Part shown: positions 1 through 38,049 of the stretch, in pieces
Layout of the letters: each line of letters begins with the position of its first letter
How positions within the stretch are numbered: the stretch's first letter is position 1
Source: a virus
Taxonomy: Duplodnaviria; Heunggongvirae; Uroviricota; Caudoviricetes
Reading direction: 5' to 3' (one strand)
Virus record (IMG/VR): IMGVR_UViG_2802429217_000005
Coordinates: 1-38,049 of that record
Length of the DNA stretch: 38,049 nt
Program-made: the position numbers and the translations under genes
The notes under the pieces: model-generated
What the model was told of the DNA's origin: nothing
The model's database searches: none
What the model saw: the letters and a program-made list of their open reading frames with translations, nothing else

Positions 1-123
1 CTCATTACAGAAAAAATAACGTTCTCCACCGACCTCTGTCAGATCGATTTCCCAGAGCACCACGCTGGCCGACTGCTCCGCACGGGTGCATTCATTCAGT
101 GTTTCCTGCCGGATATCCTGCAT
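1..123 (-). CDS. L: tail tip assembly protein L, N-terminal fragment (gene continues beyond the left edge)
   Basis: Reverse complement of 1-123 translates MQDIRQETLNECTRAEQSASVVLWEIDLTEVGGERYFFCNE, matching the lambda gpL N-terminus; ATG at 121-123 overlaps the TGA of M. Confidence 0.85.
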   Translation of the reverse strand, partial: MQDIRQETLNECTRAEQSASVVLWEIDLTEVGGERYFFCNE

Positions 124-452
124 CAGTTCACCACCTGTTTAAACTCTGCGCTGAACTCAACACGCAGCATACTGACCTGCGACGACCATTTTGCGCAGGT
201 CACCTTTATCTTCCTGTAACCATAAGGCGGCGTCCACAGAAAGGCCTTCCAGCCTCCGTGCTCTGCCAGAAACGACTCCAGCGCCGTGGCCTCCTCACGG
301 GAGACAGACAGCGTCACGCTGTACGTTTTCAGGTCAGCGTTCAGCCCGGCAGGCGCTCGCTGGGAATAGCCATCACCAAAGCGCACCTCCCTGACGGAAG
401 GAGCCGATGTCACATCCATCCCGGGTTTCACTTTCCAGCGGAAGGTTTTCAT
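123..452 (-). CDS. M: minor tail protein M
   Basis: 109-aa ORF MKTFRWKVKPGMDV..., same length and near-identical to lambda gpM as recalled; sits between H and L as in lambda. Confidence 0.93.
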   Translation of the reverse strand: MKTFRWKVKPGMDVTSAPSVREVRFGDGYSQRAPAGLNADLKTYSVTLSVSREEATALESFLAEHGGWKAFLWTPPYGYRKIKVTCAKWSSQVSMLRVEFSAEFKQVVN

Positions 453-3010
453 CGTCCACCTCCGGAGAACAGACCACCATCGCGCATCTGCCCGGTCACA
501 ACATCCATTGCCGCCTTACGGGCTACGTCATAAACAGCCTTCAGCGCCTGTGGCCCTATCTGCCCGTTCGTGCCGTCGTTGTTAATCACCACATGGTTAT
601 TCTGCTCAAACGTCCCGGACGCCTGCGACCGGCTGTCTGCCATGCTGCCCGGTGTACCGACATAACCGCCGGTGGCATAGCCGCGCATCAGCCGGTAAAG
701 ATTCCCCACGCCAATCCGGCTGGTTGCCTCCTTCGTGAAGACAAACTCACCACGGTGAACAATCCCCGCTGGCTCATATTTGCCGCCGGTTCCCGTAAAC
801 CCTCCGGTTGCAAAATGGAATTTCGCCGCAGCGGCCTGAATGGCTGTACCGCCTGACGCGGATGCGCCGCCACCAACAGCCCCGCCAATGGCGCTGCCGA
901 TACTCCCGACAATCCCCACCATTGCCTGCTTAAGCAGAATTTCTGTCATCATGGACAGCACGGAACGGGTGAAGCTGCGCCAGTTCTGCTCACTGCCGGT
1001 CAGCATCGCCGCCATATTCTGTGCAATACCATCAAAGGTCTGCGTGGCTGCACTTTTTACCTGCGACATACTGTCCGTGGCGCTCTCTTCCCACTCACTC
1101 CAGCCGGACTTCAGGCCTGCCATCCAGTTCCCGCGAAGCTGGTCTTCAGCCGCCCAGGTCTTTTTCTGCTCTGACATGACGTTATTCAGCGCCAGCGGAT
1201 TATCGCCATACTGTTCATTCAGGCGCTGTTCTGTGGCTTCCCGTTCTGCCTGCCGGTCAGTCAGCCCCCGGCTTTTCGCATCAATGGCGGCCCGTTTTGC
1301 CCGTTGCTGCTGTGCGAATTTATCCGCCTGCTGCGCCAGCGCATTCAGGCGCTCCTGATACGTGACCTTATCGCCAAGTGCAGCCAGCTGGCGTTTGTAC
1401 TCCAGCGTCTCATCTTTATGCGCCAGCAGGGATTTCTCCTGTGCGGACAGCTGGCGACGTTGTGCCGCCTCCTCCAGTACCGCGAACTGACTCTCCGCCT
1501 TCCACAAATCCCGGCGCTGCTGGCTGATTTTCTCATTTGCTCCGGCATGCTTCTCCAGCGTCCGGAGTTCAGCCTGAAGCGTCAGCAGGGCAGCATGAGC
1601 ACTGTCTTCCTGACGATCGCCCGCAGACACCTTCACGCCGGACTGTTTCGGCTTTTTCAGCGTCGCTTCATAATCCTTTTTCGCCGCCGCCATCAGCGTG
1701 TTGTAATCTGCCTGCAGGATTTTCCCGTCTTTCAGTGCCTTGTTCAGTTCTTCCTGACGGGCGGTATATTTCTCCAGCGGCGTCTGCAGCCGTTCGTAAG
1801 CCTTCTGCGCCTCTTCGGTATATTTCAGCCGTGACGCTTCGGTATCGCTCTGCTGCTGCGCATTTTTGTCCTGTTGAGTCTGCTGCTCAGCCTTCTTTCG
1901 GGCGGCTTCAAGCGCAAGACGGGCCTTTTCACGATCATCCCAGTAACGCGCCCGCGCTTCATCGTTAACAAAATAATCATCCTTGCGCAGATTCCAGATG
2001 TCGTCTGCTTTCTTAAACGCAGCCTCTGCCTTAATCAGCATCTCCTGCGCGGTATCAGGACGACCAATATCCAGCACCGCATCCCACATGGATTTGAATG
2101 CCCGCGCTGTCCTGTCTGCCCAGGTCTCCAGCGTGCCCATGTTCTCTTTCAGGCGGCGGGTCTGGTCATCAAACCCTTTCGTTGCGGCCTCGTTCGCCGC
2201 CTGCAATGCCCCGGCTTCATCGCCGGAACGCTGCAACTGAGCAACATACGCAATCTGCTCCGCCGTCACGTTATGGAACTGGCGTGCCATCGCCGTCAGC
2301 CCCGACGTCGGGTCTGTGGTCAGCTTCCCGAAGGCTTCAGCGACCTTGTCCACCTCCACGCCGGATGCAGAGGAGAAACGCGCCACACTCTGGCTGATGG
2401 ACGCAATCTGAGCCTCACCGCTTACCCCCGCCTTAACCAGTGCGCTGAGTGACTCGCTGGTCTGGTTAAACGTCAGCCCTGCCGCCTGCCCGGCTCTGGA
2501 CAGGACCAGCATACGATCTGCCGTCAGTCCCGCCTGATTGCCGGAAAGGACCAGCGTTTTGTTGAAATCGGACAGGGTTGAGTTGCCCTGATACCAGGCA
2601 TACGCCAGCGCACCGGTCGCCACCGCCAGCGAGGTGGCCCCCACCATCGGCAGGGTGATCGCACCGGCAAGCCCCCTGAACATGGGGATCATCCCGCCGA
2701 AGGAGTCCTTCACCTGCCCCCCCTGTTGCAGCAGGATCAGCCACGGACTTTGCCCGCCTGCAAGCTGCGTGGCCACGTCGGTGAACTGTGCAGGCAGCAT
2801 ACGCATGGCGGCTTTATACTGCCCGACGGAAATCCCCGCTTTCTGTGCAGCCAGCGCCTGTCGGCTCAGCGACTGTTCAACGACTGCCGCTGTTTTTTTC
2901 GCATCACTTTCCGTACCGGAAAAATGACGCCTGACTCTGGCCATCTGCTCGTCAAATCTGGCCGCATCCAGACTCAAATCAACGACCAGATCGCCTACCG
3001 GTTCAGCCAT
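449..3010 (-). CDS. H: tail tape measure protein H
   Basis: 853-aa ORF, coiled-coil rich with a Gly-rich C-terminal region; length and sequence match lambda gpH; start overlaps the end of the T frame. Confidence 0.95.
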   Translation of the reverse strand: MAEPVGDLVVDLSLDAARFDEQMARVRRHFSGTESDAKKTAAVVEQSLSRQALAAQKAGISVGQYKAAMRMLPAQFTDVATQLAGGQSPWLILLQQGGQVKDSFGGMIPMFRGLAGAITLPMVGATSLAVATGALAYAWYQGNSTLSDFNKTLVLSGNQAGLTADRMLVLSRAGQAAGLTFNQTSESLSALVKAGVSGEAQIASISQSVARFSSASGVEVDKVAEAFGKLTTDPTSGLTAMARQFHNVTAEQIAYVAQLQRSGDEAGALQAANEAATKGFDDQTRRLKENMGTLETWADRTARAFKSMWDAVLDIGRPDTAQEMLIKAEAAFKKADDIWNLRKDDYFVNDEARARYWDDREKARLALEAARKKAEQQTQQDKNAQQQSDTEASRLKYTEEAQKAYERLQTPLEKYTARQEELNKALKDGKILQADYNTLMAAAKKDYEATLKKPKQSGVKVSAGDRQEDSAHAALLTLQAELRTLEKHAGANEKISQQRRDLWKAESQFAVLEEAAQRRQLSAQEKSLLAHKDETLEYKRQLAALGDKVTYQERLNALAQQADKFAQQQRAKRAAIDAKSRGLTDRQAEREATEQRLNEQYGDNPLALNNVMSEQKKTWAAEDQLRGNWMAGLKSGWSEWEESATDSMSQVKSAATQTFDGIAQNMAAMLTGSEQNWRSFTRSVLSMMTEILLKQAMVGIVGSIGSAIGGAVGGGASASGGTAIQAAAAKFHFATGGFTGTGGKYEPAGIVHRGEFVFTKEATSRIGVGNLYRLMRGYATGGYVGTPGSMADSRSQASGTFEQNNHVVINNDGTNGQIGPQALKAVYDVARKAAMDVVTGQMRDGGLFSGGGR

Positions 3011-3841
3011 ACCGGACTCCTCCTGCGATCCCTTCTGATACTGTCATCAGCATTACGTCATCCTCCGTCATGTCCGCCACATCCGGGGAAGTAGGGATAA
3101 CTTCATTCCCGTCCGGGCCAAAGCGGACACCTCCGGCAAGCCCTGCCGCTTTCTGCATCAGCACATCATCTTCAGGCTCTTCGTCAGCCTCACGCCGGTT
3201 CAGCAGACTGAAATCCAGCGGATGCATATCCGGATCGCTGAAAAACAGGCTGAGCACGGTGTACGTCAGCCCGGAAAAGTGCATATCCAGCAGAACATCA
3301 TGAAAATAATGGGTACTGTAAAAGCGGTGCCAGTCGGCATACTCCGTGGATGACATCCCGGCAAGCATGGCACGCCAGTCGGGTCGCCCCATCTCACGCG
3401 CCAGTTTCAGGGCAAAACTCAGCTCACCGTCGAACACTTTCCCGCAGAAACAGGCTCTGCGGGCCCGGCGTCCTCTGTCTGTTCAGGGGCATTATTCACC
3501 ACAAACTCATACATACCAGACAACCGGTACACCACGTTTTCAGCATGAGAAATTGCCTCTGTAGGCCAGGTGGTAAGCACTTCCTGCTCAATCTGTTTAA
3601 CGGCTTCATTCATGGACGGCATCTGCGTCTTCTGCGGATGGTTATGCCACAGGGACATCGCCACCAGAAACGCGCCGGTTCTGATGGCGTCTTCCACAGT
3701 AAACTTCCGGTTGCTGTCTGACTCCGCCTGTTCTGCCTGCCGTTTCATCAGGGCGAGATGCTCAATACGCTGCAGGGCTGACAGTTCAGAAAGCGTGACG
3801 GTCACGCCGTTATGTTCAAATGATTCGGTTTTCAGGAACAT
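3003..3841 (-). CDS. T: tail assembly chaperone G-T fusion made by programmed -1 ribosomal frameshift
   Basis: The -1 frame downstream of the GGGAAAG heptamer stays open to 3003 and encodes a lambda gpT-like sequence (FDGELSFALKLAREMGRPDWRAMLAGMSS...); the T frame has no start of its own apart from the track's GTG artefact. Confidence 0.75.
3419..3841 (-). CDS. G: tail assembly chaperone G
   Basis: 140-aa ORF MFLKTESFEHNGVTVTLSELSALQRIEHLALMKRQ... matching lambda gpG; ends ...AGKCSTVS with the slippery site in its last codons. Confidence 0.9.
   Translation of the reverse strand: MFLKTESFEHNGVTVTLSELSALQRIEHLALMKRQAEQAESDSNRKFTVEDAIRTGAFLVAMSLWHNHPQKTQMPSMNEAVKQIEQEVLTTWPTEAISHAENVVYRLSGMYEFVVNNAPEQTEDAGPAEPVSAGKCSTVS
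3437..3443 (-). promoter_or_regulatory. slippery heptamer G GGA AAG for the G to G-T -1 frameshift
   Basis: Plus-strand CTTTCCC at 3437-3443 is GGGAAAG on the minus strand, in phase X XXY YYZ with G codons 133-135 (Ala-Gly-Lys). Confidence 0.8.
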
Positions 3842-3856
3842 CGCTGACTCTCCGGA

Positions 3857-4597
3857 TTAACTGTCGGTGACAGTGATTTCTGCAACCGCAGCAAGTTCAC
3901 CATTACCGGATACAACCGGAATGTTGACCTTACCTGCAGCAACGCCTTTCACGGTGATGGTCATACCACTGACCGACACGGTGGCTTTTGTTTTATCCGC
4001 TGACACCGCACGGAAGCTCTTGTCAGTTGCGCCCTCCGGCTGGAATGCCACGGTCAGCGTGGTGCTCTGCCCTTTCACCACCGAGGAGCTGGCAGGCGTC
4101 ACAGTCATACCGGTTGCCGCCGTCACCGTACTGCGATCTTCTGCCATTGACGGACGGCCCACATTGGTGACCTTCACCGTACGGGTGATCACTTCCTTCG
4201 CCGTCACCGCCTTACCGATACTGCTGACCCAGCCACGGAACACATCGACCGTGCCGTTCGGGAAGCGGATTTTATAGGCACGGGTATCACCTTCATTAAA
4301 CCACGCCAGCAGCGCCTGCTGCCCCTGCTCTCCGGGCATCCACGCCAGCGTGAAGCTGGTATCTCCGGCGGATTTCTGCCCCTGCCCGGTCGCGGTCCAG
4401 TCCGCATCTTCATCATCGAGATAACTGTCGTCATAGGACTCAGCGGTCAGTTCGCCGGGCGTCAGGTCTTTAACTTTAGCCAGACGCGACCAGTCAACGT
4501 CTGAAAGCGGGTTCGCATAAGGGTCGCCGCTCCCGTTATAAACCCACAGGGTGGTCCCGGCACCTTTCACCGGTATTGCTGGATTTGGTACAGGCAT
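3857..4597 (-). CDS. V: major tail tube protein V
   Basis: Protein from the internal ATG at 4597 ([20 protein letters not shown]..., 246 aa) matches lambda gpV including the C-terminal Ig-like region; GAGGA Shine-Dalgarno 5 nt upstream. The track ORF is extended 10 codons upstream. Confidence 0.93.
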
Positions 4598-4604
4598 ATC
4601 GTCC

Positions 4605-5000
4605 TCACATTTCATAGGTAATGACATAAGTCAGATCGGCAGAACTCCACAGGCCCGCATCATCGTCGCGCCGGTAGTCATAGCCACTGGCCACCATACT
4701 GGTGAGCAAATCTGACAGTGCCGGGATATCGCTCATCACCGGATAAATCCGGGACTCCATCCACGAATCCAGCTCTGAATCCGGTACCTGAGCAGGCAGG
4801 AAAACTTCGATATGCAGCTCCGCCTGCCAGGTATCGCTGTCCAGCTCTTCGCCCGTGTATTCAGCGCCGGTGAGATAAACGGCAACTGCCGGAAAATCCG
4901 CCTCATCAAAAACAGCGGGGCGACCATCAAAAAACGTCGCCCCGGTGTCATGCTTCTCCAGTGCATCCAGTACGGCTGCACGGAGTTCAGTATGTTTCAT
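4605..5000 (-). CDS. U: tail terminator protein U
   Basis: 131-aa [34 protein letters not shown]... matching lambda gpU. Confidence 0.93.
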
Positions 5001-5575
5001 CGCTTTATTACCATCCTCAGTTGATGCTGCAGCGCATAGCCCAGCTCTTTCGGAAGACGTTCACGCCGTATCCGCTCAATATTTTGTTTAAACGCCGTGG
5101 TCAGCGGCACCGCCATCGGGATTTTCACCACATCAATGGGGTAACGGTTTTTCCCGGCCACACGCTGCATGACATGCCACCGGCCATTTTTCAGTTGCTG
5201 AATAAACGCGCCGGGAATACGACGGTTACCCACCACAAGCACGCTGCCGCCACCTTTCAGGGATGAACGCTGCCCCTTTTTACGACGCCTGCGGCGCGAA
5301 AGGACAACCCGCGCATTACCCAGCTTGATTACGGGCAAATCCCCCCGGTTAACTTTGATTCTGGCCTGCGGATTTTTGACCGTGGCCCTTTTCAGCCTGG
5401 CCCTTTCCTTTACCAGTTTCCGGCGTACCTTTGTCTCACGGGCAACCTGTGACGCCGACTGCGATATCGCGGATGAAGCAACGCGGTTAATGGCCATTGC
5501 GGCGGCACCGGGCACCGCCGTTCTGCTGATACGGCTGAGGTTTTCAACGGCCTGCTCAAGACCCTGTATGGCCAT
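4997..5575 (-). CDS. Z: tail completion protein Z
   Basis: Protein from the ATG at 5575 (MAIQGLEQAVENLSRISRTAVPGAA..., 192 aa) matches lambda gpZ; the track ORF is extended upstream. Confidence 0.9.
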   Translation of the reverse strand: MAIQGLEQAVENLSRISRTAVPGAAAMAINRVASSAISQSASQVARETKVRRKLVKERARLKRATVKNPQARIKVNRGDLPVIKLGNARVVLSRRRRRKKGQRSSLKGGGSVLVVGNRRIPGAFIQQLKNGRWHVMQRVAGKNRYPIDVVKIPMAVPLTTAFKQNIERIRRERLPKELGYALQHQLRMVIKR

Positions 5576-5586
5576 ACATCCCCCTT

Positions 5587-5940
5587 TCAGCGACGACGGC
5601 TGGCGGCAGGTGGTTGCCCCCGGTTGAGCCAGAGATAACAACTCCCTCCGTCATCCGGAGAAACACGGTCCACCCAGAACATCTCGCCGTTAATGGTCAG
5701 CGTGTCACCACGCCGTACAGCACAAACCGTATCCGTAAGCACAAATAATGACGGGTTACTTCCTTCAATACGGATCCCACTACTGGCAAAACCCAGCGAC
5801 TCCGGATCGTCAAAAACGCCATGAACCTCGCCGCCACGCTGTGCACCGGAGGTGAACTGCGCACTGATGCCCATCACTTCAACAATCGTACTGTCCACCC
5901 CGGCAAGGGCGGCATCAAAGGCATTCTGAAAATCACGCAT
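5587..5940 (-). CDS. FII: head-tail connector protein FII
   Basis: From the ATG at 5940: MRDFQNAFDAALAGVDSTI...WVDRVSPDDGGSCYLWLNRG, 117 aa, clearly related to but diverged from lambda gpFII. Start chosen by alignment to lambda. Confidence 0.8.
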   Translation of the reverse strand: MRDFQNAFDAALAGVDSTIVEVMGISAQFTSGAQRGGEVHGVFDDPESLGFASSGIRIEGSNPSLFVLTDTVCAVRRGDTLTINGEMFWVDRVSPDDGGSCYLWLNRGQPPAASRRR

Positions 5941-6307
5941 AAACAGCCATTCCACCATCAACGTGTGTTTTTGCATCTGAGGACATAATCAGAATCACCC
6001 GACCAACATCCGCAAGCTCAACGGATTCCCCCGTTTCACCATCAACGCCACAGAGATGGAGGCAGGTCAGAACTCTGATGCGCGTTAACGCGCCGGATGT
6101 TTCCTCACGAACATCATGAGCCGCGGTTTCCCGCTCCCGGATATCCATATTCATAACCTGTACATCATCGCCGGATGACTGCATTTCCTCTTCCCATTCT
6201 GCCACCCGCTGCGCTATCTCTGCGGCACTCCCGGATATATCCGGCTCACGCCCCAGAATCAGGGCCAGTTCATCAAGCCGTTTCAGATTTTGCTCTTTCG
6301 TTGCCAT
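5933..6307 (-). CDS. FI: head completion / DNA packaging protein FI-like
   Basis: Position between E and FII; acidic protein starting MATKEQNLKRLDELALILGREPDISGS at the ATG at 6307; only weakly resembles lambda FI from memory. Confidence 0.65.
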   Translation of the reverse strand: MATKEQNLKRLDELALILGREPDISGSAAEIAQRVAEWEEEMQSSGDDVQVMNMDIRERETAAHDVREETSGALTRIRVLTCLHLCGVDGETGESVELADVGRVILIMSSDAKTHVDGGMAVYA

Positions 6308-6358
6308 ATCAGCCCCCTGTGAAAAAAGACACGGGGGCATTTCGCCCCCGCTCACGGA

Positions 6359-7387
6359 TTATTTCACCTGTACCACCACAAACTCATCCGGATCCGGCAA
6401 CACCATCAGCGGCGCGGACTGCGTCATGGTAAATTCACGGGCGGGATCCCCTACCGTCAGCCAGTGTTTCGGATAACGGGAAGAGGCCACCACACCTTCG
6501 GACAACGCCTGAGCATCCTGAATGGCACCGTAACAACGGATCCCATCTGCAGCAGTATTCCCCAGAACCAGCATGCCATCTGGAAGATAACGTTTTTCGA
6601 TACCGTCTTCTGCTATATAAGACGTTTTCGCCACCACAATGGCCAGATCGCCGTAATACCCCTTGAAGGACACCACTGCGCCCAGATCTTTCACTGCCGT
6701 TTCGAGTTGAGAATTTGAACCGCGACGGGTATCCAGTTTTTCGCGGAACAGCTTAAAACCATTCAGAAGACGCCAGACGGTACCGTCCATAATGGCAATA
6801 TTCACAAGACCGCTGGCCTGGTCGCAGTAGAGGTCAATATCATGTGTAGGATCGAACGTGTCACGATCCTGTTTTGACCACTCCTTACCACTACCCTGAG
6901 TGATGTTATTCTTCGTCGACCTGCCAAAATCGACCTCAATTTTCTCGAACTGGTCTCCTTCCATGGTGTATTTGCCATACAACACAGCATTTACCGCCTG
7001 CATTTCTTCCACCTGGACAATCGCGTGCTCTTCCTGTTTGAGGTTATCGGTAATGATACGCAGACGGCGGTAAGCCGGATCATTCAGTTGAGATGGATCT
7101 TCACCAGGAAGGCGCTCAACCGCCTGCTGGTAATTAAATTCGTGTTTCGGCTTGACGTAGCCCGGACGCAACACGCGGGTTTCACCACCACGATGACGCA
7201 GCACTTTTCCTTCAACAACCGGGGAGACATAGGCCGCCACCGGCGTTTTTCCGGTAATTTTGTCCAGCATCACCTCTTCGGTATGGAAATTCACCGTACG
7301 GCGGAAAAACAGCTCCAGAAACAGCGCACGAAATTTAACTTTTTGTTCGGTATAACCGAGTAACTGGCGGGTCGTAAACAATCCCAT
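6359..7387 (-). CDS. E: major capsid protein E
   Basis: 342-aa ORF with extensive blocks shared with lambda gpE (e.g. PGYVKPKHE, EEMQAV, KEKLDTRRGSNS, GDPAREFTM, QSAPLM) but clearly diverged. Confidence 0.9.
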   Translation of the reverse strand: MGLFTTRQLLGYTEQKVKFRALFLELFFRRTVNFHTEEVMLDKITGKTPVAAYVSPVVEGKVLRHRGGETRVLRPGYVKPKHEFNYQQAVERLPGEDPSQLNDPAYRRLRIITDNLKQEEHAIVQVEEMQAVNAVLYGKYTMEGDQFEKIEVDFGRSTKNNITQGSGKEWSKQDRDTFDPTHDIDLYCDQASGLVNIAIMDGTVWRLLNGFKLFREKLDTRRGSNSQLETAVKDLGAVVSFKGYYGDLAIVVAKTSYIAEDGIEKRYLPDGMLVLGNTAADGIRCYGAIQDAQALSEGVVASSRYPKHWLTVGDPAREFTMTQSAPLMVLPDPDEFVVVQVK

Positions 7388-7444
7388 AAATCAGTTCCTT
7401 TCATTCAGAAATCAGTCAGGCCACCGCGGTGGCCTGATAACGTG

Positions 7445-7792
7445 TTACGGCAGCGCCGCGTGACTCAGGGCACTGCCAGCAAAGGCGTTGGCCTTTTTGT
7501 GTTCATCCACACTTTCAGGCCAGTGGATTGCCTCCGTCGCAAAGGTTCCCGACTTGTAATACGTCAGCGCCGTCTCTGTGCCGTCAAGCGGCAGTACCAG
7601 TATGCCAACCGCACTACCGGCTTTCTGTCCGTCCCAGACCACCAGTTTCCCGGTGGCTTCATCCAGCATCAGGGGCGTCAGTGCCGGTGTTGGCGAGGAA
7701 ATCCCGCTGCTGCCTGTGGCGGTATGAGCCGGATCATTACCGGCAAAAATACGTACTTCCGCACGCTGTTCAGTGATGGTTTTCGTCACCAT
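7445..7792 (-). CDS. D: capsid decoration protein D
   Basis: 115-aa ORF with lambda gpD motifs (NDPAHTAT, TPLMLD, WDG, AVGIL, YKSGTF, AFAG), diverged. Confidence 0.85.
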   Translation of the reverse strand: MVTKTITEQRAEVRIFAGNDPAHTATGSSGISSPTPALTPLMLDEATGKLVVWDGQKAGSAVGILVLPLDGTETALTYYKSGTFATEAIHWPESVDEHKKANAFAGSALSHAALP

Positions 7793-7828
7793 ATTGTAAA
7801 AACCTCCTGTTGATGGTCAGCACTGGCT

Positions 7829-9334
7829 TCATGGCATGGCCATGAGCATTTTCACGTCCGCATCACCATCTGCTGACGTCTGTGGCACGCCACCCTGTAC
7901 CGCTGCCGGTGAATGGTTCGCCATGAAATGTTCAAACATGGCGGTTGTGGATGCAGAGACCGGTTCTGCCTTACCTGATCCCGCAGCCAGCACAGCCCGG
8001 GCGCTCTCCACAGTCATTCCCGGGCAGGCAGCCAGCTGTTCAGCCTGCACCTCAGCCCCTTTTGCCTCATCCAGTGCCATGATCTGATCACGGAGTGATG
8101 GTCCGGCATCCGCCTGCGGTGAAGCAGCCAGGATCGGGCGGGCTTTTTCCACCGTCATCTCCGGCATCGCCGCCAGTGTTGCCGCCAGTTGTTCACGACC
8201 GTTCGCTTCTTCACACGCCATAATGCGATCGGCTTCACTCTGCGTGGATGCCACCGGCTGCTGCGGTGCCGCCGCGGCCAGAATCGCCCGGGCCTGTTCA
8301 ACGCTCATGCCCTGTTGTCCTGCCAGCATCGTGGCAAGCTGTTCACGTCCTTTCGCTTCCTGGCATGTCAGGATCCCCATCACTCGCTGGTTCTCCTGCG
8401 CGGCGGCTTCCGTTGCAGTTAATTGCGGCATAGTGCCTCCTCTGACATTACTGTTCAGCGCCGTGGCCATCACACTGATGGCATCCGACGCATTGATTAA
8501 TTCATCCGCCAGCCCGGCCTCAATGCCGGACTGACCTTCAAAAACGGCGGCCTCTGTTCCCGTGACTGCATCAACAGACAGACCGGTAAACATCGCCACT
8601 TTTTCGGCAAACATCCGGCGCGCCGCATCAATCCGCTGCTGCATGTCCTGGCGAACCTCTGCCGGCAACGCTTCAAACTGATTGCCATCCACCTTGTGCG
8701 CCCCTGAGTAAATCAGCGTGATATCCACACCGGCCTGCGCCAGATGACCGGCATAGCTGACATGGCTCATCATCACGCCAATGGAACCGATACGGGATGT
8801 CTGGGTAACCAGCCGTCGGGAGCAGGCCGACGCCAGCAGCATGGCTGCAGAACAGGCCGTGTCATTGCACAGTGCCCAGACCGGCTTCTGCTGACGGAGG
8901 CGGTAAATCATGTCAGCGCAGTCAAACGCGCCGGCGGCCTGCCCACCCGGACTGTCAATGTCCAGCAGTACGCCCCGCACCTGGCTATCCGCCATTGCCT
9001 GCTGAAGACAGGCGACAATACCGTCATAGCCTGTCATTCCGGAAAATGGCCGCATACCACCCAGCCGGTGCACCAGCGTGCCGGTCACCGGCAGTACAGC
9101 AATACCGTTCACCACCCTGTAAACACGGGCAGGTCGTTTACCTCCGGCCATGTACTCGTCCGTTTCAGCCAGCATTCCGGGAGCATCAAACTGTACCTGC
9201 TGTTGTGGTACCGAAAGACTTGCTGCCCCCATCTCGCGCCCGAGCGCGCAAAAGAAAACCCGCGCATAGGCGGGCTCCAGAAGCAGCGGTTCATTGAATG
9301 CTGCGGCAATAATGTGTGAAAGATTACGTCTCAC
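7829..9334 (-). CDS. C: prohead protease/minor capsid protein C with in-frame Nu3-like scaffold region
   Basis: 501-aa ORF; N-terminal S49/ClpP-like peptidase region resembling lambda gpC; C-terminal part has three tandem ~40-aa repeats resembling the Nu3 scaffold region. Confidence 0.88.
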   Translation of the reverse strand: MRRNLSHIIAAAFNEPLLLEPAYARVFFCALGREMGAASLSVPQQQVQFDAPGMLAETDEYMAGGKRPARVYRVVNGIAVLPVTGTLVHRLGGMRPFSGMTGYDGIVACLQQAMADSQVRGVLLDIDSPGGQAAGAFDCADMIYRLRQQKPVWALCNDTACSAAMLLASACSRRLVTQTSRIGSIGVMMSHVSYAGHLAQAGVDITLIYSGAHKVDGNQFEALPAEVRQDMQQRIDAARRMFAEKVAMFTGLSVDAVTGTEAAVFEGQSGIEAGLADELINASDAISVMATALNSNVRGGTMPQLTATEAAAQENQRVMGILTCQEAKGREQLATMLAGQQGMSVEQARAILAAAAPQQPVASTQSEADRIMACEEANGREQLAATLAAMPEMTVEKARPILAASPQADAGPSLRDQIMALDEAKGAEVQAEQLAACPGMTVESARAVLAAGSGKAEPVSASTTAMFEHFMANHSPAAVQGGVPQTSADGDADVKMLMAMP

Positions 9335-10916
9335 GTGGTGTTGTCTCCTCTTCCGGCCTGCGACTCTCCGCTATCTGCTGCTGATACGCCTGCGCTATCC
9401 ACACCGGACGTGAGAGTCCGGCTTTTTGCCGCTCAGCAGATTCCCTGACCTGCTGGCGGAAAATGTCCTGATAATCCTCGCCCATCAGCGCCAGCTCTTT
9501 CTCATACGTGCTCAGTCCGGCCTCAATGCGCATCACTGATTCCTGGACTTCCTTGAGCCCGTCAATGGCCATTCTTCCGGCACCAATCCACTCTGCCCGT
9601 GACCAGGCTGATCGCGCCTGATAAAAATCAAAACGTGCCCGTGGCGGACGAATAATCCCCCGAAGAAGTGCCTCTTCCAGCCAGCAGGAAAACATCTGCG
9701 TGGCCAGCCGGGCCGCAATAAATTTTCGCCGCCCCATAAAATAGCGCCACGACTCATTGGCGGAGGCGCGGGCACTTGAGTAACTGACCTTCGAGTAATC
9801 ACGGGACAACTGTTCGTAGGAAACGCCAAGACCGGCGGCGATATACCGCAGCAGCGCCTGTTCAAGCGCAGAAAATCCATTGTCTGAATCCTGCGCAGTC
9901 TGTAGTTTCAGATCATCACCAGGGAAAAGGTGCGGAATTTTGACACCGCCCAGTGTCACGTTATTCGTGTCATACCAGCTGGAGAACTTCTCCAGAATAT
10001 TAATAAGCGGATTATCCTTCTGCTCCTGTGGCGCGCCGGCGATATATTCAAAGGCCTTTTCGGTATCAAGTTCACTTTCAATCGTCGCTGCATACATCGC
10101 CTTCACTATGGCCGACTGAAGCTGTGTTGCCTGCAGGGAATCGAGCATCTTCAGCCGTTCCATGACGCTGTAAAACTGATTAGCCCCACGGGTCTGCCCG
10201 TCCTCCACCGGCTCGAAAATATGCAGCATGGCCGGACGCCCGGTGGGAAGTTCACGCGGGATCCGTTCCCATCGTCCACTACCAGAGAACGGAAAATCAT
10301 CCTCACAGATATGGTACGCGACGGCACGGCCATATCGATCGACCTCCACACCGGCCCGCAGAAAACGGTTCCCCATACCGTGTCCAGGCGTGTCCACCCG
10401 TTTCGGACTCACGGCTTTAAAACGCGTACGGAATAACTGCGTGGTTTCCGTATCCCAGACCGGCTGCACAAAGATTTCGCCGTTAAACGCATGAACGCCC
10501 ACACCTTCACGGATAAATTCCGTGAACGTGCGTTTTCCTTCCACGTCGATCTCGCCAAACATCCCTTCGGCGTATTCCGACCAGGCCGCCTCCACCTCAT
10601 CGACAAAGCTTTTTGCTGCGGTCTCCCGCATCCCCAGCCAGCGCCAGTTCGGACGGTAGCTGATCAGAAACATATGCCCGACAATGTGATCCTTATGCAG
10701 AGCCACCGCATTAGCCGCTATTCCGTTATTGCGCACCAGATCATCTGCCCGGGCATTCCCCAGACGCAACGCGGGCAGCAGGGCCGCATCGGCACTCTGC
10801 GCCGGTGGCAACCACTCAGCCATTTGCCCGCCAAATCCTGCACCGCCCCCGTTGTAGCTGAGACTCTCACGAAGCGGAACGCCGTTCACATCAATCAGGA
10901 CAGGCGTTCGTTTCAT
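9324..10916 (-). CDS. B: portal protein B
   Basis: 530-aa ORF between W and C, length and position of lambda gpB (533 aa). Confidence 0.9.
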   Translation of the reverse strand: MKRTPVLIDVNGVPLRESLSYNGGGAGFGGQMAEWLPPAQSADAALLPALRLGNARADDLVRNNGIAANAVALHKDHIVGHMFLISYRPNWRWLGMRETAAKSFVDEVEAAWSEYAEGMFGEIDVEGKRTFTEFIREGVGVHAFNGEIFVQPVWDTETTQLFRTRFKAVSPKRVDTPGHGMGNRFLRAGVEVDRYGRAVAYHICEDDFPFSGSGRWERIPRELPTGRPAMLHIFEPVEDGQTRGANQFYSVMERLKMLDSLQATQLQSAIVKAMYAATIESELDTEKAFEYIAGAPQEQKDNPLINILEKFSSWYDTNNVTLGGVKIPHLFPGDDLKLQTAQDSDNGFSALEQALLRYIAAGLGVSYEQLSRDYSKVSYSSARASANESWRYFMGRRKFIAARLATQMFSCWLEEALLRGIIRPPRARFDFYQARSAWSRAEWIGAGRMAIDGLKEVQESVMRIEAGLSTYEKELALMGEDYQDIFRQQVRESAERQKAGLSRPVWIAQAYQQQIAESRRPEEETTPRET

Positions 10917-11119
10917 AACCTCACTCCCAGCGGACGACGGCGACGCCGGGTTGTCCCCAGTACCGACTCCGCATCATTGATCGCCCGGTTAAGCTCATCC
11001 AGAGAAGCCGCCGTATATTCAATTCTGCGACCATCTTTCTGGACAGACACCACCCGTTTACCGGTTAATAAATCAAGGCGCGCCTGACGCAGCGCCTGCA
11101 GTTCAGCGACTGTAACCAT
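10913..11119 (-). CDS. W: head-tail joining protein W
   Basis: 68-aa [38 protein letters not shown]... matching lambda gpW in length and sequence. Confidence 0.9.
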   Translation of the reverse strand: MVTVAELQALRQARLDLLTGKRVVSVQKDGRRIEYTAASLDELNRAINDAESVLGTTRRRRRPLGVRL

Positions 11120-13031
11120 TCACTCCTCCGGACAGCTTCGCTGCCAGTTCTTTAAGGGTTGGCCGGGTCGTCTCTTCTTCCCGGGATTTTGCCAGTACAG
11201 CCAGATCAAGCTGCCAGCGTTGCACGGACACACGTAATGCCGCGTAGGCATACACCAGGCAGTCCAGCGCTTCGTTACGCCGCTTTTTGTTATCCCACAG
11301 CAGACGCATCTTTCCTTTTTCCCACTTCTCCACAAGCTCTTCCGCGACCAGTTGCTGCGCCTCTGTCTGCGAAAAAATCTCCGGATCATCAGGAAAACGG
11401 ATGGCATACGACGTGGCTTCATCCACAGGCGTGGGATCGGCTTTCATACGGGCATAGAGAATTTCTTTTGCGGTGTCCGTCCCCACTTCACACAGATACA
11501 CGCCCCGCTGATTGCGGGTTTTTGGCATGGTGATCACCGGCTTGCCATAGACAGATGCGCCTTTTATCGGCAGCACCCGGAAAACACCGTGTTTTTTTGA
11601 CCTCTGATAAACGATTTCGCCATCGATCCCCCCGATGTCCCAGCAGACACGAGAAATAGTCATTTCGGTTCCGTCTGCATGGCGGTATTTTTTGTTGATC
11701 GCCGCATCCACACGTAACAGCGTCTCTTCCTCATCGGGACGCCCCATAATGATGATTTTATCCACCAGAAAGGCTTCCTCTCCCGGAGCCCATCCCCAGA
11801 CATACATCTCAAAACGGTTTCGCTGCGAGTCAATGCCCGCCGTCAGATAAACCACCCGGGCAGGCACCGCCGCCGTGTAACGCACAACCTTATCCATCAG
11901 TACCTGGTGATCGAGTTTTTCGCCCACGGCCTCTTCCCAGGTCTCGCCCAGCGTGGTGTTCACAAAGGTTTTCAGGCCGTTGGGATCTTTCAGTGCATCC
12001 AGCCAGTCATAGACAATCTGTACCCATGTGGTGAACGGACTGTACGCCGTCCAGATATGGAAAGTGATGGAGCGCGGCGGCGGAATTTCATCACCCCGGG
12101 CGCTGAAAAACATCAGGCCGTCACGGGTCCACATGCCCGTGTTTTCACAGATCCACCGCCCGTTACTCTGGTCAAGCTCAGACTGATGGATCACACAGCC
12201 ATGATGCTCACAAAGGTAGAAAACACTCTCTGGCTTATTCTTCTCCCACTTAAGACCGAAAGGCGAGGCATCATCGCCAAATTTCAGATACTGCTCCTCC
12301 CCACAGTGCGGACAGGGCACATAAAAACGCATGAAGTGTGCCGACTCGTTAGCGGCTTTTTCGATCTGGCAGGAGCCTTTGATTTTAGGCGTCGAGCCGC
12401 GAATGGATTTTGGCCATACAGAGCCCTCAATACGTTTATCCCCCAGCAGGGTTGGCGAACCCTCTTTTTCAACATCCGGTTCGAACGAGGAAAGCTCGTC
12501 ATAACAGACCACATCCACGGATTTTTCACGGTAGTTTTTTGCTGCCGCACCACCCAGACACCAGAACCCCACACCGGAGGAAAAACGCTTCAGGGTGAGC
12601 GTATTATCGCGGTGTTTTCTTCCGAACCATGGAGCCAGCTCCAGCAATGCAGGAACATCCCTTATCGTTGGCTCAACATGAGATTTCATAAAATCTTCAG
12701 CAGCTGAGTCCGTGGGCTGAAAAAGAAGGCTGTTGCGTGATTTATGCTCAATAAAATAAGCCTCCACTCCCAGCAACATCTTTGTATAACCAACACGGGC
12801 AGATTTAATCAGGTTAACCGTGCGAATCAGATCGTTGCCCATACAGTTCATGATGCCAACCTGAAACGGCAGTGTTTCCCACCGCCCCGGGGTATAAGAC
12901 GACTCTTTAGGAAGGTAATAATGTTTATTGGCCCACTGAACTGTCGTCAGTGGAACAGGAATAATGAGAGATAAAAGCCCTGTAGCTATCGCACCGGCTG
13001 CATTAGCTGCCTTCTGCGCGTCTGAAATCAT
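11103..13031 (-). CDS. A: terminase large subunit A
   Basis: Long blocks identical or near-identical to lambda gpA ([63 protein letters not shown]); start placed at the ATG at 13031, giving a lambda-like ~29-nt overlap with Nu1. The N-terminal ~45 aa differ from lambda. Confidence 0.93.
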
Positions 13032-13551
13032 CGATCCACCCGCCCACGTTTTCACCGGCCTTAGCTGCAACATTGGAGGCTTTCGCGATTTCAGTTTTCA
13101 CCACATCAAGGTGTGATGGTGAAATGTCCGGATATTTACGCTGTAATGTCAACGGCACACGCACAAGTATCCCCGAAATCTCCTGTGCCACACGTTGCAG
13201 AATGAAGGTAAACAGTTCAGTTTCCAGCACTACTCCGTCTTCACGGGCATTTTTCAGTTCCTGCGCATCTGCCTGCGCTTTTGTGAGCCTGTAGCGTTCA
13301 TAGTCAATGGTGCCGGGTTGTAAATCTGACTCCGCTGCCGCACGCAAATCGTCCAGTTCTTTGCGGAGCTTTTCGTTTTCGATATCAGTTTCCCTCTGCG
13401 CATACCACTGAATTGCCATGGCAGTATCAAATACAGATTCAATGCCCTTACTACCTTTGGAGGCGCAAGGGAGTCCCTGAGACTGCCAGCGTTCAATCGT
13501 CCGCGGGTCCACGTTGAAAATTTCGGCAAGCCTCTTTTTATTAACCTTCAT
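13003..13551 (-). CDS. nu1: terminase small subunit Nu1
   Basis: 182-aa [31 protein letters not shown]... with an HTH and strong similarity to lambda Nu1 ([36 protein letters not shown]). Confidence 0.9.
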
Positions 13552-13726
13552 GAAAACAACCCATTATCAAATACAAGGCCCGACATGAAAACGCCAGAAA
13601 AAGGCATTTTCGGACACTTTCATGTCGGACCTTTACGGATGAAATATTAAAAAAAACAAAAAGTTATATTCGAGAAGTACCGACACGATTTTCCCTGAAA
13701 AATTTTCATAAATAGTGAAAAACCGC

Positions 13727-13738
13727 GAGGTCGCCGCC
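13727..13738. other. cosN cohesive-end site (12-nt overhang); cosB presumably lies between it and nu1
   Basis: Plus-strand AGGTCGCCGCCC is GGGCGGCGACCT on the minus strand, the lambda left cohesive end, followed by CTCGCGGTTTTTCACTATTTATGAAAATTTT matching the lambda cos flank; about 187 bp from the nu1 ATG, as in lambda. Confidence 0.8.
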
Positions 13739-14299
13739 CCGTAGCCTGCCGGATCACCGGAAAGGACCCGCAAAACCGAGAATAAGTATCAATACTATTT
13801 GTGATTTGAATGATGCACATCATTGAAACGCCATTCATCCATATACCAGCAGCATTCGGTGTTGCACTTCGTAACTCTGTGACTACGGTTATAAAAGCAT
13901 TGGCAACTTTTGCCACCGGCAAGTCTTCAATGGATTTCCCCTGCCGGTTTTTTATTTTCGTCGATGCATAACATTGCATTTACATCAATAGCAGCTATTG
14001 TCATTAGTATGTTACATCGATGCATGGGTGGTATTGGCGGTCTTCGCCGACCGGTTCTGTGTAGCTCCCTATGACCGGTTTTTTATTTCTAAGATTACAG
14101 AAGCCCTTCACTGTATGAAGGGCTTCTGTAACTCTTCTTACTTAGTAATTTTCGCACCTTCCGGTATTTCCATGAGTTGAGAAAACCTCATACTATCCGA
14201 CAATAATCATCAATATACGATAAAGACATCTGACCAGATTGCAGTATTAAAAGCACTCATGCAGACTACGCCCCTCATATCATATACAAGGGGATACTG

Positions 14300-14710
14300 A
14301 TGGCTCAGGTTGCCATTTTTAAAGAAATATTTGATCAAGTGCGGAAAGATTTAAACTGTGACCGGTTTTACTCTGAACTAAAACGCCACAATGTCTCACA
14401 TTACATTTACTATTTAGCCACAGGTAATATTCACATTGTATTTGAGAGCGATAACACGGTGTTAATAAAAGGTTTCCATGATGTTATTCATGTTAGCTTT
14501 TGCAGAGACACGCGACTTATAGAAACTTACCTTCATAAGTTGAAATCAAGAGAAATCACATTTCATGAATACAGGGTAAATCTGGCTAAAGCTGGAGTTT
14601 TCCGATGGGTTACAAATATCCACGAACACAAAAGATATTACTATACCTTTGACAACTCATTATTGTTTACCGAAAGCATCCAGAACACGACTCAAATTTT
14701 TCCACGCTAA
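14300..14710 (+). CDS. DUF1398-family moron protein (YbcV-like)
   Basis: 136-aa [43 protein letters not shown]...; recalled as the YbcV/DUF1398 family found next to bor in lambdoid prophages; opposite strand to the late genes. Confidence 0.6.
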
Positions 14711-14934
14711 ACCATAACGTCCGGTTTGATCCGCCTCAGTAGCCGGCACTCCCACACAGGAGTTACCAGTCGGTGCTGTGGCCATAGTTAATCTGGGTAT
14801 ACAGTAAAGATACAGCACATCTGGCATACTTTAATAAACATTAACAATATGAGATTTCAACTCATTGTTTAGGTTTTGTTTAAATTTCCACAAATACGAT
14901 GCACCAAACTTAAAAACACAACGGGAATCACACG

Positions 14935-15228
14935 ATGAAAAAAACGCTACTCACTTTCACACTGGCGCTGCTTATCTCTGGATGTGCTCAACAGACGTTT
15001 ACAGTTGAAAACAAACCTACAACAGTAACACCGAAGGAAACCATCACTCATCATTTCTTCGTTTCAGGAATTGGTCAGAAGAAAACTGTCGATGCAGCCA
15101 AAATTTGTGGTGGCGCAGATAAAGTTGTTAAAACTGAAACCCAGCAAACATTCGTAAATGGATTGCTCGGTTTTATTACTTTAGGCATTTATACTCCGCT
15201 TGAAGCTCGGGTCTATTGCTCACAATAA
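14935..15228 (+). CDS. bor: Bor lipoprotein (serum-resistance moron)
   Basis: 97-aa ORF MKKTLLTFTLALLISGCAQQTFTVENKP... with a signal peptide and lipobox (LISGC); near-identical to lambda Bor from memory. Confidence 0.9.
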   Translation: MKKTLLTFTLALLISGCAQQTFTVENKPTTVTPKETITHHFFVSGIGQKKTVDAAKICGGADKVVKTETQQTFVNGLLGFITLGIYTPLEARVYCSQ

Positions 15229-15235
15229 TTACATG

Positions 15236-15265
15236 CGCTGCCCATCAATATGGGCAGTTTTATTT
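15236..15265 (+). terminator. candidate intrinsic terminator after bor
   Basis: Hairpin CTGCCCAT-CAAT-ATGGGCAG (8-bp stem) followed by TTTTATTT, directly after the bor stop. Confidence 0.6.
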
Positions 15266-15658
15266 ACACTGTTAACCCCTTGGTTGTTTCAGCCGCCGGG
15301 GTTTTACTTGTTATTCACTGGTATGAGTACGACATCTGGCCATTTCATTCCGGGCTTTACTGTCGCCGCGACAGATGCAACGCATCGTATCGCCGTTCAG
15401 CGTAGTGATATAAGCCTCATCCGTTTTCTCTACCTGCAAACATGAAATATTCCCGTTCCGGCAATACTCAATTTTTGCTGCCAGATGGGTATTACGCGGG
15501 TAAAACTCCATACGATACATATCCCCCCAGGACATGCACTTCCTCAACCTGACGACCATCTTCAGTTACCGTAATCTTTTTCAGTGCGTACATACGTACC
15601 TCCGTTCTTTCGTTTTTTGAACAATAAAAAAGCCACCGAAGTGACCTTTTCGATGAGT

Positions 15659-16204
15659 TTATAAACCAACGCGCTCTTTCATCCAGCCATAGACAAACGA
15701 CTCGTTAGCCTCGCGTTTCTCTGCCAGCGCCAGATAACGCTCACCCTGCGTACAGTTCAGGGCTTTCACCAGTACCAGTTCGCCATCCCTGCCGCGATTT
15801 TTCAGATAAGAACGTAACGCATTAATGGTTCGCGGCCCGATCCCCCCGTCTGTAACTATGTCCGGATACAGCATTCCCTTCTGATTAAACACATTCAGCC
15901 AGCGCTGAAGCATTTTTGTGGCTACCGACGGCCCCATGTTTACCCCGGTATCACACAGTTCTGCAGCAATATCAGGAGACAGGTTTGCCACCTGGTCAAA
16001 ACGAGGTCCATACCAATAGTCCGCCTCAAGGATTTCCAGAGCCTGCCCGCGGCTCAAATCACGCATATCACCACGGTAACCATGCGCGCGCGCCACTTTT
16101 TCAGTAATTCCCCACTTCGTCGCTCCGCCTGTATCGTCAGGATGACTGACATAACCCCCCTCTTTTCCGAGGATTTCATCAAAAATTTCATCTCTCGATT
16201 TCAT
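15659..16204 (-). CDS. endolysin, glycoside hydrolase family 108-like with C-terminal peptidoglycan-binding domain
   Basis: N-terminal motif SRDEIFDEILGKEGGYVSHPDDTGGATKWGIT typical of GH108 muramidases (TtsA-like) as recalled; sits directly after two small membrane protein genes; start set to the ATG at 16204 (the track starts at a GTG). Confidence 0.7.
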   Translation of the reverse strand: MKSRDEIFDEILGKEGGYVSHPDDTGGATKWGITEKVARAHGYRGDMRDLSRGQALEILEADYWYGPRFDQVANLSPDIAAELCDTGVNMGPSVATKMLQRWLNVFNQKGMLYPDIVTDGGIGPRTINALRSYLKNRGRDGELVLVKALNCTQGERYLALAEKREANESFVYGWMKERVGL

Positions 16205-16205
16205 A

Positions 16206-16484
16206 TCAGCCACTCAGGAAAGCAAAAATTTTTGAAACATTACCGCGCGCACGCACTACCATGACACCAAATACCAGGTTCAGCATCACCACCAGCCAGT
16301 CTGCCGGCAACGGATGACCACAGAGATAACTTAACGGCGTTATCGCATACAACAGCATCAGACACCAGGCGCACCACGATATCAGCGGTTTGTGTCGTGA
16401 CTCTTTTCTGCGGTAGAAAAAAAGCGTCAGCACGATAACCGTACATAACGCCGCATTCAGTAATCCTGGAAGATTATTTGTCAT
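16206..16484 (-). CDS. small 3-TM membrane protein of the lysis cassette (holin or antiholin-like)
   Basis: About 92 aa from the ATG at 16484 with three hydrophobic segments; GGAGG upstream; lies between the putative holin and the endolysin. Confidence 0.5.
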   Translation of the reverse strand: MTNNLPGLLNAALCTVIVLTLFFYRRKESRHKPLISWCAWCLMLLYAITPLSYLCGHPLPADWLVVMLNLVFGVMVVRARGNVSKIFAFLSG

Positions 16485-16866
16485 TACCACCACCTCCTCC
16501 ACGCTGACGGGAGAACAGACCGGATACCAGTGATGTAATCTCCTGCTGGTGGATGAATGACAGGACTTTTACTGAGAGCACCGACACCAGGACCGCACAC
16601 AACGCATCAACGGAAGCACTGTTAAACCCAATACGTTCCGCCATGTAACCGGCCACACCACGGGCCCCAAGCACACCAACAATAAAGGACACCAGAAAAT
16701 GTGCAGCCACACGCCAGGCTGAAAGTGTCTGCGGCATTGTTGCCACAAATAACGCACCAGCGAACGCACCAAATACAATCCCGAAATCCGTCCCGGTAAA
16801 CAGCCCGAATACCGTCGCCCCGCCGAGCGCCACAGCAGTGCCGGAACCGGATAAGGGTTCAGACAT
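16474..16866 (-). CDS. putative holin
   Basis: About 130 aa from the ATG at 16866 (AGGAG 8 nt upstream); Gly/Ala-rich hydrophobic segments and a charged C-terminal tail; first gene of the lysis cassette. Confidence 0.55.
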   Translation of the reverse strand: MSEPLSGSGTAVALGGATVFGLFTGTDFGIVFGAFAGALFVATMPQTLSAWRVAAHFLVSFIVGVLGARGVAGYMAERIGFNSASVDALCAVLVSVLSVKVLSFIHQQEITSLVSGLFSRQRGGGGGNDK

Positions 16867-17065
16867 ATTTATTCTCCTGTAAATAAAAAGGACCATCAGC
16901 GGCCCCGTAACTGACATTTTATTAACGTTTGAAGATATGGATATTTATCAGGGTTTACCGTTTTCTGAACCCTGGATATGTTAAGCATTCAGCCCGCCAG
17001 TGGTGGGACGCTGGCTCATCATAGAGAAAGAGGGATGGCTGATTACCTCTGATCAGGGAAATTAC

Positions 17066-17335
17066 ATGCAGTTTTTACATAAAAGAATGCATTTAAATGC
17101 AGGAGATACGGTAGTGGTTGACTGCTCTCATCAGTGCAATATTTTGCTGATGACAGATACAAACTTTAATAACTACCGCAACGCAAGAAGCTTTCATCAT
17201 CACGGTGGTGGCGGTTTTTTTCAGAGATTACCGGCCCACCTTCATGTCCCGCATTCAGGTTACTGGAATATTACAATTGATTTAGGAGGCGGAAGTGCAG
17301 CTATTCGGCACTCCATTTCCGTCATCCCAGCATAG
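17066..17335 (+). CDS. hypothetical protein
   Basis: ORF on the strand opposite the late genes; start placed at the ATG at 17066 (MQFLHKRMHLNAGDTVVVDCSHQC...); contains HHHGGGGFF; no family recognised with confidence. Confidence 0.35.
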   Translation: MQFLHKRMHLNAGDTVVVDCSHQCNILLMTDTNFNNYRNARSFHHHGGGGFFQRLPAHLHVPHSGYWNITIDLGGGSAAIRHSISVIPA

Positions 17336-17700
17336 CAACTCGCCTTTAGCCTGAGTAAATGCGTCCTCAAGGACGGCAACGAGTCGCAGTTGCGTGCCGT
17401 CCTTTACACAGCGTGTGCAGCAATACCTTCAGAACTTTCATTATGCCGAGCTCATACAATTTCACCATTTTGTTCAACTACAACGCTCATAATTTTCTTA
17501 CACTTTTTTAATAAACCACACCAATAACAACCATCACCGATACCTTTTGTATGCTGTTATTTTGCATTACGGTGTAACGGCAAGAGCCCCCTCCCCGCCC
17601 ACCAACACACCATCAGCCAGTACCGACATCAACCGCCCAGTGAAATCCACTGCCACTACCAGAAACAACAGGATGGCAGCCAGCACAAGGCCCGCACTTT

Positions 17701-18126
17701 TCACAGATACTGCTCCAGTGGTAACTGAAGCGCCTGTGCAATTTTCTTGAGCTGCGCTTCTTCATCCGGACCAATGCCATCCTGATCAGCGATATCCAGA
17801 CAGAGGCAAAGCACGTCAACCGCCTCAGTTGTCCCCGCCACATCAGCCAGCTCACGTAATGCATGCGCATTCGCACTACGCGGTGACGCTTCATAACGGG
17901 CGCGGATATTGGCGCTCATCTGGGCAATCTCACCAGAGAACGGTGCAAAAGCAGGAAGCGCAGCAATGGTTTTCTCCAGTACTGCGATTTCTTTTGCGTC
18001 GCAGGTGCCGTCGGCATATGCAATGGAATATGCGCCCCAGACGGTCGCCTCCACCGCATCACGGTTCTCCATCTTCTTCACTTCAGTGATGGCCTTGCGG
18101 GTTTTCTTTTTGAAAATACCTAACAT
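17701..18126 (-). CDS. TerB-like (tellurite-resistance TerB family fold) protein
   Basis: 141-aa ORF; pattern AYADGTCDAKEIAVLEKTIAALP ... LCLCLDIADQDGIGPDEEAQLKKIAQAL resembles the TerB/DjlA N-terminal family as recalled. Confidence 0.45.
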   Translation of the reverse strand: MLGIFKKKTRKAITEVKKMENRDAVEATVWGAYSIAYADGTCDAKEIAVLEKTIAALPAFAPFSGEIAQMSANIRARYEASPRSANAHALRELADVAGTTEAVDVLCLCLDIADQDGIGPDEEAQLKKIAQALQLPLEQYL

Positions 18127-18307
18127 CGTGACTTTTCCTTTGCGTAGACGAGCCTGCGCCAGATGGTTACCAGCCCACAGTGAAAGTCACACTGACAATC
18201 CCGTAAGCACCTCCTGAAAGGCTCTGTGTTTTTGATGTGCGCCAGGTGTGGCTCAGATACAAAAAAAGCTCGCCGTAGCGAGCTAACAGAAAATATGAAG
18301 CATGTTT

Positions 18308-18586
18308 TTATCCACGAAGCATGACAATGAACTCATCCATGCCTACACGGCTGGCTATCTCGTTGTATTCCTCAACAAGAGCCAGCAATTCTGAATTAGC
18401 AGCCATGAACTCATCAAAAACCTTATGGATGGCATCACTGTTTAATAAAACAATGTTCTTTCCTGAAAGGCGATCAGGGGTAGAAAATATAACTGTTAAA
18501 CGACTAAAGGCCCTGGCTCGTTCAGCATTAACATCCTCAATACGCTGCAACAAGCTGGAGCACCTGGAAATATCATCAATATTCAC
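18308..18586 (-). CDS. hypothetical protein
   Basis: 92-aa ORF starting at a GTG with AGGAG 5 nt upstream; no family recognised. Confidence 0.4.
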   Translation of the reverse strand: MNIDDISRCSSLLQRIEDVNAERARAFSRLTVIFSTPDRLSGKNIVLLNSDAIHKVFDEFMAANSELLALVEEYNEIASRVGMDEFIVMLRG

Positions 18587-19105
18587 TCTACTCCTGCCAT
18601 CTGGATGATAATCATTTCACGGAGAGAAGCACTCAGAAGTACCACTGAAGTATAACTGGTGACCAGCTGCTTACACATCTGTTGCCATCCTGCTGATGAT
18701 AAGTCGATATTAACCCTTCTGTCTATAAACGAAACAAAGGATAAGTTCAGGTTTTAAACACACTGCCAGGATAAAGTATTGTATACAGTATAGAAGAGCG
18801 TTATTGAATGACATAAAAAACCAGACCTAATCCCTTATCCGGAATATATATCAAATAAACGGGGAAAATGTATTAAGATGGCGTTCCTATTCTCTCCATC
18901 CCTGATGTCCACGTAACTCGTTATAGAATCAGAACGCCATCTGAATACACACAAAAAAGCTGGCTTCACACCCTCCTGCATGTGTGAACGCAGTGCCCGA
19001 CCACGTGCTTTCGCAACCAGCGAAAATCAGTTTTAAATACCGAAAAACGATAAGAATATATCAGAACTTCCAAGCATCCTGCTTGGCTTAGATATTAATC
19101 GAAGA

Positions 19106-20191
19106 TTAGCTCCTGTTCTTATCTAATTGTGCATTTCGCAATTTATCGTTCAGCACCAATATTTCACCAACTGTTTGTTCAAAACGCCCGGACTCAAGTT
19201 CAACCCCAATCGTGCGACGCCCCAATCCCATTGCTGCTTTTATTGTTGCCCCCGATCCCATAAAAAAATCCGCAACCACATCCCCCGGACGACTGCTGGC
19301 AGAAATTATCTGACGCAACATATCCGCCGGTTTTTCGCAGGGATGCTTACCCGGATAATACTGTACGGGCTTATGCGTCCAGACATCCGTATAAGGAACG
19401 GCGGCCGATACAGAAAAATAACGCCGCAGAGATTTGTATTCCTCAAGCAGACTGGCATATTGCCGGTTCAGTTCACTGTATGTGCTGACCAGCAGTTGGT
19501 GTGGCGTTGCCAGCTCCCCACGCTGGTGTTTTTCTTCTGCAACACGCGCGAACAGCGCCTGCAGTTTTCTGTAATCAGCTTCGTTCGGTAACTGCCACTG
19601 ACTGGTACCAAACCAGTGCGACACCATGTTTTTCTTTCCGGTGGCTTCCGCTATCTGTTTGGACGTTATTCCCAGTGATTCACGCGCATCACGAAAGTAA
19701 AAAATCAGCGGGGCCATGACGTGTTGTTTAAGCTCGCGCTCCTTTGCCGCATAGCCGGCATTTTTTGGCTGATATGGCCCCTGATAATGTTCGGCAAACA
19801 GAATGCGCTCTGTTGCCGGGAAATACGCCCGCAGGCTTTCTTTGTTGCACCCGTTCCAGCGTCCGGACGGCTTCGCCCAGATAATGTGGTTCAGCACATT
19901 AAAGCGCTCACGCATCATGATTTCGATATCAGATGCCAGGCGATGACCACAAAACAGGTAAAGACTTCCGGCAGGCTTCAGTACCCGCCAGAACTGAGCC
20001 AGACACTGGTCCAGCCATTTCAGGTAATCATCGTCTCCCTTCCACTGGTTATCCCAGCCCTCGGGCTTCACTTTAAAATATGGCGGGTCTGTGACTATAA
20101 GATCGACAGAGTTTTCCGATAAGGTCTGGATAAATTCCAGGCAATCGGTGTTGATTAACTCACAACTGGATATTTTTACAGTATCAACCAT
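19106..20191 (-). CDS. orphan DNA methyltransferase (N6-adenine/N4-cytosine class, DPPY motif)
   Basis: 361-aa ORF with motif IV DPPY near the N-terminus (LIVTDPPYF) and the AdoMet-binding motif near the C-terminus (DFFMGSGAT); no adjacent restriction endonuclease gene recognised. Confidence 0.85.
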   Translation of the reverse strand: MVDTVKISSCELINTDCLEFIQTLSENSVDLIVTDPPYFKVKPEGWDNQWKGDDDYLKWLDQCLAQFWRVLKPAGSLYLFCGHRLASDIEIMMRERFNVLNHIIWAKPSGRWNGCNKESLRAYFPATERILFAEHYQGPYQPKNAGYAAKERELKQHVMAPLIFYFRDARESLGITSKQIAEATGKKNMVSHWFGTSQWQLPNEADYRKLQALFARVAEEKHQRGELATPHQLLVSTYSELNRQYASLLEEYKSLRRYFSVSAAVPYTDVWTHKPVQYYPGKHPCEKPADMLRQIISASSRPGDVVADFFMGSGATIKAAMGLGRRTIGVELESGRFEQTVGEILVLNDKLRNAQLDKNRS

Positions 20192-20331
20192 AGATCAATA
20201 AGCACTTCTCTGATAGGCTCATACCGCTTTTGCGCAAAGCGGATGGGCCTGAGGTTTGCTTGTGACCCCGATTCATGAGCAGATGGCTGGCAGGTGCCGC
20301 TAACACCCACCAGCCGCCCATTACCACAAAG

Positions 20332-20355
20332 TAAAAAGCCTTCACTGCGGAAGGC
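20332..20355 (-). terminator. candidate intrinsic terminator between the winged-helix gene and the methyltransferase gene
   Basis: On the minus strand: GCCUUC-CGCAGU-GAAGGC followed by UUUUU, overlapping the stop of the 65-aa ORF. Confidence 0.5.
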
Positions 20356-20539
20356 GTCTGTAACAACCGAACTGATAATCTGCCAGACCCGCCATAACAA
20401 GCTGGGTCAGTATTAACTGACAGCGTTCGCGTGAAAGGTAAGTATTCTGCGCAATTTCCCCAACTGTTGCCGGTTCAGTGACGCTTAATTCATTAAACAC
20501 CACTCTGGCTGTTTCTGTCATATCCTGCTGTTTTAGCAT
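20342..20539 (-). CDS. small putative winged-helix DNA-binding protein
   Basis: 65-aa ORF; ATVGEIAQNTYLSRERCQLILTQLVMAGL resembles a MarR-like winged-helix recognition region; family not recognised. Confidence 0.4.
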   Translation of the reverse strand: MLKQQDMTETARVVFNELSVTEPATVGEIAQNTYLSRERCQLILTQLVMAGLADYQFGCYRRLPQ

Positions 20540-20712
20540 GTCTTTTTCTCTTTATTGGTTAACGTGACATACCAATAACTCTTGTCGAAGAAGCCAGCAA
20601 GCTGAAAGACCGGTATTAATAACCACCTGCACATTTTATGTACCGAACCATTTTTCTGGCATAAAAAACCTCTCAATGGCGGGCGGTAAAAATCTTTGTT
20701 ACTCAAGAAATT

Positions 20713-21426
20713 TTAACGCACTCTGACTGTATTAATTTCAAAATCATTAATATTTCCGCTATTAAATATAACGAATTTCTTACTCCCACTCCTGTATGAT
20801 TTCGATAACACCAGACGATCATCATAACGCGCAATAATGTAATACCATACATTCTCATAGTGGATCACCTGATATTCCCTCTTAAACTGTGGTTTGTACC
20901 AACCGGCAATAAGAGAGAATGCCCAGAAATAAATCATAAACCCAGCCATCATGAACTCAATTCGGTGATGGCGAATAAAAGACATTTCCGAAAAACATTT
21001 GACTGAAACAAGTCTTCTTCCAGACCTGACAAAAAGCGTGATTGTAAAGGCAGCAAGAATGCAGAAAATCAGTACATCTGGCTCAACATGCTGATGAATT
21101 ACCGAAAACTCCAGAACAGGTGGAATAAAAAGCAGCAATATCGCGAGAAAAAGCCGGATAAAACTCAAATTTTGTATATTGCGCTTTTGTTTTATGCCCA
21201 AAAAGAAAACAATACCAACTCCCCATCCAATAAGGAATATAACGATAACTGTCACAGCATAAAACAAACTTCGTGCAACATCATCGACACCAGCCCCGAC
21301 AACCCACCATGGAAAGCCATAGTAAAATGAAGTACCCCATCCATAGAAATAAGCGCTTCCCCATCCTAGACAGCCCATATAAGCAACAAAAAGTGAAGAG
21401 TTTCTGAGCAGAGCACTGTCATTCAT
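20713..21426 (-). CDS. multi-pass membrane protein of unknown function (late-region moron)
   Basis: 237-aa ORF with about five hydrophobic Trp/Tyr-rich segments; visibly AT-rich DNA; first gene downstream of the candidate tR'. Confidence 0.55.
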   Translation of the reverse strand: MNDSALLRNSSLFVAYMGCLGWGSAYFYGWGTSFYYGFPWWVVGAGVDDVARSLFYAVTVIVIFLIGWGVGIVFFLGIKQKRNIQNLSFIRLFLAILLLFIPPVLEFSVIHQHVEPDVLIFCILAAFTITLFVRSGRRLVSVKCFSEMSFIRHHRIEFMMAGFMIYFWAFSLIAGWYKPQFKREYQVIHYENVWYYIIARYDDRLVLSKSYRSGSKKFVIFNSGNINDFEINTVRVR

Positions 21427-21565
21427 AGTAACACCATTAACAACTCAAAAATATCAACACATATTACATAACAAATTGGATTCCATGCAGTCAAGGGGCG
21501 TCATTGATGGAGAAAGTATTGGCACAATCGTCATCACGTTTAATGTCTATGCCATTTTTTGGGGG

Positions 21566-21593
21566 GATAAAAAACCCGCTCGGTCGCGGGTTT
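21566..21593 (-). terminator. candidate tR'-type intrinsic terminator downstream of Q
   Basis: Minus-strand AAAACCCGC-GACCGA-GCGGGUUUUUUA: GC stem flanked by an A-tract and a 6-U tract. Confidence 0.6.
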
Positions 21594-21639
21594 TACTAGC
21601 TTTGCCATCACGTATAAAAACAGCAAAATATCAGATTTA

Positions 21640-21675
21640 CACGAAATATATGCGTTTTAATCTACTTTTGCAATA
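21640..21675 (-). promoter_or_regulatory. candidate late promoter pR'
   Basis: On the minus strand: -35 TTGCAA (21667-21672), 18-bp spacer, -10 TATATT (21643-21648); begins 9 nt after the Q stop and about 50-75 nt upstream of the terminator. Confidence 0.35.
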
Positions 21676-21680
21676 CTTTG

Positions 21681-22346
21681 CTATGAAAATGCCGCCTTTT
21701 GTTTTGAACGTGTTCTCTCCACTAACAATAAAGCTTCACTATCCAGCCGATGAAAAATGTGTTTCATTGCAACCCAGTGACCAGTAAATGTCTTGGACCA
21801 GTTTTTGGTTGTTACTCCCACCAGTAACGCCAGTTCCTGGTATTCATAACCTTCCCCACCAAAAAGCTCAGCTTTTACCGCCTGCGCCGCCAACCAGATC
21901 AACGTCTTCAGGCGCACCAGAGTTTTTCCTGCAATTTTTCTGGTACCGGATTGAGCATTAAATTCAGTCCACGCCCACTGCGTTATCGCGATCTTATACT
22001 CCCAGCAAATGCTACCGCTGTAACACCACAGCACCCACGCCTTCTGATGCTCTTCAAGAGACAGAACGGCGCGTCGCCATGATGATGTCGAAAACTCAAC
22101 CGGACTGACCAGGGCAATTGATGAACCTTTCGCCAGCGATTGCTTTCCCGGGATCGGTGGATTATCCAGCGTTACTATTTTTCCAGTGACCTTATCGCGG
22201 TACCGGATTTTTTTACGTCTGTAACGCCCTGTATTGAACATGGCATTCTCCTGCCAGGCTTCAAGCTGACCTTTTGTTGCTCCACTCAAATCAGCGGTGG
22301 CGATCGTGAGCTGCTCACGCACAAACTGTAAATACTGGTTATTCAT
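21681..22346 (-). CDS. putative late antiterminator Q (non-lambda Q family)
   Basis: 221 aa from the ATG at 22346, which overlaps the rusA stop; position directly after RusA and before a promoter-terminator pair matches Q; family identity is from recall only. Confidence 0.5.
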   Translation of the reverse strand: MNNQYLQFVREQLTIATADLSGATKGQLEAWQENAMFNTGRYRRKKIRYRDKVTGKIVTLDNPPIPGKQSLAKGSSIALVSPVEFSTSSWRRAVLSLEEHQKAWVLWCYSGSICWEYKIAITQWAWTEFNAQSGTRKIAGKTLVRLKTLIWLAAQAVKAELFGGEGYEYQELALLVGVTTKNWSKTFTGHWVAMKHIFHRLDSEALLLVERTRSKQKAAFS

Positions 22347-22702
22347 GCGCACTCCAGTTCTGTGATTTTTATCCCCAGCCGACCACCGGGAATAACCTGA
22401 CCGCGCATAATATTAACTTCATCAAACTGCTCATCGTCGATAAGCAGTCCCGCATGTGTCAGTGCATCCAGTGGTGCTTTCAGAATATTGTCCAGGTCAC
22501 GACGGCGCTTATCCGGCGGCTCTGCAATAATTTTTATTGCCAGCCTTCCGGACAGATTTAATTTCAGTCGCTGCTGGCGAACAATAAGCGCCACATCCCG
22601 GCGATAACGCTCCCCTGCTTTTGATACAAAATATGTGCTGCCACGACGACGCCAGTAGGTATTCACCGTCGGAGGGTAAGGCAAAACAAATTCTATCCCC
22701 AT
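22343..22702 (-). CDS. rusA: Holliday junction resolvase RusA
   Basis: 119-aa ORF with the RusA signature (LPYPPTVNTYWRRRG ... PDKRRRDLDNILKAPLDALTHAGLLIDDEQ); AGAGG Shine-Dalgarno. Confidence 0.9.
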   Translation of the reverse strand: MGIEFVLPYPPTVNTYWRRRGSTYFVSKAGERYRRDVALIVRQQRLKLNLSGRLAIKIIAEPPDKRRRDLDNILKAPLDALTHAGLLIDDEQFDEVNIMRGQVIPGGRLGIKITELECA

Positions 22703-22714
22703 CAGTAACCTCTT

Positions 22715-23764
22715 TTATCCGAGTACGCCCGTTGCAAAGGCGTGATCAAGAAAACGAAAAATTAAATCAACCTGAGAACCATGCTTTTCTTCGAACGCCT
22801 GCGGATCTGCATGAAGTTCGTTGTGATGTTCCCGGCACAGCGGCAACGTAAAAATATCGTGGGCTTTTGTCCCCATTCCGCCCTGACCGTGACCAATCAG
22901 GTGATGGGGATCGTCTGCTGGCTTACAACAACATGTACACGGCTGTGTCTTTACCCAGCGCGTGTATTTCTCATTCACCCAGCGGCGACGTTTAGGCCGC
23001 TTCATGAATGATTCCGGTGACTCCGGATCAACGGCAATGCTGACCACCGTCTTTTCCTGTGGTGGGTTCTGTTGCTGGTGGGCGTGAGGCAACAGCGCAA
23101 AATTTTTTGTGCGCTGCTTCAGTATGCTGGTGGCTGTCTGTTCTCCCGGTATGATGTCACTCTCGCGGTATACTGAGTGGATTTTTTCCGCGCGTAACCC
23201 CAGAGAACGATGTAATACTGCCTCCGGTATTGCGTCCGCTACCTGATTGCAGAGCGCCCACCAGGATAATTCAGCCAGCGATAATTCCCGTTCTTGTGCA
23301 CCACTTATTGCGTGACGTATGACGTCAATCATCCAGGCTGTCAGATTTTGTTGAGCAAGCTGCCCGAGTGATTCGGATGTCTGGTCGCGCAGCTGGTTGT
23401 CGCAGTGCCAGCACAACACCATTGCGCCGGTACCGTAACGATGTATGACGGTTTCACTGTGGTGATAGTCTCCATGAGGCCACTGGCAGGATTTAACATG
23501 ACGCAGGAGCCAGTCAGACAGTGCGCCAGCGCCGCCAGCAGCACGAATCACACGCTCATCGCTGAAAAACGGCAGCAATGTTTTATCTTCCGCCAGCGGC
23601 TGGCGAACGGCAGGAACGACTCCGGACGGCAGACCGCGCATGTTTTTCGGTTCCTGCTCCACCAGCACCCTGCCGTTATGGAATACCTGCATGGATTCAC
23701 GGCCTGGCTTAACGATAACCAGCCCAAGTTCCGGTACCAGAACAGGTCGAAGTAATACCCGCAC
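22715..23764 (-). CDS. DUF968-family protein (YdfU-like) with C-terminal Cys/His cluster
   Basis: 349-aa ORF; C-terminal QPCTCCCKPADDPHHLIGHGQGG ... LPLCREHHNELH; resembles prophage YdfU as recalled. Track start is a GTG; an ATG alternative is at 23692. Confidence 0.6.
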   Translation of the reverse strand: MRVLLRPVLVPELGLVIVKPGRESMQVFHNGRVLVEQEPKNMRGLPSGVVPAVRQPLAEDKTLLPFFSDERVIRAAGGAGALSDWLLRHVKSCQWPHGDYHHSETVIHRYGTGAMVLCWHCDNQLRDQTSESLGQLAQQNLTAWMIDVIRHAISGAQERELSLAELSWWALCNQVADAIPEAVLHRSLGLRAEKIHSVYRESDIIPGEQTATSILKQRTKNFALLPHAHQQQNPPQEKTVVSIAVDPESPESFMKRPKRRRWVNEKYTRWVKTQPCTCCCKPADDPHHLIGHGQGGMGTKAHDIFTLPLCREHHNELHADPQAFEEKHGSQVDLIFRFLDHAFATGVLG

Positions 23765-23765
23765 G

Positions 23766-24044
23766 TTACCTCCAGATCCGTTGCTGGAATGTGCGGGACT
23801 GACGCGGTGGGCGTTCGGAATAAGGAAGCCTGACGTAGATTATCCAGTGACGATAATCGGGGCTGAGGGCTTTCTTAATCTCGTATCCGCGTCTGCGGTA
23901 GCAATGAATTAACCATTCAGCCTGTTCTTCAGTGCATGGAGAATGCTGGAACCAGTCCGATTTGAATGCGTGAAAACGCCGTCCGCACCTGCTGGCAAAG
24001 ACGGCAGAATCATCAGAATTGTGTAATTTGGTATCGTGCGCCAT
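23766..24044 (-). CDS. hypothetical protein
   Basis: About 92 aa from the ATG at 24044 (MAHDTKLHNSDDSAVFASRCGRRFH...); directly upstream of the DUF968 gene; no family recognised. Confidence 0.35.
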   Translation of the reverse strand: MAHDTKLHNSDDSAVFASRCGRRFHAFKSDWFQHSPCTEEQAEWLIHCYRRRGYEIKKALSPDYRHWIIYVRLPYSERPPRQSRTFQQRIWR

Positions 24045-24503
24045 CGGTTGTCTCTGCTGGCGCAGCAGGTGCCAGTTGTTCAGGCTGGCGTATAAAGTAT
24101 AAATAAACTGGTTCCAGTGTAAAGCCCCTACATTAATGAAATAAAAATCAAACAACAGATTGCTGGGATAAAACACAACGCTTATTATTAAAAGCGATTA
24201 GATAAATTAAATTTTAATGTTATGCAAATTTGCCAGATCACCATAATATCTCGTTTGAAACCACCGAAATAACAACCATATCAATATTGATTATGTTAAA
24301 GCGAGTAAATATGGAAAACAACAAATCTGCACATTACGCTCCTTTTTTATCTGTGATACTTTTTGTTTTATGCTGTGTGTGGGCATTATTTTTATAAAAA
24401 TATTTACAGATAAAATAAACCCGCCGAATCAAGTTAAGTGTGGGTGCATTGAGGATGCCTGACTCATCAGAGGTGGCGAGGGATTTCTCCCTCGCCAGGT
24501 CTC

Positions 24504-24659
24504 TTACTCCTCAGGTTCGTAAGCTGTGAAGACAGCGACCTCCGTTTGGCTGGTTCGGATTCGTACCTCACAGAGATCTTTCCTCGTTACCAGTGCCGTC
24601 ACAATGACGGTTAAACAGATGACGATCAGGGCGATTAACATCGCCTTTTGCTGCTCCAT
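24504..24659 (-). CDS. hok: Hok-family type I toxin (HokD/RelF-like)
   Basis: 51-codon ORF missed by the >=60-aa track: MEQQKAMLIALIVICLTVIVTALVTRKDLCEVRIRTSQTEVAVFTAYEPEE, near-identical to E. coli HokD as recalled; AGGAG 9 nt upstream. Confidence 0.85.
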   Translation of the reverse strand: MEQQKAMLIALIVICLTVIVTALVTRKDLCEVRIRTSQTEVAVFTAYEPEE

Positions 24660-24841
24660 AGCCTGCTTCTCCTAGCCTTTCGGCACGTAAGAGGCTAACC
24701 TACATTTGTGAGACATAGATTGGGCCTCAGATTAATGTTAAGCGTCTTGCAGGACGCTTAATGTTAACTGTGCTTTTCTTTATCTGCCTTTTGGTGTTCA
24801 TGCCTGAGACAGATAGCCTCAATCACCCGCAGCGATTTTAC

Positions 24842-24856
24842 TTACCCTCCCCTCTA
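24842..24856. repeat. left copy of a 15-bp perfect direct repeat TTACCCTCCCCTCTA
   Basis: Exact 15-mer, repeated at 25962-25976; the flanks continue as an imperfect repeat (CGATACTACAAC vs CGATATACTA...GCTACAAC). Confidence 0.8.
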
Positions 24857-24943
24857 GTTCATTCGATACTACAACTTTATTTTCTTTTCGTTGTCTATAT
24901 AGTAAATAACATGTAATAAAAGTTACTCACTAACAATGGAGAG

Positions 24944-25168
24944 ATGCATATGCCCACACTTATCGGAAAAGTGCTTCGTCGATACACAAGTGCTGTAGCA
25001 ACCCATGTTGACACCCATCTTGAGCAAACGACAAAATATCGTCTTACAGTTGATGCGAACGGTAATGCCACCCTGAACATAGAAAACCCAGAAGTTCAAG
25101 CAGACATCATCAAGAAAATGAAACAATTGCGAAAACTACATAACCGTACAGACAAGGAAGTTGCTTAA
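24944..25168 (+). CDS. small basic protein of unknown function (first gene of the repeat-bounded operon)
   Basis: 74-aa ORF (likely start at the ATG at 24950, GGAGAG 6 nt upstream); its TAA overlaps the ATG of the next gene (TAATG); candidate -35 TTGTCT / -10 TAATAA upstream. Confidence 0.5.
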   Translation: MHMPTLIGKVLRRYTSAVATHVDTHLEQTTKYRLTVDANGNATLNIENPEVQADIIKKMKQLRKLHNRTDKEVA

Positions 25169-25959
25169 TGGGTCCATTGATTATAACTGTGATTCTCGTG
25201 TGTGGTTTTTGGTACACCGAGAATCACTATCAATCGAGAATTCATCACGCAAGAACAAATGGGTGGTCATCCTATTTCTACGTTGCAATGCATGGGTGTC
25301 GTTTTGTTGCTCAAGGATTTCTTTTGACGCTCGGGATCTACATGCTTTTCTGGCTACTGAACTCTATCCCACACATAATCAATATTTTCCGAGACAAACC
25401 TATAGAATGGCATTTTTTTAATTGGTTACTTGAAACCAAAGTGATGGAATTACCACTTTTTGCTGTCATCACCATCATTTTCGCTTGTTGTATTGCTTAC
25501 TCTGAGGGGGTGGATGCGCGAAAAGAAATGGAGAATGAAGAAGCGCGCCAAAAGGCTTACAGGGAGATGGCATCAAAAGATTCACTAGAAAACCTATTGA
25601 TCCAAGCCATTGACACAGAGATGCTGATTTTTGTAACACTAAAATCCAGAAAAGTATATATCGGGTATGTGTCAGCACCACGTGTTGAATTCCACAACAG
25701 TGCGCATCTTGAGATCATACCATTCATTAGTGGTTACAGAGATAAGGACTCACTACGCTACATAGAACAACACCGATACTATGATCTCTATCTATCCAAA
25801 GAAATCACATTTGAGTCCGAACCATTAAATTTACAACATTTTCGACACGTCATTCCTATCGAACAAATTGAAGCGATCTCGCTCTTTGATGAAAGCACGT
25901 ACAGCGATTTTGAAAGATTTTCCGAGCCAATGCCTGACACAAAGCAATTACCAGTATAG
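25168..25959 (+). CDS. membrane protein with three N-terminal TM helices and a ~150-aa C-terminal domain, unknown function
   Basis: 263-aa ORF, translationally coupled to the upstream gene; AAGGAAG Shine-Dalgarno; visibly AT-rich; no family recognised. Confidence 0.6.
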   Translation: MGPLIITVILVCGFWYTENHYQSRIHHARTNGWSSYFYVAMHGCRFVAQGFLLTLGIYMLFWLLNSIPHIINIFRDKPIEWHFFNWLLETKVMELPLFAVITIIFACCIAYSEGVDARKEMENEEARQKAYREMASKDSLENLLIQAIDTEMLIFVTLKSRKVYIGYVSAPRVEFHNSAHLEIIPFISGYRDKDSLRYIEQHRYYDLYLSKEITFESEPLNLQHFRHVIPIEQIEAISLFDESTYSDFERFSEPMPDTKQLPV

Positions 25960-25961
25960 TA

Positions 25962-25976
25962 TTACCCTCCCCTCTA
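25962..25976. repeat. right copy of the 15-bp direct repeat TTACCCTCCCCTCTA
   Basis: Exact match to 24842-24856, 3 nt after the stop of the 263-aa gene. Confidence 0.8.
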
Positions 25977-26282
25977 ACGATATACTAAAAAGCCGCTACA
26001 ACTGGACTGCCCCCATAAAGTTGGACAGTTCATGTTAAGCGGCTTTCAGGGCTTGACCCAACAGAAGTTAGATTGTAAGTATCCCGCTTAAACGGACCAT
26101 CTGGTCTTTGTTCCACGGTGACGTGCTCATACCTCCTGAAATGTGGGAGATTTGAGTATGGTTGTCCCTTATGAGCGAAATTTGCACGAAGCGGATAAGT
26201 TACCGGAGCTGAAGGTCCGCTGTGAGCGAAGAGCGGACCTGAGATTGTGGTATGCTAATTTATGGGGATCAGGTCAATTGTA

Positions 26283-26975
26283 TTAGTTATCTTTTTGCTT
26301 TTCTTTATCCCATTTCTTTGCAGTGGTCTGATACCACTCTTCACGCACTCGTTGTTCCTCGGCTCTGTCACTTGAATTATAGTTGTCCGTTTTAATTTTT
26401 TTGCTTCCATGGGAAATCGGCCTCCAGTCTTCTCTAATCTTTTTCACCTGCTCGGCTATCTGTGTCATTGGACTCCTTGCACCTAAGTAGCTAACCCCCT
26501 CGAAAGAAGCCATATCATAAGAATACTCATTCCGCTCTCTTTCAGTTGAGCCCGGCTGTTTAGACCAACTAATACTAACAGAATAAACTTGATCTTTAAT
26601 CTGTTCATACTTACAAAGACTGCTGTTGAGCGAATGGCCGTTTTTTAATACGCTAACCTTGCTAAATGGTATACCTATATTTTTTCTATGTTCAGCATTT
26701 ACCAGTGGGGGATTAAATCCGATTTCAATATCATAGGCTGGGGCATTTCCGGTATTAGCAATATTGATATCAAAATAAAAAGCAGCCCAAGAATTTGGTT
26801 CAAGAGTCACAACGACGTGAGGTTGAACTGATGCGTCAACCATCCTTTTTGTCTCGTCTGCTAATAGCCTTGTTACTCTCCACAAGAAAAATGTAGCAAC
26901 TGCTGTTAGCAATGCTGCCAAAGCGGAGATAAGTGTGCTTACAGTGTTTATATGCTCTGCGATAAATTCGATCAT
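26283..26975 (-). CDS. N-terminally TM-anchored protein of unknown function
   Basis: 230-aa ORF with one hydrophobic segment (residues ~10-32) and a Lys/Glu-rich C-terminus; AAGGA Shine-Dalgarno; convergent with the repeat-bounded operon. Confidence 0.55.
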   Translation of the reverse strand: MIEFIAEHINTVSTLISALAALLTAVATFFLWRVTRLLADETKRMVDASVQPHVVVTLEPNSWAAFYFDINIANTGNAPAYDIEIGFNPPLVNAEHRKNIGIPFSKVSVLKNGHSLNSSLCKYEQIKDQVYSVSISWSKQPGSTERERNEYSYDMASFEGVSYLGARSPMTQIAEQVKKIREDWRPISHGSKKIKTDNYNSSDRAEEQRVREEWYQTTAKKWDKEKQKDN

Positions 26976-27466
26976 GAGTTGTCCTTGGGGGCGTACTAAT
27001 TGTTTTCAAGACTAAAATAGCGCCGGGCTTGAAAAATTGCACACTTATGGTTCGATTTACCTCAACAGTTAAGGCTTCAGCTTCCCCCATGCACCTCACC
27101 CAGCTCAAGACTGTATGATGTCTGACAAAGAACTTACTGACACTTGAAAACGAGGTAGCGTCTAGGATTTCTCGTAGGGGAAGGATTGAATACGAAGCCT
27201 GTATATTGCTCCGCGAACGCTGCTGAGAGCAGTTTAAATGTTGGGCGTTTATGTGGCCTTTCACTCACCAGCATGAGTTCAATGCCTGTGAATTACCGAC
27301 AACAATATAAAGGGGGTGGCATCATCATATATCCAAGGTAGAGTCAAATCCTTTAACTGGTTTTATGATCAGCGTCAATTGTTTAATTATTGAACGTTTA
27401 CGAAGCGGCACGGGAGTCATATAACTAATGGGCAGGTATAAGCCTGTATCACGAGGAATCAGTAAA

Positions 27467-27646
27467 ATGGCTGATGATAAGACCAAAATCGGTACCCCTG
27501 ACAATGATTTAATAAGTATCAAACAGGATTACGAAAGACGTGATTGGGCTGAAAAGTTTGGAGTTAGCGAGGCCAAACTTGTTCAAGCCGTACAGGCTGT
27601 AGGTCATTCGGCTAAGAAAGTACAGGCATGGCTTAAAGACCATTAA
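27467..27646 (+). CDS. small protein, DUF3606-like
   Basis: 59 aa from the ATG at 27467 (MADDKTKIGTPDNDLISIKQDYERRDWAEKFGVSEAKLVQAVQAVGHSAKKVQAWLKDH); family recalled from the motif pattern only. Confidence 0.45.
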   Translation: MADDKTKIGTPDNDLISIKQDYERRDWAEKFGVSEAKLVQAVQAVGHSAKKVQAWLKDH

Positions 27647-27698
27647 TATATGAGCGCCTTTCTAGGCGCTTTTTTCTCTGTCCTTTTGGAGATGATTT

Positions 27699-27977
27699 AT
27701 GGCTAATAATTTATTTATTACTTATGACCTCATTAAAACGAAAGATTATGCGGCTGTGTATGATGCAATTAAATCTTTAGGAAATTGGGCTTTAACAACT
27801 GAATCGAACTGGTATGTTAACTGTAGTTACTCTGCCGAGGATGCAGCCAAAATTGTGAGGGCGGTCATGGATAGTGATGATAAACTTATTGTTGTAGACG
27901 CAACCAATAACTTAGTTTATTGGTACAATCTCTCTGATGAAGTTAGTAACCAAATTCAGACTGAGTGGTACAAGTAA
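27699..27977 (+). CDS. hypothetical protein
   Basis: 92-aa ORF with GGAGA Shine-Dalgarno 7 nt upstream; followed by a hairpin terminator; no family recognised. Confidence 0.45.
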   Translation: MANNLFITYDLIKTKDYAAVYDAIKSLGNWALTTESNWYVNCSYSAEDAAKIVRAVMDSDDKLIVVDATNNLVYWYNLSDEVSNQIQTEWYK

Positions 27978-27979
27978 TT

Positions 27980-28003
27980 AAAGGGGGATACCCCCCTTTA
28001 ATT
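27980..28003 (+). terminator. candidate intrinsic terminator after the plus-strand gene pair
   Basis: AAAGGGGG-ATAC-CCCCCTTT hairpin followed by an AATT-rich stretch, 3 nt after the stop at 27977. Confidence 0.45.
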
Positions 28004-28205
28004 CAGAAACTATCATGATTGAAACATTAAATATACTGGGTTTATTCTATCATCCCTGCTCTCTTGCTATATGTCCTGAAAGCGTTCTTTTAAACCTTCT
28101 GCTCAGTATGTCCGGTAATGGCACAAAGCGGACAACCACGCTAGCTCTACCCTATGCCATGAAAATGCCAATTCACATATTAATTAATGCTCTTAAATAT
28201 CATCA

Positions 28206-28625
28206 CTACAATAAATACCGAACATCTCCCTGATAAAACGACAATATGCGCTTCATAACTTCGCTTTTACGGCACTCACTACAAATTATATTATGACGCC
28301 TGTCGTAACGACGTATTTCTCCGTCTGGTAATGACCAAATAAGGTCTGGATCAACCACAACTGGTTTCTTCACCTTTGCCCTCGATAGTTTTTTGCGGGC
28401 GTTTTGCCAGTCTTTACGTGCCTGCTCAGACGGGAATAACCCGTAGCCAGAGTTGTATACGTCACCATTCGCAACCAACTCCCTGGCAAGAACACTTATC
28501 TGATATCTTGTCGCCCCCGTTTTAGTTTCCAGTTGTCGTAACGTCTCGCGCCCACTCTGGCGTACGAGATCAACGATCTGCCCTTTAATTTTTTCCCGCT
28601 CTTCCTGTGTAAATACTTTTGCCAT
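28206..28625 (-). CDS. hypothetical protein with HTH-like segment
   Basis: About 139 aa from the ATG at 28625 (GGGGAGGG Shine-Dalgarno); TGATRYQISVLARELVANG HTH-like segment and a C-terminal CSEC motif; directly downstream of the replication genes. Confidence 0.5.
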   Translation of the reverse strand: MAKVFTQEEREKIKGQIVDLVRQSGRETLRQLETKTGATRYQISVLARELVANGDVYNSGYGLFPSEQARKDWQNARKKLSRAKVKKPVVVDPDLIWSLPDGEIRRYDRRHNIICSECRKSEVMKRILSFYQGDVRYLL

Positions 28626-28641
28626 AAGCCCTCCCCAGGAA

Positions 28642-29439
28642 TCACTTTTCCGACACAATACGACTGGAGGAATCGACAATCTGTCGGACAATATCCTGGT
28701 GCTTGTTCAGCTCCCGCAGTGCGGCGCAGACTCGCTCCCACTTCTGGACATGACTTTTCGCCCGGCGCAGTTCGCGGTTTGCCATATGCAGCGATGGTAA
28801 AATCAGGCCATTGGCTCGCGTTTCAGTGAACGATGGCAACGACTGCACAATGTCCCCCACAGTATCTGTTTTAATTTCTTCCTGTGTTGCCGCTTCCTGT
28901 ACTGGTAACGTAACAACGGCTGGCTGAGAAAAGGCTTTACCAGGTGTTTTCTCTACCGATACAACTTTCGGCTCTGCTGGTAAATTTTCCCCGGTTTCTT
29001 TTACCCGCATCCACTTACACCCCTTCCCCTGTCCCAGCTTAATCACCATGCCATCGCGGCAAAGCTTTTCCATCGCAGAAACCAGCGACCTGACGCAATC
29101 AGCACGCCCCACAGCAATTGCAATCTCAGCGGTGGTCATTGCCCCACCATGAGCAAGTGTGGACAGGATGTCGCAGCGATTCAGTGGCTCACGCTCTTTT
29201 CTGCTGACCACCGGACGGGATTTTCTTTCCACTTTACACACCGTTACTTTTTTTTCTTTCACGCCCGTTTGTCGTTCTGAAACAGACCAGTAACCATTAA
29301 CCGACACAACTTCTCCCAGCTCTTCGTACTCCCTCAGCATTTTAATCGCCTCTGCAGGTTCAATGCCCAAACTGGCAGCAAGCTCGGTGCACGTCACCTT
29401 TTGCATCGCTTTTAACGTATCAATCAACGTTTCCATCAA
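28642..29439 (-). CDS. replication-module protein in the position of the helicase loader (P-like by position only)
   Basis: 265-aa ORF immediately after the initiator gene; two winged-helix-like segments; no ATPase motifs seen; not similar to lambda P from memory. Confidence 0.45.
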   Translation of the reverse strand: MMETLIDTLKAMQKVTCTELAASLGIEPAEAIKMLREYEELGEVVSVNGYWSVSERQTGVKEKKVTVCKVERKSRPVVSRKEREPLNRCDILSTLAHGGAMTTAEIAIAVGRADCVRSLVSAMEKLCRDGMVIKLGQGKGCKWMRVKETGENLPAEPKVVSVEKTPGKAFSQPAVVTLPVQEAATQEEIKTDTVGDIVQSLPSFTETRANGLILPSLHMANRELRRAKSHVQKWERVCAALRELNKHQDIVRQIVDSSSRIVSEK

Positions 29440-29481
29440 AATTTCTCCCGTTAAAAATTATTTACCAATCTCAAACAAAAC

Positions 29482-30444
29482 TTATCCCCTGAACCCTGGT
29501 GGAATTTCGGTGTCCGGTTCAGAAATGTGATTCACACAACGCTGTACAGGCGAACGCCCCAGACGGATAACCAGCTCATCCCATTTATCGCGAAGTTTTG
29601 ACGGACTCATGATGTTTTTTACCCAGAATGGATCCCGCTGTACCCGACCAAACATTTCGCAGATTTGTCTGTGAGTTCTGCCATCCAGCATCCGCATTAT
29701 GCGCACGTCATTGGCCCATGCTGTCCAGTTGGGTTCTTTCGGTCGGGTGATCTCGCCATCATCGCTGGCGGCCTGTTCGTAAAGACTCACGATTCGCCCC
29801 CAGATCCACTGTGCGCATGCCAAATCCTCCTGATTTCCCCACTGACGTTTTTTTGCACTAAACACAATCGCATCAGGATGTCGGGTTAAAAAGTCCTGTT
29901 CAGCCGTCTGCGGGTCCGGTTGCGAAGCTTCCGGACGAAAAGATCTTTTATCTGACGGATCAGGTTTTAATACTGACGGATCGGGGCCAACCATCGCCCC
30001 CATAACCGGCTGTTTTTTACCAACGGTTGATCCATCAAAATTTGACGGGTCAATCGTTGAGGGGGCAATATTTGACTGGTCAACTGTTAACGGGTCATTT
30101 TTTGCCGGGCTAATTTTTCTTTTCGGTTTATATGCCTCACGCGCCGCCTCAGCTGCTGCTTCGAGTTTTTCCACATTAAGGCGGTAGATATTGCTTTCAT
30201 TACGCCCACCGACCTTACGCTCCTCCTTCGTCAGCCAGCCGTTCTTTTCCAGTTCCGCTATCGCCGCTTTAACCGTTGATTCACTCTTTGCCCCAATCTG
30301 ACGACGAATGGTCTCCACTGCAGGCCATGACACACCTTCGTCATTGCTGTAGTCTGCAAGGCGAGCCATTACTGCCACCCTGGATAAGATCATGCCGGTG
30401 AAGGCGCACCCTTCCCAGACAAGACCATGAAGCTTGCTGCTCAT
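29482..30444 (-). CDS. replication initiator (lambda O-like organisation) containing the origin iterons
   Basis: 320-aa ORF with an N-terminal winged-helix domain and a tandem repeat array inside the coding sequence (encoding PLTVDQSNIAPSTIDPSNFDGSTVG), as in lambda O/ori. Confidence 0.65.
   Translation of the reverse strand: MSSKLHGLVWEGCAFTGMILSRVAVMARLADYSNDEGVSWPAVETIRRQIGAKSESTVKAAIAELEKNGWLTKEERKVGGRNESNIYRLNVEKLEAAAEAAREAYKPKRKISPAKNDPLTVDQSNIAPSTIDPSNFDGSTVGKKQPVMGAMVGPDPSVLKPDPSDKRSFRPEASQPDPQTAEQDFLTRHPDAIVFSAKKRQWGNQEDLACAQWIWGRIVSLYEQAASDDGEITRPKEPNWTAWANDVRIMRMLDGRTHRQICEMFGRVQRDPFWVKNIMSPSKLRDKWDELVIRLGRSPVQRCVNHISEPDTEIPPGFRG
30021..30110. repeat. candidate replication origin: three tandem ~30-bp iterons
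   Basis: CAACGGTTGA / CAATCGTTGA / CAACTGTTAA and TTGACGGGT / TTGACTGGT motifs recur with a 30-bp period, followed by an AT-rich stretch. Confidence 0.6.
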
Positions 30445-30467
30445 AAAAAACCCCGAACACCGTGCTA

Positions 30468-30893
30468 TTAGTGCATCACCACAGCATTTCCTGCCGGGCC
30501 ACCACGATTCATCTGATTGAAACCGGCGATTGCCACTGCGACAAAATCATCAGCGTCTCTCACCAGTCGTTCCCGCGTCTCCACCAACTCCCGAAAATAG
30601 ACTGAACTGTGGCTGCGCATCCGGGCCACCAGCAGAGGTGGCATTGCTTTTTCGATCGCTGGTAACAACGCCTGAATTTTTTCAACCGCATCAGTGGTGT
30701 CTTTCTCCACCCAGCGGAAAATTTTCTGGGTATTACGAGCCAGGGCTTCTGGATGGCTGTCGTCGTACAGTTCCGGGGACGTCATTCCCAGTTCGAAATA
30801 AGCCCTGGTTATCTTGGCCGCCGGAACTTTTTCACCATCCGGACGCGCCCAGGCATTCATAGCCATGCGGATGTGTTCATGCTTGATTTTCAT
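30468..30893 (-). CDS. YdaT-like protein in the cII position
   Basis: 141-aa ORF starting MKIKHEHI..., directly downstream of the Cro-like gene (ATGA overlap); resembles Rac YdaT as recalled. Confidence 0.45.
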   Translation of the reverse strand: MKIKHEHIRMAMNAWARPDGEKVPAAKITRAYFELGMTSPELYDDSHPEALARNTQKIFRWVEKDTTDAVEKIQALLPAIEKAMPPLLVARMRSHSSVYFRELVETRERLVRDADDFVAVAIAGFNQMNRGGPAGNAVVMH

Positions 30894-31117
30894 GAATCAT
30901 TCTTTCCTTCGTTCAAGGTGTTATCCTTCTTTTTGTAAAGTTCTGGGTTCAAAGATAATTTTCCCTTGGAGTATGCGGCAGCTTCCGCGGCCCTCCCCTT
31001 GGGAACTATTTCACCAGGACGTTTGCGCCACATGTATATAGCTTCACGGGTTATCCCATAAAAATCGGCAACTCTCTGAACAGAGCCAAAAAACTGGACA
31101 AGTTCATCAACTCGCAT
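30890..31117 (-). CDS. Cro/DicC-like small HTH regulator
   Basis: 75-aa ORF MRVDELVQFFGSVQRVADFYGITREAIYMWRKRPGEIVPKGRAAEAAAY... resembling DicC/YdaS-type Cro analogues; AGGAGGG Shine-Dalgarno; divergent from the repressor gene. Confidence 0.6.
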   Translation of the reverse strand: MRVDELVQFFGSVQRVADFYGITREAIYMWRKRPGEIVPKGRAAEAAAYSKGKLSLNPELYKKKDNTLNEGKNDS

Positions 31118-31209
31118 TTCACCCTCCTAAAACTAAGTATTTTTAGATTAAAGGATAATTTTTTTTAGGTCAATGCAATCTAAAATAATTTATATTCAAT
31201 TCACGGGAG
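31118..31209. promoter_or_regulatory. divergent promoter/operator region between the cro-like and repressor genes
   Basis: 92-bp AT-rich spacer with dyads CTAAAACTAAGTATTTTTAG (31127-31146) and TTTTAG-N11-CTAAAA (31163-31185); candidate leftward -35 TTGACC / -10 TAATCT and rightward -10 TATATT. Confidence 0.5.
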
Positions 31210-31860
31210 ATGATGATGGAAAGCCTTGGCATTAGGCTTAAGAGACTCAGAAAAGACAAGGGACTGACCCAAGTCGAACTGGGCAAGCTTTCTGGCGTAA
31301 CAGGGGTAACTATAGGGTACTGGGAGAAAGACCTAAACGAACCCGGTAGCAAAGCTCTTAGTAAATTAGCCCAAGCACTAGGAACTACTGAGTCCTATCT
31401 CCTATATGGAGTATCGTCTACTGAACCTACCCTTGTGCAGAACAATTCAGGCACCCAAATCCCCTATCTTTCATGGGGGGAAGCAATTTCTTTCCTAATT
31501 TTAGAAGGAGAGAAAACTATGGGAAATGCCGACAGAATCACCACATTCTTTGACGTCAAGGAGGGGGATTTTGCCGTTTCAATGCCTGATGACACTATGC
31601 ACAACCCATCAGGGTCGCCAAGCATTCCGGTTGGTGCCACAGTGATCATGAGGCCTAGAGAAAAATATAAAAATGGTAGTATCGTCGCTGTAATAGTCCC
31701 AGATCCGCTTACAAACGAACCATCTATGACTATAAAAAAATTAGTCATCGACGGAAAACTCGTGTATTTAAGCCCCCTCAATCCTCGCTATCAATCGTCC
31801 TTACTGACACCTGAATGTAAAATTGTTGCTGTAGCAAAAGGTGTGCAGTTCAGCCTATAG
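31210..31860 (+). CDS. CI-like prophage repressor (HTH-XRE N-terminus, S24 LexA-type peptidase C-terminus)
   Basis: 216-aa ORF; N-terminal LKRLRKDKGLTQVELGKLSGVTGVTIGYWE HTH; C-terminal FAVSMPDDTM ... IVAVIV ... MTIKKLV consistent with an S24 Ser/Lys autoprotease; GGGAGA Shine-Dalgarno. Confidence 0.85.
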   Translation: MMMESLGIRLKRLRKDKGLTQVELGKLSGVTGVTIGYWEKDLNEPGSKALSKLAQALGTTESYLLYGVSSTEPTLVQNNSGTQIPYLSWGEAISFLILEGEKTMGNADRITTFFDVKEGDFAVSMPDDTMHNPSGSPSIPVGATVIMRPREKYKNGSIVAVIVPDPLTNEPSMTIKKLVIDGKLVYLSPLNPRYQSSLLTPECKIVAVAKGVQFSL

Positions 31861-31883
31861 CTTCCACTTTGTTTTTCAATCAG

Positions 31884-31908
31884 AGGTCGGCTTTGTCGAC
31901 CTTTTTTT
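31884..31908 (+). terminator. candidate intrinsic terminator after the repressor gene
   Basis: AGGTCG-GCTTTGT-CGACCT hairpin followed by TTTTTTT. Confidence 0.6.
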
Positions 31909-31930
31909 AAATATATCTAGATCACACTTG

Positions 31931-31962
31931 ACTATAAAACTAAATAGATTTAGTTTTATAGT
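31931..31962. repeat. 32-bp palindrome with 15-bp perfect arms (candidate operator)
   Basis: ACTATAAAACTAAAT-AG-ATTTAGTTTTATAGT; arms perfectly complementary apart from the central dinucleotide; overlaps a TTGACT hexamer. Confidence 0.45.
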
Positions 31963-32056
31963 ATACCACCCCACCCCGCCCCACAGAACGCAGGGCAATA
32001 CTTCGAGTTACCAGGCAGTGGTCTGGGGTTAAGTAGCCAGCCCGAGGCGTAAGAAC

Positions 32057-32290
32057 ATGACGGCAGGGTTCAACTTTAACTATGCAGCAGGTTTTTGTTC
32101 CGCCACCCCGGCGTTAAGGGGAAATGAGGTCAGCATGGATACTATCGATCTTGGCAACAGCGAATCTCTGGTATGTGGCGTGTTCCCCAACCAGGACGGT
32201 ACGTTCACCGCGATGACATATACCAAAAGCAAAACGTTTAAAACCGAATCTGGCGCGCGTCGCTGGCTGGAAAGAAATTCAGGTGAGTGA
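32057..32290 (+). CDS. YdfA-like (DUF1391) small protein
   Basis: The C-terminal 51 aa from the ATG at 32135 (MDTIDLGNSESLVCGVFPNQDGTFTAMTYTKSKTFKTESGARRWLERNSGE) match E. coli YdfA as recalled; the longer 77-codon frame is also open. Confidence 0.6.
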   Translation: MTAGFNFNYAAGFCSATPALRGNEVSMDTIDLGNSESLVCGVFPNQDGTFTAMTYTKSKTFKTESGARRWLERNSGE

Positions 32291-32291
32291 T

Positions 32292-32420
32292 ATGGATTTC
32301 GACGCAATCATGGAAAAGGCTTACGAAGAATACTTCGAAGGCCTTGCCGAAGGCGAAGAAGCTCTCAGCTTCAGCGAATTTAAACAGGCGCTTTCCAGTT
32401 CGGCAAAAGCTAACAACTGA
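32292..32420 (+). CDS. YdfB-like small acidic protein
   Basis: 42-codon ORF missed by the track: MDFDAIMEKAYEEYFEGLAEGEEALSFSEFKQALSSSAKANN; starts 2 nt after the ydfA-like stop. Confidence 0.55.
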   Translation: MDFDAIMEKAYEEYFEGLAEGEEALSFSEFKQALSSSAKANN

Positions 32421-32512
32421 GAAGTTTATGATGGAATTGAGAGTTTGTTTCAAACTCTCAATAAACCAGAGGCAGGTAAGGAGCGTTAAATTATTGCTTG
32501 AGAGCAATAAGA

Positions 32513-33046
32513 TCACTCAATCTCACCGCTATAGGCATTCCATCTGAGCATGAGTGCACGCCAGAAAATATCGTTTATGTGCAAAACACAGTATGGATTT
32601 TCGTCGGGAAGGAGTTGCCCTTCCATGGGGAGCAAAATATTAGCAGATACCAGTTTTTTTATATCAGAATTATTGCGTACAGCATGGATCACAGGATAGT
32701 TCCTCGATAATGCCGTAATAAGAATTTTTTTCTGACCCGCAGTCAAGGAATCGATAACTGCATTGATATGACTGATTATTTTTTGTTCTCTTGTATTGTT
32801 CCGGTGACTTCGCCAGATCTTACGAAGAAATAAAGCTAAACGTTGGAGATTTATAGCCAGCACAAAAGAAAAGGCAAAAACGAATACCGGGTAAATATAA
32901 GGAATGCTGATTTTGTCTTGAACATACTCCGGTACAGAATCAGGCATAAAGAGCAATATCAAAACAAAGATAATAAGCATATACATAAGGCGCTCTAAGG
33001 GTTCGTTACTGAATAACTTGCTCAACAAGCCGAATACATCAGGCAT
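32513..33046 (-). CDS. membrane protein of unknown function, encoded antisense within the ydfAB-dicF operon
   Basis: 177-aa ORF with two N-terminal hydrophobic segments and a soluble C-terminal domain; visibly AT-rich; opposite strand to the flanking early-left genes. Confidence 0.5.
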   Translation of the reverse strand: MPDVFGLLSKLFSNEPLERLMYMLIIFVLILLFMPDSVPEYVQDKISIPYIYPVFVFAFSFVLAINLQRLALFLRKIWRSHRNNTREQKIISHINAVIDSLTAGQKKILITALSRNYPVIHAVRNNSDIKKLVSANILLPMEGQLLPDENPYCVLHINDIFWRALMLRWNAYSGEIE

Positions 33047-33357
33047 ATTAATAACTCTCTACTGTAAGGGTATTAAAATGTTATCACAGACTCTCGCTGT
33101 AGGGGTATAGCCGAGACCACCGAGCCTGAAGTGGTAAAAAGACAGGCACACAACACGAAAGCGCACGGCGAGGCTGTTAGTTCATAAATGGTCTGTCGTT
33201 AAATTTACGTCGACCGTGCGCTTCCGGTTGTGGCACTCCGCGAAATGGCGCGGCGGTAAGTATGGCGGGGTTATTCCTTCCCCCGTTGAGGACACCGGGT
33301 TGTCAGGTTGACCATACGCTTAAGTGACAACCCCGCTGCAACGCCCTCTGTTATCAT

Positions 33358-33415
33358 TTTTCTGGTGACGTTTGGCGGTATCAGTTTTACTCCGTGACTG
33401 CTCTGCCGCCCTTTT
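33358..33415 (+). ncRNA. dicF: DicF small RNA
   Basis: TTTCTGGTGACGTTTGGCGGTATCAGTTTTACTCCGTGACTGCTCTGCCGCCC followed by TTTTT matches the recalled 53-nt DicF sequence and its terminator. Confidence 0.8.
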
Positions 33416-33590
33416 TAAAGTGAATTTTGTGATGTGGTGAATGCGGCTGAGCGCACGCGGAACAGTTAAAACCAAAAACAGTGAAATGGGTGGATTCTCT
33501 GTATCCGGCGTTAATTGTTAACTGGTTAACGTCACCTGGAGGCACCAGGCACCGCATCAACAAAGTTCATTTGTAAAAATGGAGATAATT

Positions 33591-33812
33591 ATGATTGCTC
33601 ATCACTTCGGAACTGATGAGATTCCTCGTCAGTGCGTGACTCCCGGTGATTATGTTATTCATAAAGGAAGAACATATATTGCTTCGGTAAACAACATTAA
33701 AAAACAACGGCTCTATATTCGTGATTTTTCCACACAACACTGTATTAAGGAAACCATGATTAAAGTCTTCCTTGGTCGTGATGGTTTACCTGTAAAAGCA
33801 GAGTCATGGTGA
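33591..33812 (+). CDS. hypothetical protein in the position DicB occupies in Qin
   Basis: 73 aa from the ATG at 33591 (GGAG 6 nt upstream); does not resemble DicB as I recall it; function unknown. Confidence 0.4.
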
Positions 33813-33935
33813 GCAGTAATAAAATAACTGCCACAATACGACATTCAGCTTAATGAATACATCAGATTTGATTCTTATATGCCAGCAATGGCAGGGATTT
33901 GTTCACCCTTAAATCTGTAATGAGGTTAAAACAAA

Positions 33936-36410
33936 ATGAGTAAAGTCTTTATTTGCGCCGCCATTCCTGACGAACAGGCAATTACGGAAGAAGGTGCAGT
34001 TGCTGTAGCCACTGCCATCGAAGCTGGTGACGAACGCCGCGCCCGTGCCAAATTTACCTGGCAATTCCTGGAGCAATATCCGGCTGCTCAGGACTGTGCT
34101 TATAAATTTCTTGTCTGCGAGGATAAACCCGGCATGGCCCGCCCTGCCCTTGGTTCCTGGGATACCGAATATATGCAGGAAAACCGCTGGGATGAGGGAT
34201 CGTCTTCCTTTGTCCCGGTCGAACCAGAGCCGAATACAGAAATTGTTAACTTTAATCAGTTATCCGACGACAAACAGGCCGCTGTTCTCGTTAAGTTTGG
34301 CGCACATGAAAACGTCACCGTGGATATGGTCATCAACGCAAGCGGGCTTCTTGGCGATGACGACATGATGACCTTTGACGGACACCTCGCAGAGGCAATT
34401 ATCCGGACTAAAGAAATTAACGCCATGTATCCGGAACGTCAGATTGAATACATCAACGATGCCAGACGTGATTTAAAACCAACCGCCAAATGGCCCGACG
34501 TTCAGGCATATTTTCTCGACCGTAAAAAACGCCAGGAAAAGGAGCGCAAAGAAGGTGGTGCATATACTTCTGTTGTTGATCTCGCCCGCGCCAGCGTCAA
34601 CCGGCAGAACACTGAAAACTCAGTAGCAAAAATCAACCCTGTCACTACTGCCATTCGTCGCGAATACAAGCAGACATGGAAAACACTGGATGATGAACTG
34701 GCCTACGCTCTGTGGCCTGGTGACATTGATGCCGGAAACATTGACGGCAGCATCCATCGCTGGGCAAAAAATGAAGTTATCGACAACGACCGCGAAGACT
34801 GGAAGCGTATCTCGGCATCAATGCGCAAACAACCTGATGCCCTTCGCTACGACCGCCAGACTATTTTTGGCCTTGTCCGTGAACGTCCGATCGACATTCA
34901 CAAAGACCCTGTGGCACTGAACAAATACATTACTGAATACCTGACTACAAAGGGCGTGTTTGAAGATGAAGGAAGAAATCAGAGCGCAACTGATACTCTC
35001 TCGTCGCCAGTACCAGAAACTGATGCAGTGGAAACGGCAATTCCGGACAACGAAAAAACCGAATGCAAAGTGGAAGTCGAACCATCTGTAGAGCGTGAGG
35101 GGCCGTTCTACTTCCTCTTCACCGACAAGGATGGCGAAAAATACGGTCGCGCAAACAAACTTTCTGGTCTGGATAAGGCACTGGCTGCCGGGGCTACTGA
35201 AATCACGAAAGAAGAATATTTCGCCCGCAAAAACGGTACATACTCAGGTTCACAACAAAATACTGGTGCATCTGATACGACCGCACAACCAGGGCCGGTA
35301 AAAGTTACCGCTGACGAAGTAAACAAAATTATGCAGGCAGCCAATATCAGCCAGCCTGACGCCGATGAACTGCTTGCAGTATCACGCGGTGAATTTGTTG
35401 CAGGGATTAGCGATCCGAATGATCCGAAATGGGTAAAGGGGATTGAAACCCGCGATTCTGTGAACCAGAACCAGCAAGAAACGGAACAGAACGATCAGAA
35501 AGCGGAACAAAACAGCCCAAATACGCAACAAAACGAGCCAGAAACGAAACAACCTGAACCAGTAGTGCAACAGGAACCGAAAAAGATCTGCACCGCCTGC
35601 GGTCAGAGCGGTGGCGGCAACTGCCATGATTGTGGTGCGCTGATGGGCGACGCAACATACCAGGAAACATTCGATGACAAGAACCAGGTTGAAGTTCAGG
35701 AAGACGATTCGGAGAAAATGGAAGGCGCTGAACATCCACACAAGGGGAATGCTGGCAGCGCTCAGGACCACGCCAGCGATAGTGAAACTGGCGAGAGGGC
35801 AGATCCCTTAATTACGGTGAACGGTCATCACGTTATCACATCCACCAGCAGGACGTGTGACCATCTAATGATCGACCTTGAAACCATGGGAAAAAATCCT
35901 GATGCCCCGATCATCTCAATAGGTGCAATATTTTTCGATCCGCAAACCGGAGATATGGGACCGGAATTTAGTAAGACTATCGATCTGGAAACTGCTGGCG
36001 GAGTCATTGATCGGGACACCATTAAATGGTGGCTTAAGCAATCACGCGAAGCGCAATCTGCCATTATGACCGATGAAATCCCGTTAGATGATGCACTGTT
36101 ACAATTGCGGGAATTTATCGACGAAAACTCCGGTGAATTTTTTGTTCAGGTTTGGGGAAATGGAGCCAACTTCGACAACACGATTTTGCGCCGTTCATAC
36201 GAACGGCAGGGGATCCCCTGCCCGTGGCGTTACTACAACGATCGCGATGTACGCACAATCGTTGAGCTGGGGAAAGCCATAGACTTCGATGCCAGAACGG
36301 CTATTCCATTCGAAGGTGAGCGCCATAATGCACTTGATGACGCCCGTTACCAGGCAAAATACGTTTCAGTTATCTGGCAAAAACTTATCCCGAGTCAGGC
36401 TGATTCTTAA
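33936..36410 (+). CDS. RecE-like exonuclease: large N-terminal region plus C-terminal DEDDh (DnaQ-like) 3'-5' exonuclease domain
   Basis: 824-aa ORF; central block LLAVSRGEFVAGISDPNDPKWVKGIETRD resembles RecE; C-terminus has LMIDLETMG, WGNGANFDNTIL and HNALDDARY (DEDDh-like); Cys cluster CTACGQSGGGNCHDCG. Confidence 0.7.
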   Translation: MSKVFICAAIPDEQAITEEGAVAVATAIEAGDERRARAKFTWQFLEQYPAAQDCAYKFLVCEDKPGMARPALGSWDTEYMQENRWDEGSSSFVPVEPEPNTEIVNFNQLSDDKQAAVLVKFGAHENVTVDMVINASGLLGDDDMMTFDGHLAEAIIRTKEINAMYPERQIEYINDARRDLKPTAKWPDVQAYFLDRKKRQEKERKEGGAYTSVVDLARASVNRQNTENSVAKINPVTTAIRREYKQTWKTLDDELAYALWPGDIDAGNIDGSIHRWAKNEVIDNDREDWKRISASMRKQPDALRYDRQTIFGLVRERPIDIHKDPVALNKYITEYLTTKGVFEDEGRNQSATDTLSSPVPETDAVETAIPDNEKTECKVEVEPSVEREGPFYFLFTDKDGEKYGRANKLSGLDKALAAGATEITKEEYFARKNGTYSGSQQNTGASDTTAQPGPVKVTADEVNKIMQAANISQPDADELLAVSRGEFVAGISDPNDPKWVKGIETRDSVNQNQQETEQNDQKAEQNSPNTQQNEPETKQPEPVVQQEPKKICTACGQSGGGNCHDCGALMGDATYQETFDDKNQVEVQEDDSEKMEGAEHPHKGNAGSAQDHASDSETGERADPLITVNGHHVITSTSRTCDHLMIDLETMGKNPDAPIISIGAIFFDPQTGDMGPEFSKTIDLETAGGVIDRDTIKWWLKQSREAQSAIMTDEIPLDDALLQLREFIDENSGEFFVQVWGNGANFDNTILRRSYERQGIPCPWRYYNDRDVRTIVELGKAIDFDARTAIPFEGERHNALDDARYQAKYVSVIWQKLIPSQADS

Positions 36411-36482
36411 TGTTCAACTGTCGCCGGTTGTGACTGGTATTCTGCAACCGGCGCTCGTCTGATGTAAGAGATAAAGAAATCG

Positions 36483-36734
36483 ATGAGCGAAGTAATCATG
36501 ATTGTCTCTCCCGGCAAATGGGTATCCGAAGAACAGTTAATTGCGCTGAAAGGAATAAAAAAAGGTACGTTAAAAAAGGCCCGGGAAAAATCGTTTATGG
36601 AAGGAAGGGAATATAAGCATGTCGCTCATGACGGTATGCCATGGGATAACAGTCCATGCTTTTACAACCTGGAAGAAATTGATCGCTGGATTGAGCGCCA
36701 GGCATCAGCGAGACCAAGACGTCATCTTACTTGA
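36483..36734 (+). CDS. xis: excisionase-like protein (DUF1233-type)
   Basis: 83-aa ORF immediately upstream of the integrase gene; pattern recalled as the excisionase-like family; start uncertain. Confidence 0.5.
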   Translation: MSEVIMIVSPGKWVSEEQLIALKGIKKGTLKKAREKSFMEGREYKHVAHDGMPWDNSPCFYNLEEIDRWIERQASARPRRHLT

Positions 36735-36753
36735 CTAAAAGCCACACTAACTA

Positions 36754-38049
36754 ATGAGAGAAGTTGAAATGAAATATCCGACAGGCGTGGAAAACCATGG
36801 AGGGAAATTACGTATCTGGTTTGTTTATAAAGGCGTAAGAGTCAGGGAAAATCTGGGGGTTCCTGACACAGCAAAAAACAGGCGCGTTGCAGGTGAACTA
36901 CGCTCCTCTGTTTGTTACGCAATAAAAACTGGTGTTTTCGACTATGCAAAACAGTTTCCCTCCTCACGCAATCTGGAAAAATTTGGTGAGGCCCGACAAG
37001 ATTTAACCATAAAAGAACTGGCTGAAAAATTTCTGGCACTGAAAGAAACTGAAGTCGCCAAAGCATCACTCAACACATACCGTGCCGTCATCAAAAATAT
37101 CCTGAGCATAATCGGTGAAAAAAATCTTGCCTCATCGATTAATAAAGAAAAATTACTGGAGGTTCGTAAAGAGCTACTGACTGGATACCAGATCCCCAAA
37201 AGTAACTATATTGTTACACAACCAGGGAGATCGGCTGTAACTGTAAATAATTACATGACAAATCTTAACGCCGTGTTCCAGTTTGGTGTTGATAACGGTT
37301 ACCTGGCAGATAATCCGTTTAAGGGGATCTCGCCATTAAAGGAATCAAGAACCATTCCTGATCCTCTTTCACGGGAGGAATTTATCCGTCTTATCGACGC
37401 CTGCAGAAATCAGCAGGCCAAAAATTTATGGTGTGTTTCTGTTTATACAGGCATTCGCCCTGGTGAACTGTGTGCGCTTGGGTGGGAGGACATAGATCTG
37501 AAAAATGGAACAATGATGATCAGGAGAAATTTAGCAAAAGATCGTTTTACGGTACCGAAAACACAGGCTGGTACCAATCGGGTAATTCACCTTATCAAGC
37601 CTGCAATCGACGCTCTCAGGAGTCAGATGACACTAACGAGGCTGAGCAAAGAACATATTATTGACGTTCACCTCAGAGAGTTCGGCAGAACAGAAAAACA
37701 AAAATGCACCTTTGTTTTTCAACCTGAAGTGTCAGCGAGAGTAAAAAATTATGGTGACCATTTTACCGTTGACTCAATAAGGCAGATGTGGGACGCAGCG
37801 ATAAAGCGCGCTGGCCTCCGCCACCGCAAATCATATCAGTCGAGACATACTTATGCCTGCTGGTCGTTGACAGCCGGTGCCAACCCGGCATTCATAGCAA
37901 ACCAGATGGGACATGCAGATGCGCAAATGGTGTTTCAGGTATACGGGAAATGGATGTCTGAAAACAATAATGCACAGGTAGCCCTGTTAAATACACAGCT
38001 AAGCGAGTTTGCCCCAACCATGCCCCAAAACGAGGTGGTGAAAAATTAA
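36754..38049 (+). CDS. int: tyrosine recombinase / phage integrase
   Basis: 431-aa ORF (possible true start at the ATG at 36769); C-terminal catalytic region with R...HxxR...Y-type motifs (HLIKPAIDALR, SRHTYACW, YGKWM); stop at the window end. Confidence 0.9.
   Translation: MREVEMKYPTGVENHGGKLRIWFVYKGVRVRENLGVPDTAKNRRVAGELRSSVCYAIKTGVFDYAKQFPSSRNLEKFGEARQDLTIKELAEKFLALKETEVAKASLNTYRAVIKNILSIIGEKNLASSINKEKLLEVRKELLTGYQIPKSNYIVTQPGRSAVTVNNYMTNLNAVFQFGVDNGYLADNPFKGISPLKESRTIPDPLSREEFIRLIDACRNQQAKNLWCVSVYTGIRPGELCALGWEDIDLKNGTMMIRRNLAKDRFTVPKTQAGTNRVIHLIKPAIDALRSQMTLTRLSKEHIIDVHLREFGRTEKQKCTFVFQPEVSARVKNYGDHFTVDSIRQMWDAAIKRAGLRHRKSYQSRHTYACWSLTAGANPAFIANQMGHADAQMVFQVYGKWMSENNNAQVALLNTQLSEFAPTMPQNEVVKN

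Follow-up and report, generated by a model that had tools for sequence, protein, structure and literature searches.

Probable loss of spanin genes at a mosaic junction in the holin pair/GH108 endolysin module of an E. coli lambdoid prophage

Phage phiKT encodes the 'disruptin' gp28, a small cationic lysis peptide. It is counted among the spanin-less phages, and about 13% of phages of Gram-negative hosts are without an identifiable spanin (PMC6139136); Kongari et al. left open whether truly spanin-less E. coli phages exist. Annotation often misses o-spanins, 196 of which were unannotated before the catalogue of Kongari et al. 2018. In that catalogue the lipoprotein of phiP27 is listed as an o-spanin of the 'separated' kind, and the phiP27 set is the shortest of all, with 62 periplasmic residues.

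Here we analyzed a stretch of 38,049 nucleotides from a Caudoviricetes virus (IMG/VR record IMGVR_UViG_2802429217_000005, positions 1 to 38,049), referred to below as the window, in which an initial annotation made from the sequence had described a lysis cassette with a GH108-type endolysin. The cassette is very probably the lysis module of a mosaic E. coli lambdoid (Rac/phiP27-like) prophage, in which the spanin set was lost at a junction and a 93-aa gene was frameshifted. Table 1 lists the features of the region.

Table 1. Features of the lysis region and the adjacent modules in the window
Feature	Position	Strand	Evidence
Holin-like gene 1 (130 aa, Phage_holin_8)	16474..16866	-	PF16931 E 3.5e-22; phrog_198 'holin' 1.7e-39
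Holin-like gene 2 (92 aa, Phage_holin_3_7)	16206..16484	-	PF05449 E 4.2e-21; phrog_217 'holin' 1.9e-35
Endolysin (181 aa, GH108 + PG_binding_3)	15659..16204	-	PF05838 2e-25; PF09374 9.5e-25; phrog_315 endolysin
Intrinsic-terminator-like hairpin + U-tract	15623..15656	-	terminator scan, fold energy
Pseudogene of 93-aa late-region accessory protein (phrog_33497)	15311..15593	-	PGAP, tblastn, relatives, family alignment
G6 run (G5 in intact relatives)	15523..15528	-	DNA alignment, sequence read
Mosaic junction	15229..15300		megablast vs 933W, alignments, terminator scan, fold
bor (97-aa lipoprotein)	14935..15228	+	PF06291 Lambda_Bor 1.6e-30; lipobox scan
DUF1398 (YbcV-like) gene, same bor module	14300..14710	+	PF07166 9.8e-43; annotated in related genomes
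Nu1-type small terminase subunit	13003..13551	-	ORF list; Nu1-type terS at the same position in relatives

An intact holin pair and endolysin

The order first read from the sequence (holin-like gene, gene for a protein with three TM segments, GH108 endolysin gene, all on the minus strand) is supported by Pfam searches and hydropathy. Both holin-family genes lie directly upstream of the endolysin gene, and their Pfam matches (PF16931 and PF05449) exceed the gathering thresholds. According to hydropathy, the product of holin-like gene 1 has about four hydrophobic segments and that of gene 2 has three; the ORF of gene 1 stays open as far as an ATG at 16917, which is the PGAP start in a related prophage. 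Gene 2 overlaps both its neighbors, namely the end of gene 1 and, with its stop, the start of the endolysin gene. The endolysin carries the EGGY catalytic-region motif (as GKEGGY) in its GH108 domain and has the features of the GH108 endolysin family (N4 gp61-like muramidase), so it is a predicted enzyme of this family. It has no SAR, signal sequence or hydrophobic segment by hydropathy, i.e., it is soluble. The window thus contains two holin-family membrane proteins and a soluble GH108/PG_binding_3 endolysin, all intact. Judging from what is known of these families, a holin would open the inner membrane, and the endolysin would then reach and degrade the murein. We found no support for an endolysin tail active on the outer membrane, as the C-terminus has no amphipathic cationic tail (the last 35 residues include 6 positive and 5 negative charges).

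Search for spanins and the gene that follows the endolysin

We scanned all six frames of the whole 38 kb for lipoboxes, using all ATG, GTG and TTG starts and keeping ORFs no shorter than 25 aa that have a hydrophobic h-region. Bor was the sole convincing lipoprotein in the window; the other candidates are few, short or implausible, and far from the late operon. Bor belongs to the Lambda_Bor family, is encoded on the opposite strand (convergent with the lysis genes) and is lysogen-expressed; it is not a spanin, and no small lipobox lipoprotein that could be an o-spanin is found in or beside the cassette. The same six-frame scan of the window gave no unimolecular spanin of the T1 gp11 type (N-terminal lipobox plus C-terminal TMD). 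Among ORFs of at least 20 aa within 15230-15660, none has a TM segment or a lipobox, and hence none resembles a type II i-spanin (TMD at the N-terminus, coiled coil in the periplasm). Searches of the window by tblastn with Rz (from lambda, 933W, Proteus and Xenorhabdus), Rz1 (from lambda and 933W) and the phiP27-type lipoprotein gave no matches either, and the phiP27-type 'separated spanin' set (the phrog_7528 lipoprotein plus small TM proteins, phrog_1115) is absent from the window. In a closely related, mosaic prophage (in NZ_CP038859) with a 99.7% identical lysis module, PGAP annotates no spanin across 40 kb. The initial annotation had reported no Rz/Rz1-like, lipobox or signal-anchor ORF after the endolysin, and had named a short or unimolecular spanin as the finding that would overturn this; the lipobox scan and tblastn confirmed the former and revealed none of the latter, so hidden or embedded spanins were rejected.

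It is extremely unlikely that the window holds a spanin that escaped detection, for instance because its lipobox is non-canonical, its start codon unusual or its location distant from the lysis genes. The length and h-region requirements of our lipobox filter leave some room for this, as does the record of o-spanins missed by annotation, but the scan with all starts over 38 kb left Bor alone as credible, six Rz/Rz1 types and the phiP27-type lipoprotein were without tblastn matches, and the interval from the endolysin stop to bor is just 430 bp long, with no TM segment or lipobox in the ORFs there.

The 33-codon ORF with an upstream GGAGG that had been noted downstream of the endolysin does exist as described (15593-15492 on the minus strand, with an ATG start and GGAGG at 15603-15599, 5 nt before the ATG), but it is not an intact gene. 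It consists of codons 1-23 of a 93-aa gene followed by 10 out-of-frame codons, and the other 70 codons of the 93-aa gene run in another frame to a stop at 15313-15311. A 1-nt insertion (G5 to G6) breaks the reading frame at codon 24, and the NCBI PGAP annotation marks the same locus as 'frameshifted'. Using the 93-aa protein of PapRG-04-4 as the query, the tblastn match splits into residues 1-23 (96% identity) and 23-93 (85% amino-acid identity). The match to phrog_33497 is full-length and covers both halves; because these sit in two frames, the window copy is a pseudogene member of this family. PGAP, alignment and split tblastn all mark the 33-aa ORF as a frameshift stub, so we rejected it as a gene for a separate peptide, and the peptide should not be pursued. 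Intact 282-bp versions of the gene are found in PapRG-04-4, BCE049 and Ceylon31; Ceylon31 has the intact allele with the same flanks, at a locus 99.6% identical in DNA to the window.

That the 93-aa gene is still expressed, by way of a sequencing error or slippage, and yields a functional lysis-associated accessory protein is a reading we consider very unlikely. The shift does fall in a homopolymer (G6), and the Shine-Dalgarno sequence, the start codon and both coding halves are well conserved. Against it, the G6 allele is found in about 10 complete, independently assembled E. coli genomes and in 5 IMG/VR contigs, and PGAP calls a frameshift. A G6 run is not known as an efficient slippery site, and no stimulatory structure is known to follow it here. 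Besides, the protein would have no membrane-targeting feature, and it co-occurs with Rz elsewhere.

We note that phrog_33497 is a conserved family of unknown function with no Pfam family. Its members share an N-terminal motif, MYALK..GR.VEE..LG.MYRLEF, and a second one, AYITTL.GDT.R, located in the C-terminal half. The 93-aa protein has no TM segment, no signal sequence and a net charge of 0 (the 33-aa ORF product has a net charge of -1), and its AF2 model (pLDDT 89.8) is a beta-meander of seven beta-strands with one helix, for which a structural search gave no informative neighbor. In Proteus and Xenorhabdus, the family gene lies between Q and the holin gene, in cassettes that also carry a PF03245 Rz. 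With no TM segment, signal sequence or net charge, and with Rz co-occurring, the 93-aa protein was ruled out as a substitute for a spanin or a disruptin. Neither the 33-aa product nor the repaired 93-aa protein is disruptin-like, i.e., small, strongly cationic and forming an amphipathic helix.

A hairpin with a U-tract downstream of the endolysin, seen initially as well, was recovered by the terminator scan (15656-15633) and is backed by a comparison of its fold with shuffled sequences. It reads AAAAGGUCAC-UUCG-GUGGCUUUU, followed by UUUUUUAUU, with UUCG as the loop, and sits after the endolysin stop, ahead of the Shine-Dalgarno sequence that serves the 93-aa gene. Its folding energy is -12.4 kcal/mol, whereas shuffled sequences average -4.35 +/- 2.03 (z -3.97), and none of 200 shuffles folded as well. 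PapRG-04-4 keeps a homologous stem with differences on both strands (our reading of alignment and fold). The hairpin is found for the most part in loci in which the 93-aa gene is the immediate downstream neighbor of the endolysin gene (and also in one locus without the 93-aa gene, L024), and is missing from tm57/lipoprotein-type cassettes; by these comparisons, it is apparently the 93-aa gene, not the endolysin, with which the hairpin travels. No known RNA element was found in the intergenic regions using Rfam. The earlier implication of a working spanin-free cassette, with the hairpin and the 33-aa peptide taking the place of spanins, finds no support, given the stub gene, the family members in Rz-bearing cassettes, and the catalogued o-spanin or canonical overlapped spanins of most close relatives.

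Relatives of the module and the mosaic junction

Our census contains 80 IMG/VR loci whose endolysin is 82-100% identical to that of the window. The same holin pair is found in 66 of them, and 54 of these 66 also have a 60-aa lipoprotein; among the 12 that miss it, five are of the window's own type and one ends at a contig end. The 14 P2-like loci have another holin, with a proline-rich lipoprotein ORF at the o-spanin position in 13 (L056 has an overlapped i-/o-spanin pair). In most close relatives, the genes after the endolysin encode one or two tiny TM proteins with a C-terminal anchor (phrog_1115 and a 44-aa protein) and then the lipoprotein, sometimes with the soluble 93-aa protein interposed. 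The lipoprotein (phrog_7528) is strongly conserved, with the consensus ...LVPFxLVGC VSLDKARQLFDTASQVCEIVDGVRQC..., and usually comes after a 37-60-aa TM protein; in three loci it abuts the endolysin stop with no gap. It matches the coordinates (20706-20861) given by Kongari et al. 2018 for the phiP27 o-spanin and is found in 314 of 5426 complete E. coli genomes (about 6%), so the cassette to which the phiP27 'o-spanin' belongs is a common one in E. coli prophages. Its regular partners are the 37-60-aa C-terminally anchored TM proteins, not a canonical type II i-spanin, and the phiP27 i-spanin of the 2018 catalogue (a 64-aa TTG ORF) has no counterpart in the other loci examined. Since the relatives' TM/lipoprotein set is a bioinformatic spanin call only, the 'loss' of spanins may be the loss of something else.

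Of the genes that follow the endolysin in these relatives, only the 93-aa gene remains in the window, inactivated by the additional G. A weak hairpin after it (about 15300-15265) is common to PapRG-type prophages, and beyond this hairpin the sequence switches to a lambda/933W-type segment with the Rz end, a terminator, bor and the DUF1398 gene. Lambda/933W-like sequence runs from 15271, the Rz-bor bidirectional terminator is at 15237-15258, and bor is 87-88% identical in DNA to the bor of lambda and Stx phages (megablast). Megablast aligns the window with 933W from a point 12 nt ahead of the Rz stop; bor was therefore acquired with neither Rz/Rz1 nor the TM/lipoprotein set. A donor for this segment can be proposed but not proven, because the Rz remnant is about 12 nt long and diverged. 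The Nu1-type terS opens the packaging and head genes, therefore the space for lysis genes ends there. From these comparisons, the absence of spanin-type genes is best read as a secondary loss at the mosaic junction, and what the cassette of the window shows is decay and mosaic loss rather than a new mechanism of lysis. Upon induction, a spanin-null phenotype would be expected, in which cells round up inside an intact outer membrane, as in lambda Rz/Rz1 mutants (PMC6139136). Progeny would then be released only with the help of shear, low divalent cations or another resident prophage that provides spanins.

The lipoprotein is also missing in BCE049 and L050 (where the 93-aa gene is directly followed by Nu1), in Rac-SA53, SerU-LTIIb, L051, L052 and L078 (which have LT-II toxin genes), and in L024 and L025. 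This recurrent absence could mean that the genes are dispensable for lysis. It is improbable, in our assessment, that the cassette is complete, with one of the two holin-like proteins, the endolysin itself or another unrecognized factor disrupting the outer membrane in a true 'spanin-less' lineage. The same holin-endolysin module is followed by no fewer than four different arrangements without a spanin, the share of Gram-negative phages without an identifiable spanin counts for this reading, and so does the apparently intact remainder of the related prophage (40 kb in NZ_CP038859 with no further pseudogene). The module is found on various prophage backbones and in various hosts, and its frameshifted form occurs together with different head modules and in strains that come from several continents; an otherwise intact prophage and such a wide spread are compatible with a still-viable phage. 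However, since prophages can be maintained without functional lysis, finding them in genomes is uninformative on lysis competence. In addition, the lipoprotein is retained by 54 of the 66 close relatives, the endolysin has no amphipathic cationic tail, the sole extra gene is frameshifted, and insertions in decaying sister copies (IS3 in the endolysin gene of MS 119-7, and about 2.2 kb in the 93-aa gene of L022) indicate relaxed selection.

The broader proposition, that lambdoid E. coli phages with the holin-pair/GH108 module lyse without any spanin, and that the window, 93-aa-to-Nu1 and LT-II types are all functional, is likewise unlikely. If true, it would mean spanin-free lysis, either by an unrecognized outer-membrane-disruption activity in the core of two holins and endolysin, or with the relatives' TM/lipoprotein set being a dispensable non-spanin. 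The window itself is best explained by mosaic loss and a frameshift. The lipoprotein with its minimal TM partners, and the core that recurs without it, form a convenient natural series for testing minimal pairs as spanins.

Comparison with known lysis systems

Like phiKT and other spanin-less phages, the window has no identifiable spanin and has a small ORF after the endolysin. Unlike the disruptin, however, this ORF is a frameshift stub that is not cationic, and the repaired protein is predicted to be beta-rich, not an amphipathic helix. P2-like prophages have an endolysin 83-87% identical in protein to that of the window, but their holin region is different and they encode a canonical overlapped pair, consisting of a 135-aa i-spanin whose TMD is N-terminal and an o-spanin that is a proline-rich lipoprotein.

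The LT-II toxin prophages Rac-SA53 and SerU-LTIIb share the holin 1-holin 2-GH108 module (about 80% DNA identity) and likewise have no spanin-type gene downstream; their endolysin is followed by LT-II A/B toxin genes, in contrast to the frameshifted 93-aa gene and bor in the window. The holin pair of phiP27 is about 80% identical in DNA to that of the window, whereas the endolysin of phiP27 and Stx2k is an M15 peptidase and not a GH108 enzyme. The endolysin of PapRG-04-4 is a similar GH108 protein, and this prophage shares with phiSTEC1575-Stx2k the 93-aa gene after the endolysin, which is frameshifted in the window. Prophages of the phiP27/phiSTEC1575-Stx2k/PapRG-04-4 type have the TM protein(s) and the 60-aa lipoprotein that the window is without.

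In lambda and 933W (S-R-Rz/Rz1-bor), the holins and the endolysin are unrelated to those of the window (lambda R is a transglycosylase), and of their Rz/Rz1 only about 12 nt of the Rz 3' end are left in the window. The end of the lysis region is shared, with a convergent bor and a bidirectional terminator closing it in these phages as in the window.

Gene layout and surroundings of the lysis cassette

The window belongs to a lambdoid prophage of E. coli. Across 501 bp around the feature under study, it is 99.8–100% identical to about 10 complete E. coli chromosomes, and the entire lysis-to-DUF1398 stretch (13709–16905) is 99.7% identical to strain 357900, with the remainder of the window being partly mosaic relative to that genome. 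The cassette, the hairpin and the 33-codon ORF with its GGAGG, all described in the initial annotation, were recovered where it had placed them.

Features of the lysis region and its downstream flank
Feature	Position	Strand	Remarks
Phage_holin_8 protein	16866-16474	minus	intact
Phage_holin_3_7 protein	16484-16206	minus	3-TM, intact
GH108 + PG_binding_3 endolysin	16204-15659	minus	soluble, intact
Hairpin + U-tract	15656-15623	minus	directly 3' of endolysin; dG -12.4 kcal/mol, z -3.97
33-codon ORF	15593-15492	minus	GGAGG, 5-nt spacer, then ATG
bor	14935-15228	opposite to lysis genes	
DUF1398 gene, then Nu1-type small terminase			beyond bor, in that order

Elsewhere, window 5716–13708 (terminase, portal, head) has no megablast match to the related prophage in NZ_CP038859 (strain 357900), although the tail and lysis modules on either side of this region are 97–99.7% identical; this indicates that two largely similar prophages differ by a head-module swap. 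The DUF3927 and holin genes are separated by a stretch of about 690 bp (16906–17598) that the otherwise near-identical module of NZ_CP038859 does not share; with its DUF1883 ORF on the opposite strand (17000–17335, plus), this stretch resembles a small insertion of cargo placed just 5' of the lysis genes. Directly upstream of the cassette, the late operon has two overlapping genes (17567–18126, minus): one of the TerB family (141 aa) and, overlapped at its start, one for a 45-aa DUF3927 protein with a single TM segment. The Shine-Dalgarno sequence of the first holin gene is immediately preceded by a terminator-like hairpin (16879–16906, minus; GGGGCCGCTGATGGTCCT then TTTTATTT); if that ORF starts at ATG 16917, which would extend its N-terminus by 17 codons, the hairpin falls within the extension.

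The frameshifted 93-aa gene and its family

At the locus of the 33-codon ORF, PGAP annotates a 283-bp 'frameshifted' hypothetical pseudogene (window 15593–15311), and an intact 282-bp gene of 93 codons is found there in three relatives (PapRG-04-4, BCE049 and Ceylon31, the last with the same bor flank as the window). According to the DNA alignment, the window has one extra G in a G-run (G6 at 15523–15528 vs G5 in the relatives). Residues 1–23 of the short ORF correspond to the family N-terminus (MYALKKITVTEDGRQVEEVHVLG). The ten residues that end the ORF are read out of frame, and the gene's other 70 codons run on in a different frame to 15311. Since the G6 allele recurs across complete genomes (about 10) and IMG/VR contigs (5), it is a real mutation and not the assembly error of one record; that the frameshift is bypassed or an artefact is unlikely, given that many independent assemblies have it in common. 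Decay is also seen in sister copies, including an IS3 element in the MS 119-7 endolysin and an insertion of ~2.2 kb in the 93-aa gene of another relative (L022).

The 93-aa protein matches no Pfam family and belongs to phrog_33497, a tiny family restricted to Enterobacterales (47 clusters; 22 representatives among 1.8 billion proteins). In E. coli, Edwardsiella and Cronobacter, its gene lies 3' of the endolysin; in Proteus and Xenorhabdus, it is placed between Q and the holin, in cassettes that also carry a canonical PF03245 Rz gene. We rejected the protein as a spanin substitute because the family has no hydrophobic segment and zero net charge (its cysteines are not conserved either) and coexists with Rz; the gene is an accessory or cargo gene of the late operon.

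In the Edwardsiella (L015 3717–3932) and Cronobacter (L018 3715–3921) prophages, the gene of a cysteine-rich protein of 68–71 aa (pattern …GDHEVH…C.H…NGC.YCC..CH) separates the endolysin from the 93-aa family gene, with no evident Rz-like gene in either prophage. In the latter, a 66-aa lipoprotein (LSLAGC; 4340–4540) directly follows the 93-aa gene.

Spanin searches and the downstream genes of relatives

We scanned the whole window for lipoboxes in six frames from all ATG/GTG/TTG starts, requiring an uncharged hydrophobic stretch before the lipobox, and Bor was the sole credible lipoprotein. Searching the window by tblastn with Rz/Rz1 of lambda and 933W, Rz of the Proteus and Xenorhabdus prophages, and the phiP27-type lipoprotein (see below) gave no match. 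TM segments and lipoboxes are lacking from all small ORFs between endolysin and bor, and the PGAP annotation of 40 kb of the closely related strain 357900 prophage lists no spanin. The earlier statement that the cassette has no recognisable spanin therefore stands, and, after the six-frame scan, it is unlikely that a spanin was overlooked in the window. The endolysin itself lacks a SAR or signal sequence as well as a cationic C-terminal helix. A 171-aa ORF (25444–25959, plus), whose N-terminal hydrophobic segment ends in a lipobox-like ...IIFACC, has no significant Pfam match; it lies within a variable early-gene region (24852–28118 is unmatched in NZ_CP038859) and may be a cargo or defence gene.

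We then compared 80 IMG/VR loci with endolysins 82–100% identical to that of the window (all figures are contig counts, not independent events). The window's holin pair is present in 66 of them, 54 of which encode a strongly conserved 60-aa lipoprotein 3' of the endolysin (M.RKHWTHRMPRTAAKWALVAILVPFxLVGC, continuing as VSLDKARQLFDTASQVCEIVDGVRQCMQN), its gene adjoining the endolysin stop in three loci. The lipoprotein is not found in the other 12, in one case (L080) because the contig stops 253 bp past the endolysin; five of the 12 are of the window's own type, and the others are loci with the 93-aa gene leading straight into Nu1, LT-II toxin variants, and two further loci (L024/L025). The remaining 14 loci are P2-like; in 13 of them, the o-spanin position is occupied by an ORF for a proline-rich lipoprotein, which in L056 overlaps an i-spanin that has its TMD at the N-terminus.

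The 60-aa lipoprotein, which 314 of the 5426 complete E. coli genomes encode, coincides with the ORF given as the predicted phiP27 o-spanin (record 20706–20861), described as part of a 'separated' two-component spanin whose 62 residues are the shortest periplasmic span in the catalogue (Kongari et al. 2018, PMC6139136). The 64-aa TTG ORF listed there as the phiP27 i-spanin has no counterpart among the other loci. The lipoprotein is regularly preceded by proteins of 37–60 aa with a single C-terminal TMD (phrog_1115), and often also by an additional 44-aa TM protein, not by a type II i-spanin (e.g. in relatives L003 4486–4843, L007 4579–4936, L027 4707–5228 and L081 about 4700–5060). These regular, tiny tail-anchored partners, and the absence of the lipoprotein from several natural cassette variants, are worth keeping as observations from the relatives, not from the window.

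Module junctions, lysis and known cassettes

Up to about 15270, a stretch that takes in the 93-aa gene and the hairpin 3' of it, the window matches the PapRG-04-4 type; its match to lambda and 933W begins at 15271. With 933W (87.6% identity), the matching stretch opens 12 nt ahead of the Rz stop and passes the Rz-bor bidirectional terminator into bor. The simplest reading of the spanin absence is recombination at module boundaries, which would have joined [holins-endolysin-93-aa] to [Rz 3' end-bor-DUF1398] and omitted both kinds of spanin. Ceylon31 (L010 997–1889 vs window 15311–16204) is 99.6% identical across the 93-aa-to-bor junction and only 87% in the endolysin, so a second breakpoint, a sharp one, falls at the stop codon of the endolysin or at the hairpin; this fits the post-endolysin hairpin travelling with the 93-aa gene.

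In characterised holin-endolysin systems, the inner membrane is permeabilised and the endolysin is released to the murein. By analogy, one or both holin-family proteins would permeabilise the inner membrane here and the cytoplasmic GH108 endolysin would reach the murein. With no spanin, the expected phenotype would be that of lambda Rz/Rz1 mutants, which turn into fragile spheres enclosed by the outer membrane and lyse only with shear or low divalent-cation concentrations (PMC6139136, section 5); spanins of co-resident prophages could possibly rescue lysis. That the cassette is functionally complete without spanins seems rather improbable to us, even counting in its favour that spanin-less arrangements recur on the same holin-endolysin core and that the prophage otherwise looks intact.

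The holin pair, GH108 endolysin, bor and frameshifted pseudogene belong to recognised families and are annotated as such in near-identical public copies; no new mechanism is needed to account for the window. Among described cassettes, those of phiP27, phiSTEC1575-Stx2k and the LT-II prophages Rac-SA53 and SerU-LTIIb come nearest, and the window is a decayed, mosaic form of this kind of cassette.

Follow-up and report, generated by a model that had tools for sequence, protein, structure and literature searches.

A probable mosaic of three cargo cassettes in the Q-to-holin stretch of an Escherichia coli lambdoid prophage

In an E. coli lambdoid prophage, the part of the late operon that runs from Q to the holin is best read as a patchwork of three cargo cassettes ("morons"), independent of one another and dispensable, an interpretation to which we assign a probability of about 60%. 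The DNA analysed here, a stretch of 38,049 nucleotides referred to as the window, matches an E. coli prophage at 100% identity, and Q, a methylase, the genes considered here, two holins and a GH108 endolysin follow one another there; elsewhere in this prophage an IS3 element is inserted in hokD and another gene is frameshifted. A preliminary description of the interval had reported a cluster of unassigned genes comprising a TerB-like protein, a 92-aa protein with a GTG start and a strong Shine-Dalgarno sequence, and an opposite-strand gene followed by a hairpin. All four features are present, with coordinates exact or at most 2 nt off, and two more genes, tciB and a pseudogene, had been overlooked (Table 1). 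The notion of a single cluster has to be abandoned: the three cassettes are independent and have separate histories. Nor are the genes largely unassigned, since three of the four fall in named families (TerB/TciA, DUF3927/TciB and DUF1883) already annotated in RefSeq. The accessory character claimed for them does hold, in that none was assigned a conserved late or lysis function, and their most likely role is that of dispensable membrane- or host-directed cargo rather than lysis machinery. Across the genes of the interval dN/dS runs from 0.06 to 0.23, and each of the four proteins can be found in identical form on hundreds of public contigs (from 428 to at least 1000). Because the cassettes are already in public genomes and their roles are proposed indirectly, the finding is largely ordinary, and the main gain for the window is a better annotation: a P1-type tciA, a missed tciB, a hidden pseudogene partner and a hairpin placed within coding sequence.

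Table 1. Features of the interval, in window coordinates
Feature	Position	Strand	Description and evidence
-10-like element TATGTT, DUF1883 cassette	16977..16982	+	Kept in Erwinia, Providencia, Morganella and Citrobacter cassettes
Conserved box ATTCAGCCC	16987-16995	+	After TATGTT
Variable hairpin	16993-17007	+	After TATGTT and box
DUF1883 5' leader stem-loop	17029..17050	+	AGAGGGAU GGCUG AUUACCUCU; invariant GGCUGAU loop region
DUF1883 gene (PF08980)	17066..17335	+	89 aa, antisense to late operon; Pfam E=1.6e-26, residues 1-88 of 89
Partner pseudogene, phrog_21096 family	17282..17490	-	Unannotated; tblastn, translations
3' hairpin of the preliminary description	17369..17404	+	34 nt after DUF1883 stop, inside partner pseudogene; fold, 10-cassette alignment
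tciB, DUF3927	17567..17704	-	Small hydrophobic protein, 45 aa; Pfam DUF3927, phrog_1470, RefSeq CDS
Stretch missing from sibling E. coli prophages, about 614 bp	17602..18214		tciA and most of tciB; alignment with NZ_CP076272
tciA, P1 TciA orthologue	17701..18126	-	Stand-alone TerB-domain protein, 141 aa; Pfam, phrog_632, structure match
Intrinsic terminator of 92-aa gene	18267..18284	-	AGCUCGC UACG GCGAGCU then U7; terminator scan
92-aa gene, phrog_2873	18308..18586	-	GTG start, AGGAG 4 nt upstream; RefSeq same coordinates
Promoter-like site upstream of 92-aa gene	18696..18725	-	TAGACA, 18-nt spacer, TATCAT, 10/12 matches; consensus scan only

The TerB-like protein is confirmed and can be named more precisely. 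It exceeds the Pfam TerB (PF05099) cut-off (30.9 bits versus 24.4), matches phrog_632 with E=2.5e-65 and shares 87.2% amino-acid identity with TciA of phage P1, relative to which its gene has a dN/dS of 0.08; moreover, a profile built from seven TciA sequences matches the TerB structure 2jxu over residues 15-135 (E=7.5e-8). The GTG start of tciB overlaps the tciA stop (GTGA), and its product matches both Pfam DUF3927 (E=2.5e-9) and the "TciB-like" family phrog_1470 (E=2.3e-16). The cassette thus looks like a P1-type pair, in which a presumably soluble TerB-domain protein and a tiny hydrophobic partner would be translationally coupled through that overlap. The C-terminus of TciB is aberrant, however, ending in LVGGEGALAVTP and a stop where the aligned consensus is LVAGVxALxWPxxK, so that GGEGALAVTP stands at the place of AGVxALxWPxxK. 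Its second hydrophobic segment scores 1.4 on the Kyte-Doolittle scale versus 2.6, short of the full-length two-segment form, and the end of that segment has been lost in the present prophage; this exact 45-aa form is found on 428 contigs. When the DNA is aligned with that of P1, similarity tails off within the 3' portion of tciB; nothing in the window aligns with tciC, nor is there an open reading frame for it.

The pair is variably present and occurs in several settings. No fewer than 163 of the 5426 complete genomes of E. coli carry tciAB; six lambdoid phages have the two genes between Q and their holin, whereas in P1 they are found beside tRNA genes and in the N4-like phage FSL SP-076 within the early region. 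All three P1 tci genes (tciA, tciB and tciC) are nonessential (PMC10695390), and the tciA-tciB pair has been lost from about half of the subgroup-1 P1-like plasmids (PMC9603915). Among sibling E. coli prophages, at least 20 of the genomes listed have a form in which tciA and most of tciB are missing, the full arrangement occurring in 4 among the matches listed. On either side of the missing segment the sequence has homology to cassettes that are intact in phages vB_Apl-pPE4 and Fostie, which shows that the relatives have lost DNA and that nothing was inserted here. The siblings that lack tciAB nonetheless retain holins and an endolysin annotated as intact. The presence or absence pattern that the preliminary description had proposed to inspect is therefore that of accessory genes, and the other two loci are rare, the DUF1883 gene occurring in 40 and the 92-aa gene in 51 of the same 5426 genomes.

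The 92-aa gene is real, with the GTG start and Shine-Dalgarno sequence ascribed to it, and its homologue in phage mEp460_ev081 has the identical GTG start. Its family (phrog_2873) is very small, its predicted fold is an antiparallel coiled-coil hairpin with a beta-hairpin tip, and its dN/dS relative to a distant copy is 0.23. The UniRef name "GGDEF domain-containing protein" lacks support, because the Pfam search was empty and the NCBIfam matches, DgcS at E=0.014 among them, are weak and lie far below their cut-offs. The terminator downstream of the gene is clear (dG -13, z=-3.0, with 2 of 200 shuffles equally stable), so that this coiled-coil hairpin protein would form a cassette with an intrinsic terminator of its own and possibly its own promoter. 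The candidate promoter upstream is weak evidence, since promoter-like sites in the region are no more numerous than in shuffled sequence; the same count, together with a DUF1883 -10 element that falls below the scan threshold, makes all promoter assignments here weak. From the perspective of what defines a moron, then, the terminator of the 92-aa gene and the variable presence of the genes among related phages are clear, and the promoters are consensus-level predictions. The scan found no promoter-like site between 18127 and 18300, ahead of tciAB, and the terminator of the 92-aa gene lies upstream; for these two reasons we infer that tciAB is expressed mainly by Q-antiterminated late transcription, alongside the lysis genes. 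The 519-bp spacer at 18587-19105 had no match in phage genomes in distant search mode, and a tRNA search of the window returned none.

The third cassette is built on the opposite-strand gene, which is genuine and encodes a DUF1883 protein. It matches the structure of Atu1913 (PDB 2b1y) with E=2.9e-8, and its homologues form 110 clusters, every one of them stand-alone, with F3, H5, N25, GG49-50, P56, P62, W67 and DLGG72-75 invariant; the dN/dS relative to a Klebsiella phage copy is 0.06. The true start is the ATG at 17066, given that every homologue opens with MQFLH or MNFLH. A GTG start at 17000, which would give a 111-aa protein, was considered and dismissed, the upstream stretch being conserved as RNA structure and not as protein, and the same fate befell a conserved upstream ORF starting at an ATG in the leader loop, for which Hafnia has ACG and the frames differ among cassettes. 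The RNA structure in question, one of two conserved hairpins in the interval (the other being that at 17369-17404), is a leader stem-loop that ends 5 nt upstream of a Shine-Dalgarno-like AGGGA and 16 nt from the ATG. In eight distinct Enterobacterales cassettes, 90.6% of the alignment cells in the stem are paired, versus 71.7±3.6% in shuffled alignments (0 of 500 reach the observed value), and six of the eight pairs show compensatory changes, with a covariation score of 0.656 versus 0.278 (again 0 of 500), controls slid along the alignment scoring 0.12-0.31. Further upstream, the TATGTT element, though below the promoter-scan threshold, may act as a DUF1883 promoter element.

Facing this gene is a convergent partner that had escaped annotation. 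The pseudogene starts with an ATG at 17490, its homologous frame ends at a TAA at 17282-17284, and it overlaps DUF1883 by 54 nt. Members of its family, phrog_21096 (at least 317 clusters), are 57-69 aa long when intact, and by comparison with them the copy in the window carries two lesions: a TGG to TGA change at a conserved Trp (17452-17454) and a 1-nt deletion at 17419/17420, which appears in alignment as a 1-nt difference from a sibling prophage. A tblastn search with the Hafnia partner aligns its residues 29-63 with 17407-17303 (E=6e-12, 66% identity); its residues 1-27 fall on 17490-17410, in a different frame. NCBI names the partner an Rrf2 regulator; 57-69 aa is probably too short for a regulator of that family, and searches of 11 members against Pfam, NCBIfam and PDB profiles gave no match, hence none to an Rrf2 or winged-helix model. 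Another 20 loci, spread over 12 genera, pair DUF1883 with a convergent, 3'-overlapping partner, which is intact in 11 other genera and, in 11 of the 12, co-directional with the flanking late genes. We define this arrangement here as the DUF1883/phrog_21096 convergent cassette. The window retains its leader stem-loop, with the GGCUGAU loop, and its 3' hairpin, and lacks an intact partner, given the TGA and the 1-nt deletion.

These observations suggest a two-gene convergent unit in which the partner runs with the late operon, overlapping the 3' end of DUF1883. DUF1883 itself is antisense to that operon, is preceded by a -10-like element of its own and by the covarying hairpin in the 5' leader, and is followed by the 3' hairpin. 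The lysogen may make DUF1883 under control exerted through the leader; transcription of the late operon might then produce both the partner and an antisense RNA, and so shut DUF1883 down. As the partner is dead here and DUF1883 is under strong purifying selection, DUF1883 would act alone and not as a toxin that needs its partner. Experiments have concrete starting points in the leader hairpin, with its covariation, and in the strictness of the convergent pairing.

The hairpin noted in the preliminary description is also present, not simply beyond the plus-strand gene as had been thought, but inside the coding sequence of the convergent partner. It has a perfect 10-bp stem (17369-17378 with 17395-17404) around a 16-nt loop, with dG -19.9 kcal/mol and z=-2.0 (5 of 200 shuffles equally stable). 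In an 85-nt context z is only -1.1, and by length the repeat ranks 25th in the best 25 of the 31 inverted repeats of the window; taken alone, then, it is unremarkable. Its position 34 nt past the DUF1883 stop and its stable GC-rich stem would suit a Rho-independent terminator of that gene, a reading that is possible, if somewhat doubtful. The hairpin is kept in 10 Enterobacterales cassettes with 95% of cells paired; the pair 14-41 is G.U in 8 of the 10, which is valid only in plus-strand RNA, the sense strand of DUF1883, and in 8 of the 10 the plus-strand fold is the more stable of the two. Against this, the terminator scan makes no call there because at most three U follow the stem in any cassette (UUU in the window, with about 5 U needed), and the hairpin is absent from Pseudomonas and Burkholderia cassettes. 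Moreover, conserved codons of the partner, which overlaps the hairpin, dictate the sequence of each arm, the 3' arm, which is conserved in the Klebsiella phage cassette, being antisense to the K-D-G-T codons and the 5' arm to the V-A-V-L codons. Six of the 10 pairs are invariant, a single pair shows a compensatory change (C:G to A:U), and the conservation score is reached by 20 of 500 shuffles. Conservation of this hairpin could thus largely reflect the KDGT and VAVL codons of the partner.

Because the genes sit where they do, an obvious question is whether they belong to the lysis programme, for example as lysis-timing regulators or antiholin-like proteins, with TciB acting on the holin and TciA as its cytoplasmic partner. 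In six lambdoid phages the tciA-tciB pair either lies directly upstream of the holin or is no more than about 2.4 kb away, TciB is small and hydrophobic, and co-transcription of the pair with the holin is probable in the window. We nevertheless consider this very unlikely, since tciAB is remote from the lysis genes both in P1 and in FSL SP-076, where it belongs to the early region, is nonessential in P1 and has been cleanly deleted from many siblings whose holins and endolysin are annotated as intact. Furthermore, the Q-to-holin interval is the classic lambdoid cargo site, as the stx genes illustrate. It is also improbable, though not to the same degree, that the interval is merely decaying, nonfunctional prophage DNA whose ORFs persist through recent common descent. 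That notion would account for the replaced TciB C-terminus, the two inactivating lesions of the DUF1883 partner, the 614-bp deletion in siblings and the damage elsewhere in the prophage (hokD and the frameshifted gene), but it sits poorly with purifying selection measured against distant copies of the DUF1883, TciA and 92-aa genes, with the covariation of the leader hairpin and with the abundance of the exact proteins on public contigs.

A more serious, still rather unlikely, proposal is that at least one cassette serves in anti-phage defence, superinfection exclusion or counter-defence to the benefit of the lysogen, TciAB surveying the membrane and DUF1883 being a sensor-like or decoy relative of the DUF1883 domains fused to TIR. 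TerB-domain proteins are part of the validated systems Dionysus, Bunzi and Shango, and membrane surveillance has been proposed for them (bioRxiv 10.1101/2025.09.30.679545); ter operons have been linked to phage inhibition (PMC9603915); DUF1883 is found in predominant bacterial and archaeal TIR domain architectures (PMC9153377); and DUF1883 is always either a strand-inverted insert in prophage late regions or located beside immunity or integrase genes. Yet PADLOC-DB 2.0 (E<=0.1) gave no match for DUF1883, TciB, TciA or the 92-aa protein, and TciA is a bare TerB domain without an effector. The TerB domain is also found in strictly lytic phages, and hence a role that benefits the phage fits better than host defence. 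A still bolder version, in which DUF1883, its GGCUGAU leader and phrog_21096 form an undescribed, widely mobile regulatory module of two genes carried by prophages, with a lysogen-expressed effector or sensor (kin to TIR-fused DUF1883) switched off by the late-operon partner protein and antisense RNA, and in which TciA-TciB is at the same time a membrane-surveillance module deployed with the lysis genes, strikes us as improbable when both parts are taken jointly. For the cargo reading that we prefer, the most likely role of tciAB would be a membrane-associated protective or exclusion function during infection, and not lysis itself. The tciAB pair and the DUF1883 partner family are in any case common prophage cargo for which the roles so far are only inferred, and if TerB- or DUF1883-based cargo does affect phage exclusion or host immunity, these cassettes would offer simple one- or two-gene study systems.

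Lambdoid morons and Q-to-holin cargo include bor, lom and the stx genes of Stx phages. Like them, the cassettes described here are self-contained late-operon inserts that vary in presence among otherwise similar prophages, some with their own predicted promoter and terminator or an inverted orientation; unlike stx, the three have no attached virulence or known host-benefit function. The closest relative of the tciAB cassette is the P1 tciA-tciB-tciC operon (Lobocka et al. 2004 annotation, GenBank AF234172), where "tci" was named by homology only. In both, the DUF3927 protein TciB is encoded directly downstream of TciA (87% identical between the two) with overlapping stop and start, and in both the genes are dispensable and variably present; the window differs in lacking tciC, in its replaced TciB C-terminus and in its late-region context, the P1 operon lying in the tRNA/ban region. 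TciA also shares its domain, with a near full-length profile match, with the TerB of plasmid and chromosomal ter operons (Klebsiella TerB, PDB 2jxu). In contrast to ter tellurite-resistance operons, annotation of the 38-kb window contains none of terZ, terA, terC, terD or terE; a lone terB is not expected to confer tellurite resistance, as has also been argued for phage PMBT3 (PMC8421299).

The same neighbourhood is occupied in EPEC lambdoid prophages by the Pas small RNAs, which are holin-adjacent and, in E2348/69, DUF3927-adjacent; a 2026 preprint places PasA, PasC and PasD beside holin, TerB and DUF3927 genes. A Pas RNA in the window was sought by BLAST with PasA, its long form, PasC and PasD2 from the E2348/69 loci and discarded, the best E-values (0.04-0.5) being scattered across the window and nothing significant, and Rfam gave no match over 16000-22500 at E<=1. 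For the DUF1883 cassette, Atu1913 offers a comparison as a single-domain protein of about 90 aa like that of the window. The enterobacterial copies differ from it in carrying an HHHGGGG insertion and in belonging to prophage cargo, where a structured leader and a convergent partner gene accompany them. MrpB of C. difficile is likewise a DUF1883 protein (bioRxiv 10.1101/2025.08.20.671228).

A chromosomal prophage of E. coli strain QML220601 is 100% identical to the window, and the same 2.25-kb arrangement is found in three other complete genomes. RefSeq annotation of the matching record gives a lambdoid prophage with genes read on the window minus strand, in an order from Q to the holins and endolysin that places the genes considered here within the late operon between Q and the holins, the usual cargo-gene site in lambdoid phages. 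The preliminary description treated them as one cluster of unassigned genes just upstream of the holin. Its four features (a TerB-like ORF, a 92-aa GTG ORF, a plus-strand gene and a hairpin) are all present as described and do lie between the methyltransferase and lysis genes, but they belong to three separate cassettes that differ in distribution. Nor are all the genes unassigned, with the TerB-like protein an orthologue of TciA and the plus-strand gene a DUF1883 member, both annotated in RefSeq. Overall, that interpretation is partly supported.

Features of the Q-to-holin region and of the DUF1883 upstream region
Feature	Position	Strand	Remark
Antiterminator Q		-	First in listed gene order; RefSeq
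237-aa multi-pass membrane protein, phrog_1521	20713-21426	-	Between Q and methyltransferase
65-aa protein, weak winged-helix similarity, phrog_331	20342-20539	-	Between Q and methyltransferase
Terminator-like site	20338-20355	-	Late strand; terminator scan
N6/N4 DNA methyltransferase	19106-20191	-	RefSeq
Hypothetical protein (92-aa gene)	18308-18586	-	RefSeq
Terminator-like site	18267-18284	-	Late strand; terminator scan
TerB-family protein	17701-18126	-	RefSeq
DUF3927 protein	17567-17704	-	RefSeq
DUF1883 protein	17066-17335	+	RefSeq
Leader stem-loop, invariant GGCUGAU loop region	17029-17050	+	Just upstream of ribosome-binding site
Box ATTCAGCCC, then hairpin differing in sequence between genera	16987-17007	+	Several Enterobacterales cassettes
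-10-like TATGTT	16977-16982	+	Common to Enterobacterales cassettes
Palindrome CTGAT-N6-ATCAG	16939-16954	+	About -35 position; several Enterobacterales cassettes; left half degenerate in window
Terminator-like site	16889-16906	-	Late strand; terminator scan
Two holins and GH108 endolysin		-	Last in listed gene order; RefSeq

The minus-strand genes would be read by Q-modified polymerase through the three terminator-like sites. The holin-proximal site, a hairpin GGGGCC GCUGAU GGUCCU followed by UUUUAUUU, lies immediately upstream of the holin ribosome-binding site; its fold is weak (dG -8.9, z=-0.9), and if it is a real terminator, holin expression would depend on Q-antiterminated transcription. 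The ATG at 16917 lies upstream of this hairpin, and the Pfam holin model begins at ATG 16866. Neither the 65-aa nor the 237-aa protein has a Pfam family. Between the methyltransferase and the 92-aa gene is a 519-bp spacer (18587-19105) with no convincing ORF, tRNA, Rfam match or similarity to any phage record; Stx phages carry tRNA genes at the equivalent position.

The 92-aa gene has AGGAG ahead of its GTG, as had been proposed, and the copy in phage mEp460_ev081, 65% identical, uses the same GTG. The protein matches phrog_2873 and no family in Pfam or NCBIfam; the UniRef name "GGDEF domain-containing protein" looks unfounded, with no backing from Pfam, NCBIfam or PDB profiles. Only 18 relatives emerged when 1.84 billion representative proteins were searched exhaustively with HMMER. 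Six invariant positions and a dN/dS of 0.23 show that the family is real. AlphaFold2, run with the alignment, predicts two helices with a beta-hairpin between them (pLDDT 90). The gene, whose locus is present in 51 of the 5426 complete E. coli genomes, is followed by a clear intrinsic terminator (18267-18284), and the promoter scan gives weak evidence for a promoter-like site at 18696-18725.

The second cassette, tciA-tciB, has been known by name since the P1 genome paper, though P1 tciA, tciB and tciC were named by homology only. The window TerB protein is 87% identical to P1 TciA and also matches a solved TerB structure; overlapping the tciA stop codon is the GTG start of a gene for a 45-aa TciB-family (DUF3927) protein, absent from the preliminary description. 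All three P1 genes were non-essential in a CRISPRi screen (PMC10695390), and about half of subgroup-1 P1-like plasmids have lost them (PMC9603915). Six lambdoid phages carry the pair between Q and holin (that of the window, vB_Apl-pPE4, Fostie, JLK-2012, Evi and Klebsiella phage 1 LV-2017), but in the N4-like phage FSL SP-076 it belongs to the early region and in P1 it neighbours tRNA genes, so its position is not tied to lysis. DNA resembling tciAB over at least 80% of the cassette occurs in 163 of 5426 complete E. coli genomes. In sibling E. coli prophages about 614 bp (17602-18214) is missing, comprising tciA and most of tciB, and since both edges of the gap are homologous to intact cassettes elsewhere, it was the siblings that underwent deletion. 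The window TciB itself diverges from the left edge of the gap, ending early (GGEGALAVTP-stop vs AGVxALxWPxxK) and missing the end of its second hydrophobic segment; this 45-aa form is on 428 public contigs and so is not a sequencing error. The promoter scan found no promoter-like site between the upstream terminator and tciA, from which we infer that tciAB would be expressed by Q-modified late transcription, TciA-TciB being a putative membrane-associated pair made late in infection. For TerB domains, switching between cytoplasm and membrane has been proposed, and the defence systems Dionysus, Bunzi and Shango contain them (bioRxiv 10.1101/2025.09.30.679545); PADLOC recognised none of the four proteins considered here (the 92-aa protein, TciA, TciB and DUF1883). 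In a comparison limited to three sequences, the window has a tciA leader of about 110 nt (within 18127-18266, minus strand) in common with vB_Apl-pPE4 and Fostie, not P1; it holds a small hairpin, CAGUG UGACUUU CACUG. Prophage PP2 of EPEC E2348/69 has a lone tciB-like DUF3927 gene without tciA and, no more than 40 nt downstream, the small RNA PasD2 (together NC_011601 740958-741328; 1459-1617 and 1658-1829 of the extracted PP2 stretch); PasD may derive from sequence on the 3′ side of a tciB cassette.

The third cassette is that of DUF1883. In every phage or prophage context examined, the gene is inserted alone and antiparallel to the late genes around it: in the tail region in a Klebsiella phage, Serratia, Erwinia, Providencia, Yersinia and Pectobacterium; between the lysis genes and terminase in Pseudomonas, Hafnia and Citrobacter; and between Q and holin in Morganella, Arsenophonus and E. 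coli. Its close homologues across Proteobacteria are all stand-alone proteins of 87-90 aa under strong conservation (dN/dS 0.06), and one family member, Atu1913, has a solved structure (PDB 2b1y). All homologues begin MQFLH or MNFLH, which fixes the start at ATG 17066 and rejects GTG 17000, the left border of the preliminary description. At all loci examined, a small partner gene of 57-69 aa (phrog_21096, represented in the protein database by at least 317 clusters) runs convergent to DUF1883, in phage contexts in the direction of the late genes, with a 14-111 nt overlap at the DUF1883 3′ end, except in Klebsiella phage ST13-OXA48phi12.5, where the shortened partner ends 51 nt short of DUF1883. 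The NCBI name "Rrf2 family transcriptional regulator" for the partner looks unfounded, with no support from Pfam, NCBIfam or a PDB-sequence profile search. In the window the partner is an unannotated pseudogene (homologous frame ATG 17490 to TAA 17282), with TGA for a conserved Trp codon (17452-17454) and one G missing at 17419/17420 relative to a sibling prophage, which has the TGA only. In the Klebsiella phage copy of the partner (3756-3935 of the extracted phage stretch), the lesion is a different, independent nonsense codon, CAG to TAG after KDGTQ; thus, two or more separate inactivations of the partner have left DUF1883 intact. Strong purifying selection on DUF1883 without the partner makes it unlikely to be a partner-dependent toxin.

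The hairpin that had been placed after the plus-strand gene is real, with perfect 10-bp arms (17369-17378 and 17395-17404; dG -19.9 kcal/mol, z=-2.0), but it sits inside the partner coding sequence, its arms antisense to invariant K-D-G-T codons and to V-A-V-L. Within the window it is unremarkable, ranking last by length of the 25 inverted repeats listed (31 found), with z -1.1 in an 85-nt context. Much of its conservation could come from coding constraint: 6 of its 10 pairs are invariant, and 20 of 500 shuffles score as high as the real alignment. Pairing holds for 95% of stem cells among 10 Enterobacterales cassettes, one pair changes from C:G to A:U, and one position is a G.U in eight, pairing only in the plus-strand (DUF1883) RNA, whose fold is the more stable in 8 of 10. 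Classic terminator features are lacking, with at most three U residues after the stem in any cassette, and the hairpin is absent from Pseudomonas and Burkholderia cassettes. With moderate to low confidence, we read it as a 3′ stem-loop on the DUF1883 mRNA that would serve as a stabiliser or weak terminator.

Comparison of Enterobacterales cassettes upstream of DUF1883 revealed four common elements (table), of which the palindrome may be an operator. In the leader stem, 90.6% of cells are paired across eight distinct sequences, against 71.7±3.6 in shuffles, none of 500 reaching it, with compensatory changes at 6 of 8 pairs; the covariation score is 0.656 vs 0.278 (slid controls, 0.12-0.31), from only eight sequences, for some of which automatic alignment shifts the register. 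Rfam has no match to this leader. The covarying stem is the best evidence suggesting that DUF1883 has its own regulated expression: it would be made in the lysogen from its own putative promoter, under leader control, and, in cassettes with an intact partner, be opposed by that late-strand gene together with antisense transcription.

All four exact proteins are already public, on 428 to 1000 or more contigs, and annotated by RefSeq, so that, with tciAB long named, this is ordinary prophage cargo with improved annotation. The DUF1883 two-gene cassette with its leader RNA is one modest new lead; the accessible portions of the literature mentioning DUF1883 do not describe the convergent partner, leader hairpin or pseudogene. 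The prophage also carries signs of decay, with an IS3 element interrupting hokD (about 25537-26953) and a bor-adjacent hypothetical gene (15311-15593) that is frameshifted according to RefSeq.

Follow-up and report, generated by a model that had tools for sequence, protein, structure and literature searches.

The late-operon context of a long hairpin

The window analyzed here, that is, the whole 38,049-nt stretch of DNA, is a lambdoid E. coli prophage (38 kb). The 511 nt queried at 18600-19110 are 100% identical to a prophage of strain ARS-C301, and the gene names used for the window come from the RefSeq annotation of that strain. According to this annotation, the minus strand carries every late function (Q, methyltransferase, holins and terminase), and its gene order reads Q, a membrane ORF, a 65-aa ORF, a DNA methyltransferase, a 519-nt spacer, a 92-aa ORF, TerB and DUF3927, followed by holins, endolysin, terminase and the head/tail genes. 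A long hairpin, referred to as H2, is located within the spacer in the 3' flank of the methyltransferase gene (Table 1), and an earlier note on this DNA was correct in placing it between the methyltransferase and the downstream genes. Since the late genes and a promoter-like site just after Q are all on the minus strand, the hairpin is encoded in the sense orientation of the late operon, which depends on Q. A terminator-like hairpin with a T-run closes the 65-aa ORF at its 3' end, shortly before the methyltransferase (20338-20355, minus), so that several terminators stand in series along the late leader.

Table 1. Positions of the features discussed in the text, given in the window unless another sequence is named.
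Feature	Position	Strand	Basis or remark
Antiterminator Q	about 21681-22346	minus	
Promoter-like site just after Q	21673-21645	minus	
DNA methyltransferase, 361 aa, DPPY motif near N-terminus	19106-20191	minus	RefSeq WP_047671474.1
Spacer holding the hairpin	18587-19105		between methyltransferase and ORF 18308-18586 (both minus)
Small hairpin CCAAGCA/TGCTTGG	19070-19076 / 19080-19086	minus	20 nt past methyltransferase stop
Structured block with a final hairpin of intrinsic-terminator type and U6	18953-19021	minus	sequence, conserved stretches, folds
Long hairpin (H2), 81 nt	18869-18949	minus	sequence, repeat search, fold, conserved pairing, strand asymmetry
H2 core arms, AGATGGCGTTC / GAACGCCATCT	18876-18886 / 18932-18942		perfect 11 bp, 45 nt between
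H2 full arms, 25 nt	18869-18893 / 18925-18949		repeat search; 31 nt between
Degenerate remnant of second hairpin (H3)	18736-18840	minus	repeat search; z = -0.36
Truncated, decayed tRNA-Thr(UGU) remnant	18654-18706	minus	~80% identity over 54 nt to tRNA-Thr of L004, L062
H3 in relatives	L040:4136-4235; L002; L041; L062:1655-1775		

The perfect 11-bp inverted repeat enclosing about 45 nt that the earlier note had reported was found again, and a repeat search extended its arms to 25 nt with 22/25 positions (88%) complementary. In the minus sense, H2 is predicted to fold into a 7-bp outer stem, a 12-bp stem and a 5-bp stem, separated by two 1x1 mismatches and topped by a small branched tip, which gives a helix of about 24 bp in the window. 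The further complementarity that had been noted within the enclosed segment thus corresponds to the 5-bp inner stem and two small apical hairpins. RNA folding, which had been proposed as a check, gave a minimum free energy (MFE) of -32.5 kcal/mol for the minus strand (z = -6.0, with 0/200 shuffles as good) and -28.2 kcal/mol for the plus strand (z = -4.0). When the 38-kb window was scanned for inverted repeats with 25-nt arms and loops of 3-100 nt, the 22/25 match of H2 was the top one, whereas the best match in 60 first-order Markov simulations of the window was 20/25 and none of the 60 reached H2. Only one local inverted repeat in the 38 kb is longer. The H2 inverted repeat is non-random.

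The same cannot be said of the second, 7-bp hairpin to which the earlier note had drawn attention. It is present as described, just past the methyltransferase stop, but about 2 perfect 7-bp stems with a 3-nt loop are expected by chance in 38 kb (estimated as 38,000 x 4^-7) and it is not conserved: its stem carries a mismatch in the EC42405 variant, and unrelated sequence replaces it in the other lineages. No U-tract follows it.

Conserved pairing and strand asymmetry among relatives

Seven distinct H2 sequences were recovered from E. coli genomes and IMG/VR contigs and were assigned to lineages A (the window), B1 and B2 (AREA_497 and RM8082), C (C5), D and E (viral contigs L040 and L041) and F (52F4). 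The earlier note would have given up its hairpin if the pairing were not conserved in homologous prophages, yet the long helix is kept in 5 of the 6 other sequence variants. It is the MFE fold in lineages A, D and E (-31 to -34 kcal/mol) and is kept in F as well; in D and E the helix is even longer than in the window, at about 31 bp (z = -6.5 and -4.2). In B1 and B2 the long helix lies within 0.4-2.2 kcal/mol of the MFE, and an alternative fold is similar or better. A riboswitch-like role for this alternative fold (UCUGAU:AUCAGG) was rejected, as it competes in B1 and B2 only, falling 6-9 kcal/mol behind the long helix in A, D and E. Lineage C has a degraded helix, with mismatches at 3 of its 12 core pairs (z = -0.76).

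Across the seven variants, 88.5% of the cells of the proposed helix pair, compared to 34-54% after the partners have been shifted by 1-3 columns, a control that is partly circular because the structure was derived from the same sequences. Individual pairs change stepwise between lineages, for example U-A, U-G and C-G at pair 15/91 and G-C, G-U and A-U at pair 25/81. A column-shuffle control for covariation was not significant, as the seven sequences are close relatives and their changes are mostly one-sided, and statistical covariation is not claimed for H2.

The changes are strongly asymmetric between the two strands. When the helix is read in the minus sense, 44 of the 182 cells are G·U pairs, against 2 if it is read in the plus sense, and a count from the per-pair table placed substitutions toward G·U in 14 helix columns on one strand versus 2 cells on the other. 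Pairing is possible in 87% of the cells in the minus sense but in only 64% in the plus sense or by Watson-Crick rules, and in B, D and E the sense folds (-27 to -34 kcal/mol) are far more stable than the antisense folds (-6.5 to -12 kcal/mol). Since a DNA palindrome, also one in neutral decay, is expected to change symmetrically, the bias suggests that selection has acted on the minus-sense RNA. Judged from these sequence comparisons, H2 is an RNA-level structure in the sense of the late transcript. Among the options raised by the earlier note, a structured RNA is therefore the one borne out, with pairing retained mostly via G·U pairs that exist in the minus sense only, whereas a protein-binding site is disfavored by the lower symmetry of the relatives at the DNA level; the conserved Watson-Crick symmetry expected of a palindromic operator or recombinase site, equal on both strands, was not found.

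The apical motifs GAGUUACGUG and AUCAGGG are kept in most lineages. The identity of H2 between lineages is about 79-83%, which is not above that of the surrounding 1.8 kb (87-88%), so shared ancestry accounts for much of the similarity. A coding role was also considered and rejected for the 48-aa minus-strand ORF at 18835-18981, whose ATG is lost in the EC42405 variant (ATGCAGG to ATCTGG) and which is stopped after 16 codons in lineage B. Likewise, a methyltransferase target was rejected on reading the sequence, since H2 contains a single GANTC-like site and this is not kept in lineage B.

A conserved terminator-like block and a decaying downstream cassette

Directly upstream of H2 in the minus sense lies a structured block whose closing stem is formed by GCUGGUU and AAGCCAGC (or CUG and CAG) and whose upper stem pairs UUCACAC (18982-18988) with GUGUGAA (18965-18971). 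The block ends in a U6 tract, corresponding to the T-run at 18953-18958, and H2 begins 3-4 nt past this tract. The predicted fold is branched and cloverleaf-like with an ordinary energy (z about -0.1 to -0.5), while about 65 nt of the sequence are highly conserved, including stretches that are invariant across lineages; at the closing pair, lineage A has U-G and lineage C has C-G. The segment 18953-18993 combines the G+C-rich stem and the U-tract of 5 or more that characterize an intrinsic terminator, and it is absent from a simple terminator scan because its loop is 10 nt. The block is probably the terminator of the methyltransferase unit. We noticed that its sequence is more conserved than terminator function requires. 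A scan of species genome contigs with the 19-mer of the block returned chance matches in unrelated taxa and one probably contaminated contig only. The block and H2 of the E. coli prophage were seen on a 2736-nt contig binned as a Bacillota metagenome-assembled genome (L037, JAEWMQ010000075.1), which is identical over about 300 nt to the IMG/VR viral contigs L013, L015 and L020; its assignment to Bacillota is probably due to contamination or mis-binning.

On the other side of H2, a second hairpin (H3) follows directly in lineages B, D, E and F. It is about 95 nt long with a near-perfect stem of about 40 bp (-51 to -54 kcal/mol, z -4.8 in these relatives) and is absent in lineage C. Intact tRNA-Thr(UGU) and tRNA-Gly(UCC) genes come next in E, F and C, as seen in L041 and L062. 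The window retains a degenerate remnant of H3 and a truncated remnant of the tRNA-Thr gene, the latter not called by ARAGORN or Rfam in the window. In lineage B, the 800-nt untranslated spacer between methyltransferase and holin (L002:2480-3285, minus) is highly structured as a whole (z = -9.75) and holds at least three long hairpins together with several intrinsic terminators. Lineage F lacks the methyltransferase but keeps the order tR', block, H2, H3, tRNAs and holin; therefore, H2 belongs to the late leader rather than to the methyltransferase.

In the window, accessory genes (the 92-aa ORF, TerB, DUF3927 and DUF1883) now stand between this cassette and the holins. Homology to lineages B and D stops exactly at 18869, the 3' end of H2, which places H2 at a mosaic junction. 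Because H3 and the tRNA-Thr gene are decaying in the window lineage, H2 itself may have become dispensable there. Outside the prophages, a 74%-identical match to the H3 region was observed on the 159-kb plasmid p48B2a (NZ_CP128583.1; L063:2501-2604), where it lies among IS elements and adjoins a gene for an LPS heptose-phosphate phosphatase; this match looks like a prophage fragment.

Distribution, known families and candidate roles

The 101-nt H2 region was found at 56 places in 54 of the 5426 complete E. coli genomes (about 1%), with a median of 1 per genome and always in the same prophage context. Once more divergent types are counted, about 59 of the 5426 genomes carry the module, with identities of 79-100%. 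A search of host genomes for additional copies, as the earlier note had suggested, revealed no dispersed copies, and neither the window nor the relatives' loci contain a second one, the covariance model finding nothing extra. The option of a small repeat element was dropped on this distribution of a single copy per prophage, and the dispersed repeats REP/BIME, ERIC/IRU and MITEs were rejected for want of many copies in the host genomes. Among 50,697 phage records, DNA searches for close as well as remote similarity gave no match to H2; a metagenome scan with a gapped hairpin pattern yielded no new lineage, 12 of its 17 loci being chance matches, and a literature search with the H2 arm sequences returned no paper. 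The methyltransferase family is present in 2752 genomes and is thus far more widespread than H2, so the H2 module is a lineage-specific 3' flank.

The Rfam scan (release 15, at gathering and permissive thresholds), which had also been proposed as a check, returned nothing on H2 in the window or its relatives, and H2 falls in no described family. Elsewhere, Rfam matched only DicF and sok in the window, and tRNAs in the relatives. The sok antitoxin RNA match (24657-24826, minus) adjoins a truncated hokD, and the DicF sRNA match is on the plus strand (33360-33411). ARAGORN called 0 tRNAs in the window and no RF00005 match falls on H2, and a tRNA identity was rejected with no cloverleaf recognized by either method. 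Stx2e prophages carry the ileZ-argN-argO tRNAs, followed by stx2e, in the slot that H2 occupies here; descent from these tRNAs was rejected as the spacer has no similarity to the ileZ-argN-argO cluster. Scanning and sequence reading detected no sigma-70-like promoter just upstream of H2 and no credible one between the terminator and H2, and a separate sRNA gene was rejected on this ground.

RNase III substrates include a size class of helices longer than two turns, such as the T7 R sites and lambda sib. With 24-31 bp of mostly continuous double-stranded RNA on the transcribed strand, H2 exceeds the length of about 20 bp used here to recognize such a site. It resembles the T7 R sites and sib in being an irregular helix of over two turns that a polycistronic phage transcript carries in a non-coding spacer, and it resembles lambda sib/tI in that the full structure would require antitermination, being present only where transcription has passed a terminator. 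There are differences too: H2 has no sequence relation to the T7 R sites or sib and its cleavage by RNase III is putative, it lies wholly downstream of its terminator without overlap, unlike sib, and the antiterminator concerned is the late Q instead of the early N. Another comparison is offered by the Stx phage Φ24B, in which an 80-81-nt hairpin precursor yields the 20-nt RNA 24B_1 (PMC4426718, PMC10732415). Both are long hairpins of about 80 nt from lambdoid E. coli phages, encoded in non-coding spacers of the late region, but the 24B_1 locus is lom-vb_24B_43 and not the methyltransferase-lysis spacer, a promoter is not predicted for H2, and H2 gave no significant alignment to the 24B_1 locus (HM208303, 45400-46100; best E = 0.15 over 31 nt), nor did its covariance model find a match on L061. 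The position of H2 is also that of the Q-to-lysis/stx tRNA cassettes (ileZ-argN-argO), directly downstream of a methyltransferase of the same family, and its relatives carry tRNA-Thr and tRNA-Gly just downstream, of which the tRNA-Thr remnant is left in the window; H2 itself, however, is not a tRNA.

On the favored reading, H2 encodes a long, nearly continuous double-stranded RNA hairpin in an untranslated, structured late leader between the methyltransferase and lysis genes. Since it starts so soon after the terminator U-tract, it would be made only in read-through transcripts, mainly after Q antitermination in lytic growth. Cleavage by RNase III at H2 would then separate the methyltransferase message from the downstream tRNA/lysis part; alternatively, H2 may be a structural barrier with an influence on the stability of the RNA or on the access of Rho. 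Because the helix is in the RNase III size class, processing or stability is the most economical role, and a cis element fits better than a separate gene because there is no promoter just upstream and, in most lineages, no U-tract after H2. We tentatively favor the reading that H2 may act in cis on the late transcript, as a processing or stability signal of the RNase III type.

It is rather unlikely that H2 is passive filler that keeps the long leader folded, or a relic palindrome that looks similar across lineages through recent ancestry. The family is indeed small and young, as its distribution and identities show, significant covariation is lacking, the helix is degraded in C, H3 and tRNA-Thr have decayed in the window, and a mosaic junction falls at 18869. 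However, neutral decay should produce G·U pairs equally on both strands instead of the bias observed, the helix is extended and not eroded in D, E and F, and H2 is retained where the methyltransferase has been lost. The main rival, in which H2 would be a precursor cut from the late or read-through transcript and matured to a short trans-acting regulatory RNA, is in our judgment unlikely. Its 81 nt put it in the size class of the 24B_1 precursor, likewise a long hairpin of a lambdoid late region, and both the RNA-level conservation on the sense strand and the retained apical motifs would suit such a precursor, but similarity to the 24B_1 locus or to any of the phage records is missing, H2 has neither a promoter-like site just upstream nor a terminator of its own, and the window contains no other stretch of 10 nt or more complementary to H2. 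More elaborate, and improbable, is the idea that H2, together with H3 in the relatives, could be a dedicated RNA module dependent on Q antitermination, either as the source of a trans-acting sRNA that would adjust genes of the host or the phage at the lysis decision or as a double-stranded decoy or sensor for host RNase III or an RNA-sensing defense.

The two remaining explanations are less probable still. A DNA-level element, whether a palindrome bound by a regulator, recombinase or transposase, or the termini of a small mobile element (miniature type), would account for the good Watson-Crick palindrome of the window lineage and its coincidence with the homology breakpoint, but it is very improbable given that the symmetry is poor in the relatives, the antisense fold collapses, and the single copy per prophage comes with no empty site or flanking target duplication that we could see. 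The least credible reading is an intrinsic or back-up terminator: H2 is a stable hairpin, UUUU comes after it in lineage A (18865-18868, minus sense), and the region has several terminators, yet the lower stem is A/U-rich, those 4 U are all that A provides while B-F have no U-tract, the terminator scan made no call, and a proper terminator already stands directly upstream. H2 was rejected as a terminator accordingly.

The Q-to-lysis space of lambdoid prophages is the site of Shiga toxin genes, tRNAs and several regulatory RNAs, and its RNA biology affects the timing and strength of late-gene and moron expression. In this setting, H2 is an undescribed sequence family with a familiar kind of RNA structure, and the prophage lineage that carries it is rare and occurs in livestock and ETEC E. 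coli. As an RNase III site or an sRNA precursor, it would add one more case of post-transcriptional control of a late transcript; as a relic, it would record the decay of a leader cassette of hairpins and tRNAs after moron insertion; in either case the impact of H2 is local and leaves the field unchanged. Should H2 be a novel RNA module acting through an sRNA or as a decoy or sensor, lambdoid phages would have a late-leader RNA of a new class.

Other symmetric sequences were observed elsewhere in the window. An inverted repeat with 27-nt arms (81% complementary) and a perfect 16-bp palindrome, at 13575-13633 and 14095-14131, lie near the gene for the terminase small subunit and may have to do with cos or packaging. 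At 31931-31962 there is a perfect 15-bp palindrome, ACTATAAAACTAAAT/ATTTAGTTTTATAGT, about 200 nt downstream of the repressor gene and before the DUF1391 ORF.

Follow-up and report, generated by a model that had tools for sequence, protein, structure and literature searches.

An orphan M.EcoGII-family adenine methyltransferase in the late region of an E. coli lambdoid prophage, and a conserved structured RNA in front of its gene

The viral DNA analysed here (the window; the whole 38,049-nucleotide stretch of record IMGVR_UViG_2802429217_000005) is an E. coli lambdoid prophage, and it carries an intact, real orphan DNA adenine methyltransferase of the M.EcoGII family between the late antiterminator gene Q and the lysis genes. 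We consider it probable, with good confidence, that this solitary N6-adenine methyltransferase is silent in the lysogen, depends on Q for its expression, methylates without sequence specificity, and serves in anti-restriction of progeny DNA. The methylase is not new; it is an ordinary enzyme, one more allele of a very common and characterised family with which temperate coliphages are proposed to methylate their genomes as a shield from restriction. The one possibly new item at the locus is a conserved leader RNA directly in front of the methylase gene which, judged by its structure, is a candidate translational gate for a toxic methylase.

Results

Catalytic core of the methylase

The methylase ORF occupies positions 19106 to 20191 on the minus strand, starts with ATG, and encodes a 361-aa member of the M.EcoGII family, an orphan beta-class N6-adenine DNA methyltransferase. 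Its sole Pfam match, to PF01555 (N6_N4_Mtase), covers aa 29-340 with an E-value of 7.3e-43 and a score of 147 bits (cut-off 26.7), which is far beyond chance. The catalytic DPPY of motif IV (T-DPPY-F; aa 35-38, positions 20078-20089, minus strand) and the AdoMet-binding FxGxG of motif I (F-FMGSG-A; aa 310-314, positions 19250-19264, minus strand) could be read directly, and both are intact. Motif IV lies N-terminal to motif I with the target-recognition domain (TRD) between them, which is the beta-class order. The first-pass annotation had described an orphan DPPY-class methyltransferase in the late region, with motif IV before motif I, and was correct on these points.

DPPY was invariant in 30 close homologues, and among 12 relatives with 37-63% identity D35 and Y38 were invariant while P36 and P37 were at least 90% conserved. 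Likewise, F310 and G312 were invariant and G314 was at least 90% conserved in distant relatives (37-63% identity), and motif I aligned with motif I of M.BceJIV and M.RsrI. The solved structures matched by sequence and fold were beta-class amino-methyltransferases only (M.BceJIV, M.RsrI, CcrM, M.MboIIA, M1.HpyAVI, and M.PvuII). An AF2 model, built from a shallow alignment of 30 sequences with at least 73% identity and of moderate quality (mean pLDDT 69), was used for secondary structure and the core fold. With this model, Foldseek returned CcrM, M.BceJIV, M.MboIIA, and M.RsrI as best matches to its Rossmann-type fold (E 3e-14 to 1e-11; probability 1.0), and the best sequence E-values to the same four enzymes ranged from 3e-23 to 1e-14. 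M.BceJIV (8URK/9C3U), M.RsrI (1EG2), CcrM (6PBD), and M.MboIIA (1G60) share the Rossmann core and the motif order with our methylase, but they are ∼20% identical to it and site-specific, and their TRDs, 90-100 aa shorter, bear no relation to the helix-turn-helix (HTH) bundle described below.

Kinship with M.EcoGII and the long inter-motif region

A BLASTP comparison with M.EcoGII gave a full-length colinear alignment with 294 identities over 345 positions, a value of ∼85% that is approximate, since the reference sequence was read by machine from the PDF of Suppl. Table S1 (PMC11551740) and has a few evident misreadings. This near kinship to a commercial and well-studied enzyme had been missed in the first-pass annotation. 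The protein is 100% identical to RefSeq WP_047671474.1 ('DNA-methyltransferase'), 88% identical to L24 of phiP27, and 84% identical to the methylase of the Stx2 phage 1720a-02, which Murray et al. call 'very similar' to M.EcoGII (PMC5778455). Relatives of the methylase were found in 1887 of 5426 complete E. coli genomes, and the allele itself, at 99% identity or more, in 18 complete genomes.

The stretch between the two motifs is unusually long, as had been remarked before: the 312 Pfam-matched residues cover just 219 profile positions of PF01555, and the unmatched middle is ∼93-100 aa longer than its equivalent in M.BceJIV or M.RsrI. This insert (aa ∼140-260; positions 19412-19774, minus strand) falls outside every PDB sequence match. 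It consists of a helical TRD with an HTH (aa 173-194; 19610-19675, minus strand), together with a charged helical linker, and contains a conserved SQWQLP (19586-19603, minus strand). AF2 placed helices at residues 147-173, 177-184, 190-194, 204-223, and 232-255 with pLDDT values of 60-86, in agreement with the published AF2 description of M.EcoGII, in which the TRD is a four-helix bundle with an HTH and a charged two-helix linker (PMC11551740). The same four-helix bundle with HTH and the same long charged helical linker were recovered here, on a model of moderate confidence, and the charged linker was also evident from direct reading of the protein. This architecture is colinear in relatives down to ∼37-45% identity (in a set spanning 37-63%). 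The long region is what a large family normally has as its TRD and not a private insertion, and the earlier suggestion of a target-recognition insertion is misleading in that what lies there is the usual family TRD plus linker.

The general resemblance to M.EcoGII and M.EcoGI, both from a prophage of E. coli O104:H4 C227-11 (PMC5778455), thus comprises the DPPY-TRD-FxGxG layout at ∼85% identity over 345 aa, the four-helix HTH TRD with its charged linker, a prophage location, and orphan status. The segments reported to form the dimer interface of M.EcoGII are kept as well (residues 116-140 identical; one difference in 97-110). Identity is distributed unevenly, at 94% in the N-terminal core versus 78.5% in the insert, and the recognition domain is the least conserved portion of the methylase relative to M.EcoGII. 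The other difference concerns the C-terminus: M.EcoGII has 349 aa versus 361 aa here, nucleotide similarity to all phage homologues ends at gene position ∼1013-1022, and the protein alignment diverges past aa 344, with the C-terminal 17 aa replaced by an allele-specific tail beyond a mosaic junction (aa 345-361; 19109-19159, minus strand).

M.EcoGII methylates A in any context and modified 86% of dA in vivo, and M.EcoGI, which is 95% identical to it, is likewise non-specific (PMC5778455). In M.EcoGII, the one characterised enzyme, a TRD of this type goes with absent sequence specificity. From the ∼85% identity we infer that this allele would also methylate adenines non-specifically, in DNA and more weakly in RNA. 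Orphan methylases such as Dam and CcrM act as site-specific epigenetic markers, and the alternative that our methylase is a sequence-specific orphan expressed from the prophage, which sets an epigenetic mark on host or phage DNA at a defined motif with the HTH insert as a true TRD, could draw on this precedent as well as on the canonical HTH, on the divergence of the insert from M.EcoGII (78.5%), and on the structurally similar relative M.PflMI, which is site-specific. We regard it as unlikely, given the close identity to two non-specific enzymes and given that the charged linker, which has been proposed to mediate non-specific binding and is absent from M.PflMI, is present here. In addition, family members leave no signal in lysogen methylomes: the homologues of O111 STEC (92-93% similarity) were predicted to be non-specific, and growing cells showed no additional methylated motif and no signal from them (PMC6602927). 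The gene context described next, with the methylase behind a terminator and lacking a convincing promoter of its own, also speaks against this alternative.

The methylase is an orphan in the late operon

Q (positions 21681-22352, minus strand) was identified by its match to PF06323 (Phage_antiter_Q; E=2.7e-88) and by the PGAP annotation of an identical prophage. Just downstream of Q, at 21568-21673 on the minus strand, we found a pR'-like promoter (21673-21645; TTGCAA-17-TATATT), a short leader, and a tR'-like intrinsic terminator hairpin at ∼21594-21568 (AAAACCCGC-GACCGA-GCGGGUUUU followed by a U run). An 86-nt segment containing the hairpin folds at -21.2 kcal/mol (z=-2.7). Rfam isrJ matched the short pR'-tR' transcript weakly over its full length (21570-21641), at a sub-threshold 22 bits versus a gathering score of 37. 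A further terminator-like hairpin lies over the stop codon of the 65-aa gene upstream of the methylase (20338-20355, minus strand; GCCTTCCGCAGTGAAGGC then TTTTTAC). The promoters and terminators of these scans are consensus matches, which occur at a frequency expected by chance; the same consensus scan gave no convincing candidate for a promoter of the methylase itself.

On one strand, the order is Q, pR'-like promoter, tR' hairpin, a 237-aa membrane ORF, the 65-aa winged-helix-like (wHTH) gene, the leader, and the methylase, and this is continued on the same strand by small genes, holins, and endolysin. The methylase can be placed in the 'moron slot' of the late operon because it sits between Q and the holin and endolysin genes in the same orientation. 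The genes that follow it here are a 92-aa ORF, TerB, and DUF3927, with no tRNAs and no toxin; a search downstream of the methylase for tRNA genes or remnants of the kind seen in Stx phages found none, and the 519-bp intergenic stretch at 18587-19105 had no match in the phage collection. Elsewhere in the prophage, an IS66 element adjoins the integrase, and an ORF in the lysis region is frameshifted. In Stx phages, the same methylase gene is located between Q and tRNA/stx, which is the classic Q-dependent slot. The wHTH-leader-methylase module downstream of Q is shared with phiP27 (Stx2e), 1720a-02 (Stx2), and the Stx2a/2c/2d prophages with their 'DNA methylase'; unlike here, tRNA genes and stx come after the methylase in the Stx phages, and phiP27 has an extra GIY-YIG gene.

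The statement that no endonuclease neighbours the gene was borne out: the PGAP annotation of the identical prophage contains none from the integrase to the tail genes, PADLOC had no match for the six neighbouring proteins scanned, and no adjacent cognate endonuclease of a Type II restriction-modification system was found. As in the M.EcoGII family, the gene is prophage-borne and has no cognate restriction enzyme. We see hardly any room for the alternative that it supplies the modification activity of a restriction-modification or other defence system with an unrecognised nuclease nearby, such as the GIY-YIG protein of phiP27. This alternative starts from the best PADLOC model for the methylase ('Type II methyltransferase') and from the 409-aa gene of the GIY-YIG nuclease family that phiP27 carries between Q and the wHTH/methylase pair. 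That gene is absent from the window and is beside the methylase in 0 of 162 other loci, which is why it was rejected as the cognate nuclease, and the identical prophage and the PADLOC results offer no other nuclease. Moreover, a non-specific methylase would be unable to define a cognate restriction site.

A conserved structured leader RNA abuts the start codon

Between the 65-aa gene and the ATG of the methylase lies a conserved structured 5' leader RNA of ∼140 nt (positions 20192-20330, minus strand). Its two domains are the long hairpin P1 and a portion built of helices P2, P2b, P3, and P4. In the closing helix, P2, the ∼13 nt directly before the AUG are base-paired; they are the ribosome-loading region, and the start region is without a canonical Shine-Dalgarno sequence. 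Our covariance model R1 matched the window, 62 of 80 species loci, and 79 of 80 viral contigs, and every match was on the sense strand and directly abutted the methylase ATG. The methylase of 1720a-02, a close relative of M.EcoGII, has the same structured leader upstream. In the leader alignment 93.8% of cells were paired, versus 27-40% in slid controls, and 25 of 40 pairs had compensatory changes, versus 9-12 in the controls. The same trend of pairing and covariation was seen in a MAFFT-only alignment, and independent MFE folds of four divergent copies produced the same architecture. The scan of viral contigs yielded only relatives with at least 82% identity and, for this reason, added no covariation power.

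Several other explanations for the spacer were tried. Two ORFs cross it, one of 60 aa (20184-20366) and one of 74 aa (20176-20400), but a coding function was rejected because the spacer differs in length by 1-2 nt from species to species and its alignment has single-base indels throughout. A promoter inside the leader, with an extended -10 resembling TGTGAAAAT, was not supported, as the key -10 position A2 is not conserved; helix P1a begins at this site, and its alternation of G-U and G-C pairs argues that the region is transcribed. As to a known RNA family, Rfam 15 had none for positions 20192-20330 at E≤1 with permissive filters, the only weak one nearby being the sub-threshold isrJ at the pR'-tR' transcript, and a search of the literature turned up no relevant account of an RNA motif in front of prophage methylases. 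Of 5426 complete E. coli genomes, 2727 (about half) carry the leader without an annotation. We tentatively propose, at slightly less than even confidence, that it represents an undescribed class of cis-regulatory RNA dedicated to M.EcoGII-family methylase genes.

The leader also contains a near-invariant AUGGGC and GCCCA, which could instead pair with each other in a long-range helix incompatible with P1a and P3. Left on its own, RNAalifold prefers this helix, and the single sequence that varies in it changes both sides in a compensatory manner. Such a pattern would fit a conformational switch that blocks translation of the toxic enzyme until it is triggered. Possible triggers are a protein such as the wHTH (by analogy with Com of phage Mu), the methylase itself, cutting of the long P1 hairpin by RNase III, or a metabolite.

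With the leader in hand, decay of the locus can be considered too. The notion of a decaying, non-functional prophage gene would fit the integrated state of the prophage, the IS66 next to the integrase, the frameshifted ORF in the lysis region, and the recombinational replacement of the 3' end of the methylase. We find it scarcely credible for a gene with a full-length frame, in which all catalytic and dimer-interface residues are conserved and whose allele recurs at 99% identity or more in 18 complete genomes, the more so as purifying and covarying selection on both leader and gene is clear.

The small gene upstream of the leader

The 65-aa winged-helix-like protein is encoded at 20342-20539 on the minus strand and is a frequent upstream partner of leader and methylase. 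It belongs to PHROG 331 (function unknown; E=1e-37) and has a weak match to Pfam TrmB that is below the cut-off (E=0.0026). The aligned residues of the phiP27 and 1720a-02 copies are identical to it (65/65 and 63/63). Of 80 species loci, 50 have the gene as the nearest upstream neighbour of the methylase and the other 30 lack it, some of these with the full leader still in place.

A small conserved gene just upstream of the methylase raises the alternative that the substrate is RNA (rRNA, tRNA, or phage or host mRNA) and that the 65-aa protein is a specificity subunit. M.EcoGII does methylate RNA in vitro, and there is a precedent in the STEC prophage methylase M.EcoPA8orf6770P, which with its small second protein PNB-2 prefers 16S rRNA (PMC10810198). 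However, that RNA-modifying enzyme is a different, unrelated protein (MT-A70, with DPPW, encoded as gp5 elsewhere in the phage), whereas our methylase has DPPY and matches PF01555 alone in Pfam; an M.EcoPA8orf6770P-type identity for our gene pair was rejected on the grounds of family, motif, and locus. Furthermore, M.EcoGII is ∼90-fold faster on DNA (V0 11.1 versus 0.12 on RNA; Table S3), and the 30 loci without the 65-aa gene retain the methylase. We therefore consider an RNA-directed role very improbable.

Discussion

From the core, TRD, identity, position, and orphan status of the methylase as documented above, we extend to expression, specificity, and protection by reference to characterised relatives and lambdoid late-gene logic. 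In the lysogen the methylase gene would be silent because pR' transcripts stop at tR', and after induction Q-modified RNA polymerase would read through into it. The enzyme, probably a homodimer, would then flip out and methylate adenines with little or no sequence preference, so that progeny genomes would be packaged with most adenines as m6A and should resist m6A-blocked Type I, II, and III systems in the next host. The cost would be a toxic effect on the producing cell and progeny DNA that is sensitive to m6A-dependent Type IV nucleases, and the leader over the ribosome-loading region probably limits or times translation of the toxic methylase. Q-dependent late expression that leads to hypermethylated progeny DNA, and hence anti-restriction, is in our opinion the most likely role. 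We know of no family member for which Q-dependent late expression or protection of virion DNA has been directly demonstrated, and in the M.EcoGII paper both are a presumption (PMC5778455).

What has been reported for the relatives is in line with this proposal. [quoted passage not shown] The context of our gene, with a tR'-like terminator upstream and a structured leader over its start, is consistent with silence in the lysogen and toxicity. The first-pass annotation had offered an 'anti-restriction or epigenetic moron'. Its first half agrees with the function proposed for M.EcoGII (PMC5778455; PMC12707154), while the second finds no backing in lysogen-silent relatives and a terminator upstream, and an epigenetic role in the lysogen is unlikely.

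In phage Mu, the DNA modification gene mom is silent in the lysogen and toxic, and the small protein Com unlocks its translation by opening a hairpin over the mom start. The parallel between M.EcoGII and Mu Mom was drawn in PMC12707154, and the EcoSal review groups the two as both silent in lysogens and toxic. By analogy, mom/com and the present locus appear alike in outline, as late, toxic, broad anti-restriction modification systems with the start in an RNA structure and a small gene upstream. The components differ: Mom has no kinship in sequence or fold, is acetyltransferase-like, and makes N6-carbamoylmethyl-adenine, and Com is a zinc finger versus a wHTH protein here that is absent from 30 of 80 loci.

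As regards the gene, little is altered; M.EcoGII, the prototype of its family, is already sold as a reagent (EcoGII methyltransferase). Methylome and restriction studies of carrier strains should expect no signal without induction and heavily m6A-modified phage DNA after it. Modification this heavy bears on how lambdoid and Stx phages spread past restriction barriers and on how sensitive they are to defence nucleases that depend on m6A. The leader would be a new RNA family for annotation pipelines, and it provides a testable explanation, where the literature leaves a presumption, of how a toxic methylase may be kept off and then released.

A predicted non-specific adenine methylase of the M.EcoGII family

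The methylase gene is a single long ORF of 361 codons on the minus strand (19106..20191), with an ATG start and an in-frame TGA 6 bases upstream of it. PF01555 (N6_N4_Mtase) covers residues 29-340 of the product (Pfam search, E=7.3e-43), and its NCBIfam matches, to YhdJ-like and CcrM-like adenine methylases, all fell below threshold. Residues 35-38 form the catalytic DPPY (motif IV) and residues 310-314 the AdoMet loop FMGSG (motif I), and this motif-order check bears out the order IV before I reported in the first-pass annotation, which is that of the beta class. All matches in a PDB sequence search were likewise beta-class (M.BceJIV, M.RsrI, CcrM, M.MboIIA, M1.HpyAVI, a rotifer N4C methylase and M.PvuII), and Foldseek with the predicted model returned the same list of enzymes. 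The ORF coordinates, the PF01555 match and both structure searches thus confirm the methylase itself.

A cryptic prophage of E. coli O104:H4 encodes M.EcoGII, a beta-class enzyme of 349 aa whose target is adenine whatever the sequence context. It is unexpressed in the lysogen, makes constitutive clones slow-growing and unstable, and belongs to 'a very large family' in E. coli prophages; phage 1720a-02 carries 'a very similar MTase' (Murray et al., PMC5778455). The window protein shares 294/345 identities with M.EcoGII (sequence as printed in Table S1 of the SUPREM supplement, PMC11551740), and since this copy was machine-read with a few clear misreadings, ~85% is slightly too low. The N-terminal core is 94% identical, the central insert 78.5% and the C-terminal core 81%; identity reaches 84% to the 1720a-02 enzyme and 88% to that of phiP27 (L24). 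Past residue 344 the window allele has a different 17-aa tail (19109-19159, minus strand), whose codons, the last 17 of the gene, differ completely from all phage homologues. Because nucleotide similarity to every phage homologue ends at gene position ~1013-1022, a mosaic recombination joint can be placed inside the 3' end of the gene. Judged from its sequence, the window gene belongs to the M.EcoGII family by every feature testable here, and the defining trait, non-specific adenine methylation, is predicted for it. The methylase finding as first given is already known and ordinary.

The long region between the catalytic motifs

Each PDB match consisted of two blocks (~residues 8-154 and 281-340) with the intervening stretch unmatched, and this stretch is ~93-100 residues longer in the window methylase than in M.BceJIV and M.RsrI. 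A HMMER search against 1.84 billion cluster representatives returned 293 at E<=1e-30, many of which align in a single colinear stretch at 35-63% identity. An alignment of twelve relatives keeps the same middle, with Q198 and L201 invariant within an 'SQWxLP' motif and with the repetitive charged 'EYExLRR' helices retained. The SUPREM authors modeled M.EcoGII as a dimer with a Rossmann core (residues 1-134 and 260-349), a TRD formed by a four-helix bundle with a helix-turn-helix (residues 160-237), and a long charged two-helix linker that joins core and TRD and is absent from the site-specific relative M.PflMI; they proposed that a large positive surface accounts for non-specific binding (PMC11551740). 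Our AlphaFold model of the window methylase is moderate (mean pLDDT 69, shallow alignment), and its predicted helices (147-173, 177-184, 190-194, 204-223 and 232-255) match the SUPREM model. Of the reported dimer-interface segments, 116-140 is identical to M.EcoGII and 97-110 has one difference. Since the middle is colinear in relatives and its modeled helices are M.EcoGII-like, it is predicted to be a recognition or binding domain, accompanied by no sequence specificity in the characterised enzyme. The target-recognition insertion proposed in the first-pass annotation is no private insertion, this being the family's standard domain.

One homologue, protein P0001 (386 aa, from a single short contig), has a tandem ~36-residue duplication at the linker/C-core boundary (unit YKHLRRYFGVT.QVPYTDVWTHKPVQ.YPGKHPC, x2), which could have arisen in assembly or be a genuine variant.

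Prophage context and orphan status

The methylase gene is 100% identical to a copy in the E. coli ARS-C301 chromosome, its allele occurs at >=99% identity in 18 complete genomes, and 1887 of 5426 complete E. coli genomes hold relatives with at least ~80% nucleotide identity, frequently more than one. Judging by how PGAP annotates the identical locus, the window spans almost an entire lambdoid prophage, from its integrase through to the tail genes. Genes for DUF968, RusA, Q, a 237-aa membrane protein, a 65-aa protein and the methylase follow each other on one strand and are succeeded by a 92-aa protein, TerB, DUF3927, two holins and the endolysin; DUF1883, located between DUF3927 and the holins, is encoded in the opposite direction. 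No restriction enzyme is present in this PGAP annotation and a PADLOC scan of six neighbouring proteins detected no defence-system protein, which supports the earlier description of an orphan gene with no neighbouring endonuclease and led us to reject a role as part of an R-M system. An identification as the MT-A70 rRNA methylase of Stx phages was also rejected.

In the phage collection, 37 records contain the methylase gene; almost all are Stx2-converting phages, which carry it in the interval separating Q from the tRNA/stx genes. The corresponding position in the window (17701-19105) holds a 519-bp intergenic stretch without a match in the phage collection, then a 92-aa ORF (PHROG 2873) and a TerB-domain protein; tRNA genes were found nowhere in the window. 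In phiP27 (L001), a 409-aa GIY-YIG nuclease-family gene (L22, 4208-5437) sits between Q and the winged-helix/methylase pair, in the slot that the window fills with the 237-aa membrane protein. The other 162 loci examined all lack this gene.

A conserved structured leader RNA precedes the methylase

We surveyed 80 species-representative loci with methylase relatives of 55-86% identity, and the spacer preceding the methylase was strikingly conserved among them. It contains a structured leader of ~140 nt directly 5' of the start codon (20192-20330, minus strand, in the window; 5862-6003 in phiP27, 4862-5003 in locus L003, and in 60 further loci). Independent folds of four divergent copies gave the same architecture (z-scores -5.2 to -1.1), namely a long hairpin P1 (AUGGGC-GGCUG-GUGGGUG... 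plus complement) and a second domain with inner helices P2b (AAGC/GCUU), P3 and P4, whose closing helix P2 (GGUCAC/UGAUC) ends at the AUG or up to 3 nt before it. In the window leader, positions -13 to -1 are paired except for a two-base bulge, there is no Shine-Dalgarno at a normal distance from the methylase AUG, and the sole purine-rich run before it is GAGAAG, 13-18 nt upstream.

A plain MAFFT alignment of 20 leaders had 92% of cells paired versus 29-42% with slid partners, and compensatory changes in 10 pairs versus 3-7 in controls. The covariance model built from this alignment matched 62 of the 80 species loci, once in the window, and 79 of 80 IMG/VR contigs; every match lies on the sense strand directly against the methylase ATG, also where the 65-aa gene is missing. 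In the 63-sequence alignment, which is biased toward the structure because it was fitted to the covariance model, 93.8% of cells were paired (27-40% in slid controls), compensatory changes affected 25/40 pairs (9-12) and 120 cells (13-38), and the covariation score was 0.225 (<=0.065); none of 500 shuffles attained any of these values. The more cautious figures are those of the MAFFT-only alignment. G-U pairs are abundant (GU in 44/62 at one P1a pair and 45/62 at one P2 pair), which places the structure on the methylase-sense RNA. Because its length differs by 1-2 nt from species to species, the spacer cannot be coding. In Xenorhabdus and Photorhabdus it is shorter and retains a P1-like hairpin. 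The leader has no match in Rfam 15 at E<=1, and BLAST found the 150-nt spacer in 2727 of 5426 complete E. coli genomes, with no annotated feature over it among the matches listed.

On the large alignment, RNAalifold favoured another long-range helix, in which UGGGC pairs with GCCCA and which is incompatible with P1a and P3. Both segments (AUGGGC, window 20305-20319, and GCCCA, ~20239-20243; columns 13-17 and 92-96 of alignment A4) are nearly invariant, and the sole core variant, in Mixta mediterraneensis (L009), is changed on both sides (G to A, C to U). As a single compensatory event this is weak evidence, which hints at a switch or pseudoknot.

Immediately upstream of leader and methylase, 50 of the 80 species loci carry the 65-aa winged-helix-like gene (20342-20539, minus strand, in the window; weak TrmB match; PHROG 331). 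Its product has the same amino-acid sequence in the window and in phiP27 (L23), where the adjacent methylases are only 88% identical. It is a candidate regulator. It cannot be an obligatory partner, being absent from 30/80 loci, some of which retain a full leader. Kosakonia sacchari (L017) and a locus titled Vagococcus sp. (L023) have instead a 79-aa cysteine-rich protein (4558-4797 in both), whose ORF ends ~60 nt before the leader and whose zinc-ribbon look (CxxC...CPEC...CPAC) is reminiscent of Mu Com.

Predicted late transcription and proposed role

Directly after the Q stop codon lies a pR'-like promoter (TTGCAA-17-TATATT, 21673-21645, minus strand) and, ~70 nt past it, a strong tR'-like hairpin with a U run (AAAACCCGC-GACCGA-GCGGGUUUUUU, ~21594-21568, minus strand), which by consensus match is the layout of a lambdoid pR' with its tR' terminator. 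A second terminator-like hairpin (20355-20338, minus strand) overlaps the stop codon of the 65-aa gene, and a consensus scan found no promoter-like site beyond chance ahead of the methylase. In lambdoid late transcription Q makes RNA polymerase terminator-resistant, and the methylase would be transcribed only once this has happened. Such Q-only transcription would fit two published observations: M.EcoGI and M.EcoGII are silent in lysogens (PMC5778455), and growing O111 STEC cells with 92-93% similar homologues showed no extra methylated motifs (PMC6602927). The same observations make the epigenetic alternative of the first-pass annotation unlikely in the lysogen.

The predicted short pR'-tR' transcript (21570-21641, minus strand) gave a full-length sub-threshold match to isrJ, a Salmonella Hfq-binding sRNA in Rfam (22 bits vs gathering score 37; 5' UGUAAAUCUGAUAU identical). 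The match suggests that isrJ-type sRNAs may be terminated pR' leader RNAs of lambdoid prophages. StxS is a comparable case.

Replicating phage DNA would be hypermethylated, and packaged genomes would thereby escape restriction in the next host; the price would be that m6A-dependent nucleases, which are known to cut DNA treated with M.EcoGII, could attack them. The anti-restriction reading of the gene gains support from the same proposal for the family in the literature (PMC5778455; EcoSal review PMC12707154). We infer that the leader holds back translation of the toxic methylase or sets its timing. A functional analogy is Mu mom, where a hairpin buries the start and is opened by the small upstream Com protein. 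The EcoSal review draws a Mom/M.EcoGII parallel on silence and toxicity (PMC12707154). The leader RNA, through which translation of such a methylase would be gated, is the only element here that may be new.

Follow-up and report, generated by a model that had tools for sequence, protein, structure and literature searches.

Between the late antiterminator gene and a DNA methyltransferase (MTase) gene of a lambdoid prophage lie a gene for a 237-aa multi-pass membrane protein of the TfpB family and a gene for a 65-aa winged-helix-like protein, which raises the question of whether the two belong together or have become neighbours by accident. We analysed the whole 38,049-nt stretch of this prophage sequence (IMG/VR virus record IMGVR_UViG_2802429217_000005, Caudoviricetes; hereafter, the window). 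Both open reading frames are present as an earlier note on this DNA had described them (20713-21426 and 20342-20539, both on the minus strand). PGAP labels both as hypothetical proteins in an E. coli chromosome 99.7% identical to the window; because homologues of each occur in several genera, we regard them as real genes. The earlier note had read the pair as a single unit closed off by terminators. Our analysis favours, with a probability of roughly 60%, two independent modules in the late-operon leader: a cargo cassette that carries the membrane gene, and a module made up of the winged-helix gene, a folded spacer and the MTase gene.

The Q antiterminator gene (21681-22352, minus strand; 223 aa; PF06323, E 2.7e-88) bears that name in near-identical genomes. 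A consensus scan found the late-promoter-like sequence TTGCAA-17-TATATT (21645-21673, minus strand; 9/12 matches) between the Q stop codon and the terminator tR', and it is from this location that we infer its function as pR'. The candidate tR' of the earlier note is borne out as an intrinsic terminator about 90 nt beyond the Q stop (21566-21594, minus strand), with a stable 9-bp stem followed by U6, a folding energy of -14.2 kcal/mol and a z-score of -4.17; none of 200 shuffled sequences folds as well. The leader RNA ended by tR' would be about 70 nt long, and an Rfam search of 21570-21641 returned a below-threshold likeness to isrJ and isrK (E 0.28 and 0.52).

At tR' itself sits a 0.92-kb cassette (20669-21590), delimited by contig comparison and GC content, that is present in some phages and absent from others. 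Contig L078, with the same Q type, lacks it, and there homology skips from window position 21591 to 20668 as an exact indel. Two contigs with an SfV-type Q (L068 and L106) share the window sequence from 21590 through 19170 and thus have the cassette joined to a different Q. Because the cassette is an exact indel beside the same Q and is also found joined to another, we treat the interval as two modules. The earlier description of this DNA as AT-rich agrees with a GC content of 0.393 for the cassette, against 0.484 for Q, 0.495 for the MTase gene and 0.492 for the window. The cassette therefore shows two marks of a moron, namely insertion in some genomes between conserved phage genes and a base composition unlike that of its flanks, and the membrane gene behaves as moron-type cargo in the slot after Q, in keeping with the earlier remark that the Q-to-lysis interval is a moron hotspot.

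The winged-helix gene keeps different company. Of 80 viral contigs that carry an identical winged-helix gene, 71 have enough downstream DNA to be scored, and the MTase gene lies 3' of the winged-helix gene in 69 of these; a TfpB gene lies 5' of it in 12 of the 80. The winged-helix/MTase pair was present in all phages examined, including SfV, mEp460, phiP27, WGPS2 and 1720a-02, and Morganella and Providencia phages keep it with proteins that are 42-48% identical. Where the cassette is missing, the winged-helix/spacer/MTase module directly follows tR'. TfpB genes without a winged-helix gene are found in O157:H7 and O145 strains, the Stx2j phage, strain HM670, Yersinia, plasmids and islands. Lack of linkage in other genomes is what the earlier note itself had named as speaking against its single unit, and the two genes indeed do not travel as a conserved pair: their adjacency here is probably an accident of location.

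What can be said for a two-gene unit of effector and regulator, bounded by tR' and a hairpin at 20333-20355, is that the genes share an orientation and are 173 nt apart, that tR' is strong, that a hairpin with a U tract lies 3' of the winged-helix gene, and that the terminator copy between the two genes has decayed. That copy, ACCGCCCGCCATTGAGAGGTTTTTT (20663-20687, minus strand), resembles tR' and aligns with intact terminators at the same place in SfV, mEp460, phiP27, WGPS2 and contig L065; here it folds unconvincingly (z -1.0), and it is decayed in 12/12 cassette-bearing contigs through two distinct sets of changes. We found no convincing terminator after the membrane gene. Since the second terminator has decayed in every cassette-bearing contig and none appears to work between the two genes, they may be co-transcribed, and some functional coupling between them is accordingly conceivable. 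The contig counts nevertheless speak against one unit, as does the lack of a winged-helix gene in most TfpB contexts, and as do the distant phages that keep the winged-helix/MTase pairing with no cassette. The downstream boundary is also weak: of the intrinsic terminator claimed at 20332-20355, the hairpin and U tract are there, but not the strength. The candidate found by our scan (20333-20355, minus strand) spans the stop codon of the winged-helix gene as a hairpin, with UUUUUACUUU after it, and has a 6-bp stem, a folding energy of about -9 kcal/mol and a z-score of -0.83, and 38 of 200 shuffles fold as well. Phages of the mEp460 type keep the stem through a different sequence that has no U tract, and the Morganella phage has no hairpin. 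Taken as a single unit, the pair is thus very improbable.

The membrane gene (20713-21426, minus strand; phrog_1521, E 9e-87) encodes a predicted inner-membrane protein. The precomputed label PF27470, whose family name is 'TfpB', stands on 105 of the 105 homologues listed, one of them 98% identical, and membership of our protein is taken from these labels, not from a score of its own. Similarity to TfpB of Moraxella bovis, the founding member, is full-length (29% identity, 233 aa, E 8e-28), which places the protein in the TfpB family (PF27470 / PHROG 1521); the two are also of similar length and share the N-terminal motif AYxYGWG...YHGYPWW...IARSL. Local Pfam, NCBIfam, PADLOC and fold searches gave no match for the membrane protein, nor did a profile search against PDB sequences, and no recognisable enzymatic domain was found with Pfam or PADLOC. 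In the literature searched and the databases, neither an experiment nor an annotation assigns a function to any TfpB-family protein. Acinetobacter 'TfpB', an unrelated ATPase, is a namesake only.

AlphaFold models the membrane protein, at low confidence (pLDDT 64), as five long helices and a C-terminal beta domain, and hydropathy shows four strongly hydrophobic segments and a weaker N-terminal one, in line with the multi-pass protein first proposed. Basic residues fall in alternate loops (about 79-88 and 134-154), so that the positive-inside rule fits. The predicted topology has the N-terminus inside, five helices and a small periplasmic C-terminal beta domain; a conserved loop rich in aromatic residues and glycine, AYxYGWG...YYGFPWW, is predicted to be periplasmic as well.

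Upstream of the membrane gene, the cassette carries a promoter-like motif (21465-21494, minus strand) consisting of a -35 element TTGACT (21489-21494), an 18-nt spacer and TGT-TATGTA (21465-21473). TTGAC[TG] with TTTGTTATG also precedes TfpB relatives in an O157-type phage, the Stx2j phage, an LT plasmid and Escherichia species, where the flanks vary; the motif TTGAC[TG]...TGTTATG is thus retained in phage, plasmid and chromosomal settings. A generic promoter scan of the window did not pick it up, and its -10 element, TATGTA, is poor. The own promoter suggested earlier on account of TTGACT accordingly stays a candidate, now as a sigma-70-like motif conserved across unrelated contexts. From it the TfpB gene would be expressed in the lysogen as a lysogenic-conversion gene, and it would additionally be read through from pR' once Q acts.

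Were the gene expressed only through Q antitermination, its product could instead serve a late lytic function such as lysis timing or pre-lysis membrane events. In phages, the TfpB gene always stands first after Q and tR', upstream of the lysis genes, and an inner-membrane product would suit such a role. The gene is missing, however, from sister phages whose Q and lysis genes are the same; TfpB genes also occur on plasmids, islands and the chromosomes of Pasteurellaceae, Neisseria and Moraxella with no phage genes nearby; and the promoter-like motif is conserved outside phages. Neither the membrane protein nor the winged-helix protein falls in a known late-function family. We therefore consider a late function unlikely and retain the moron reading.

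TfpB-family genes are widely distributed. They directly follow at least four kinds of Q protein, in one case adjoining stx2j, and are also carried on LT, invasion and IncFII plasmids. A blastn survey with a sensitivity of 65-70% found DNA related to the TfpB gene in 1,197 of 5,426 complete E. coli genomes, O157:H7 included, with most of the gene present in 460 of the 1,197. The relatives recovered outside enterobacteria come from Moraxella, Neisseriaceae and Pasteurellaceae. In Moraxella bovis and M. lacunata, tfpB lies between inverted pilin segments, beside piv; in Pasteurellaceae and Neisseria, the relatives stand alone on the chromosome, surrounded by housekeeping genes, and there are often several copies. 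Toxin genes adjoin TfpB genes in different genomes (stx2j, eltAB, cdt), and we set this aside as a functional clue because these toxins exploit the same hotspot and eltAB runs divergently.

The Moraxella arrangement invites the idea that type IV pili or the DNA-uptake machinery are the target of the membrane protein, which could assist or block pilus assembly. Moraxella, Neisseriaceae and Pasteurellaceae, the very groups that hold the non-enterobacterial relatives, depend for the uptake of DNA on type IV pili or on pseudopili. Pilin genes, however, adjoin a TfpB-family gene only in Moraxella: a pilin motif is absent within 5 kb of all 22 of 22 non-Moraxella loci and from the entire 38-kb window. 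In the prophage the gene is cargo, and the 38 kb around it contain no pilin gene, whereas the Moraxella gene sits inside an invertible pilin segment beside piv. The literature searched attributes no function to TfpB. The pilin accessory proteins TfpY, TfpZ and FimB of Pseudomonas aeruginosa and Dichelobacter nodosus, which have three helices plus a large periplasmic domain of two sheets (PMC11841053), are alike in size (about 235-245 aa), in their N-terminal membrane helices and in a beta-containing periplasmic C-terminal part, and their genes adjoin pilin genes as Moraxella tfpB does. They are set apart, by description, by having three helices where our protein has five together with a 55-aa beta domain, and neither P. 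aeruginosa nor D. nodosus is among the named organisms of the full-library profile matches, many of which are nameless. A pilus role appears, on balance, highly doubtful.

We take the membrane gene to be ordinary moron-type cargo, and our best guess for its role is one at the envelope or in superinfection exclusion. Lambda bor and lom, HK97 gp15 and P22 SieA and SieB are lambdoid morons or prophage superinfection-exclusion membrane proteins. The TfpB gene resembles these in being a single AT-rich gene between conserved phage genes, with a candidate promoter of its own and a membrane product, in a cassette present or absent among sister phages; its product shows no sequence relation to theirs. 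On this best guess, which draws on gene position and membrane location, the TfpB protein would work at the envelope and may hinder the entry of incoming phage DNA, much like other cargo found in this slot. The lone and often multicopy chromosomal relatives in Pasteurellaceae and Neisseria speak against an exclusion role, being atypical of exclusion genes.

The slot between tR' and the winged-helix/MTase module holds other cargo elsewhere. In phiP27 it is occupied by L22, which matches PD-Lambda-1 (E 2e-89), since renamed SNIPE, a nuclease located at the membrane that cleaves the DNA of a phage while it is being injected (PMC13190303). PD-lambda-1 and the TfpB protein are thus alike as membrane-located cargo of the same slot, but PD-lambda-1 has a nuclease domain, and in the TfpB-like protein neither an enzymatic domain nor a PADLOC match could be recognised. 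Different cargo, including other membrane proteins, fills this slot in other phages. Because the slot carries such varied cargo, TfpB-like genes are reasonable candidates for a phage-exclusion test.

We turn now to the second module, which begins with the winged-helix gene (20342-20539, minus strand; phrog_331, E 1.4e-37). Its leader (20540-20662, minus strand) corresponds to the stretch from tR' to the start codon conserved in SfV, mEp460, phiP27 and WGPS2, is partly conserved in the Morganella phage, and holds a weak promoter-like site found by scan, ATGCCA-18-TAAAAT. A 57-aa open reading frame (20533-20706) was rejected, as it has no family match and lies inside this conserved leader. The winged-helix assignment made earlier from sequence is upheld by an AlphaFold model (pLDDT 90.2) with the order H-b-H-H-b-b of a winged-helix fold. 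The closest solved structures are N-terminal winged-helix domains of SAM methyltransferases, followed by IclR, MarR and SelB, with TM-scores of 0.7-0.8 across these groups. Pfam matches (TrmB, MarR) are all under the gathering score; that to TrmB (PF01978) reaches 18 bits against a cut-off of 25.6, so that the database label 'TrmB family' is a loose name. PADLOC yielded no defence match for either the membrane protein or the winged-helix protein, the sole hit of the latter in PADLOC-DB 2.0 being a weak, chance-level one to SWIM_XIII (E 0.0035).

The gene at the other end of the module (19106-20191, minus strand) encodes a beta-class N6/N4 DNA methyltransferase of 361 aa (PF01555, E 7e-43; PADLOC MTase_II, E 3.5e-152), with DPPY at residues 44-47 and FMGSG at 310-314, the beta-class order. 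It is 85% identical to the enzyme of phage 1720a-02, which is very similar to M.EcoGII (PMC5778455). Through this enzyme and the motif order, the MTase is M.EcoGII-like, and it may be non-specific as well. With the non-specific adenine methyltransferases M.EcoGII and M.EcoGI it shares a prophage location and the order of motifs (DPPY N-terminal, FxGxG C-terminal; PMC5778455), a likeness to M.EcoGII that runs through the 85% identity to the 1720a-02 enzyme, not through a direct alignment. M.EcoGII stays silent in lysogens and does harm once it is expressed (PMC5778455; PMC6602927), and the literature searched does not describe control of M.EcoGII-type enzymes by a neighbouring gene.

Between the two genes lies a conserved and strongly folded spacer, a candidate 5'-UTR RNA of the MTase gene (20192-20329, minus strand). 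The spacer is about 150 nt long; 139 nt of it fold with -63.6 kcal/mol and a z-score of -4.84, and 0 of 200 shuffles do as well. Some 40 of its nucleotides do not change between E. coli and the phages of Morganella and Providencia. A consensus structure of 33 pairs has 97.8% of cells paired, as compared with 33-52% when partners are slid; two pairs show a compensatory change and 12 a one-sided change, while most never vary, so that covariation is thin, and the pairs were counted in the very sequences that had yielded the structure. A long hairpin (20285-20315) carries a Chi octamer (20307-20314), a DNA-level feature that could account for some of the hairpin's invariance. In a single-sequence fold the bases right before the MTase AUG are paired, a pairing missing from the consensus structure. 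No Rfam family reached its gathering threshold anywhere in the window, and 20192-20341 gave only chance-level noise up to E 5. A 45-codon open reading frame from an ATG within the spacer, which overlaps the MTase start here, was rejected as coding because a 1-nt indel breaks its frame in SfV and a stop follows after 16 codons in the Morganella phage.

Most likely, the winged-helix protein and the spacer would together hold back a potentially toxic MTase until the late lytic phase, with the protein binding the spacer as DNA or as RNA. The two forms of binding make different demands on the spacer. If the protein were an ordinary DNA-binding transcription factor, as the 'TrmB family' label implies, it could have its operator in the imperfect palindrome GGCTGGTGGGTG-N7-CACCTGCCAGCC or act on other phage or host promoters, and conservation of the spacer would then concern the DNA, with its operator and Chi site, rather than an RNA. 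The canonical winged helix, with IclR and MarR domains among its best structural matches, suits this account; so do a 12-bp inverted repeat symmetric at 10 of 12 positions, typical of a dimer operator, the Chi octamer in an arm of that repeat, and the approximately 40 invariant nucleotides, which fit a sequence-specific site. Yet the two asymmetric positions form G.U pairs in RNA and are Watson-Crick in other variants, the two compensatory and 12 one-sided changes in the outer helices preserve pairing, the full 139 nt fold much more stably than shuffled sequences do, and the window contains no second copy of the half-site near a promoter. Purely DNA-level action is hence a real possibility, though a minority one.

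An RNA-level gate would recall com-mom of phage Mu, in which Com is a zinc-finger RNA binder. As with com-mom and with the controller (C) proteins of restriction-modification systems, a small putative regulator gene here stands directly 5' of a late, potentially harmful DNA-modification gene, and the mRNA leader that separates the two is structured. The regulators differ: Com is a zinc finger and C proteins are Xre-type helix-turn-helix proteins, whereas ours is a winged helix with two cysteines. The gates differ too, in that the consensus spacer structure leaves the MTase start codon uncovered. The bolder versions of our reading, that is, a Com-mom-like post-transcriptional gate formed by the winged-helix protein and the leader, or a TfpB protein that is a new membrane anti-entry factor, are offered tentatively and with considerable doubt.

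Several consequences follow for these phages. The small 'TrmB-like' gene of Stx phages, SfV and related phages regroups as part of the MTase module and not of the upstream cargo. M.EcoGII-type enzymes are widely used tools, and a conserved winged-helix gene and folded leader before one of them suggest a control mechanism that can be tested. If it holds, the previously undescribed spacer and winged-helix protein would be a new gate that keeps a toxic, non-specific MTase silent until late lytic growth. As for the cargo, TfpB-like genes have stx2j or eltAB as neighbours in some genomes, and invasion plasmids carry them too; if the exclusion role is true, the TfpB protein would be a new anti-entry factor, kin to a gene inside the Moraxella pilin switch.

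Every gene of the region downstream of the late antiterminator gene Q lies on the - strand. Q itself (21681-22352, -; PF06323, E 2.7e-88) is followed by a promoter-like site, TTGCAA-17-TATATT (21645-21673, -), and by a strong hairpin with six U residues, the late terminator tR' (21566-21594, -; dG -14.2 kcal/mol, z -4.17, 0 of 200 shuffles as good); the predicted short transcript from the one to the other resembles the prophage RNAs isrJ/isrK below threshold, which fits a pR'-tR' leader. Beyond tR' come a 237-aa ORF (20713-21426, -), around which GC is 39% vs 49% for the window, a 65-aa ORF (20342-20539, -) with a weak 6-bp hairpin and U tract over its stop codon (20333-20355, -; z -0.83), and the gene for a 361-aa DNA methyltransferase (MTase; 19106-20191, -; PF01555). 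Coordinates, folding and GC agree with an earlier note's description of the ORFs, hairpins and AT-rich DNA. An E. coli chromosome with a 99.7% near-identical stretch is annotated here as 'hypothetical protein (x2)' plus Q.

The earlier note went further and read the 237-aa membrane protein gene and the 65-aa winged-helix gene as one terminator-bounded unit. Searched by megablast, complete E. coli genomes gave 2,577 records matching 20200-21700, with at least 80% query coverage in 179 only, and the arrangement itself is already present in these 179 genomes; in deposited phages, the match was limited to the query's small-gene end and the beginning of the MTase gene. In every phage examined the MTase gene lies ~140-150 nt downstream of the small gene, and the content upstream varies. 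Between Q/tR' and the small gene there is nothing in SfV, Morganella IME1369_02 and Providencia PSTRCR_117lys (in the last two the small protein is 42-48% identical), no annotated gene in 1720a-02, a 138-aa ORF in mEp460, a 408-aa ORF in phiP27 and two reverse-strand genes in WGPS2. Among 80 viral contigs carrying an identical small gene, the MTase gene follows in 69 (of the remaining 11, nine break off too soon past the small gene for a verdict, one matches partially and one carries different DNA), whereas just 12 have the 237-aa ORF before the small gene, with two different Q types. The two genes are thus not a conserved pair, and a single two-gene unit is improbable.

The region instead consists of two modules, a cassette holding the 237-aa ORF and, separate from it, the linked winged-helix and MTase genes. 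The cassette is an indel at tR': in a contig with the same Q type and no 237-aa ORF, homology stops at window position 21591 and restarts at 20668, an exact indel, and contigs with an SfV-type Q have 21590 through 19170 in common with the window, which places the cassette at ~20669-21590. Upstream it is bordered by the intact tR', downstream by another, tR'-like terminator copy that has decayed (20663-20687) and that aligns with the intact terminators of SfV, mEp460, phiP27, WGPS2 and one contig with other cargo. This second copy is decayed in 12 of 12 cassette-bearing contigs, through two distinct sets of changes. What survives of the proposed unit is that co-transcription of the 237-aa and 65-aa genes is possible, there being no working terminator between them.

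Sequence comparison places the 237-aa protein in the TfpB family, which is already in Pfam and PHROG without an assigned function. The protein matches phrog_1521 (function unknown; E 9e-87), and 105 of 105 close homologues have a precomputed assignment to PF27470, named TfpB. Searched with a profile, 1.84 billion representative proteins yielded only 72 relatives, of which the named non-enterobacterial ones belong to Neisseria and Pasteurellaceae; a genome scan added Moraxella. The M. bovis relative, a 261-aa ORF (29% identity over 233 residues, E 8e-28), is flanked by two inverted pilin gene segments, and that of M. lacunata lies between a pilin gene and an inverted pilin segment, adjoining an IS110-type recombinase; this is the tfpB position of the pilin inversion region known from the 1990s literature. 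In the M. lacunata NCTC10359 assembly the pilin/tfpB region appears on two contigs, once in each orientation, as an invertible segment should, and the tfpB-like ORF there is 195 aa long vs 261 aa in M. bovis. A pilus-related role, which this neighbourhood might invite, seems very unlikely for the 237-aa protein: a search for pilin motifs came up empty both in the window and around every non-Moraxella copy.

Of 5,426 complete E. coli genomes surveyed by blastn at 65-70% sensitivity, 1,197 contain related DNA, and in 460 of these most of the gene is present. Phage copies always come first past Q and tR', with Q itself of at least four kinds, including the PF06323 type in this window and the PF06530 type in Yersinia. 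They are followed by DUF3927 and lysis genes in O157:H7 EDL933 and O145 strains, by a tRNA and stx2j in strain 2012C-4221, and by four tRNAs and a holin in strain HM670. Elsewhere, the gene adjoins eltAB divergently on an ETEC plasmid, sits amid IS elements on an invasion plasmid, occurs on a Salmonella IncFII plasmid and is a pseudogene within a strain 536 island; its Pasteurellaceae and Neisseria copies are solitary amid housekeeping genes, often several per genome. Toxin or virulence neighbours were seen in four comparison records (L011 1986-4713, L012 4001-6309, L218 2501-3217 and L028 4974-8017): the ETEC plasmid, the stx2j locus and the invasion plasmid above, and Glaesserella parasuis, where the gene adjoins three reverse-strand ORFs that resemble cdtCBA by eye. 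TfpB-carrying O157:H7 and O145 prophages have a gene for a lipid A deacylase (LpxR) immediately upstream of Q (L009 1667-2626, L003 3863-4823). In Citrobacter rodentium, lpxR directly adjoins the TfpB-like gene, which suggests that this locus is a prophage remnant.

Upstream of the Escherichia copies, TTGAC[TG], 18 nt containing TG, and TATG.. are conserved while the flanks vary, and Shine-Dalgarno-like purines precede the start codon. The cassette would behave as a moron, with its own promoter in the lysogen and read-through once Q acts. AlphaFold (pLDDT 64) and hydropathy predict a protein of five helices whose basic loops, at about residues 79-88 and 134-154, face the cytoplasm, with a conserved, aromatic- and glycine-rich periplasmic loop and a C-terminal ~55-residue domain of five strands. 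The product would be an inner-membrane protein whose conserved loop and beta domain face the periplasm, and would alter an envelope property. Neither solved nor viral structures gave anything informative when searched by fold and sequence, and PADLOC gave no match for this protein.

The general point that the position after Q is a hotspot held up in other phages. In the same slot, phiP27 carries L22 (5556-6785 of its record), annotated only as a GIY-YIG nuclease family protein, whose C-terminal half matches PADLOC PD-Lambda-1 (E 2e-89); this system, renamed SNIPE, is a nuclease bound to the membrane, and it cleaves phage DNA while this is being injected (PMC13190303). Another contig (L065 1116-2361) has in the slot, between two intact tR'-like terminators, a 94-aa protein along with one of 265 aa that has membrane helices at its N-terminus, neither with a Pfam or PADLOC match. 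Solely because of this shared slot, we tentatively suggest, at a probability of about 0.3, that the envelope property changed by the TfpB-like protein may be the entry of foreign phage DNA. A membrane function late in the lytic cycle, which the place between Q and lysis genes in some prophages might recall, is unlikely; copies also occur on plasmids and amid housekeeping genes. The cassette is an uncharacterised new case of a known element type, prophage cargo at a hotspot. Another possible cargo pair lies in the prophage's early region: a gene for a zeta toxin family protein followed by one for a 208-aa hypothetical protein (~25685-27035, +; annotation from the near-identical E. coli record, with the position taken by offset from L001 13486-14836). 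Rfam matches above gathering score mark a sok antitoxin RNA (24657-24826, -; 81.8 bits), near which a partial hokD is annotated in the near-identical genome, and DicF (33360-33411, +; 76.7 bits).

In the second module, the MTase has the beta-class motif order (DPPY, then FxGxG) and shares 85% identity with the phage 1720a-02 enzyme, which the M.EcoGII paper describes as very similar to M.EcoGII, a non-specific adenine methyltransferase reported to be unexpressed in the lysogen and harmful if expressed (PMC5778455); M.EcoGII homologues in O111 strains are likewise silent (PMC6602927). The ~150-nt spacer between the winged-helix and MTase genes (20192-20329, -) is conserved far above the small protein, and better than either flanking gene, with ~40 nt invariant from E. 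coli through the Morganella and Providencia phages. It is predicted to fold strongly (dG -63.6 kcal/mol, z -4.84 vs shuffles) and has no Rfam match. The 33 pairs of its consensus structure are 97.8% paired vs 33-52% with partners slid; two show compensatory and 12 one-sided pair-preserving changes, suggestive but thin evidence, since most pairs are invariant and the same sequences served to derive the structure. The 5' arm of the long hairpin includes GCTGGTGG, a perfect Chi octamer (20307-20314, -), so part of the invariance may be DNA-level. The spacer is a candidate new cis-regulatory RNA. An ORF within it was rejected as coding, its frame not being kept in other phages. Variants with a perfectly complementary 3' arm (L045-type contigs) carry Chi in both orientations; SfV, mEp460 and phiP27 have a second Chi in the winged-helix leader, mutated to GCAGGTGG in this window, which holds 8 Chi octamers vs 1.4 expected.

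The 65-aa protein is predicted to form a canonical winged helix (pLDDT 90.2). All its Pfam matches fall below threshold, so its 'TrmB family' database label is loose; its best solved relatives by sequence and fold are N-terminal winged-helix domains of SAM-dependent methyltransferases, followed by IclR, MarR and SelB domains. Together with the spacer it would hold the M.EcoGII-like enzyme back until growth is late, and added insulation in the lysogen would come from the weak hairpin at 20333-20355. Plain DNA binding to the palindrome, rather than RNA binding, is a less favoured but real possibility for the small protein. No description of such a winged-helix/spacer module was found in the literature examined.

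Compared with the original claim, more interest attaches to two by-products of the analysis: the link that sequence similarity draws from a Moraxella pilin-switch gene to enterobacterial prophage or plasmid cargo, and a possible control module upstream of M.EcoGII-type methyltransferases.

Follow-up and report, generated by a model that had tools for sequence, protein, structure and literature searches.

A probable late regulatory region of the phage 82 type, with a short terminated leader, in a lambdoid Escherichia coli prophage

Late promoters and terminated leaders in described phages

The Q antiterminators fall into three families, one of which, PF06323, is the Q82 family (PMC9388147). In phage 82, the Q-binding element (QBE) lies between the -35 and -10 hexamers of the late promoter, and Q82 benefits from NusA only as long as the nascent RNA is short (PMC4914094). 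The 82pR' transcript starts with AAA, followed by a discriminator-like GCC at +15 to +17 and an AT-rich stretch at +18 to +25, and the polymerase pauses at +25/+26, where the RNA end is a U. The pause element itself is closer to consensus than that of lambda and includes an extended -10 motif, and each change to A within +15 to +17 reduced the pause half-life by half (PMC5001585). Short terminated late-promoter transcripts have been noted for phages 21, phi80, 82 and P22, and in Stx1 and Stx2a phages such a transcript, StxS, is made in lysogens directly after Q and can act as an Hfq-dependent regulator (PMC7547250). The StxS phages encode a 144-aa Q and have a pR'-tR' distance of 258 nt; RNase E shortens the transcript to 74 nt, and in some strains StxS lies ahead of the stx genes. 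IsrJ, from the Salmonella prophage Gifsy-1 (Rfam RF01393), was detected as a 74-nt RNA with its own promoter and a 5' end mapped by primer extension (PMC2330248). Its transcription in lysogens was high in every condition tested, and an invasion phenotype has been reported for it.

The window, i.e. the whole 38,049-nt stretch of DNA analyzed here, carries a module on its minus strand consisting of the end of a Q gene, a promoter and a terminator. With a probability of about 0.9, we consider the region at 21569-21683 to be the late regulatory region (pR'-QBE-pause element-tR') of a phage-82-type lambdoid E. coli prophage. It shares with phage 82 the Q family (~ 74-77% protein identity), the -35 TTGCAA, the 17-nt spacer, the -10 TATATT, the transcribed sequence from +1 to +16 (AAATCTGATATTTTGC) and the U at +25. 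It differs in that the window Q is six codons shorter, leaving the -35 outside the reading frame instead of inside it, 3 of the 17 spacer bases are changed, +17 is T and not C, the leader is ~ 70 nt versus ~ 78 nt in phage-82-like phages, and hairpin 1 and the terminator have other sequences, the terminator being of the kind found in the PPompW prophage (CCCGC...GCGGG). The phage 82 record, X92588, ends at the Q stop and supplies only the -35 and the spacer, and therefore the published 82pR' landmarks and two phages with Q proteins 94-97% identical to Q82 (L003 and L091) served as proxies for the phage 82 leader. The logic of lambda pR'-qut-tR' is the same, with a constitutive promoter that includes the QBE, a sigma-70-dependent pause, an intrinsic terminator and Q-dependent readthrough. 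The locus is nevertheless not of the lambda type, as lambda Q belongs to the unrelated PF03589 family, the lambda pause is at +16/+17 as opposed to a predicted +25 here, and the lambda 6S leader is 194 nt long as opposed to ~ 70 nt. The features of the module and its surroundings are as follows.

21681-22346 (minus): Q antiterminator gene, 221 aa from the ATG at 22346 (Pfam PF06323, tblastn, alignment)
21657-21680 (minus): former Q C-terminal codons, CAA AGT ATT GCA AAA GTA GAT TAA, now untranslated (tail comparison)
21668-21673 (minus): -35 hexamer TTGCAA of pR' (promoter scan; invariant in the 11-member alignment and in all variants compared)
21651-21667 (minus): spacer AAGTAGATTAAAACGCA, 17 nt, putative QBE (analogy with 82Q; 14 of 17 bases as in the 82 type)
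21645-21650 (minus): -10 hexamer TATATT (promoter scan; conserved in the variants)
21638 (minus): predicted transcription start +1, the first A of AAA (AAATC), accurate to ~ 2 nt (analogy with 82pR' and IsrJ)
21622-21633 (minus): predicted sigma-70-dependent pause element (register with 82pR', conservation)
21633-21632 (minus): TG at +6/+7
21630-21625 (minus): -10-like TATTTT at +9 to +14
21624-21622 (minus): discriminator-like GCT at +15 to +17 (GCC in relatives and phage 82)
21621-21614 (minus): AT-rich stretch GTTTTTAT at +18 to +25
21614 (minus): U at +25
21613-21614 (minus): predicted pause positions +25 (U) and +26 (register with 82pR')
21600-21628 (minus): hairpin 1 of the leader RNA, +11 to +39 (folding)
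21569-21594 (minus): intrinsic terminator tR', stem AAAACCCGC/GCGGGUUUU, loop GACCGA, T6 tract at 21574-21569
21569-21638 (minus): predicted terminated leader RNA, ~ 70 nt (folding; sub-threshold isrJ match)
11103-21426 (minus): start of the late operon, with accessory genes, then holins, endolysin and terminase subunits

The Q gene, its lost tail and the promoter

The first-pass annotation had called the upstream gene Q-like, and this is borne out by a match to PF06323 with E=2.7e-88 that covers 216 of the 220 profile positions; among the Q families in Pfam, the protein matches this one only. By tblastn, its identity is 76.6% with phage 82 Q (73.8% when counted over the full 229 aa) and 64.7% with Gifsy-1 AntQ, and it aligns end to end with its relatives without a frameshift. 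A sequence search of the PDB with the window Q gave no match, nor was there a relative with a solved structure. The gene call also draws on the annotation of STEC005. The ATG overlaps the stop codon of rusA (ATGA), and the longest open reading frame, starting from a GTG at 22352, would give 223 aa. Upstream, the order is a DUF968/HNH protein, RusA and then Q, which are neighbors in the lambdoid nin region.

The gene stops at TAG 21683-21681, six codons ahead of the usual stop of the family. In phage 82 and most relatives, translation runs through the tail region, ending in ..QQNIAKLD or ..KQSVAKVD before the stop, and the -35 and the first part of the spacer lie within the last Q codons, ..ATT GCA AAA CTG GAT TAA. 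The former tail codons of the window still hold both these elements, with the ancestral TAA at 21659-21657, and owing to the early TAG the -35 now lies just outside the Q reading frame. The premature TAG is common to the 15 loci of the clade of the window, in part of which the old TAA has itself mutated, while two independent lineages, L047 and L056, have a TAA one codon after the position of this TAG (loci behind the comparison: L017-L028, L047, L048, L056 and L097). Judging from these alignments, the end of the Q reading frame is truncated three times independently. The recurrence at almost the same place suggests that the C-terminal tail (..IAKxD) is dispensable, as it seems to be from sequence, and the truncations, together with the mutated old TAA in part of the TAG clade, suggest that the tail is kept as DNA signals and not as protein. 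Since it lacks the last six residues of Q82, the 221-aa Q is only predicted to be active.

The promoter, TTGCAA-17-TATATT, was listed by the promoter scan with 9 of 12 hexamer matches, on the minus strand and 7 nt after the Q TAG. The first-pass annotation had named the same hexamers just after the Q-like stop; its spacer of 18 nt and its gap of 9 nt should read 17 and 7 nt, respectively. Promoter-like hexamer pairs as such are at chance level, with 8 found against 8.9 expected from shuffles in 6 kb, and the call rises above chance because the pair, together with the first 11 transcribed bases, is conserved across relatives. The spacer at 21651-21667, which by analogy with 82Q is the putative Q-binding element, keeps the GATTAAA core in spite of its 3 changes. 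With +1 placed at 21638, all the 82pR' landmarks fall in register, the sole deviation being the T at +17; the mapped 5' end of IsrJ lies ~ 2 nt upstream of the base equivalent to 21638 (PMC2330248; Rfam alignment). A promoter-like match on the plus strand at 21602-21629 was considered as a paQ-like antisense promoter and rejected, as its sequence is that of the pause element and a hairpin arm read on the opposite strand and it has a chance-level score.

The predicted pause element contains the extended -10-like motif TGaTATTTT at +6 to +14. TGATAT is invariant in the alignment, and the hexamer takes the form TATTTT, TATCGT or TATGCT across the leader types, such that the pattern TATnnT is kept in all of them; the retention of TG, of A at position 2 and of T at position 6 is what a site for sigma-70 region 2 requires. 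The base at +17 is C in phage 82 and most relatives, and the T of the window is found also in the STEC005 prophage and in two other lineages (L033 and L047). Taken with the 82pR' mutation data, the T at +17 may make pausing somewhat weaker here, so that a modest effect is possible.

The leader, its relatives and the genes beyond

A strong intrinsic terminator had been proposed ~ 55-75 nt further on, and one is found at 51-76 nt past the -10, supported by folding and by a strict custom terminator scan. That scan gave 7 sites in the window on both strands, against 0.16 expected from dinucleotide shuffles, and only two of these, tR' and 18283-18261, are on the minus strand. The tR' site is missing from the list of a general terminator scan with greedy stem extension, because the extension swallows the T tract. 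The second minus-strand site, at 18261-18283 (GCTCGC-TACG-GCGAGC-T7), is located between two accessory ORFs inside the late operon, where Q-modified polymerase would need to read through it. Folding of the 70-nt leader gave -21.2 kcal/mol (z = -3.4), a stability that none of 200 shuffles reached; in its layout, the 5' end is single-stranded and is followed by a hairpin, then an A-rich linker and the terminator with its U tail. Every leader type allows a hairpin to be drawn at +11 to +39, with the 3' part of the -10-like element as its 5' arm. In the MAFFT alignment, hairpin 1 had no compensatory changes and a covariation score below that of shuffles, since the leader types use different registers, and shuffles within each type gave z values of only -0.3 to -3.3. 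We therefore do not claim hairpin 1 as a conserved functional hairpin.

For comparison, we gathered phage 82, Gifsy-1, PhiR47_2, PPompW prophages and phages of Enterobacter, Klebsiella, Salmonella and Cronobacter, and added 4 loci from a search of genome contigs with the Q protein and 80 IMG/VR loci from an alignment-based scan, giving ~ 96 related loci that reduce to ~ 40 unique variants. All the variants share one architecture: TTGCAA, a spacer of 17 nt (18 nt in one), a -10 of TATATT or CATATT, a conserved start, a modest hairpin and the terminator. Hardly any variation is seen between -35 and +14, and among 11 divergent relatives that were aligned, the -35, most of the -10 and +1 to +11 (AAATCTGATAT) do not vary at all, despite their Q proteins differing from that of the window by 10-48%. 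Counted from +1 through the T tract, the leader is 68-78 nt long in 36 of the 40 unique variants, with the terminator at an equivalent distance; the L003 and L091 phages have the same layout with a 78-nt leader. Longer leaders occur in two Klebsiella phages (~ 97 nt) and in one further case (~ 167 nt). The leader is thus very short next to the 194 nt of lambda, as the first-pass annotation had it, but the length is a trait of the family and implies nothing unusual.

A search of 5,426 complete E. coli genomes gave the module in 1,393 of them. Megablast against phage genomes gave ~ 89% identity over a stretch that begins inside rusA and takes in Q and the leader, stopping at query base 830-832, i.e. 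21571-21569 of the window, at the end of the T tract. That the homology ends at the terminator suggests that Q, promoter, pause site and terminator travel as one module while the cargo differs, and by this comparison 21569 is a mosaic joint at which accessory genes are inserted. Decay is seen in some of the E. coli and Shigella copies (L013-L016, L066, L074 and L085), where the pause element is changed to TGATAC, 1 nt is deleted past the -10 and the terminator stem has a mismatch. Such copies probably belong to cryptic prophages.

The closest genome is STEC005 (L097), in which the leader is identical to that of the window. Positions 20274-24089 of the window and 10318-14127 of STEC005 form a 3.8-kb block of 95% identity, comprising DUF968, rusA, Q, the leader and the genes for the 237-aa and 65-aa proteins. 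Past this block, STEC005 has an HTH gene, three tRNAs and stx2k, while the window has a DNA methyltransferase (20191-19106) at that place and no stx, and carries no tRNA anywhere along its length. The order on the minus strand of the window is a 237-aa phrog_1521 protein, a 65-aa winged-helix (wHTH) protein, the DNA methyltransferase, two holins and an endolysin, and the small and large terminase subunits. With Q upstream and the late genes downstream, the promoter-terminator pair sits where a late promoter should. The first gene past the terminator, at 20713-21426 (minus), encodes the 237-aa protein, which is hydrophobic by eye and has a phrog_1521 match and no Pfam match. A TTGACT ~ 65 nt upstream of its ATG (21455-21495, minus) might belong to a promoter of its own, for which no acceptable -10 was found. 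Elsewhere, the window carries a hok/sok toxin-antitoxin locus at 24504-24826 (minus), with a 51-aa Hok-like ORF and an Rfam sok match of 81.8 bits, and a DicF RNA at 33360-33411 (plus; Rfam, 76.7 bits), both typical of Qin-like prophages.

No Rfam family reaches its threshold in the leader region, where the best matches, isrJ and isrK, are both sub-threshold; the isrJ match at 21641-21570 has 22.1 bits (E=0.34), where the gathering score is 37. Neither Esr41 (RF02676) nor the Pas sRNAs, weighed as possible identities of the leader, proved to match. The isrJ model scores 100.3 on Gifsy-1, 72.7 on ENT1, 62.6 on CobraSix and 57.2 on ST11-VIM1phi8.1, and in the latter three, two Enterobacter phages and a Klebsiella phage, the above-threshold match is directly after a Q82-family gene. 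The isrJ-related loci (Rfam RF01393) are:

L002 (Gifsy-1), 3017-3121
L006, 1409-1482
L010, 1406-1479
L011, 1409-1487

IsrJ has the same TTGCAA-17-TATATT promoter as the window, the same first bases (GUAAAUCUGAUAU) and the same two-hairpin layout, with 74 nt versus ~ 70 nt, whereas from +12 on the sequences of the two RNAs are unrelated. In Gifsy-1, isrK, orf45 and anrP lie between Q and IsrJ, whereas the leader of the window directly follows Q. The 82-type promoter and start, together with the place after Q82-family genes in other phages, hint at an origin of IsrJ as an orphaned 82-type pR'-tR' leader, as it appears to be from these comparisons, a reading that is not stated in the IsrJ literature examined. 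With StxS, the leader has no detected sequence similarity; the likeness is one of position, the window-identical leader of STEC005 being upstream of stx2k.

Proposed mechanism, alternatives and significance

By homology with phage 82 and IsrJ, the region would work in the standard Q82 manner, and our understanding of Q antitermination is unchanged by it. Sigma-70 RNA polymerase would start constitutively at ~ 21638, after which sigma region 2 would rebind the extended -10-like motif and the complex would scrunch and pause at ~ +25/+26. Without Q, the polymerase would escape the pause, terminate ~ 45 nt further on and release the ~ 70-nt RNA. Q, made from the early rightward operon, would bind the QBE in the promoter spacer, engage the paused complex with the help of NusA and travel with the polymerase, which would run past tR' and the terminators beyond it to transcribe the accessory, lysis and morphogenesis genes. 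The pR'/qut/tR' arrangement put forward in the first-pass annotation is supported by the Q82 family, the 82pR' landmarks, the terminator and the late operon downstream, and the phage 82 late region agrees in the -35, the spacer length, the -10 and +1 to +16.

It could be argued that the unit is a free-standing sRNA gene of the IsrJ or StxS kind, which would chiefly regulate host mRNAs in trans in the lysogen, Q antitermination having become secondary or been lost. IsrJ does have the same promoter and 5' end away from its Q gene, along with its invasion phenotype, StxS is a precedent for a terminated pR' transcript acting as an Hfq-dependent regulator (PMC7547250), and the layout of the leader described above is sRNA-like. 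We consider this unlikely all the same, since the unit occupies the standard position, with an intact-looking Q immediately upstream and a full late operon downstream, the isrJ score is sub-threshold, and the conserved bases are DNA signals (-35, -10 and pause element) while the rest of the RNA is replaced between phages. Moreover, an sRNA role and a late-switch role are not exclusive, and the former could be a second function of the leader. Along these lines, the ~ 70-nt leader may be an E. coli counterpart of IsrJ or StxS, a stable and possibly Hfq-associated trans-acting sRNA whose 5' 'seed' (AAAUCUGAUAU) would be frozen by its second job as the DNA signal for pausing and Q loading; this is a tentative proposal, to which we give a minor chance.

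Another possibility is that the locus is a relic whose switch has been put out of action by the truncated Q and the C-to-T change at +17, leaving a prophage unable to turn on its late genes. The premature TAG does remove six residues of Q, +17 is indeed T, and some of the cryptic-prophage relatives, with TGATAC, the 1-nt deletion after the -10 and the stem mismatch, are clearly decayed. Yet the rest of Q aligns end to end without a frameshift, the TAG allele is found in 15 loci with near-identical truncations twice more independently (L047 and L056), and GCT recurs in two other lineages (L033 and L047). In addition, the stx2k region of the STEC005 prophage opens with an identical Q-leader block, and the lysis and packaging gene set of the window is apparently complete, all of which makes the loss of the switch quite improbable. 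A chance juxtaposition of promoter-like and terminator-like sequences with no function, for which it may be said that promoter-like hexamer pairs are equally frequent in shuffled sequence, is effectively refuted by the near-invariance of the elements across Escherichia, Salmonella, Enterobacter and Klebsiella phages, by the homology to the experimentally dissected 82pR' and the detected IsrJ RNA, and by a terminator far above shuffle expectation.

Under the preferred reading of a phage-82-type late regulatory region, the value of the finding is mainly one of annotation, in that it fixes the start of the late operon and joins Q, promoter and terminator into one conserved module, which ends at a mosaic joint with accessory genes inserted beyond, stx2k among them in related strains. 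If the leader were also a counterpart of IsrJ and StxS, STEC005-like strains would make the same RNA from the promoter that drives stx2k, and IsrJ would be an orphaned 82-type late-promoter leader. For specialists, the interest is that the end of the Q reading frame also serves as the -35 and the QBE of the very promoter on which Q acts, and that IsrJ, a virulence-associated sRNA of Salmonella, appears to be the same kind of leader.

What the first reader, a model, noticed from the sequence alone, without database searches (positions are those of the whole stretch)
24504..24840. hokD-like toxin gene not in the ORF track, without relBE
A 51-codon Hok toxin ORF (24504-24659) is present and intact. 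In the Qin prophage hokD lies downstream of relB-relE, but here the upstream 280 bp contains only a 9-bp-stem palindrome (24738-24761), a GC hairpin in the 3' region (~24469-24490) and a short out-of-frame ORF, then the opposite-strand cassette. Whether it is a self-contained hok/sok-type locus or a silenced remnant is unclear.
Basis: partly seen in the sequence, partly recalled or inferred. Interest (0 to 1): 0.45.

Follow-up and report, generated by a model that had tools for sequence, protein, structure and literature searches.

The report
Complete hok/sok toxin-antitoxin module, probably disarmed
This is an ordinary, already described prophage hok/sok (hokW-sokW type) toxin-antitoxin cassette with its full RNA control region, not an orphan like K-12 hokD; its one unusual feature is a set of lineage-specific point mutations that probably weaken both toxin translation and antitoxin transcription.

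Summary
The 51-codon Hok ORF (24504-24659, minus strand) is real and intact (Pfam HOK_GEF, E 7e-22). The roughly 170 nt upstream are not empty. They hold the whole hok mRNA leader and the antisense sok gene (Rfam RF01794, full length, 81.8 bits). The module (about 24412-24840) is 89-95% identical to hokW/mokW/sokW of phage 933W/Sp5, an experimentally validated type I toxin-antitoxin system. It sits in the nin region next to DUF968-RusA-Q, where K-12 Qin carries hokD. In K-12, homology stops 17 nt upstream of the ATG and relBE replaces the leader, so this window shows the complete form.

The GC hairpin is the conserved 3' stem-loop. The 5' tac and 3' fbi elements pair in the predicted fold.

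The allele carries about 12 substitutions absent from 90 unique relatives:
- One base (24674) makes a TAG stop in mok codon 15 and changes the sok -35 from TTGCCT to TAGCCT.
- Others give Hok K2E, a tac C-to-A change and a broken terminator stem.

Homologous changes in plasmid R1 abolish Hok toxicity. The kind of system is already known. The allele is probably attenuated, but this is untested.

The parts
24835..24840 (-). Inferred hok promoter -10 (TAAAAT), 6 nt upstream of the inferred hok mRNA 5' end. Homology among relatives begins here (TAAGTA[A/G]AAT).
   Evidence: Alignments. The spacing matches the R1-type locus, TATGAT-N6-G(+1). The -35 (ATGAAC, 3 of 6) comes from the non-homologous flank. 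Inferred, not mapped.
24817..24828 (-). tac element at the 5' end of the hok mRNA (GGGUGAUUGAGG). It carries the lineage-specific C-to-A change at 24823, homologous to R1 C5.
   Evidence: Pairs with fbi in both the MFE and centroid structures. 24823 is A only in this lineage. In R1, any substitution of G4, C5 or T6 abolished toxicity (PMC9841398).
24729..24770 (-). Long hairpin of the hok leader, which on the opposite strand is the Sok stem-loop.
   Evidence: Rfam alignment. Terminator-like call on the plus strand at 24732-24767 with tail CTGTGCTTTT. Folds. The private base at 24758 turns a mismatch seen in all relatives into a pair.
24708..24778 (+). sok antisense RNA gene (71 nt): a 5' single-stranded tail complementary to the mok start region, then a hairpin and a U-rich tail.
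   Evidence: Coordinates transferred from the sokW annotation of phage 933W (AF125520) by alignment. Fold z = -4.1. Northern probes and the promoter mutant in PMC8621323 support the homologous sokW.
24673..24701 (+). sok promoter: -35 at 24673-24678 (TAGCCT; TTGCCT in all relatives), a 17-nt spacer, and -10 at 24696-24701 (TAACCT).
   Evidence: The -10 is the element mutated in the sokW 'pro-less' construct (primers YO-421/422). The -35 is inferred from the 17-nt spacing and homology to the R1-type TTGCGC-N17-TATCCT. The T-to-A change in the -35 is absent from 3,711 E. coli records and 128 other loci.
24672..24728 (-). mok translation start region and truncated mok: SD GAGG at 24725-24728, ATG at 24714-24716, 14 codons (MSHKCRLASYVPKG), TAG at 24672-24674. 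It is in frame with hok and ends 12 nt before the hok ATG.
   Evidence: Translation. 87 of 90 unique relatives have a 70-codon mok in frame with hok; only this window has 14 codons. Premature mok stops upstream of the hok start abolish Hok translation in R1 (PMC9841398).
24504..24673 (-). hok SD (AGGAG, 24669-24673, overlapping the mok TAG) and the hok ORF (24504-24659, 51 aa). Private changes are K2E (24656) and G37S (24551), plus three private synonymous changes (24576, 24570, 24546).
   Evidence: K2E equals the R1 suppressor A177G, for which no Hok protein was detected (mapping).
24475..24496 (-). Stable 3' stem-loop just after the hok stop codon (10 bp, GGCGAGGGAG-AAAU-CUCCCUCGCC type). 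It corresponds to the terminal stem of the processed (truncated) hok mRNA.
   Evidence: Folds. It is conserved in relatives. In R1, breaking this stem destabilises the truncated mRNA.
24442..24454 (-). fbi (fold-back inhibition) element, CCUCAAUGCACCC. It pairs with tac over 12 bp with a one-base bulge.
   Evidence: Pair table; centroid. The tac and fbi variants among relatives are listed.
24412..24434 (-). Degenerate intrinsic terminator of the hok mRNA. Relatives have ACCCGC-TTCG-GCGGGT plus a T run. Here the left arm reads CTTGA, with private changes at 24432, 24431 and 24429.
   Evidence: -4.4 kcal/mol here against -12 to -15 in relatives, and unique among 91 sequences. No minus-strand terminator was called.

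Best explanation
The locus (about 24412-24840, minus strand) is a complete hok/mok/sok type I toxin-antitoxin module of the hokW-sokW / 'hokD' subfamily carried by lambdoid prophages. It lies in the nin region and points the same way as early-right transcription towards Q.

Mechanism, by homology to R1 hok/sok and Sp5 hokW-sokW:
1. A weak promoter makes a roughly 415-nt hok mRNA. Its 5' tac pairs with the 3' fbi, which keeps the mRNA closed.
2. 3' trimming back to the stable stem-loop (24475-24496) would open the leader.
3. Ribosomes would then start at mok (SD 24725-24728, ATG 24716), and their passage would expose the hok SD and AUG.
4. The 71-nt Sok RNA (24708-24778, plus strand) pairs with the mok start region, blocks translation and triggers RNase III cleavage.

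In this particular lineage the module is probably attenuated or silent:
- One substitution (24674) converts mok codon 15 to TAG. This ends mok 12 nt before the hok AUG, at the hok SD. The same base change turns the sok -35 from TTGCCT to TAGCCT.
- Hok carries K2E.
- The tac element carries C-to-A.
- The terminator stem is broken.

What is shown: the homology, the presence of the elements, the predicted end-pairing, and the uniqueness and persistence of the mutations. What is inferred: all expression and toxicity consequences.
For: Identity of the module:
- Pfam HOK_GEF at E 6.7e-22.
- Rfam RF01794 full-length hit at 24657-24826, 81.8 bits against a gathering score of 59.
- 89% identity over 412 nt to the annotated mokW/hokW/sokW of 933W and VT2-Sakai, and 93-95% to other phage and E. 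coli 'hokD' loci.
- hokW-sokW has been shown experimentally to be a type I TA system (PMC8621323).

Completeness:
- K-12 hokD shares only AGGAGAAGCAGGCTATG upstream of its ATG and gives no Rfam hit.
- tac (24828-24817) pairs with fbi (24454-24442) in the MFE and centroid structures, z = -5.5.
- Sok has a hairpin plus a U tail.

Attenuation:
- T at 24674 is absent from all 3,711 matching E. coli complete-genome records (none at 100% identity) and from 128 of 129 pattern-selected loci.
- Only this window has a 14-codon mok, against 70 codons in 87 of 90 relatives.
- Mapping to R1 numbering places 24823 at C5, 24674 at A159 and 24656 at A177.
- In R1, any C5 substitution, A159G, five premature mok stops upstream of the hok start, and A177G (K2E, protein undetected) each abolish toxicity (PMC9841398).
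- The Rfam score is the lowest among hokW-family relatives, which score 95.6-118.1.
- The terminator stem is destroyed.

The allele is real and persistent:
- The same TAG, K2E and tac-A haplotype occurs in a metagenome contig and four independent assemblies, one with flanks 2.4% diverged.
- The exact Hok protein is listed in 70 blocks of the collection.
Against: - No expression or toxicity data exist for this allele.
- The consequences are transferred from R1, whose Hok is only 44% identical to HokW and whose mok is in a different frame.
- A stop 12 nt upstream of an AUG, with a good SD in between, often still allows termination-reinitiation.
- The hok ORF is intact, and its private changes are 3 synonymous to 2 non-synonymous. 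That fits continued purifying selection, or a divergent but functional allele brought in by recombination.
- tac-fbi pairing is kept through a shifted register.
- The private 24758 change improves the Sok hairpin.
- The within-lineage 24771 C-to-A change could partly restore the tac stem.
- Both -10 boxes, both SDs and both start codons are intact.
- 933W-type loci also lack the downstream terminator and are functional (PMC8621323).
- In-silico reversions gave no clear change in SD accessibility.
- The overlap of private substitutions with R1 suppressor positions is not statistically compelling, because about 24% of R1 positions (117 of 486) are suppressor positions.
Confidence: 0.6

Rival explanations
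1. A fully functional hok/sok toxin-antitoxin module. The 14-codon mok still opens the hok SD hairpin. Ribosomes terminating at TAG (24672-24674) reinitiate at the hok AUG 12 nt downstream. Sok still controls this through the mok start region. A weaker Sok promoter is balanced by weaker coupling. Hok K2E/G37S remains toxic.
For: - The hok ORF, both SDs, both start codons and both -10 boxes are intact.
- tac-fbi pairing is predicted.
- The Sok hairpin is perfect in this lineage.
- Private changes in hok are 3 synonymous to 2 non-synonymous.
- The haplotype persists in at least 5 independent assemblies and with diverged flanks.
- 24771 C-to-A arose within the lineage and could create a U-A pair in the tac stem next to the disrupted pair.
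- K5 is retained. From my own recollection of their sequences, other Hok homologues (HokA, HokE) lack K2.
Against: - In R1, five premature mok stops upstream of the hok start, K2E and any C5 substitution were each sufficient to abolish toxicity.
- The -35 TTG-to-TAG change removes one of the most conserved promoter bases.
- No other of more than 5,500 surveyed loci tolerates this base.
- The Rfam score is 14-36 bits below relatives.
Confidence: 0.33
2. An orphan, leaderless hokD-type remnant as in E. coli K-12 Qin: a toxin ORF without sok, mok or the tac/fbi control elements. Under this reading the palindrome and the hairpin are unrelated features.
For: RefSeq pipelines label close relatives 'hokD'. 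The protein differs from K-12 HokD at only two residues (alignment).
Against: - There is a full-length Rfam leader hit here and none at K-12 hokD.
- K-12 homology ends 17 nt upstream of the ATG, whereas this window aligns with hokW/sokW for 170 nt upstream.
- The palindrome is part of the conserved leader hairpin in all relatives.
Confidence: 0.02
3. The unusual bases (the TAG in mok, K2E and the others) are sequencing or assembly errors in an otherwise standard hokW/sokW locus.
For: They are absent from 5,426 complete E. coli genomes.
Against: The same haplotype is found in an ENA metagenome contig, two NCBI assemblies and two Logan assemblies.
Confidence: 0.01

Closest known systems
hokW-mokW-sokW of Stx2 phages 933W / Sakai prophage Sp5 (AF125520; Takada et al. 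2021, PMC8621323)
   Same: - 89% DNA identity over the whole 412-nt module.
- The same element order: hok -10, tac, target hairpin, mok start, sok promoter, hok SD, 51-aa Hok, 3' stem-loop, fbi.
- The same sok -10 (TAACCT) and the same Sok 5' end position by alignment.
- Prophage-borne.
   Different: - The genomic position differs. This module is in the nin region upstream of DUF968-RusA-Q. In 933W it lies near the right end of the genome.
- mok is cut to 14 codons by a TAG, against 70 codons in frame with hokW.
- The sok -35 reads TAGCCT, against TTGCCT.
- Hok carries K2E and G37S, and a C-terminus of TAYEPEE against VDYESEK.
- The tac element carries C-to-A.
- The mok codon 2-5 / Sok 5'-tail allele is different (MSHKC against MLNTC).
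hokD (relF) of the E. coli K-12 Qin cryptic prophage
   Same: - Same prophage neighbourhood: rem/ydfU(DUF968)/Q downstream, and dicF in the same element.
- The Hok protein differs at only two residues.
- The 3' stem-loop, fbi and terminator region are homologous.
   Different: - K-12 has lost everything upstream of the hok SD (tac, target hairpin, sok gene and promoter, mok start) to the relBE junction.
- K-12 hokD gives no RF01794 hit.
- This window keeps the full leader and has no relBE.
hok/mok/sok (parB) of plasmid R1
   Same: - Same family and logic.
- The conserved 5' GG(N)GCUUGAGG tac, the GAGG mok SD, the AAGGAGAAG hok SD region and the fbi complementarity are shared.
- The Sok promoter overlaps the 3' part of upstream mok.
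- An R1-type locus (L136, Hok 100% identical to R1 Hok) hits the same Rfam family.
   Different: - HokW shares only 44% identity with R1 Hok (PMC8621323).
- This leader has a 16-nt longer target hairpin.
- mok in the W subfamily is in frame with hok.
- This module is on a prophage, not a plasmid.
- This allele carries changes equivalent to R1 loss-of-toxicity mutations.
hokC (gef)/mokC of the E. coli chromosome
   Same: From my recollection of the K-12 annotation, not re-checked here: the leader ORF is an in-frame N-terminal extension of the toxin ('Gef + leader', 69 against 50 aa). The Hok sequence is closely related.
   Different: It is a chromosomal, non-prophage locus.

Membership tests
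hok/sok (Hok/Gef) type I toxin-antitoxin family | About 50-aa Hok/Gef membrane toxin ORF | tested here: met
   PF01848 at E 6.7e-22, covering model positions 1-42 of 42. The ORF is 51 aa and intact.
hok/sok (Hok/Gef) type I toxin-antitoxin family | Conserved structured hok mRNA leader, from the 5' end to the hok AUG | tested here: met
   RF01794 at 81.8 bits (gathering score 59), model positions 1-157 of 157, on the hok-sense strand and ending at the hok AUG. This is the lowest score among hokW-type relatives.
hok/sok (Hok/Gef) type I toxin-antitoxin family | 5' tac / 3' fbi end-pairing that closes the full-length mRNA | tested here: met
   12 bp between 24828-24817 and 24454-24442 in the MFE and centroid structures, z = -5.5. 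This is a prediction only.
hok/sok (Hok/Gef) type I toxin-antitoxin family | cis-antisense Sok RNA gene with its own promoter and terminator, overlapping the mok start region | tested here: inconclusive
   The transcribed part, the -10 (TAACCT) and the terminator hairpin with U tail are present. The inferred -35 is mutated from TTGCCT to TAGCCT, uniquely in this lineage. No transcript data exist.
hok/sok (Hok/Gef) type I toxin-antitoxin family | mok reading frame that starts upstream and is translated through the hok start region (translational coupling) | tested here: not met
   The mok SD and ATG are present, but the frame stops at TAG 24672-24674, 12 nt before the hok AUG. 87 of 90 relatives read through for 70 codons. 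Coupling by reinitiation is not excluded.
hok/sok (Hok/Gef) type I toxin-antitoxin family | Hok kills the cell and Sok neutralises it | not testable with these tools
   This has been shown for the homologous hokW-sokW (PMC8621323) and for R1 (PMC9841398), but not for this allele.
hokW-sokW / prophage 'hokD' subfamily | End-to-end DNA homology of the roughly 410-nt module | tested here: met
   89-95% identity over window 24433-24844 to 933W, VT2-Sakai, Tritos, mEp460 and E. coli 'hokD' loci.
K-12 relBE-hokD arrangement (leaderless hokD) | hok ORF directly downstream of relBE, without a leader or sok | tested here: not met
   There is no relBE here and the leader is present. K-12 homology begins 17 nt upstream of the ATG.

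The most novel reading that the evidence does not exclude
[quoted passage not shown] Because of that overlap, the single A-to-T change at 24674 both stops mok translation short of hok and cripples the antitoxin promoter. The lineage could therefore lose the antitoxin without being killed. The other private changes (Hok K2E, tac C-to-A, broken terminator) would then be further suppressor-type or neutral decay, mirroring the survivors of laboratory FASTBAC-Seq selection on R1.
Probability: 0.35. Interest if true: 0.35.

Novelty: already known. Interest (0 to 1): 0.2.

Why it matters
The main value is in annotation. Many prophage genes labelled 'hokD' are in fact complete hokW/sokW-type modules with leader and antitoxin, unlike the truncated K-12 hokD that gave them the name. 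Short-ORF tracks miss both the toxin and the RNA gene.

The allele is also a small natural test case. It shows how the overlapping arrangement of sok promoter, mok and hok SD lets one base change affect toxin and antitoxin together. It also suggests that an intact toxin ORF need not mean an active toxin. If confirmed, this would caution against counting hok ORFs as functional TA systems in genome surveys.

Tried and rejected
- The sigma-70 consensus scan found no promoter on either strand. It needs 9 of 12 matches. By my count the experimentally supported sokW promoter has only 7 of 12, so this negative result is uninformative.
- In-silico reversion of each private leader substitution, followed by ensemble accessibility of the mok and hok SD and AUG in the truncated mRNA, gave only small, inconsistent shifts. 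I treat this as inconclusive.
- Supplementary Table S6 of PMC9841398 is not held. I could not check whether the R1 Q15 stop, or the R1 equivalents of G37S and the three synonymous sites, are suppressors.
- I considered whether the private substitutions are significantly enriched at R1 suppressor positions. With 117 of 486 positions being suppressors (40% within hok), the overlap is suggestive but not statistically strong, so I do not claim enrichment.
- I considered that the palindrome is an operator or a terminator for the neighbouring plus-strand cassette. I rejected this because it is part of the conserved hok leader hairpin in all relatives.
- Pfam and PADLOC scans of the neighbouring plus-strand genes gave nothing.
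- The genome-contig scan returned only six loci, all with the ancestral A. Some carry odd taxon labels (Xanthomonas, Haemophilus MAG) that look like contamination.

Full report
**Observation**

The minus strand of 24504-24659 encodes a 51-residue ORF, MEQQKAMLIALIVICLTVIVTALVTRKDLCEVRIRTSQTEVAVFTAYEPEE. It matches Pfam HOK_GEF (E 6.7e-22) and PHROG 251 'MokW-like host killing'. The palindrome at 24738-24761 is exact. The GC hairpin after the stop codon lies at 24475-24496. There is no relBE. The next genes upstream are a plus-strand pair at 24944-25959.

**What the upstream region is**

An Rfam scan of the whole window gives a full-length hit to RF01794 ('sok') at 24657-24826 (81.8 bits, gathering score 59, E 7.5e-17). 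The hit is on the hok-sense strand. The model runs from the hok mRNA 5' end to the hok AUG, so it describes the hok leader, to which Sok is antisense.

BLAST against phage records shows that window 24433-24844 is 89-94% identical to a module present in many lambdoid phages. In 933W and VT2-Sakai this module is annotated mokW, hokW and sokW. In 5,426 complete E. coli genomes, 4,721 have a related sequence, usually labelled hokD or Hok/Gef family protein. hokW-sokW of Sakai prophage 5 has been shown experimentally to be a type I toxin-antitoxin pair. HokW is toxic and membrane-localised. sokW expressed from its own promoter neutralises it. The locus aids phage release after mitomycin C (PMC8621323).

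**Relation to K-12 hokD**

In K-12 Qin the gene order is ydfT(Q)-ydfU(DUF968)-rem-hokD-relE-relB. This window has Q (21681-22352), RusA, DUF968 (22715-23764), a small ORF and then hok, with DicF at 33360-33411. Aligned to K-12, homology covers the hok ORF and its 3' region but stops 17 nt upstream of the ATG (AGGAGAAGCAGGCTATG). Everything further upstream in K-12 is the relE flank. K-12 hokD gives no RF01794 hit, whereas 933W, EC43, a Rac-like phage, L005 and an R1-type plasmid locus all do. The window therefore carries the complete form of the module, of which K-12 hokD is a truncated copy.

**Anatomy (minus strand unless stated)**

- The hok -10, TAAAAT, is at 24835-24840, 6 nt before the inferred 5' end at G24828. 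The spacing matches the R1-type locus.
- tac is GGGUGAUUGAGG, at 24828-24817.
- A long leader hairpin spans 24770-24729.
- The mok SD, GAGG, is at 24728-24725, and the mok ATG is at 24716.
- The hok SD, AGGAG, is at 24673-24669, and the hok ORF is at 24659-24504.
- The 3' stem-loop is at 24496-24475, and fbi (CCUCAAUGCACCC) is at 24454-24442.
- On the plus strand, transferring the 933W sokW coordinates by alignment gives Sok at 24708-24778. It has a single-stranded 5' tail complementary to the mok start, an 18-bp hairpin and a U-rich tail. The terminator scan found this hairpin, and it folds with z = -4.1.
- The sok -10, TAACCT (24696-24701), is the element that Takada et al. mutated to silence sokW (primers YO-421/422).
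- The sok -35 is inferred at 24673-24678, from the 17-nt spacing and homology to the R1-type TTGCGC-N17-TATCCT.
- The 417-nt hok mRNA folds at -154.7 kcal/mol (z = -5.5). In both the MFE and centroid structures the 5' tac pairs with fbi over 12 bp with one bulge. This is the canonical closed conformation described for R1 (PMC9841398).

**What is unusual about this allele**

I collected 128 further loci containing the conserved 35-mer around the hok SD and aligned the 90 unique ones with the window. The following window bases occur in none of them:

- 24823 (tac, C to A)
- 24771
- 24758
- 24674
- 24656
- 24576
- 24570
- 24551
- 24546
- 24432, 24431 and 24429, three bases in the left arm of the terminator stem

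The change at 24674 (A to T in the hok sense) has two effects:

- It turns mok codon 15 (AAG) into TAG. mok then ends after 14 codons, 12 nt before the hok AUG and overlapping the hok SD. By contrast, 87 of 90 relatives have a 70-codon mok in frame with hok.
- On the other strand it changes the sok -35 from TTGCCT to TAGCCT.

A 46-nt probe centred on this base matched 3,711 E. coli records, none at 100% identity. The base is not an error. One metagenome contig (99.97% identical over 3.8 kb) carries it. So do four independent assemblies found through the exact Hok protein, one of which has flanks 2.4% diverged. All of these also carry K2E and the tac A. The exact protein is listed in 70 blocks of the collection. 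Within the lineage 24771 is polymorphic (C in L133 and L134, A here), so that change is the most recent.

**Functional reading**

I mapped the window to R1 numbering through an R1-type locus whose leader is 5 nt shorter than the R1 reference. The offset was checked against the mok and hok start positions quoted in the paper. The mapping gives 24823 = C5, 24771 = C73 or C74, 24674 = A159 and 24656 = A177.

In the R1 suppressor screen of Le Rhun et al. (PMC9841398):

- Every substitution of G4, C5 or T6 abolished toxicity by weakening the tac stem of the active mRNA.
- A159G was a suppressor.
- A177G (K2E) was a suppressor, and no Hok protein was detected from it.

Three or four of the private changes here therefore correspond to single mutations that each disarm R1 hok. 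The same base that truncates mok also removes a key base of the antitoxin promoter. That would be lethal only if hok were still fully active.

In addition, the Rfam score of this leader is 14-36 bits below hokW-type relatives. The terminator hairpin is reduced from about -13 to -4.4 kcal/mol. The hok module is also a divergence hot spot. It has 25 differences from strain EC43 in 434 nt, against about 22 in the adjacent 3.1 kb.

**Caveats**

- R1 Hok and HokW share only 44% identity, and R1 mok is out of frame with hok.
- A stop 12 nt before an AUG, with a good SD in between, may still allow reinitiation.
- The hok ORF is intact, with 3 synonymous to 2 non-synonymous private changes. The excess divergence could equally mean that a divergent but functional allele was recombined in.
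- tac-fbi pairing is retained, because the former bulged U now pairs with the new A.
- The 24758 change perfects the Sok hairpin, and 24771 C-to-A could add a U-A pair to the tac stem.
- 933W-type loci also lack the downstream terminator and still work.
- In-silico reversions did not change the predicted SD accessibility in a clear way.
- About a quarter of all R1 positions are suppressor positions, so the coincidence is not statistically decisive.

I put roughly 0.6 on 'complete module, attenuated or silent in this lineage' and roughly 0.33 on 'still a working toxin-antitoxin pair'.

**Context and possible role**

The window is a lambdoid, DicF-carrying prophage:

- A cI-like repressor is at 31210-31860 (plus strand).
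- The early-right genes, hok, DUF968, RusA, Q, holin and terminase are all on the minus strand.

hok is therefore co-oriented with PR-to-Q transcription. Read-through during induction would run against the sok promoter. This inference fits the reported disappearance of sokW RNA and the RecA-dependent appearance of HokW after mitomycin C in Sp5. It was not tested here, and in 933W the module sits elsewhere in the genome.

**Verdict**

The kind of system is already known (hokW-sokW, a prophage hok/sok module). The locus is self-contained by architecture, unlike K-12 hokD. The only point of moderate interest is the natural suppressor-like haplotype, in particular the single base that hits mok, the hok SD region and the sok -35 together.

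Noticed in passing
window 33360-33411 (+): Full-length DicF sRNA (RF00039, 76.7 bits, the same score as K-12 dicF). The prophage is therefore of the Qin/dic type.
   Followed up: partly
window 24944-25168 and 25168-25959 (+): Two overlapping plus-strand genes (74 aa and 263 aa, ATGA start/stop overlap) are inserted against the direction of the early-right operon, just upstream of hok. They match only PHROG families of unknown function (32583, 3630/23864) and have no Pfam or PADLOC hit. This looks like a moron-like cassette of unknown role.
   Followed up: partly
window 24702-24713 (mok codons 2-5 = Sok 5' tail): Among 90 relatives with an otherwise near-identical leader, mok codons 2-5 are hypervariable (MNGKS, MLYTR, MSHKC, MLNTC, MLDTC and others). 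This is exactly the stretch complementary to the single-stranded 5' end of Sok. It suggests allele-specific Sok/hok recognition that would limit cross-talk between the several copies per genome (median 2, up to 9 places per genome).
   Followed up: partly
window 24417-24850 against L002 (E. coli EC43): The hok module is a local divergence hot spot: 25 differences in 434 nt against about 22 in the next 3.1 kb. DUF968 (about 22800-24000) is a second mosaic block, roughly 10-12% diverged in EC43 and L133.
   Followed up: partly
L003 (Escherichia phage Rac, MN652886) 1130-1343: This relative has one extra T before the hok SD, which puts mok out of frame with hok (annotated mok 1130-1336). An R1-type plasmid locus (L136) has mok in frame, unlike R1 itself. 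The mok frame is therefore not conserved, consistent with translation rather than the Mok product being what matters.
   Followed up: no
window 33936-36410 (+): An 824-aa protein in the early-left region with a C-terminal Rv2179c-like 3'-5' exoribonuclease domain (E 2.9e-67).
   Followed up: no
window 30468-30893 (-): A 141-aa protein with a YdaT_toxin domain (E 3e-10) lies next to the cI-like repressor (31210-31860, plus strand), in the cII-like position of Rac/Qin-type immunity regions.
   Followed up: no
L006, L007, L008 (genome-contig hits): Near-identical E. coli-type hokW leaders sit on short contigs labelled Xanthomonas pisi, 'Candidatus Scatousia' MAG and a Haemophilus MAG. There is also a 94% match in 'Actinobacillus phage vB_Apl-pPE4' (H26). 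These are likely contamination or mis-binning rather than real host range.
   Followed up: no
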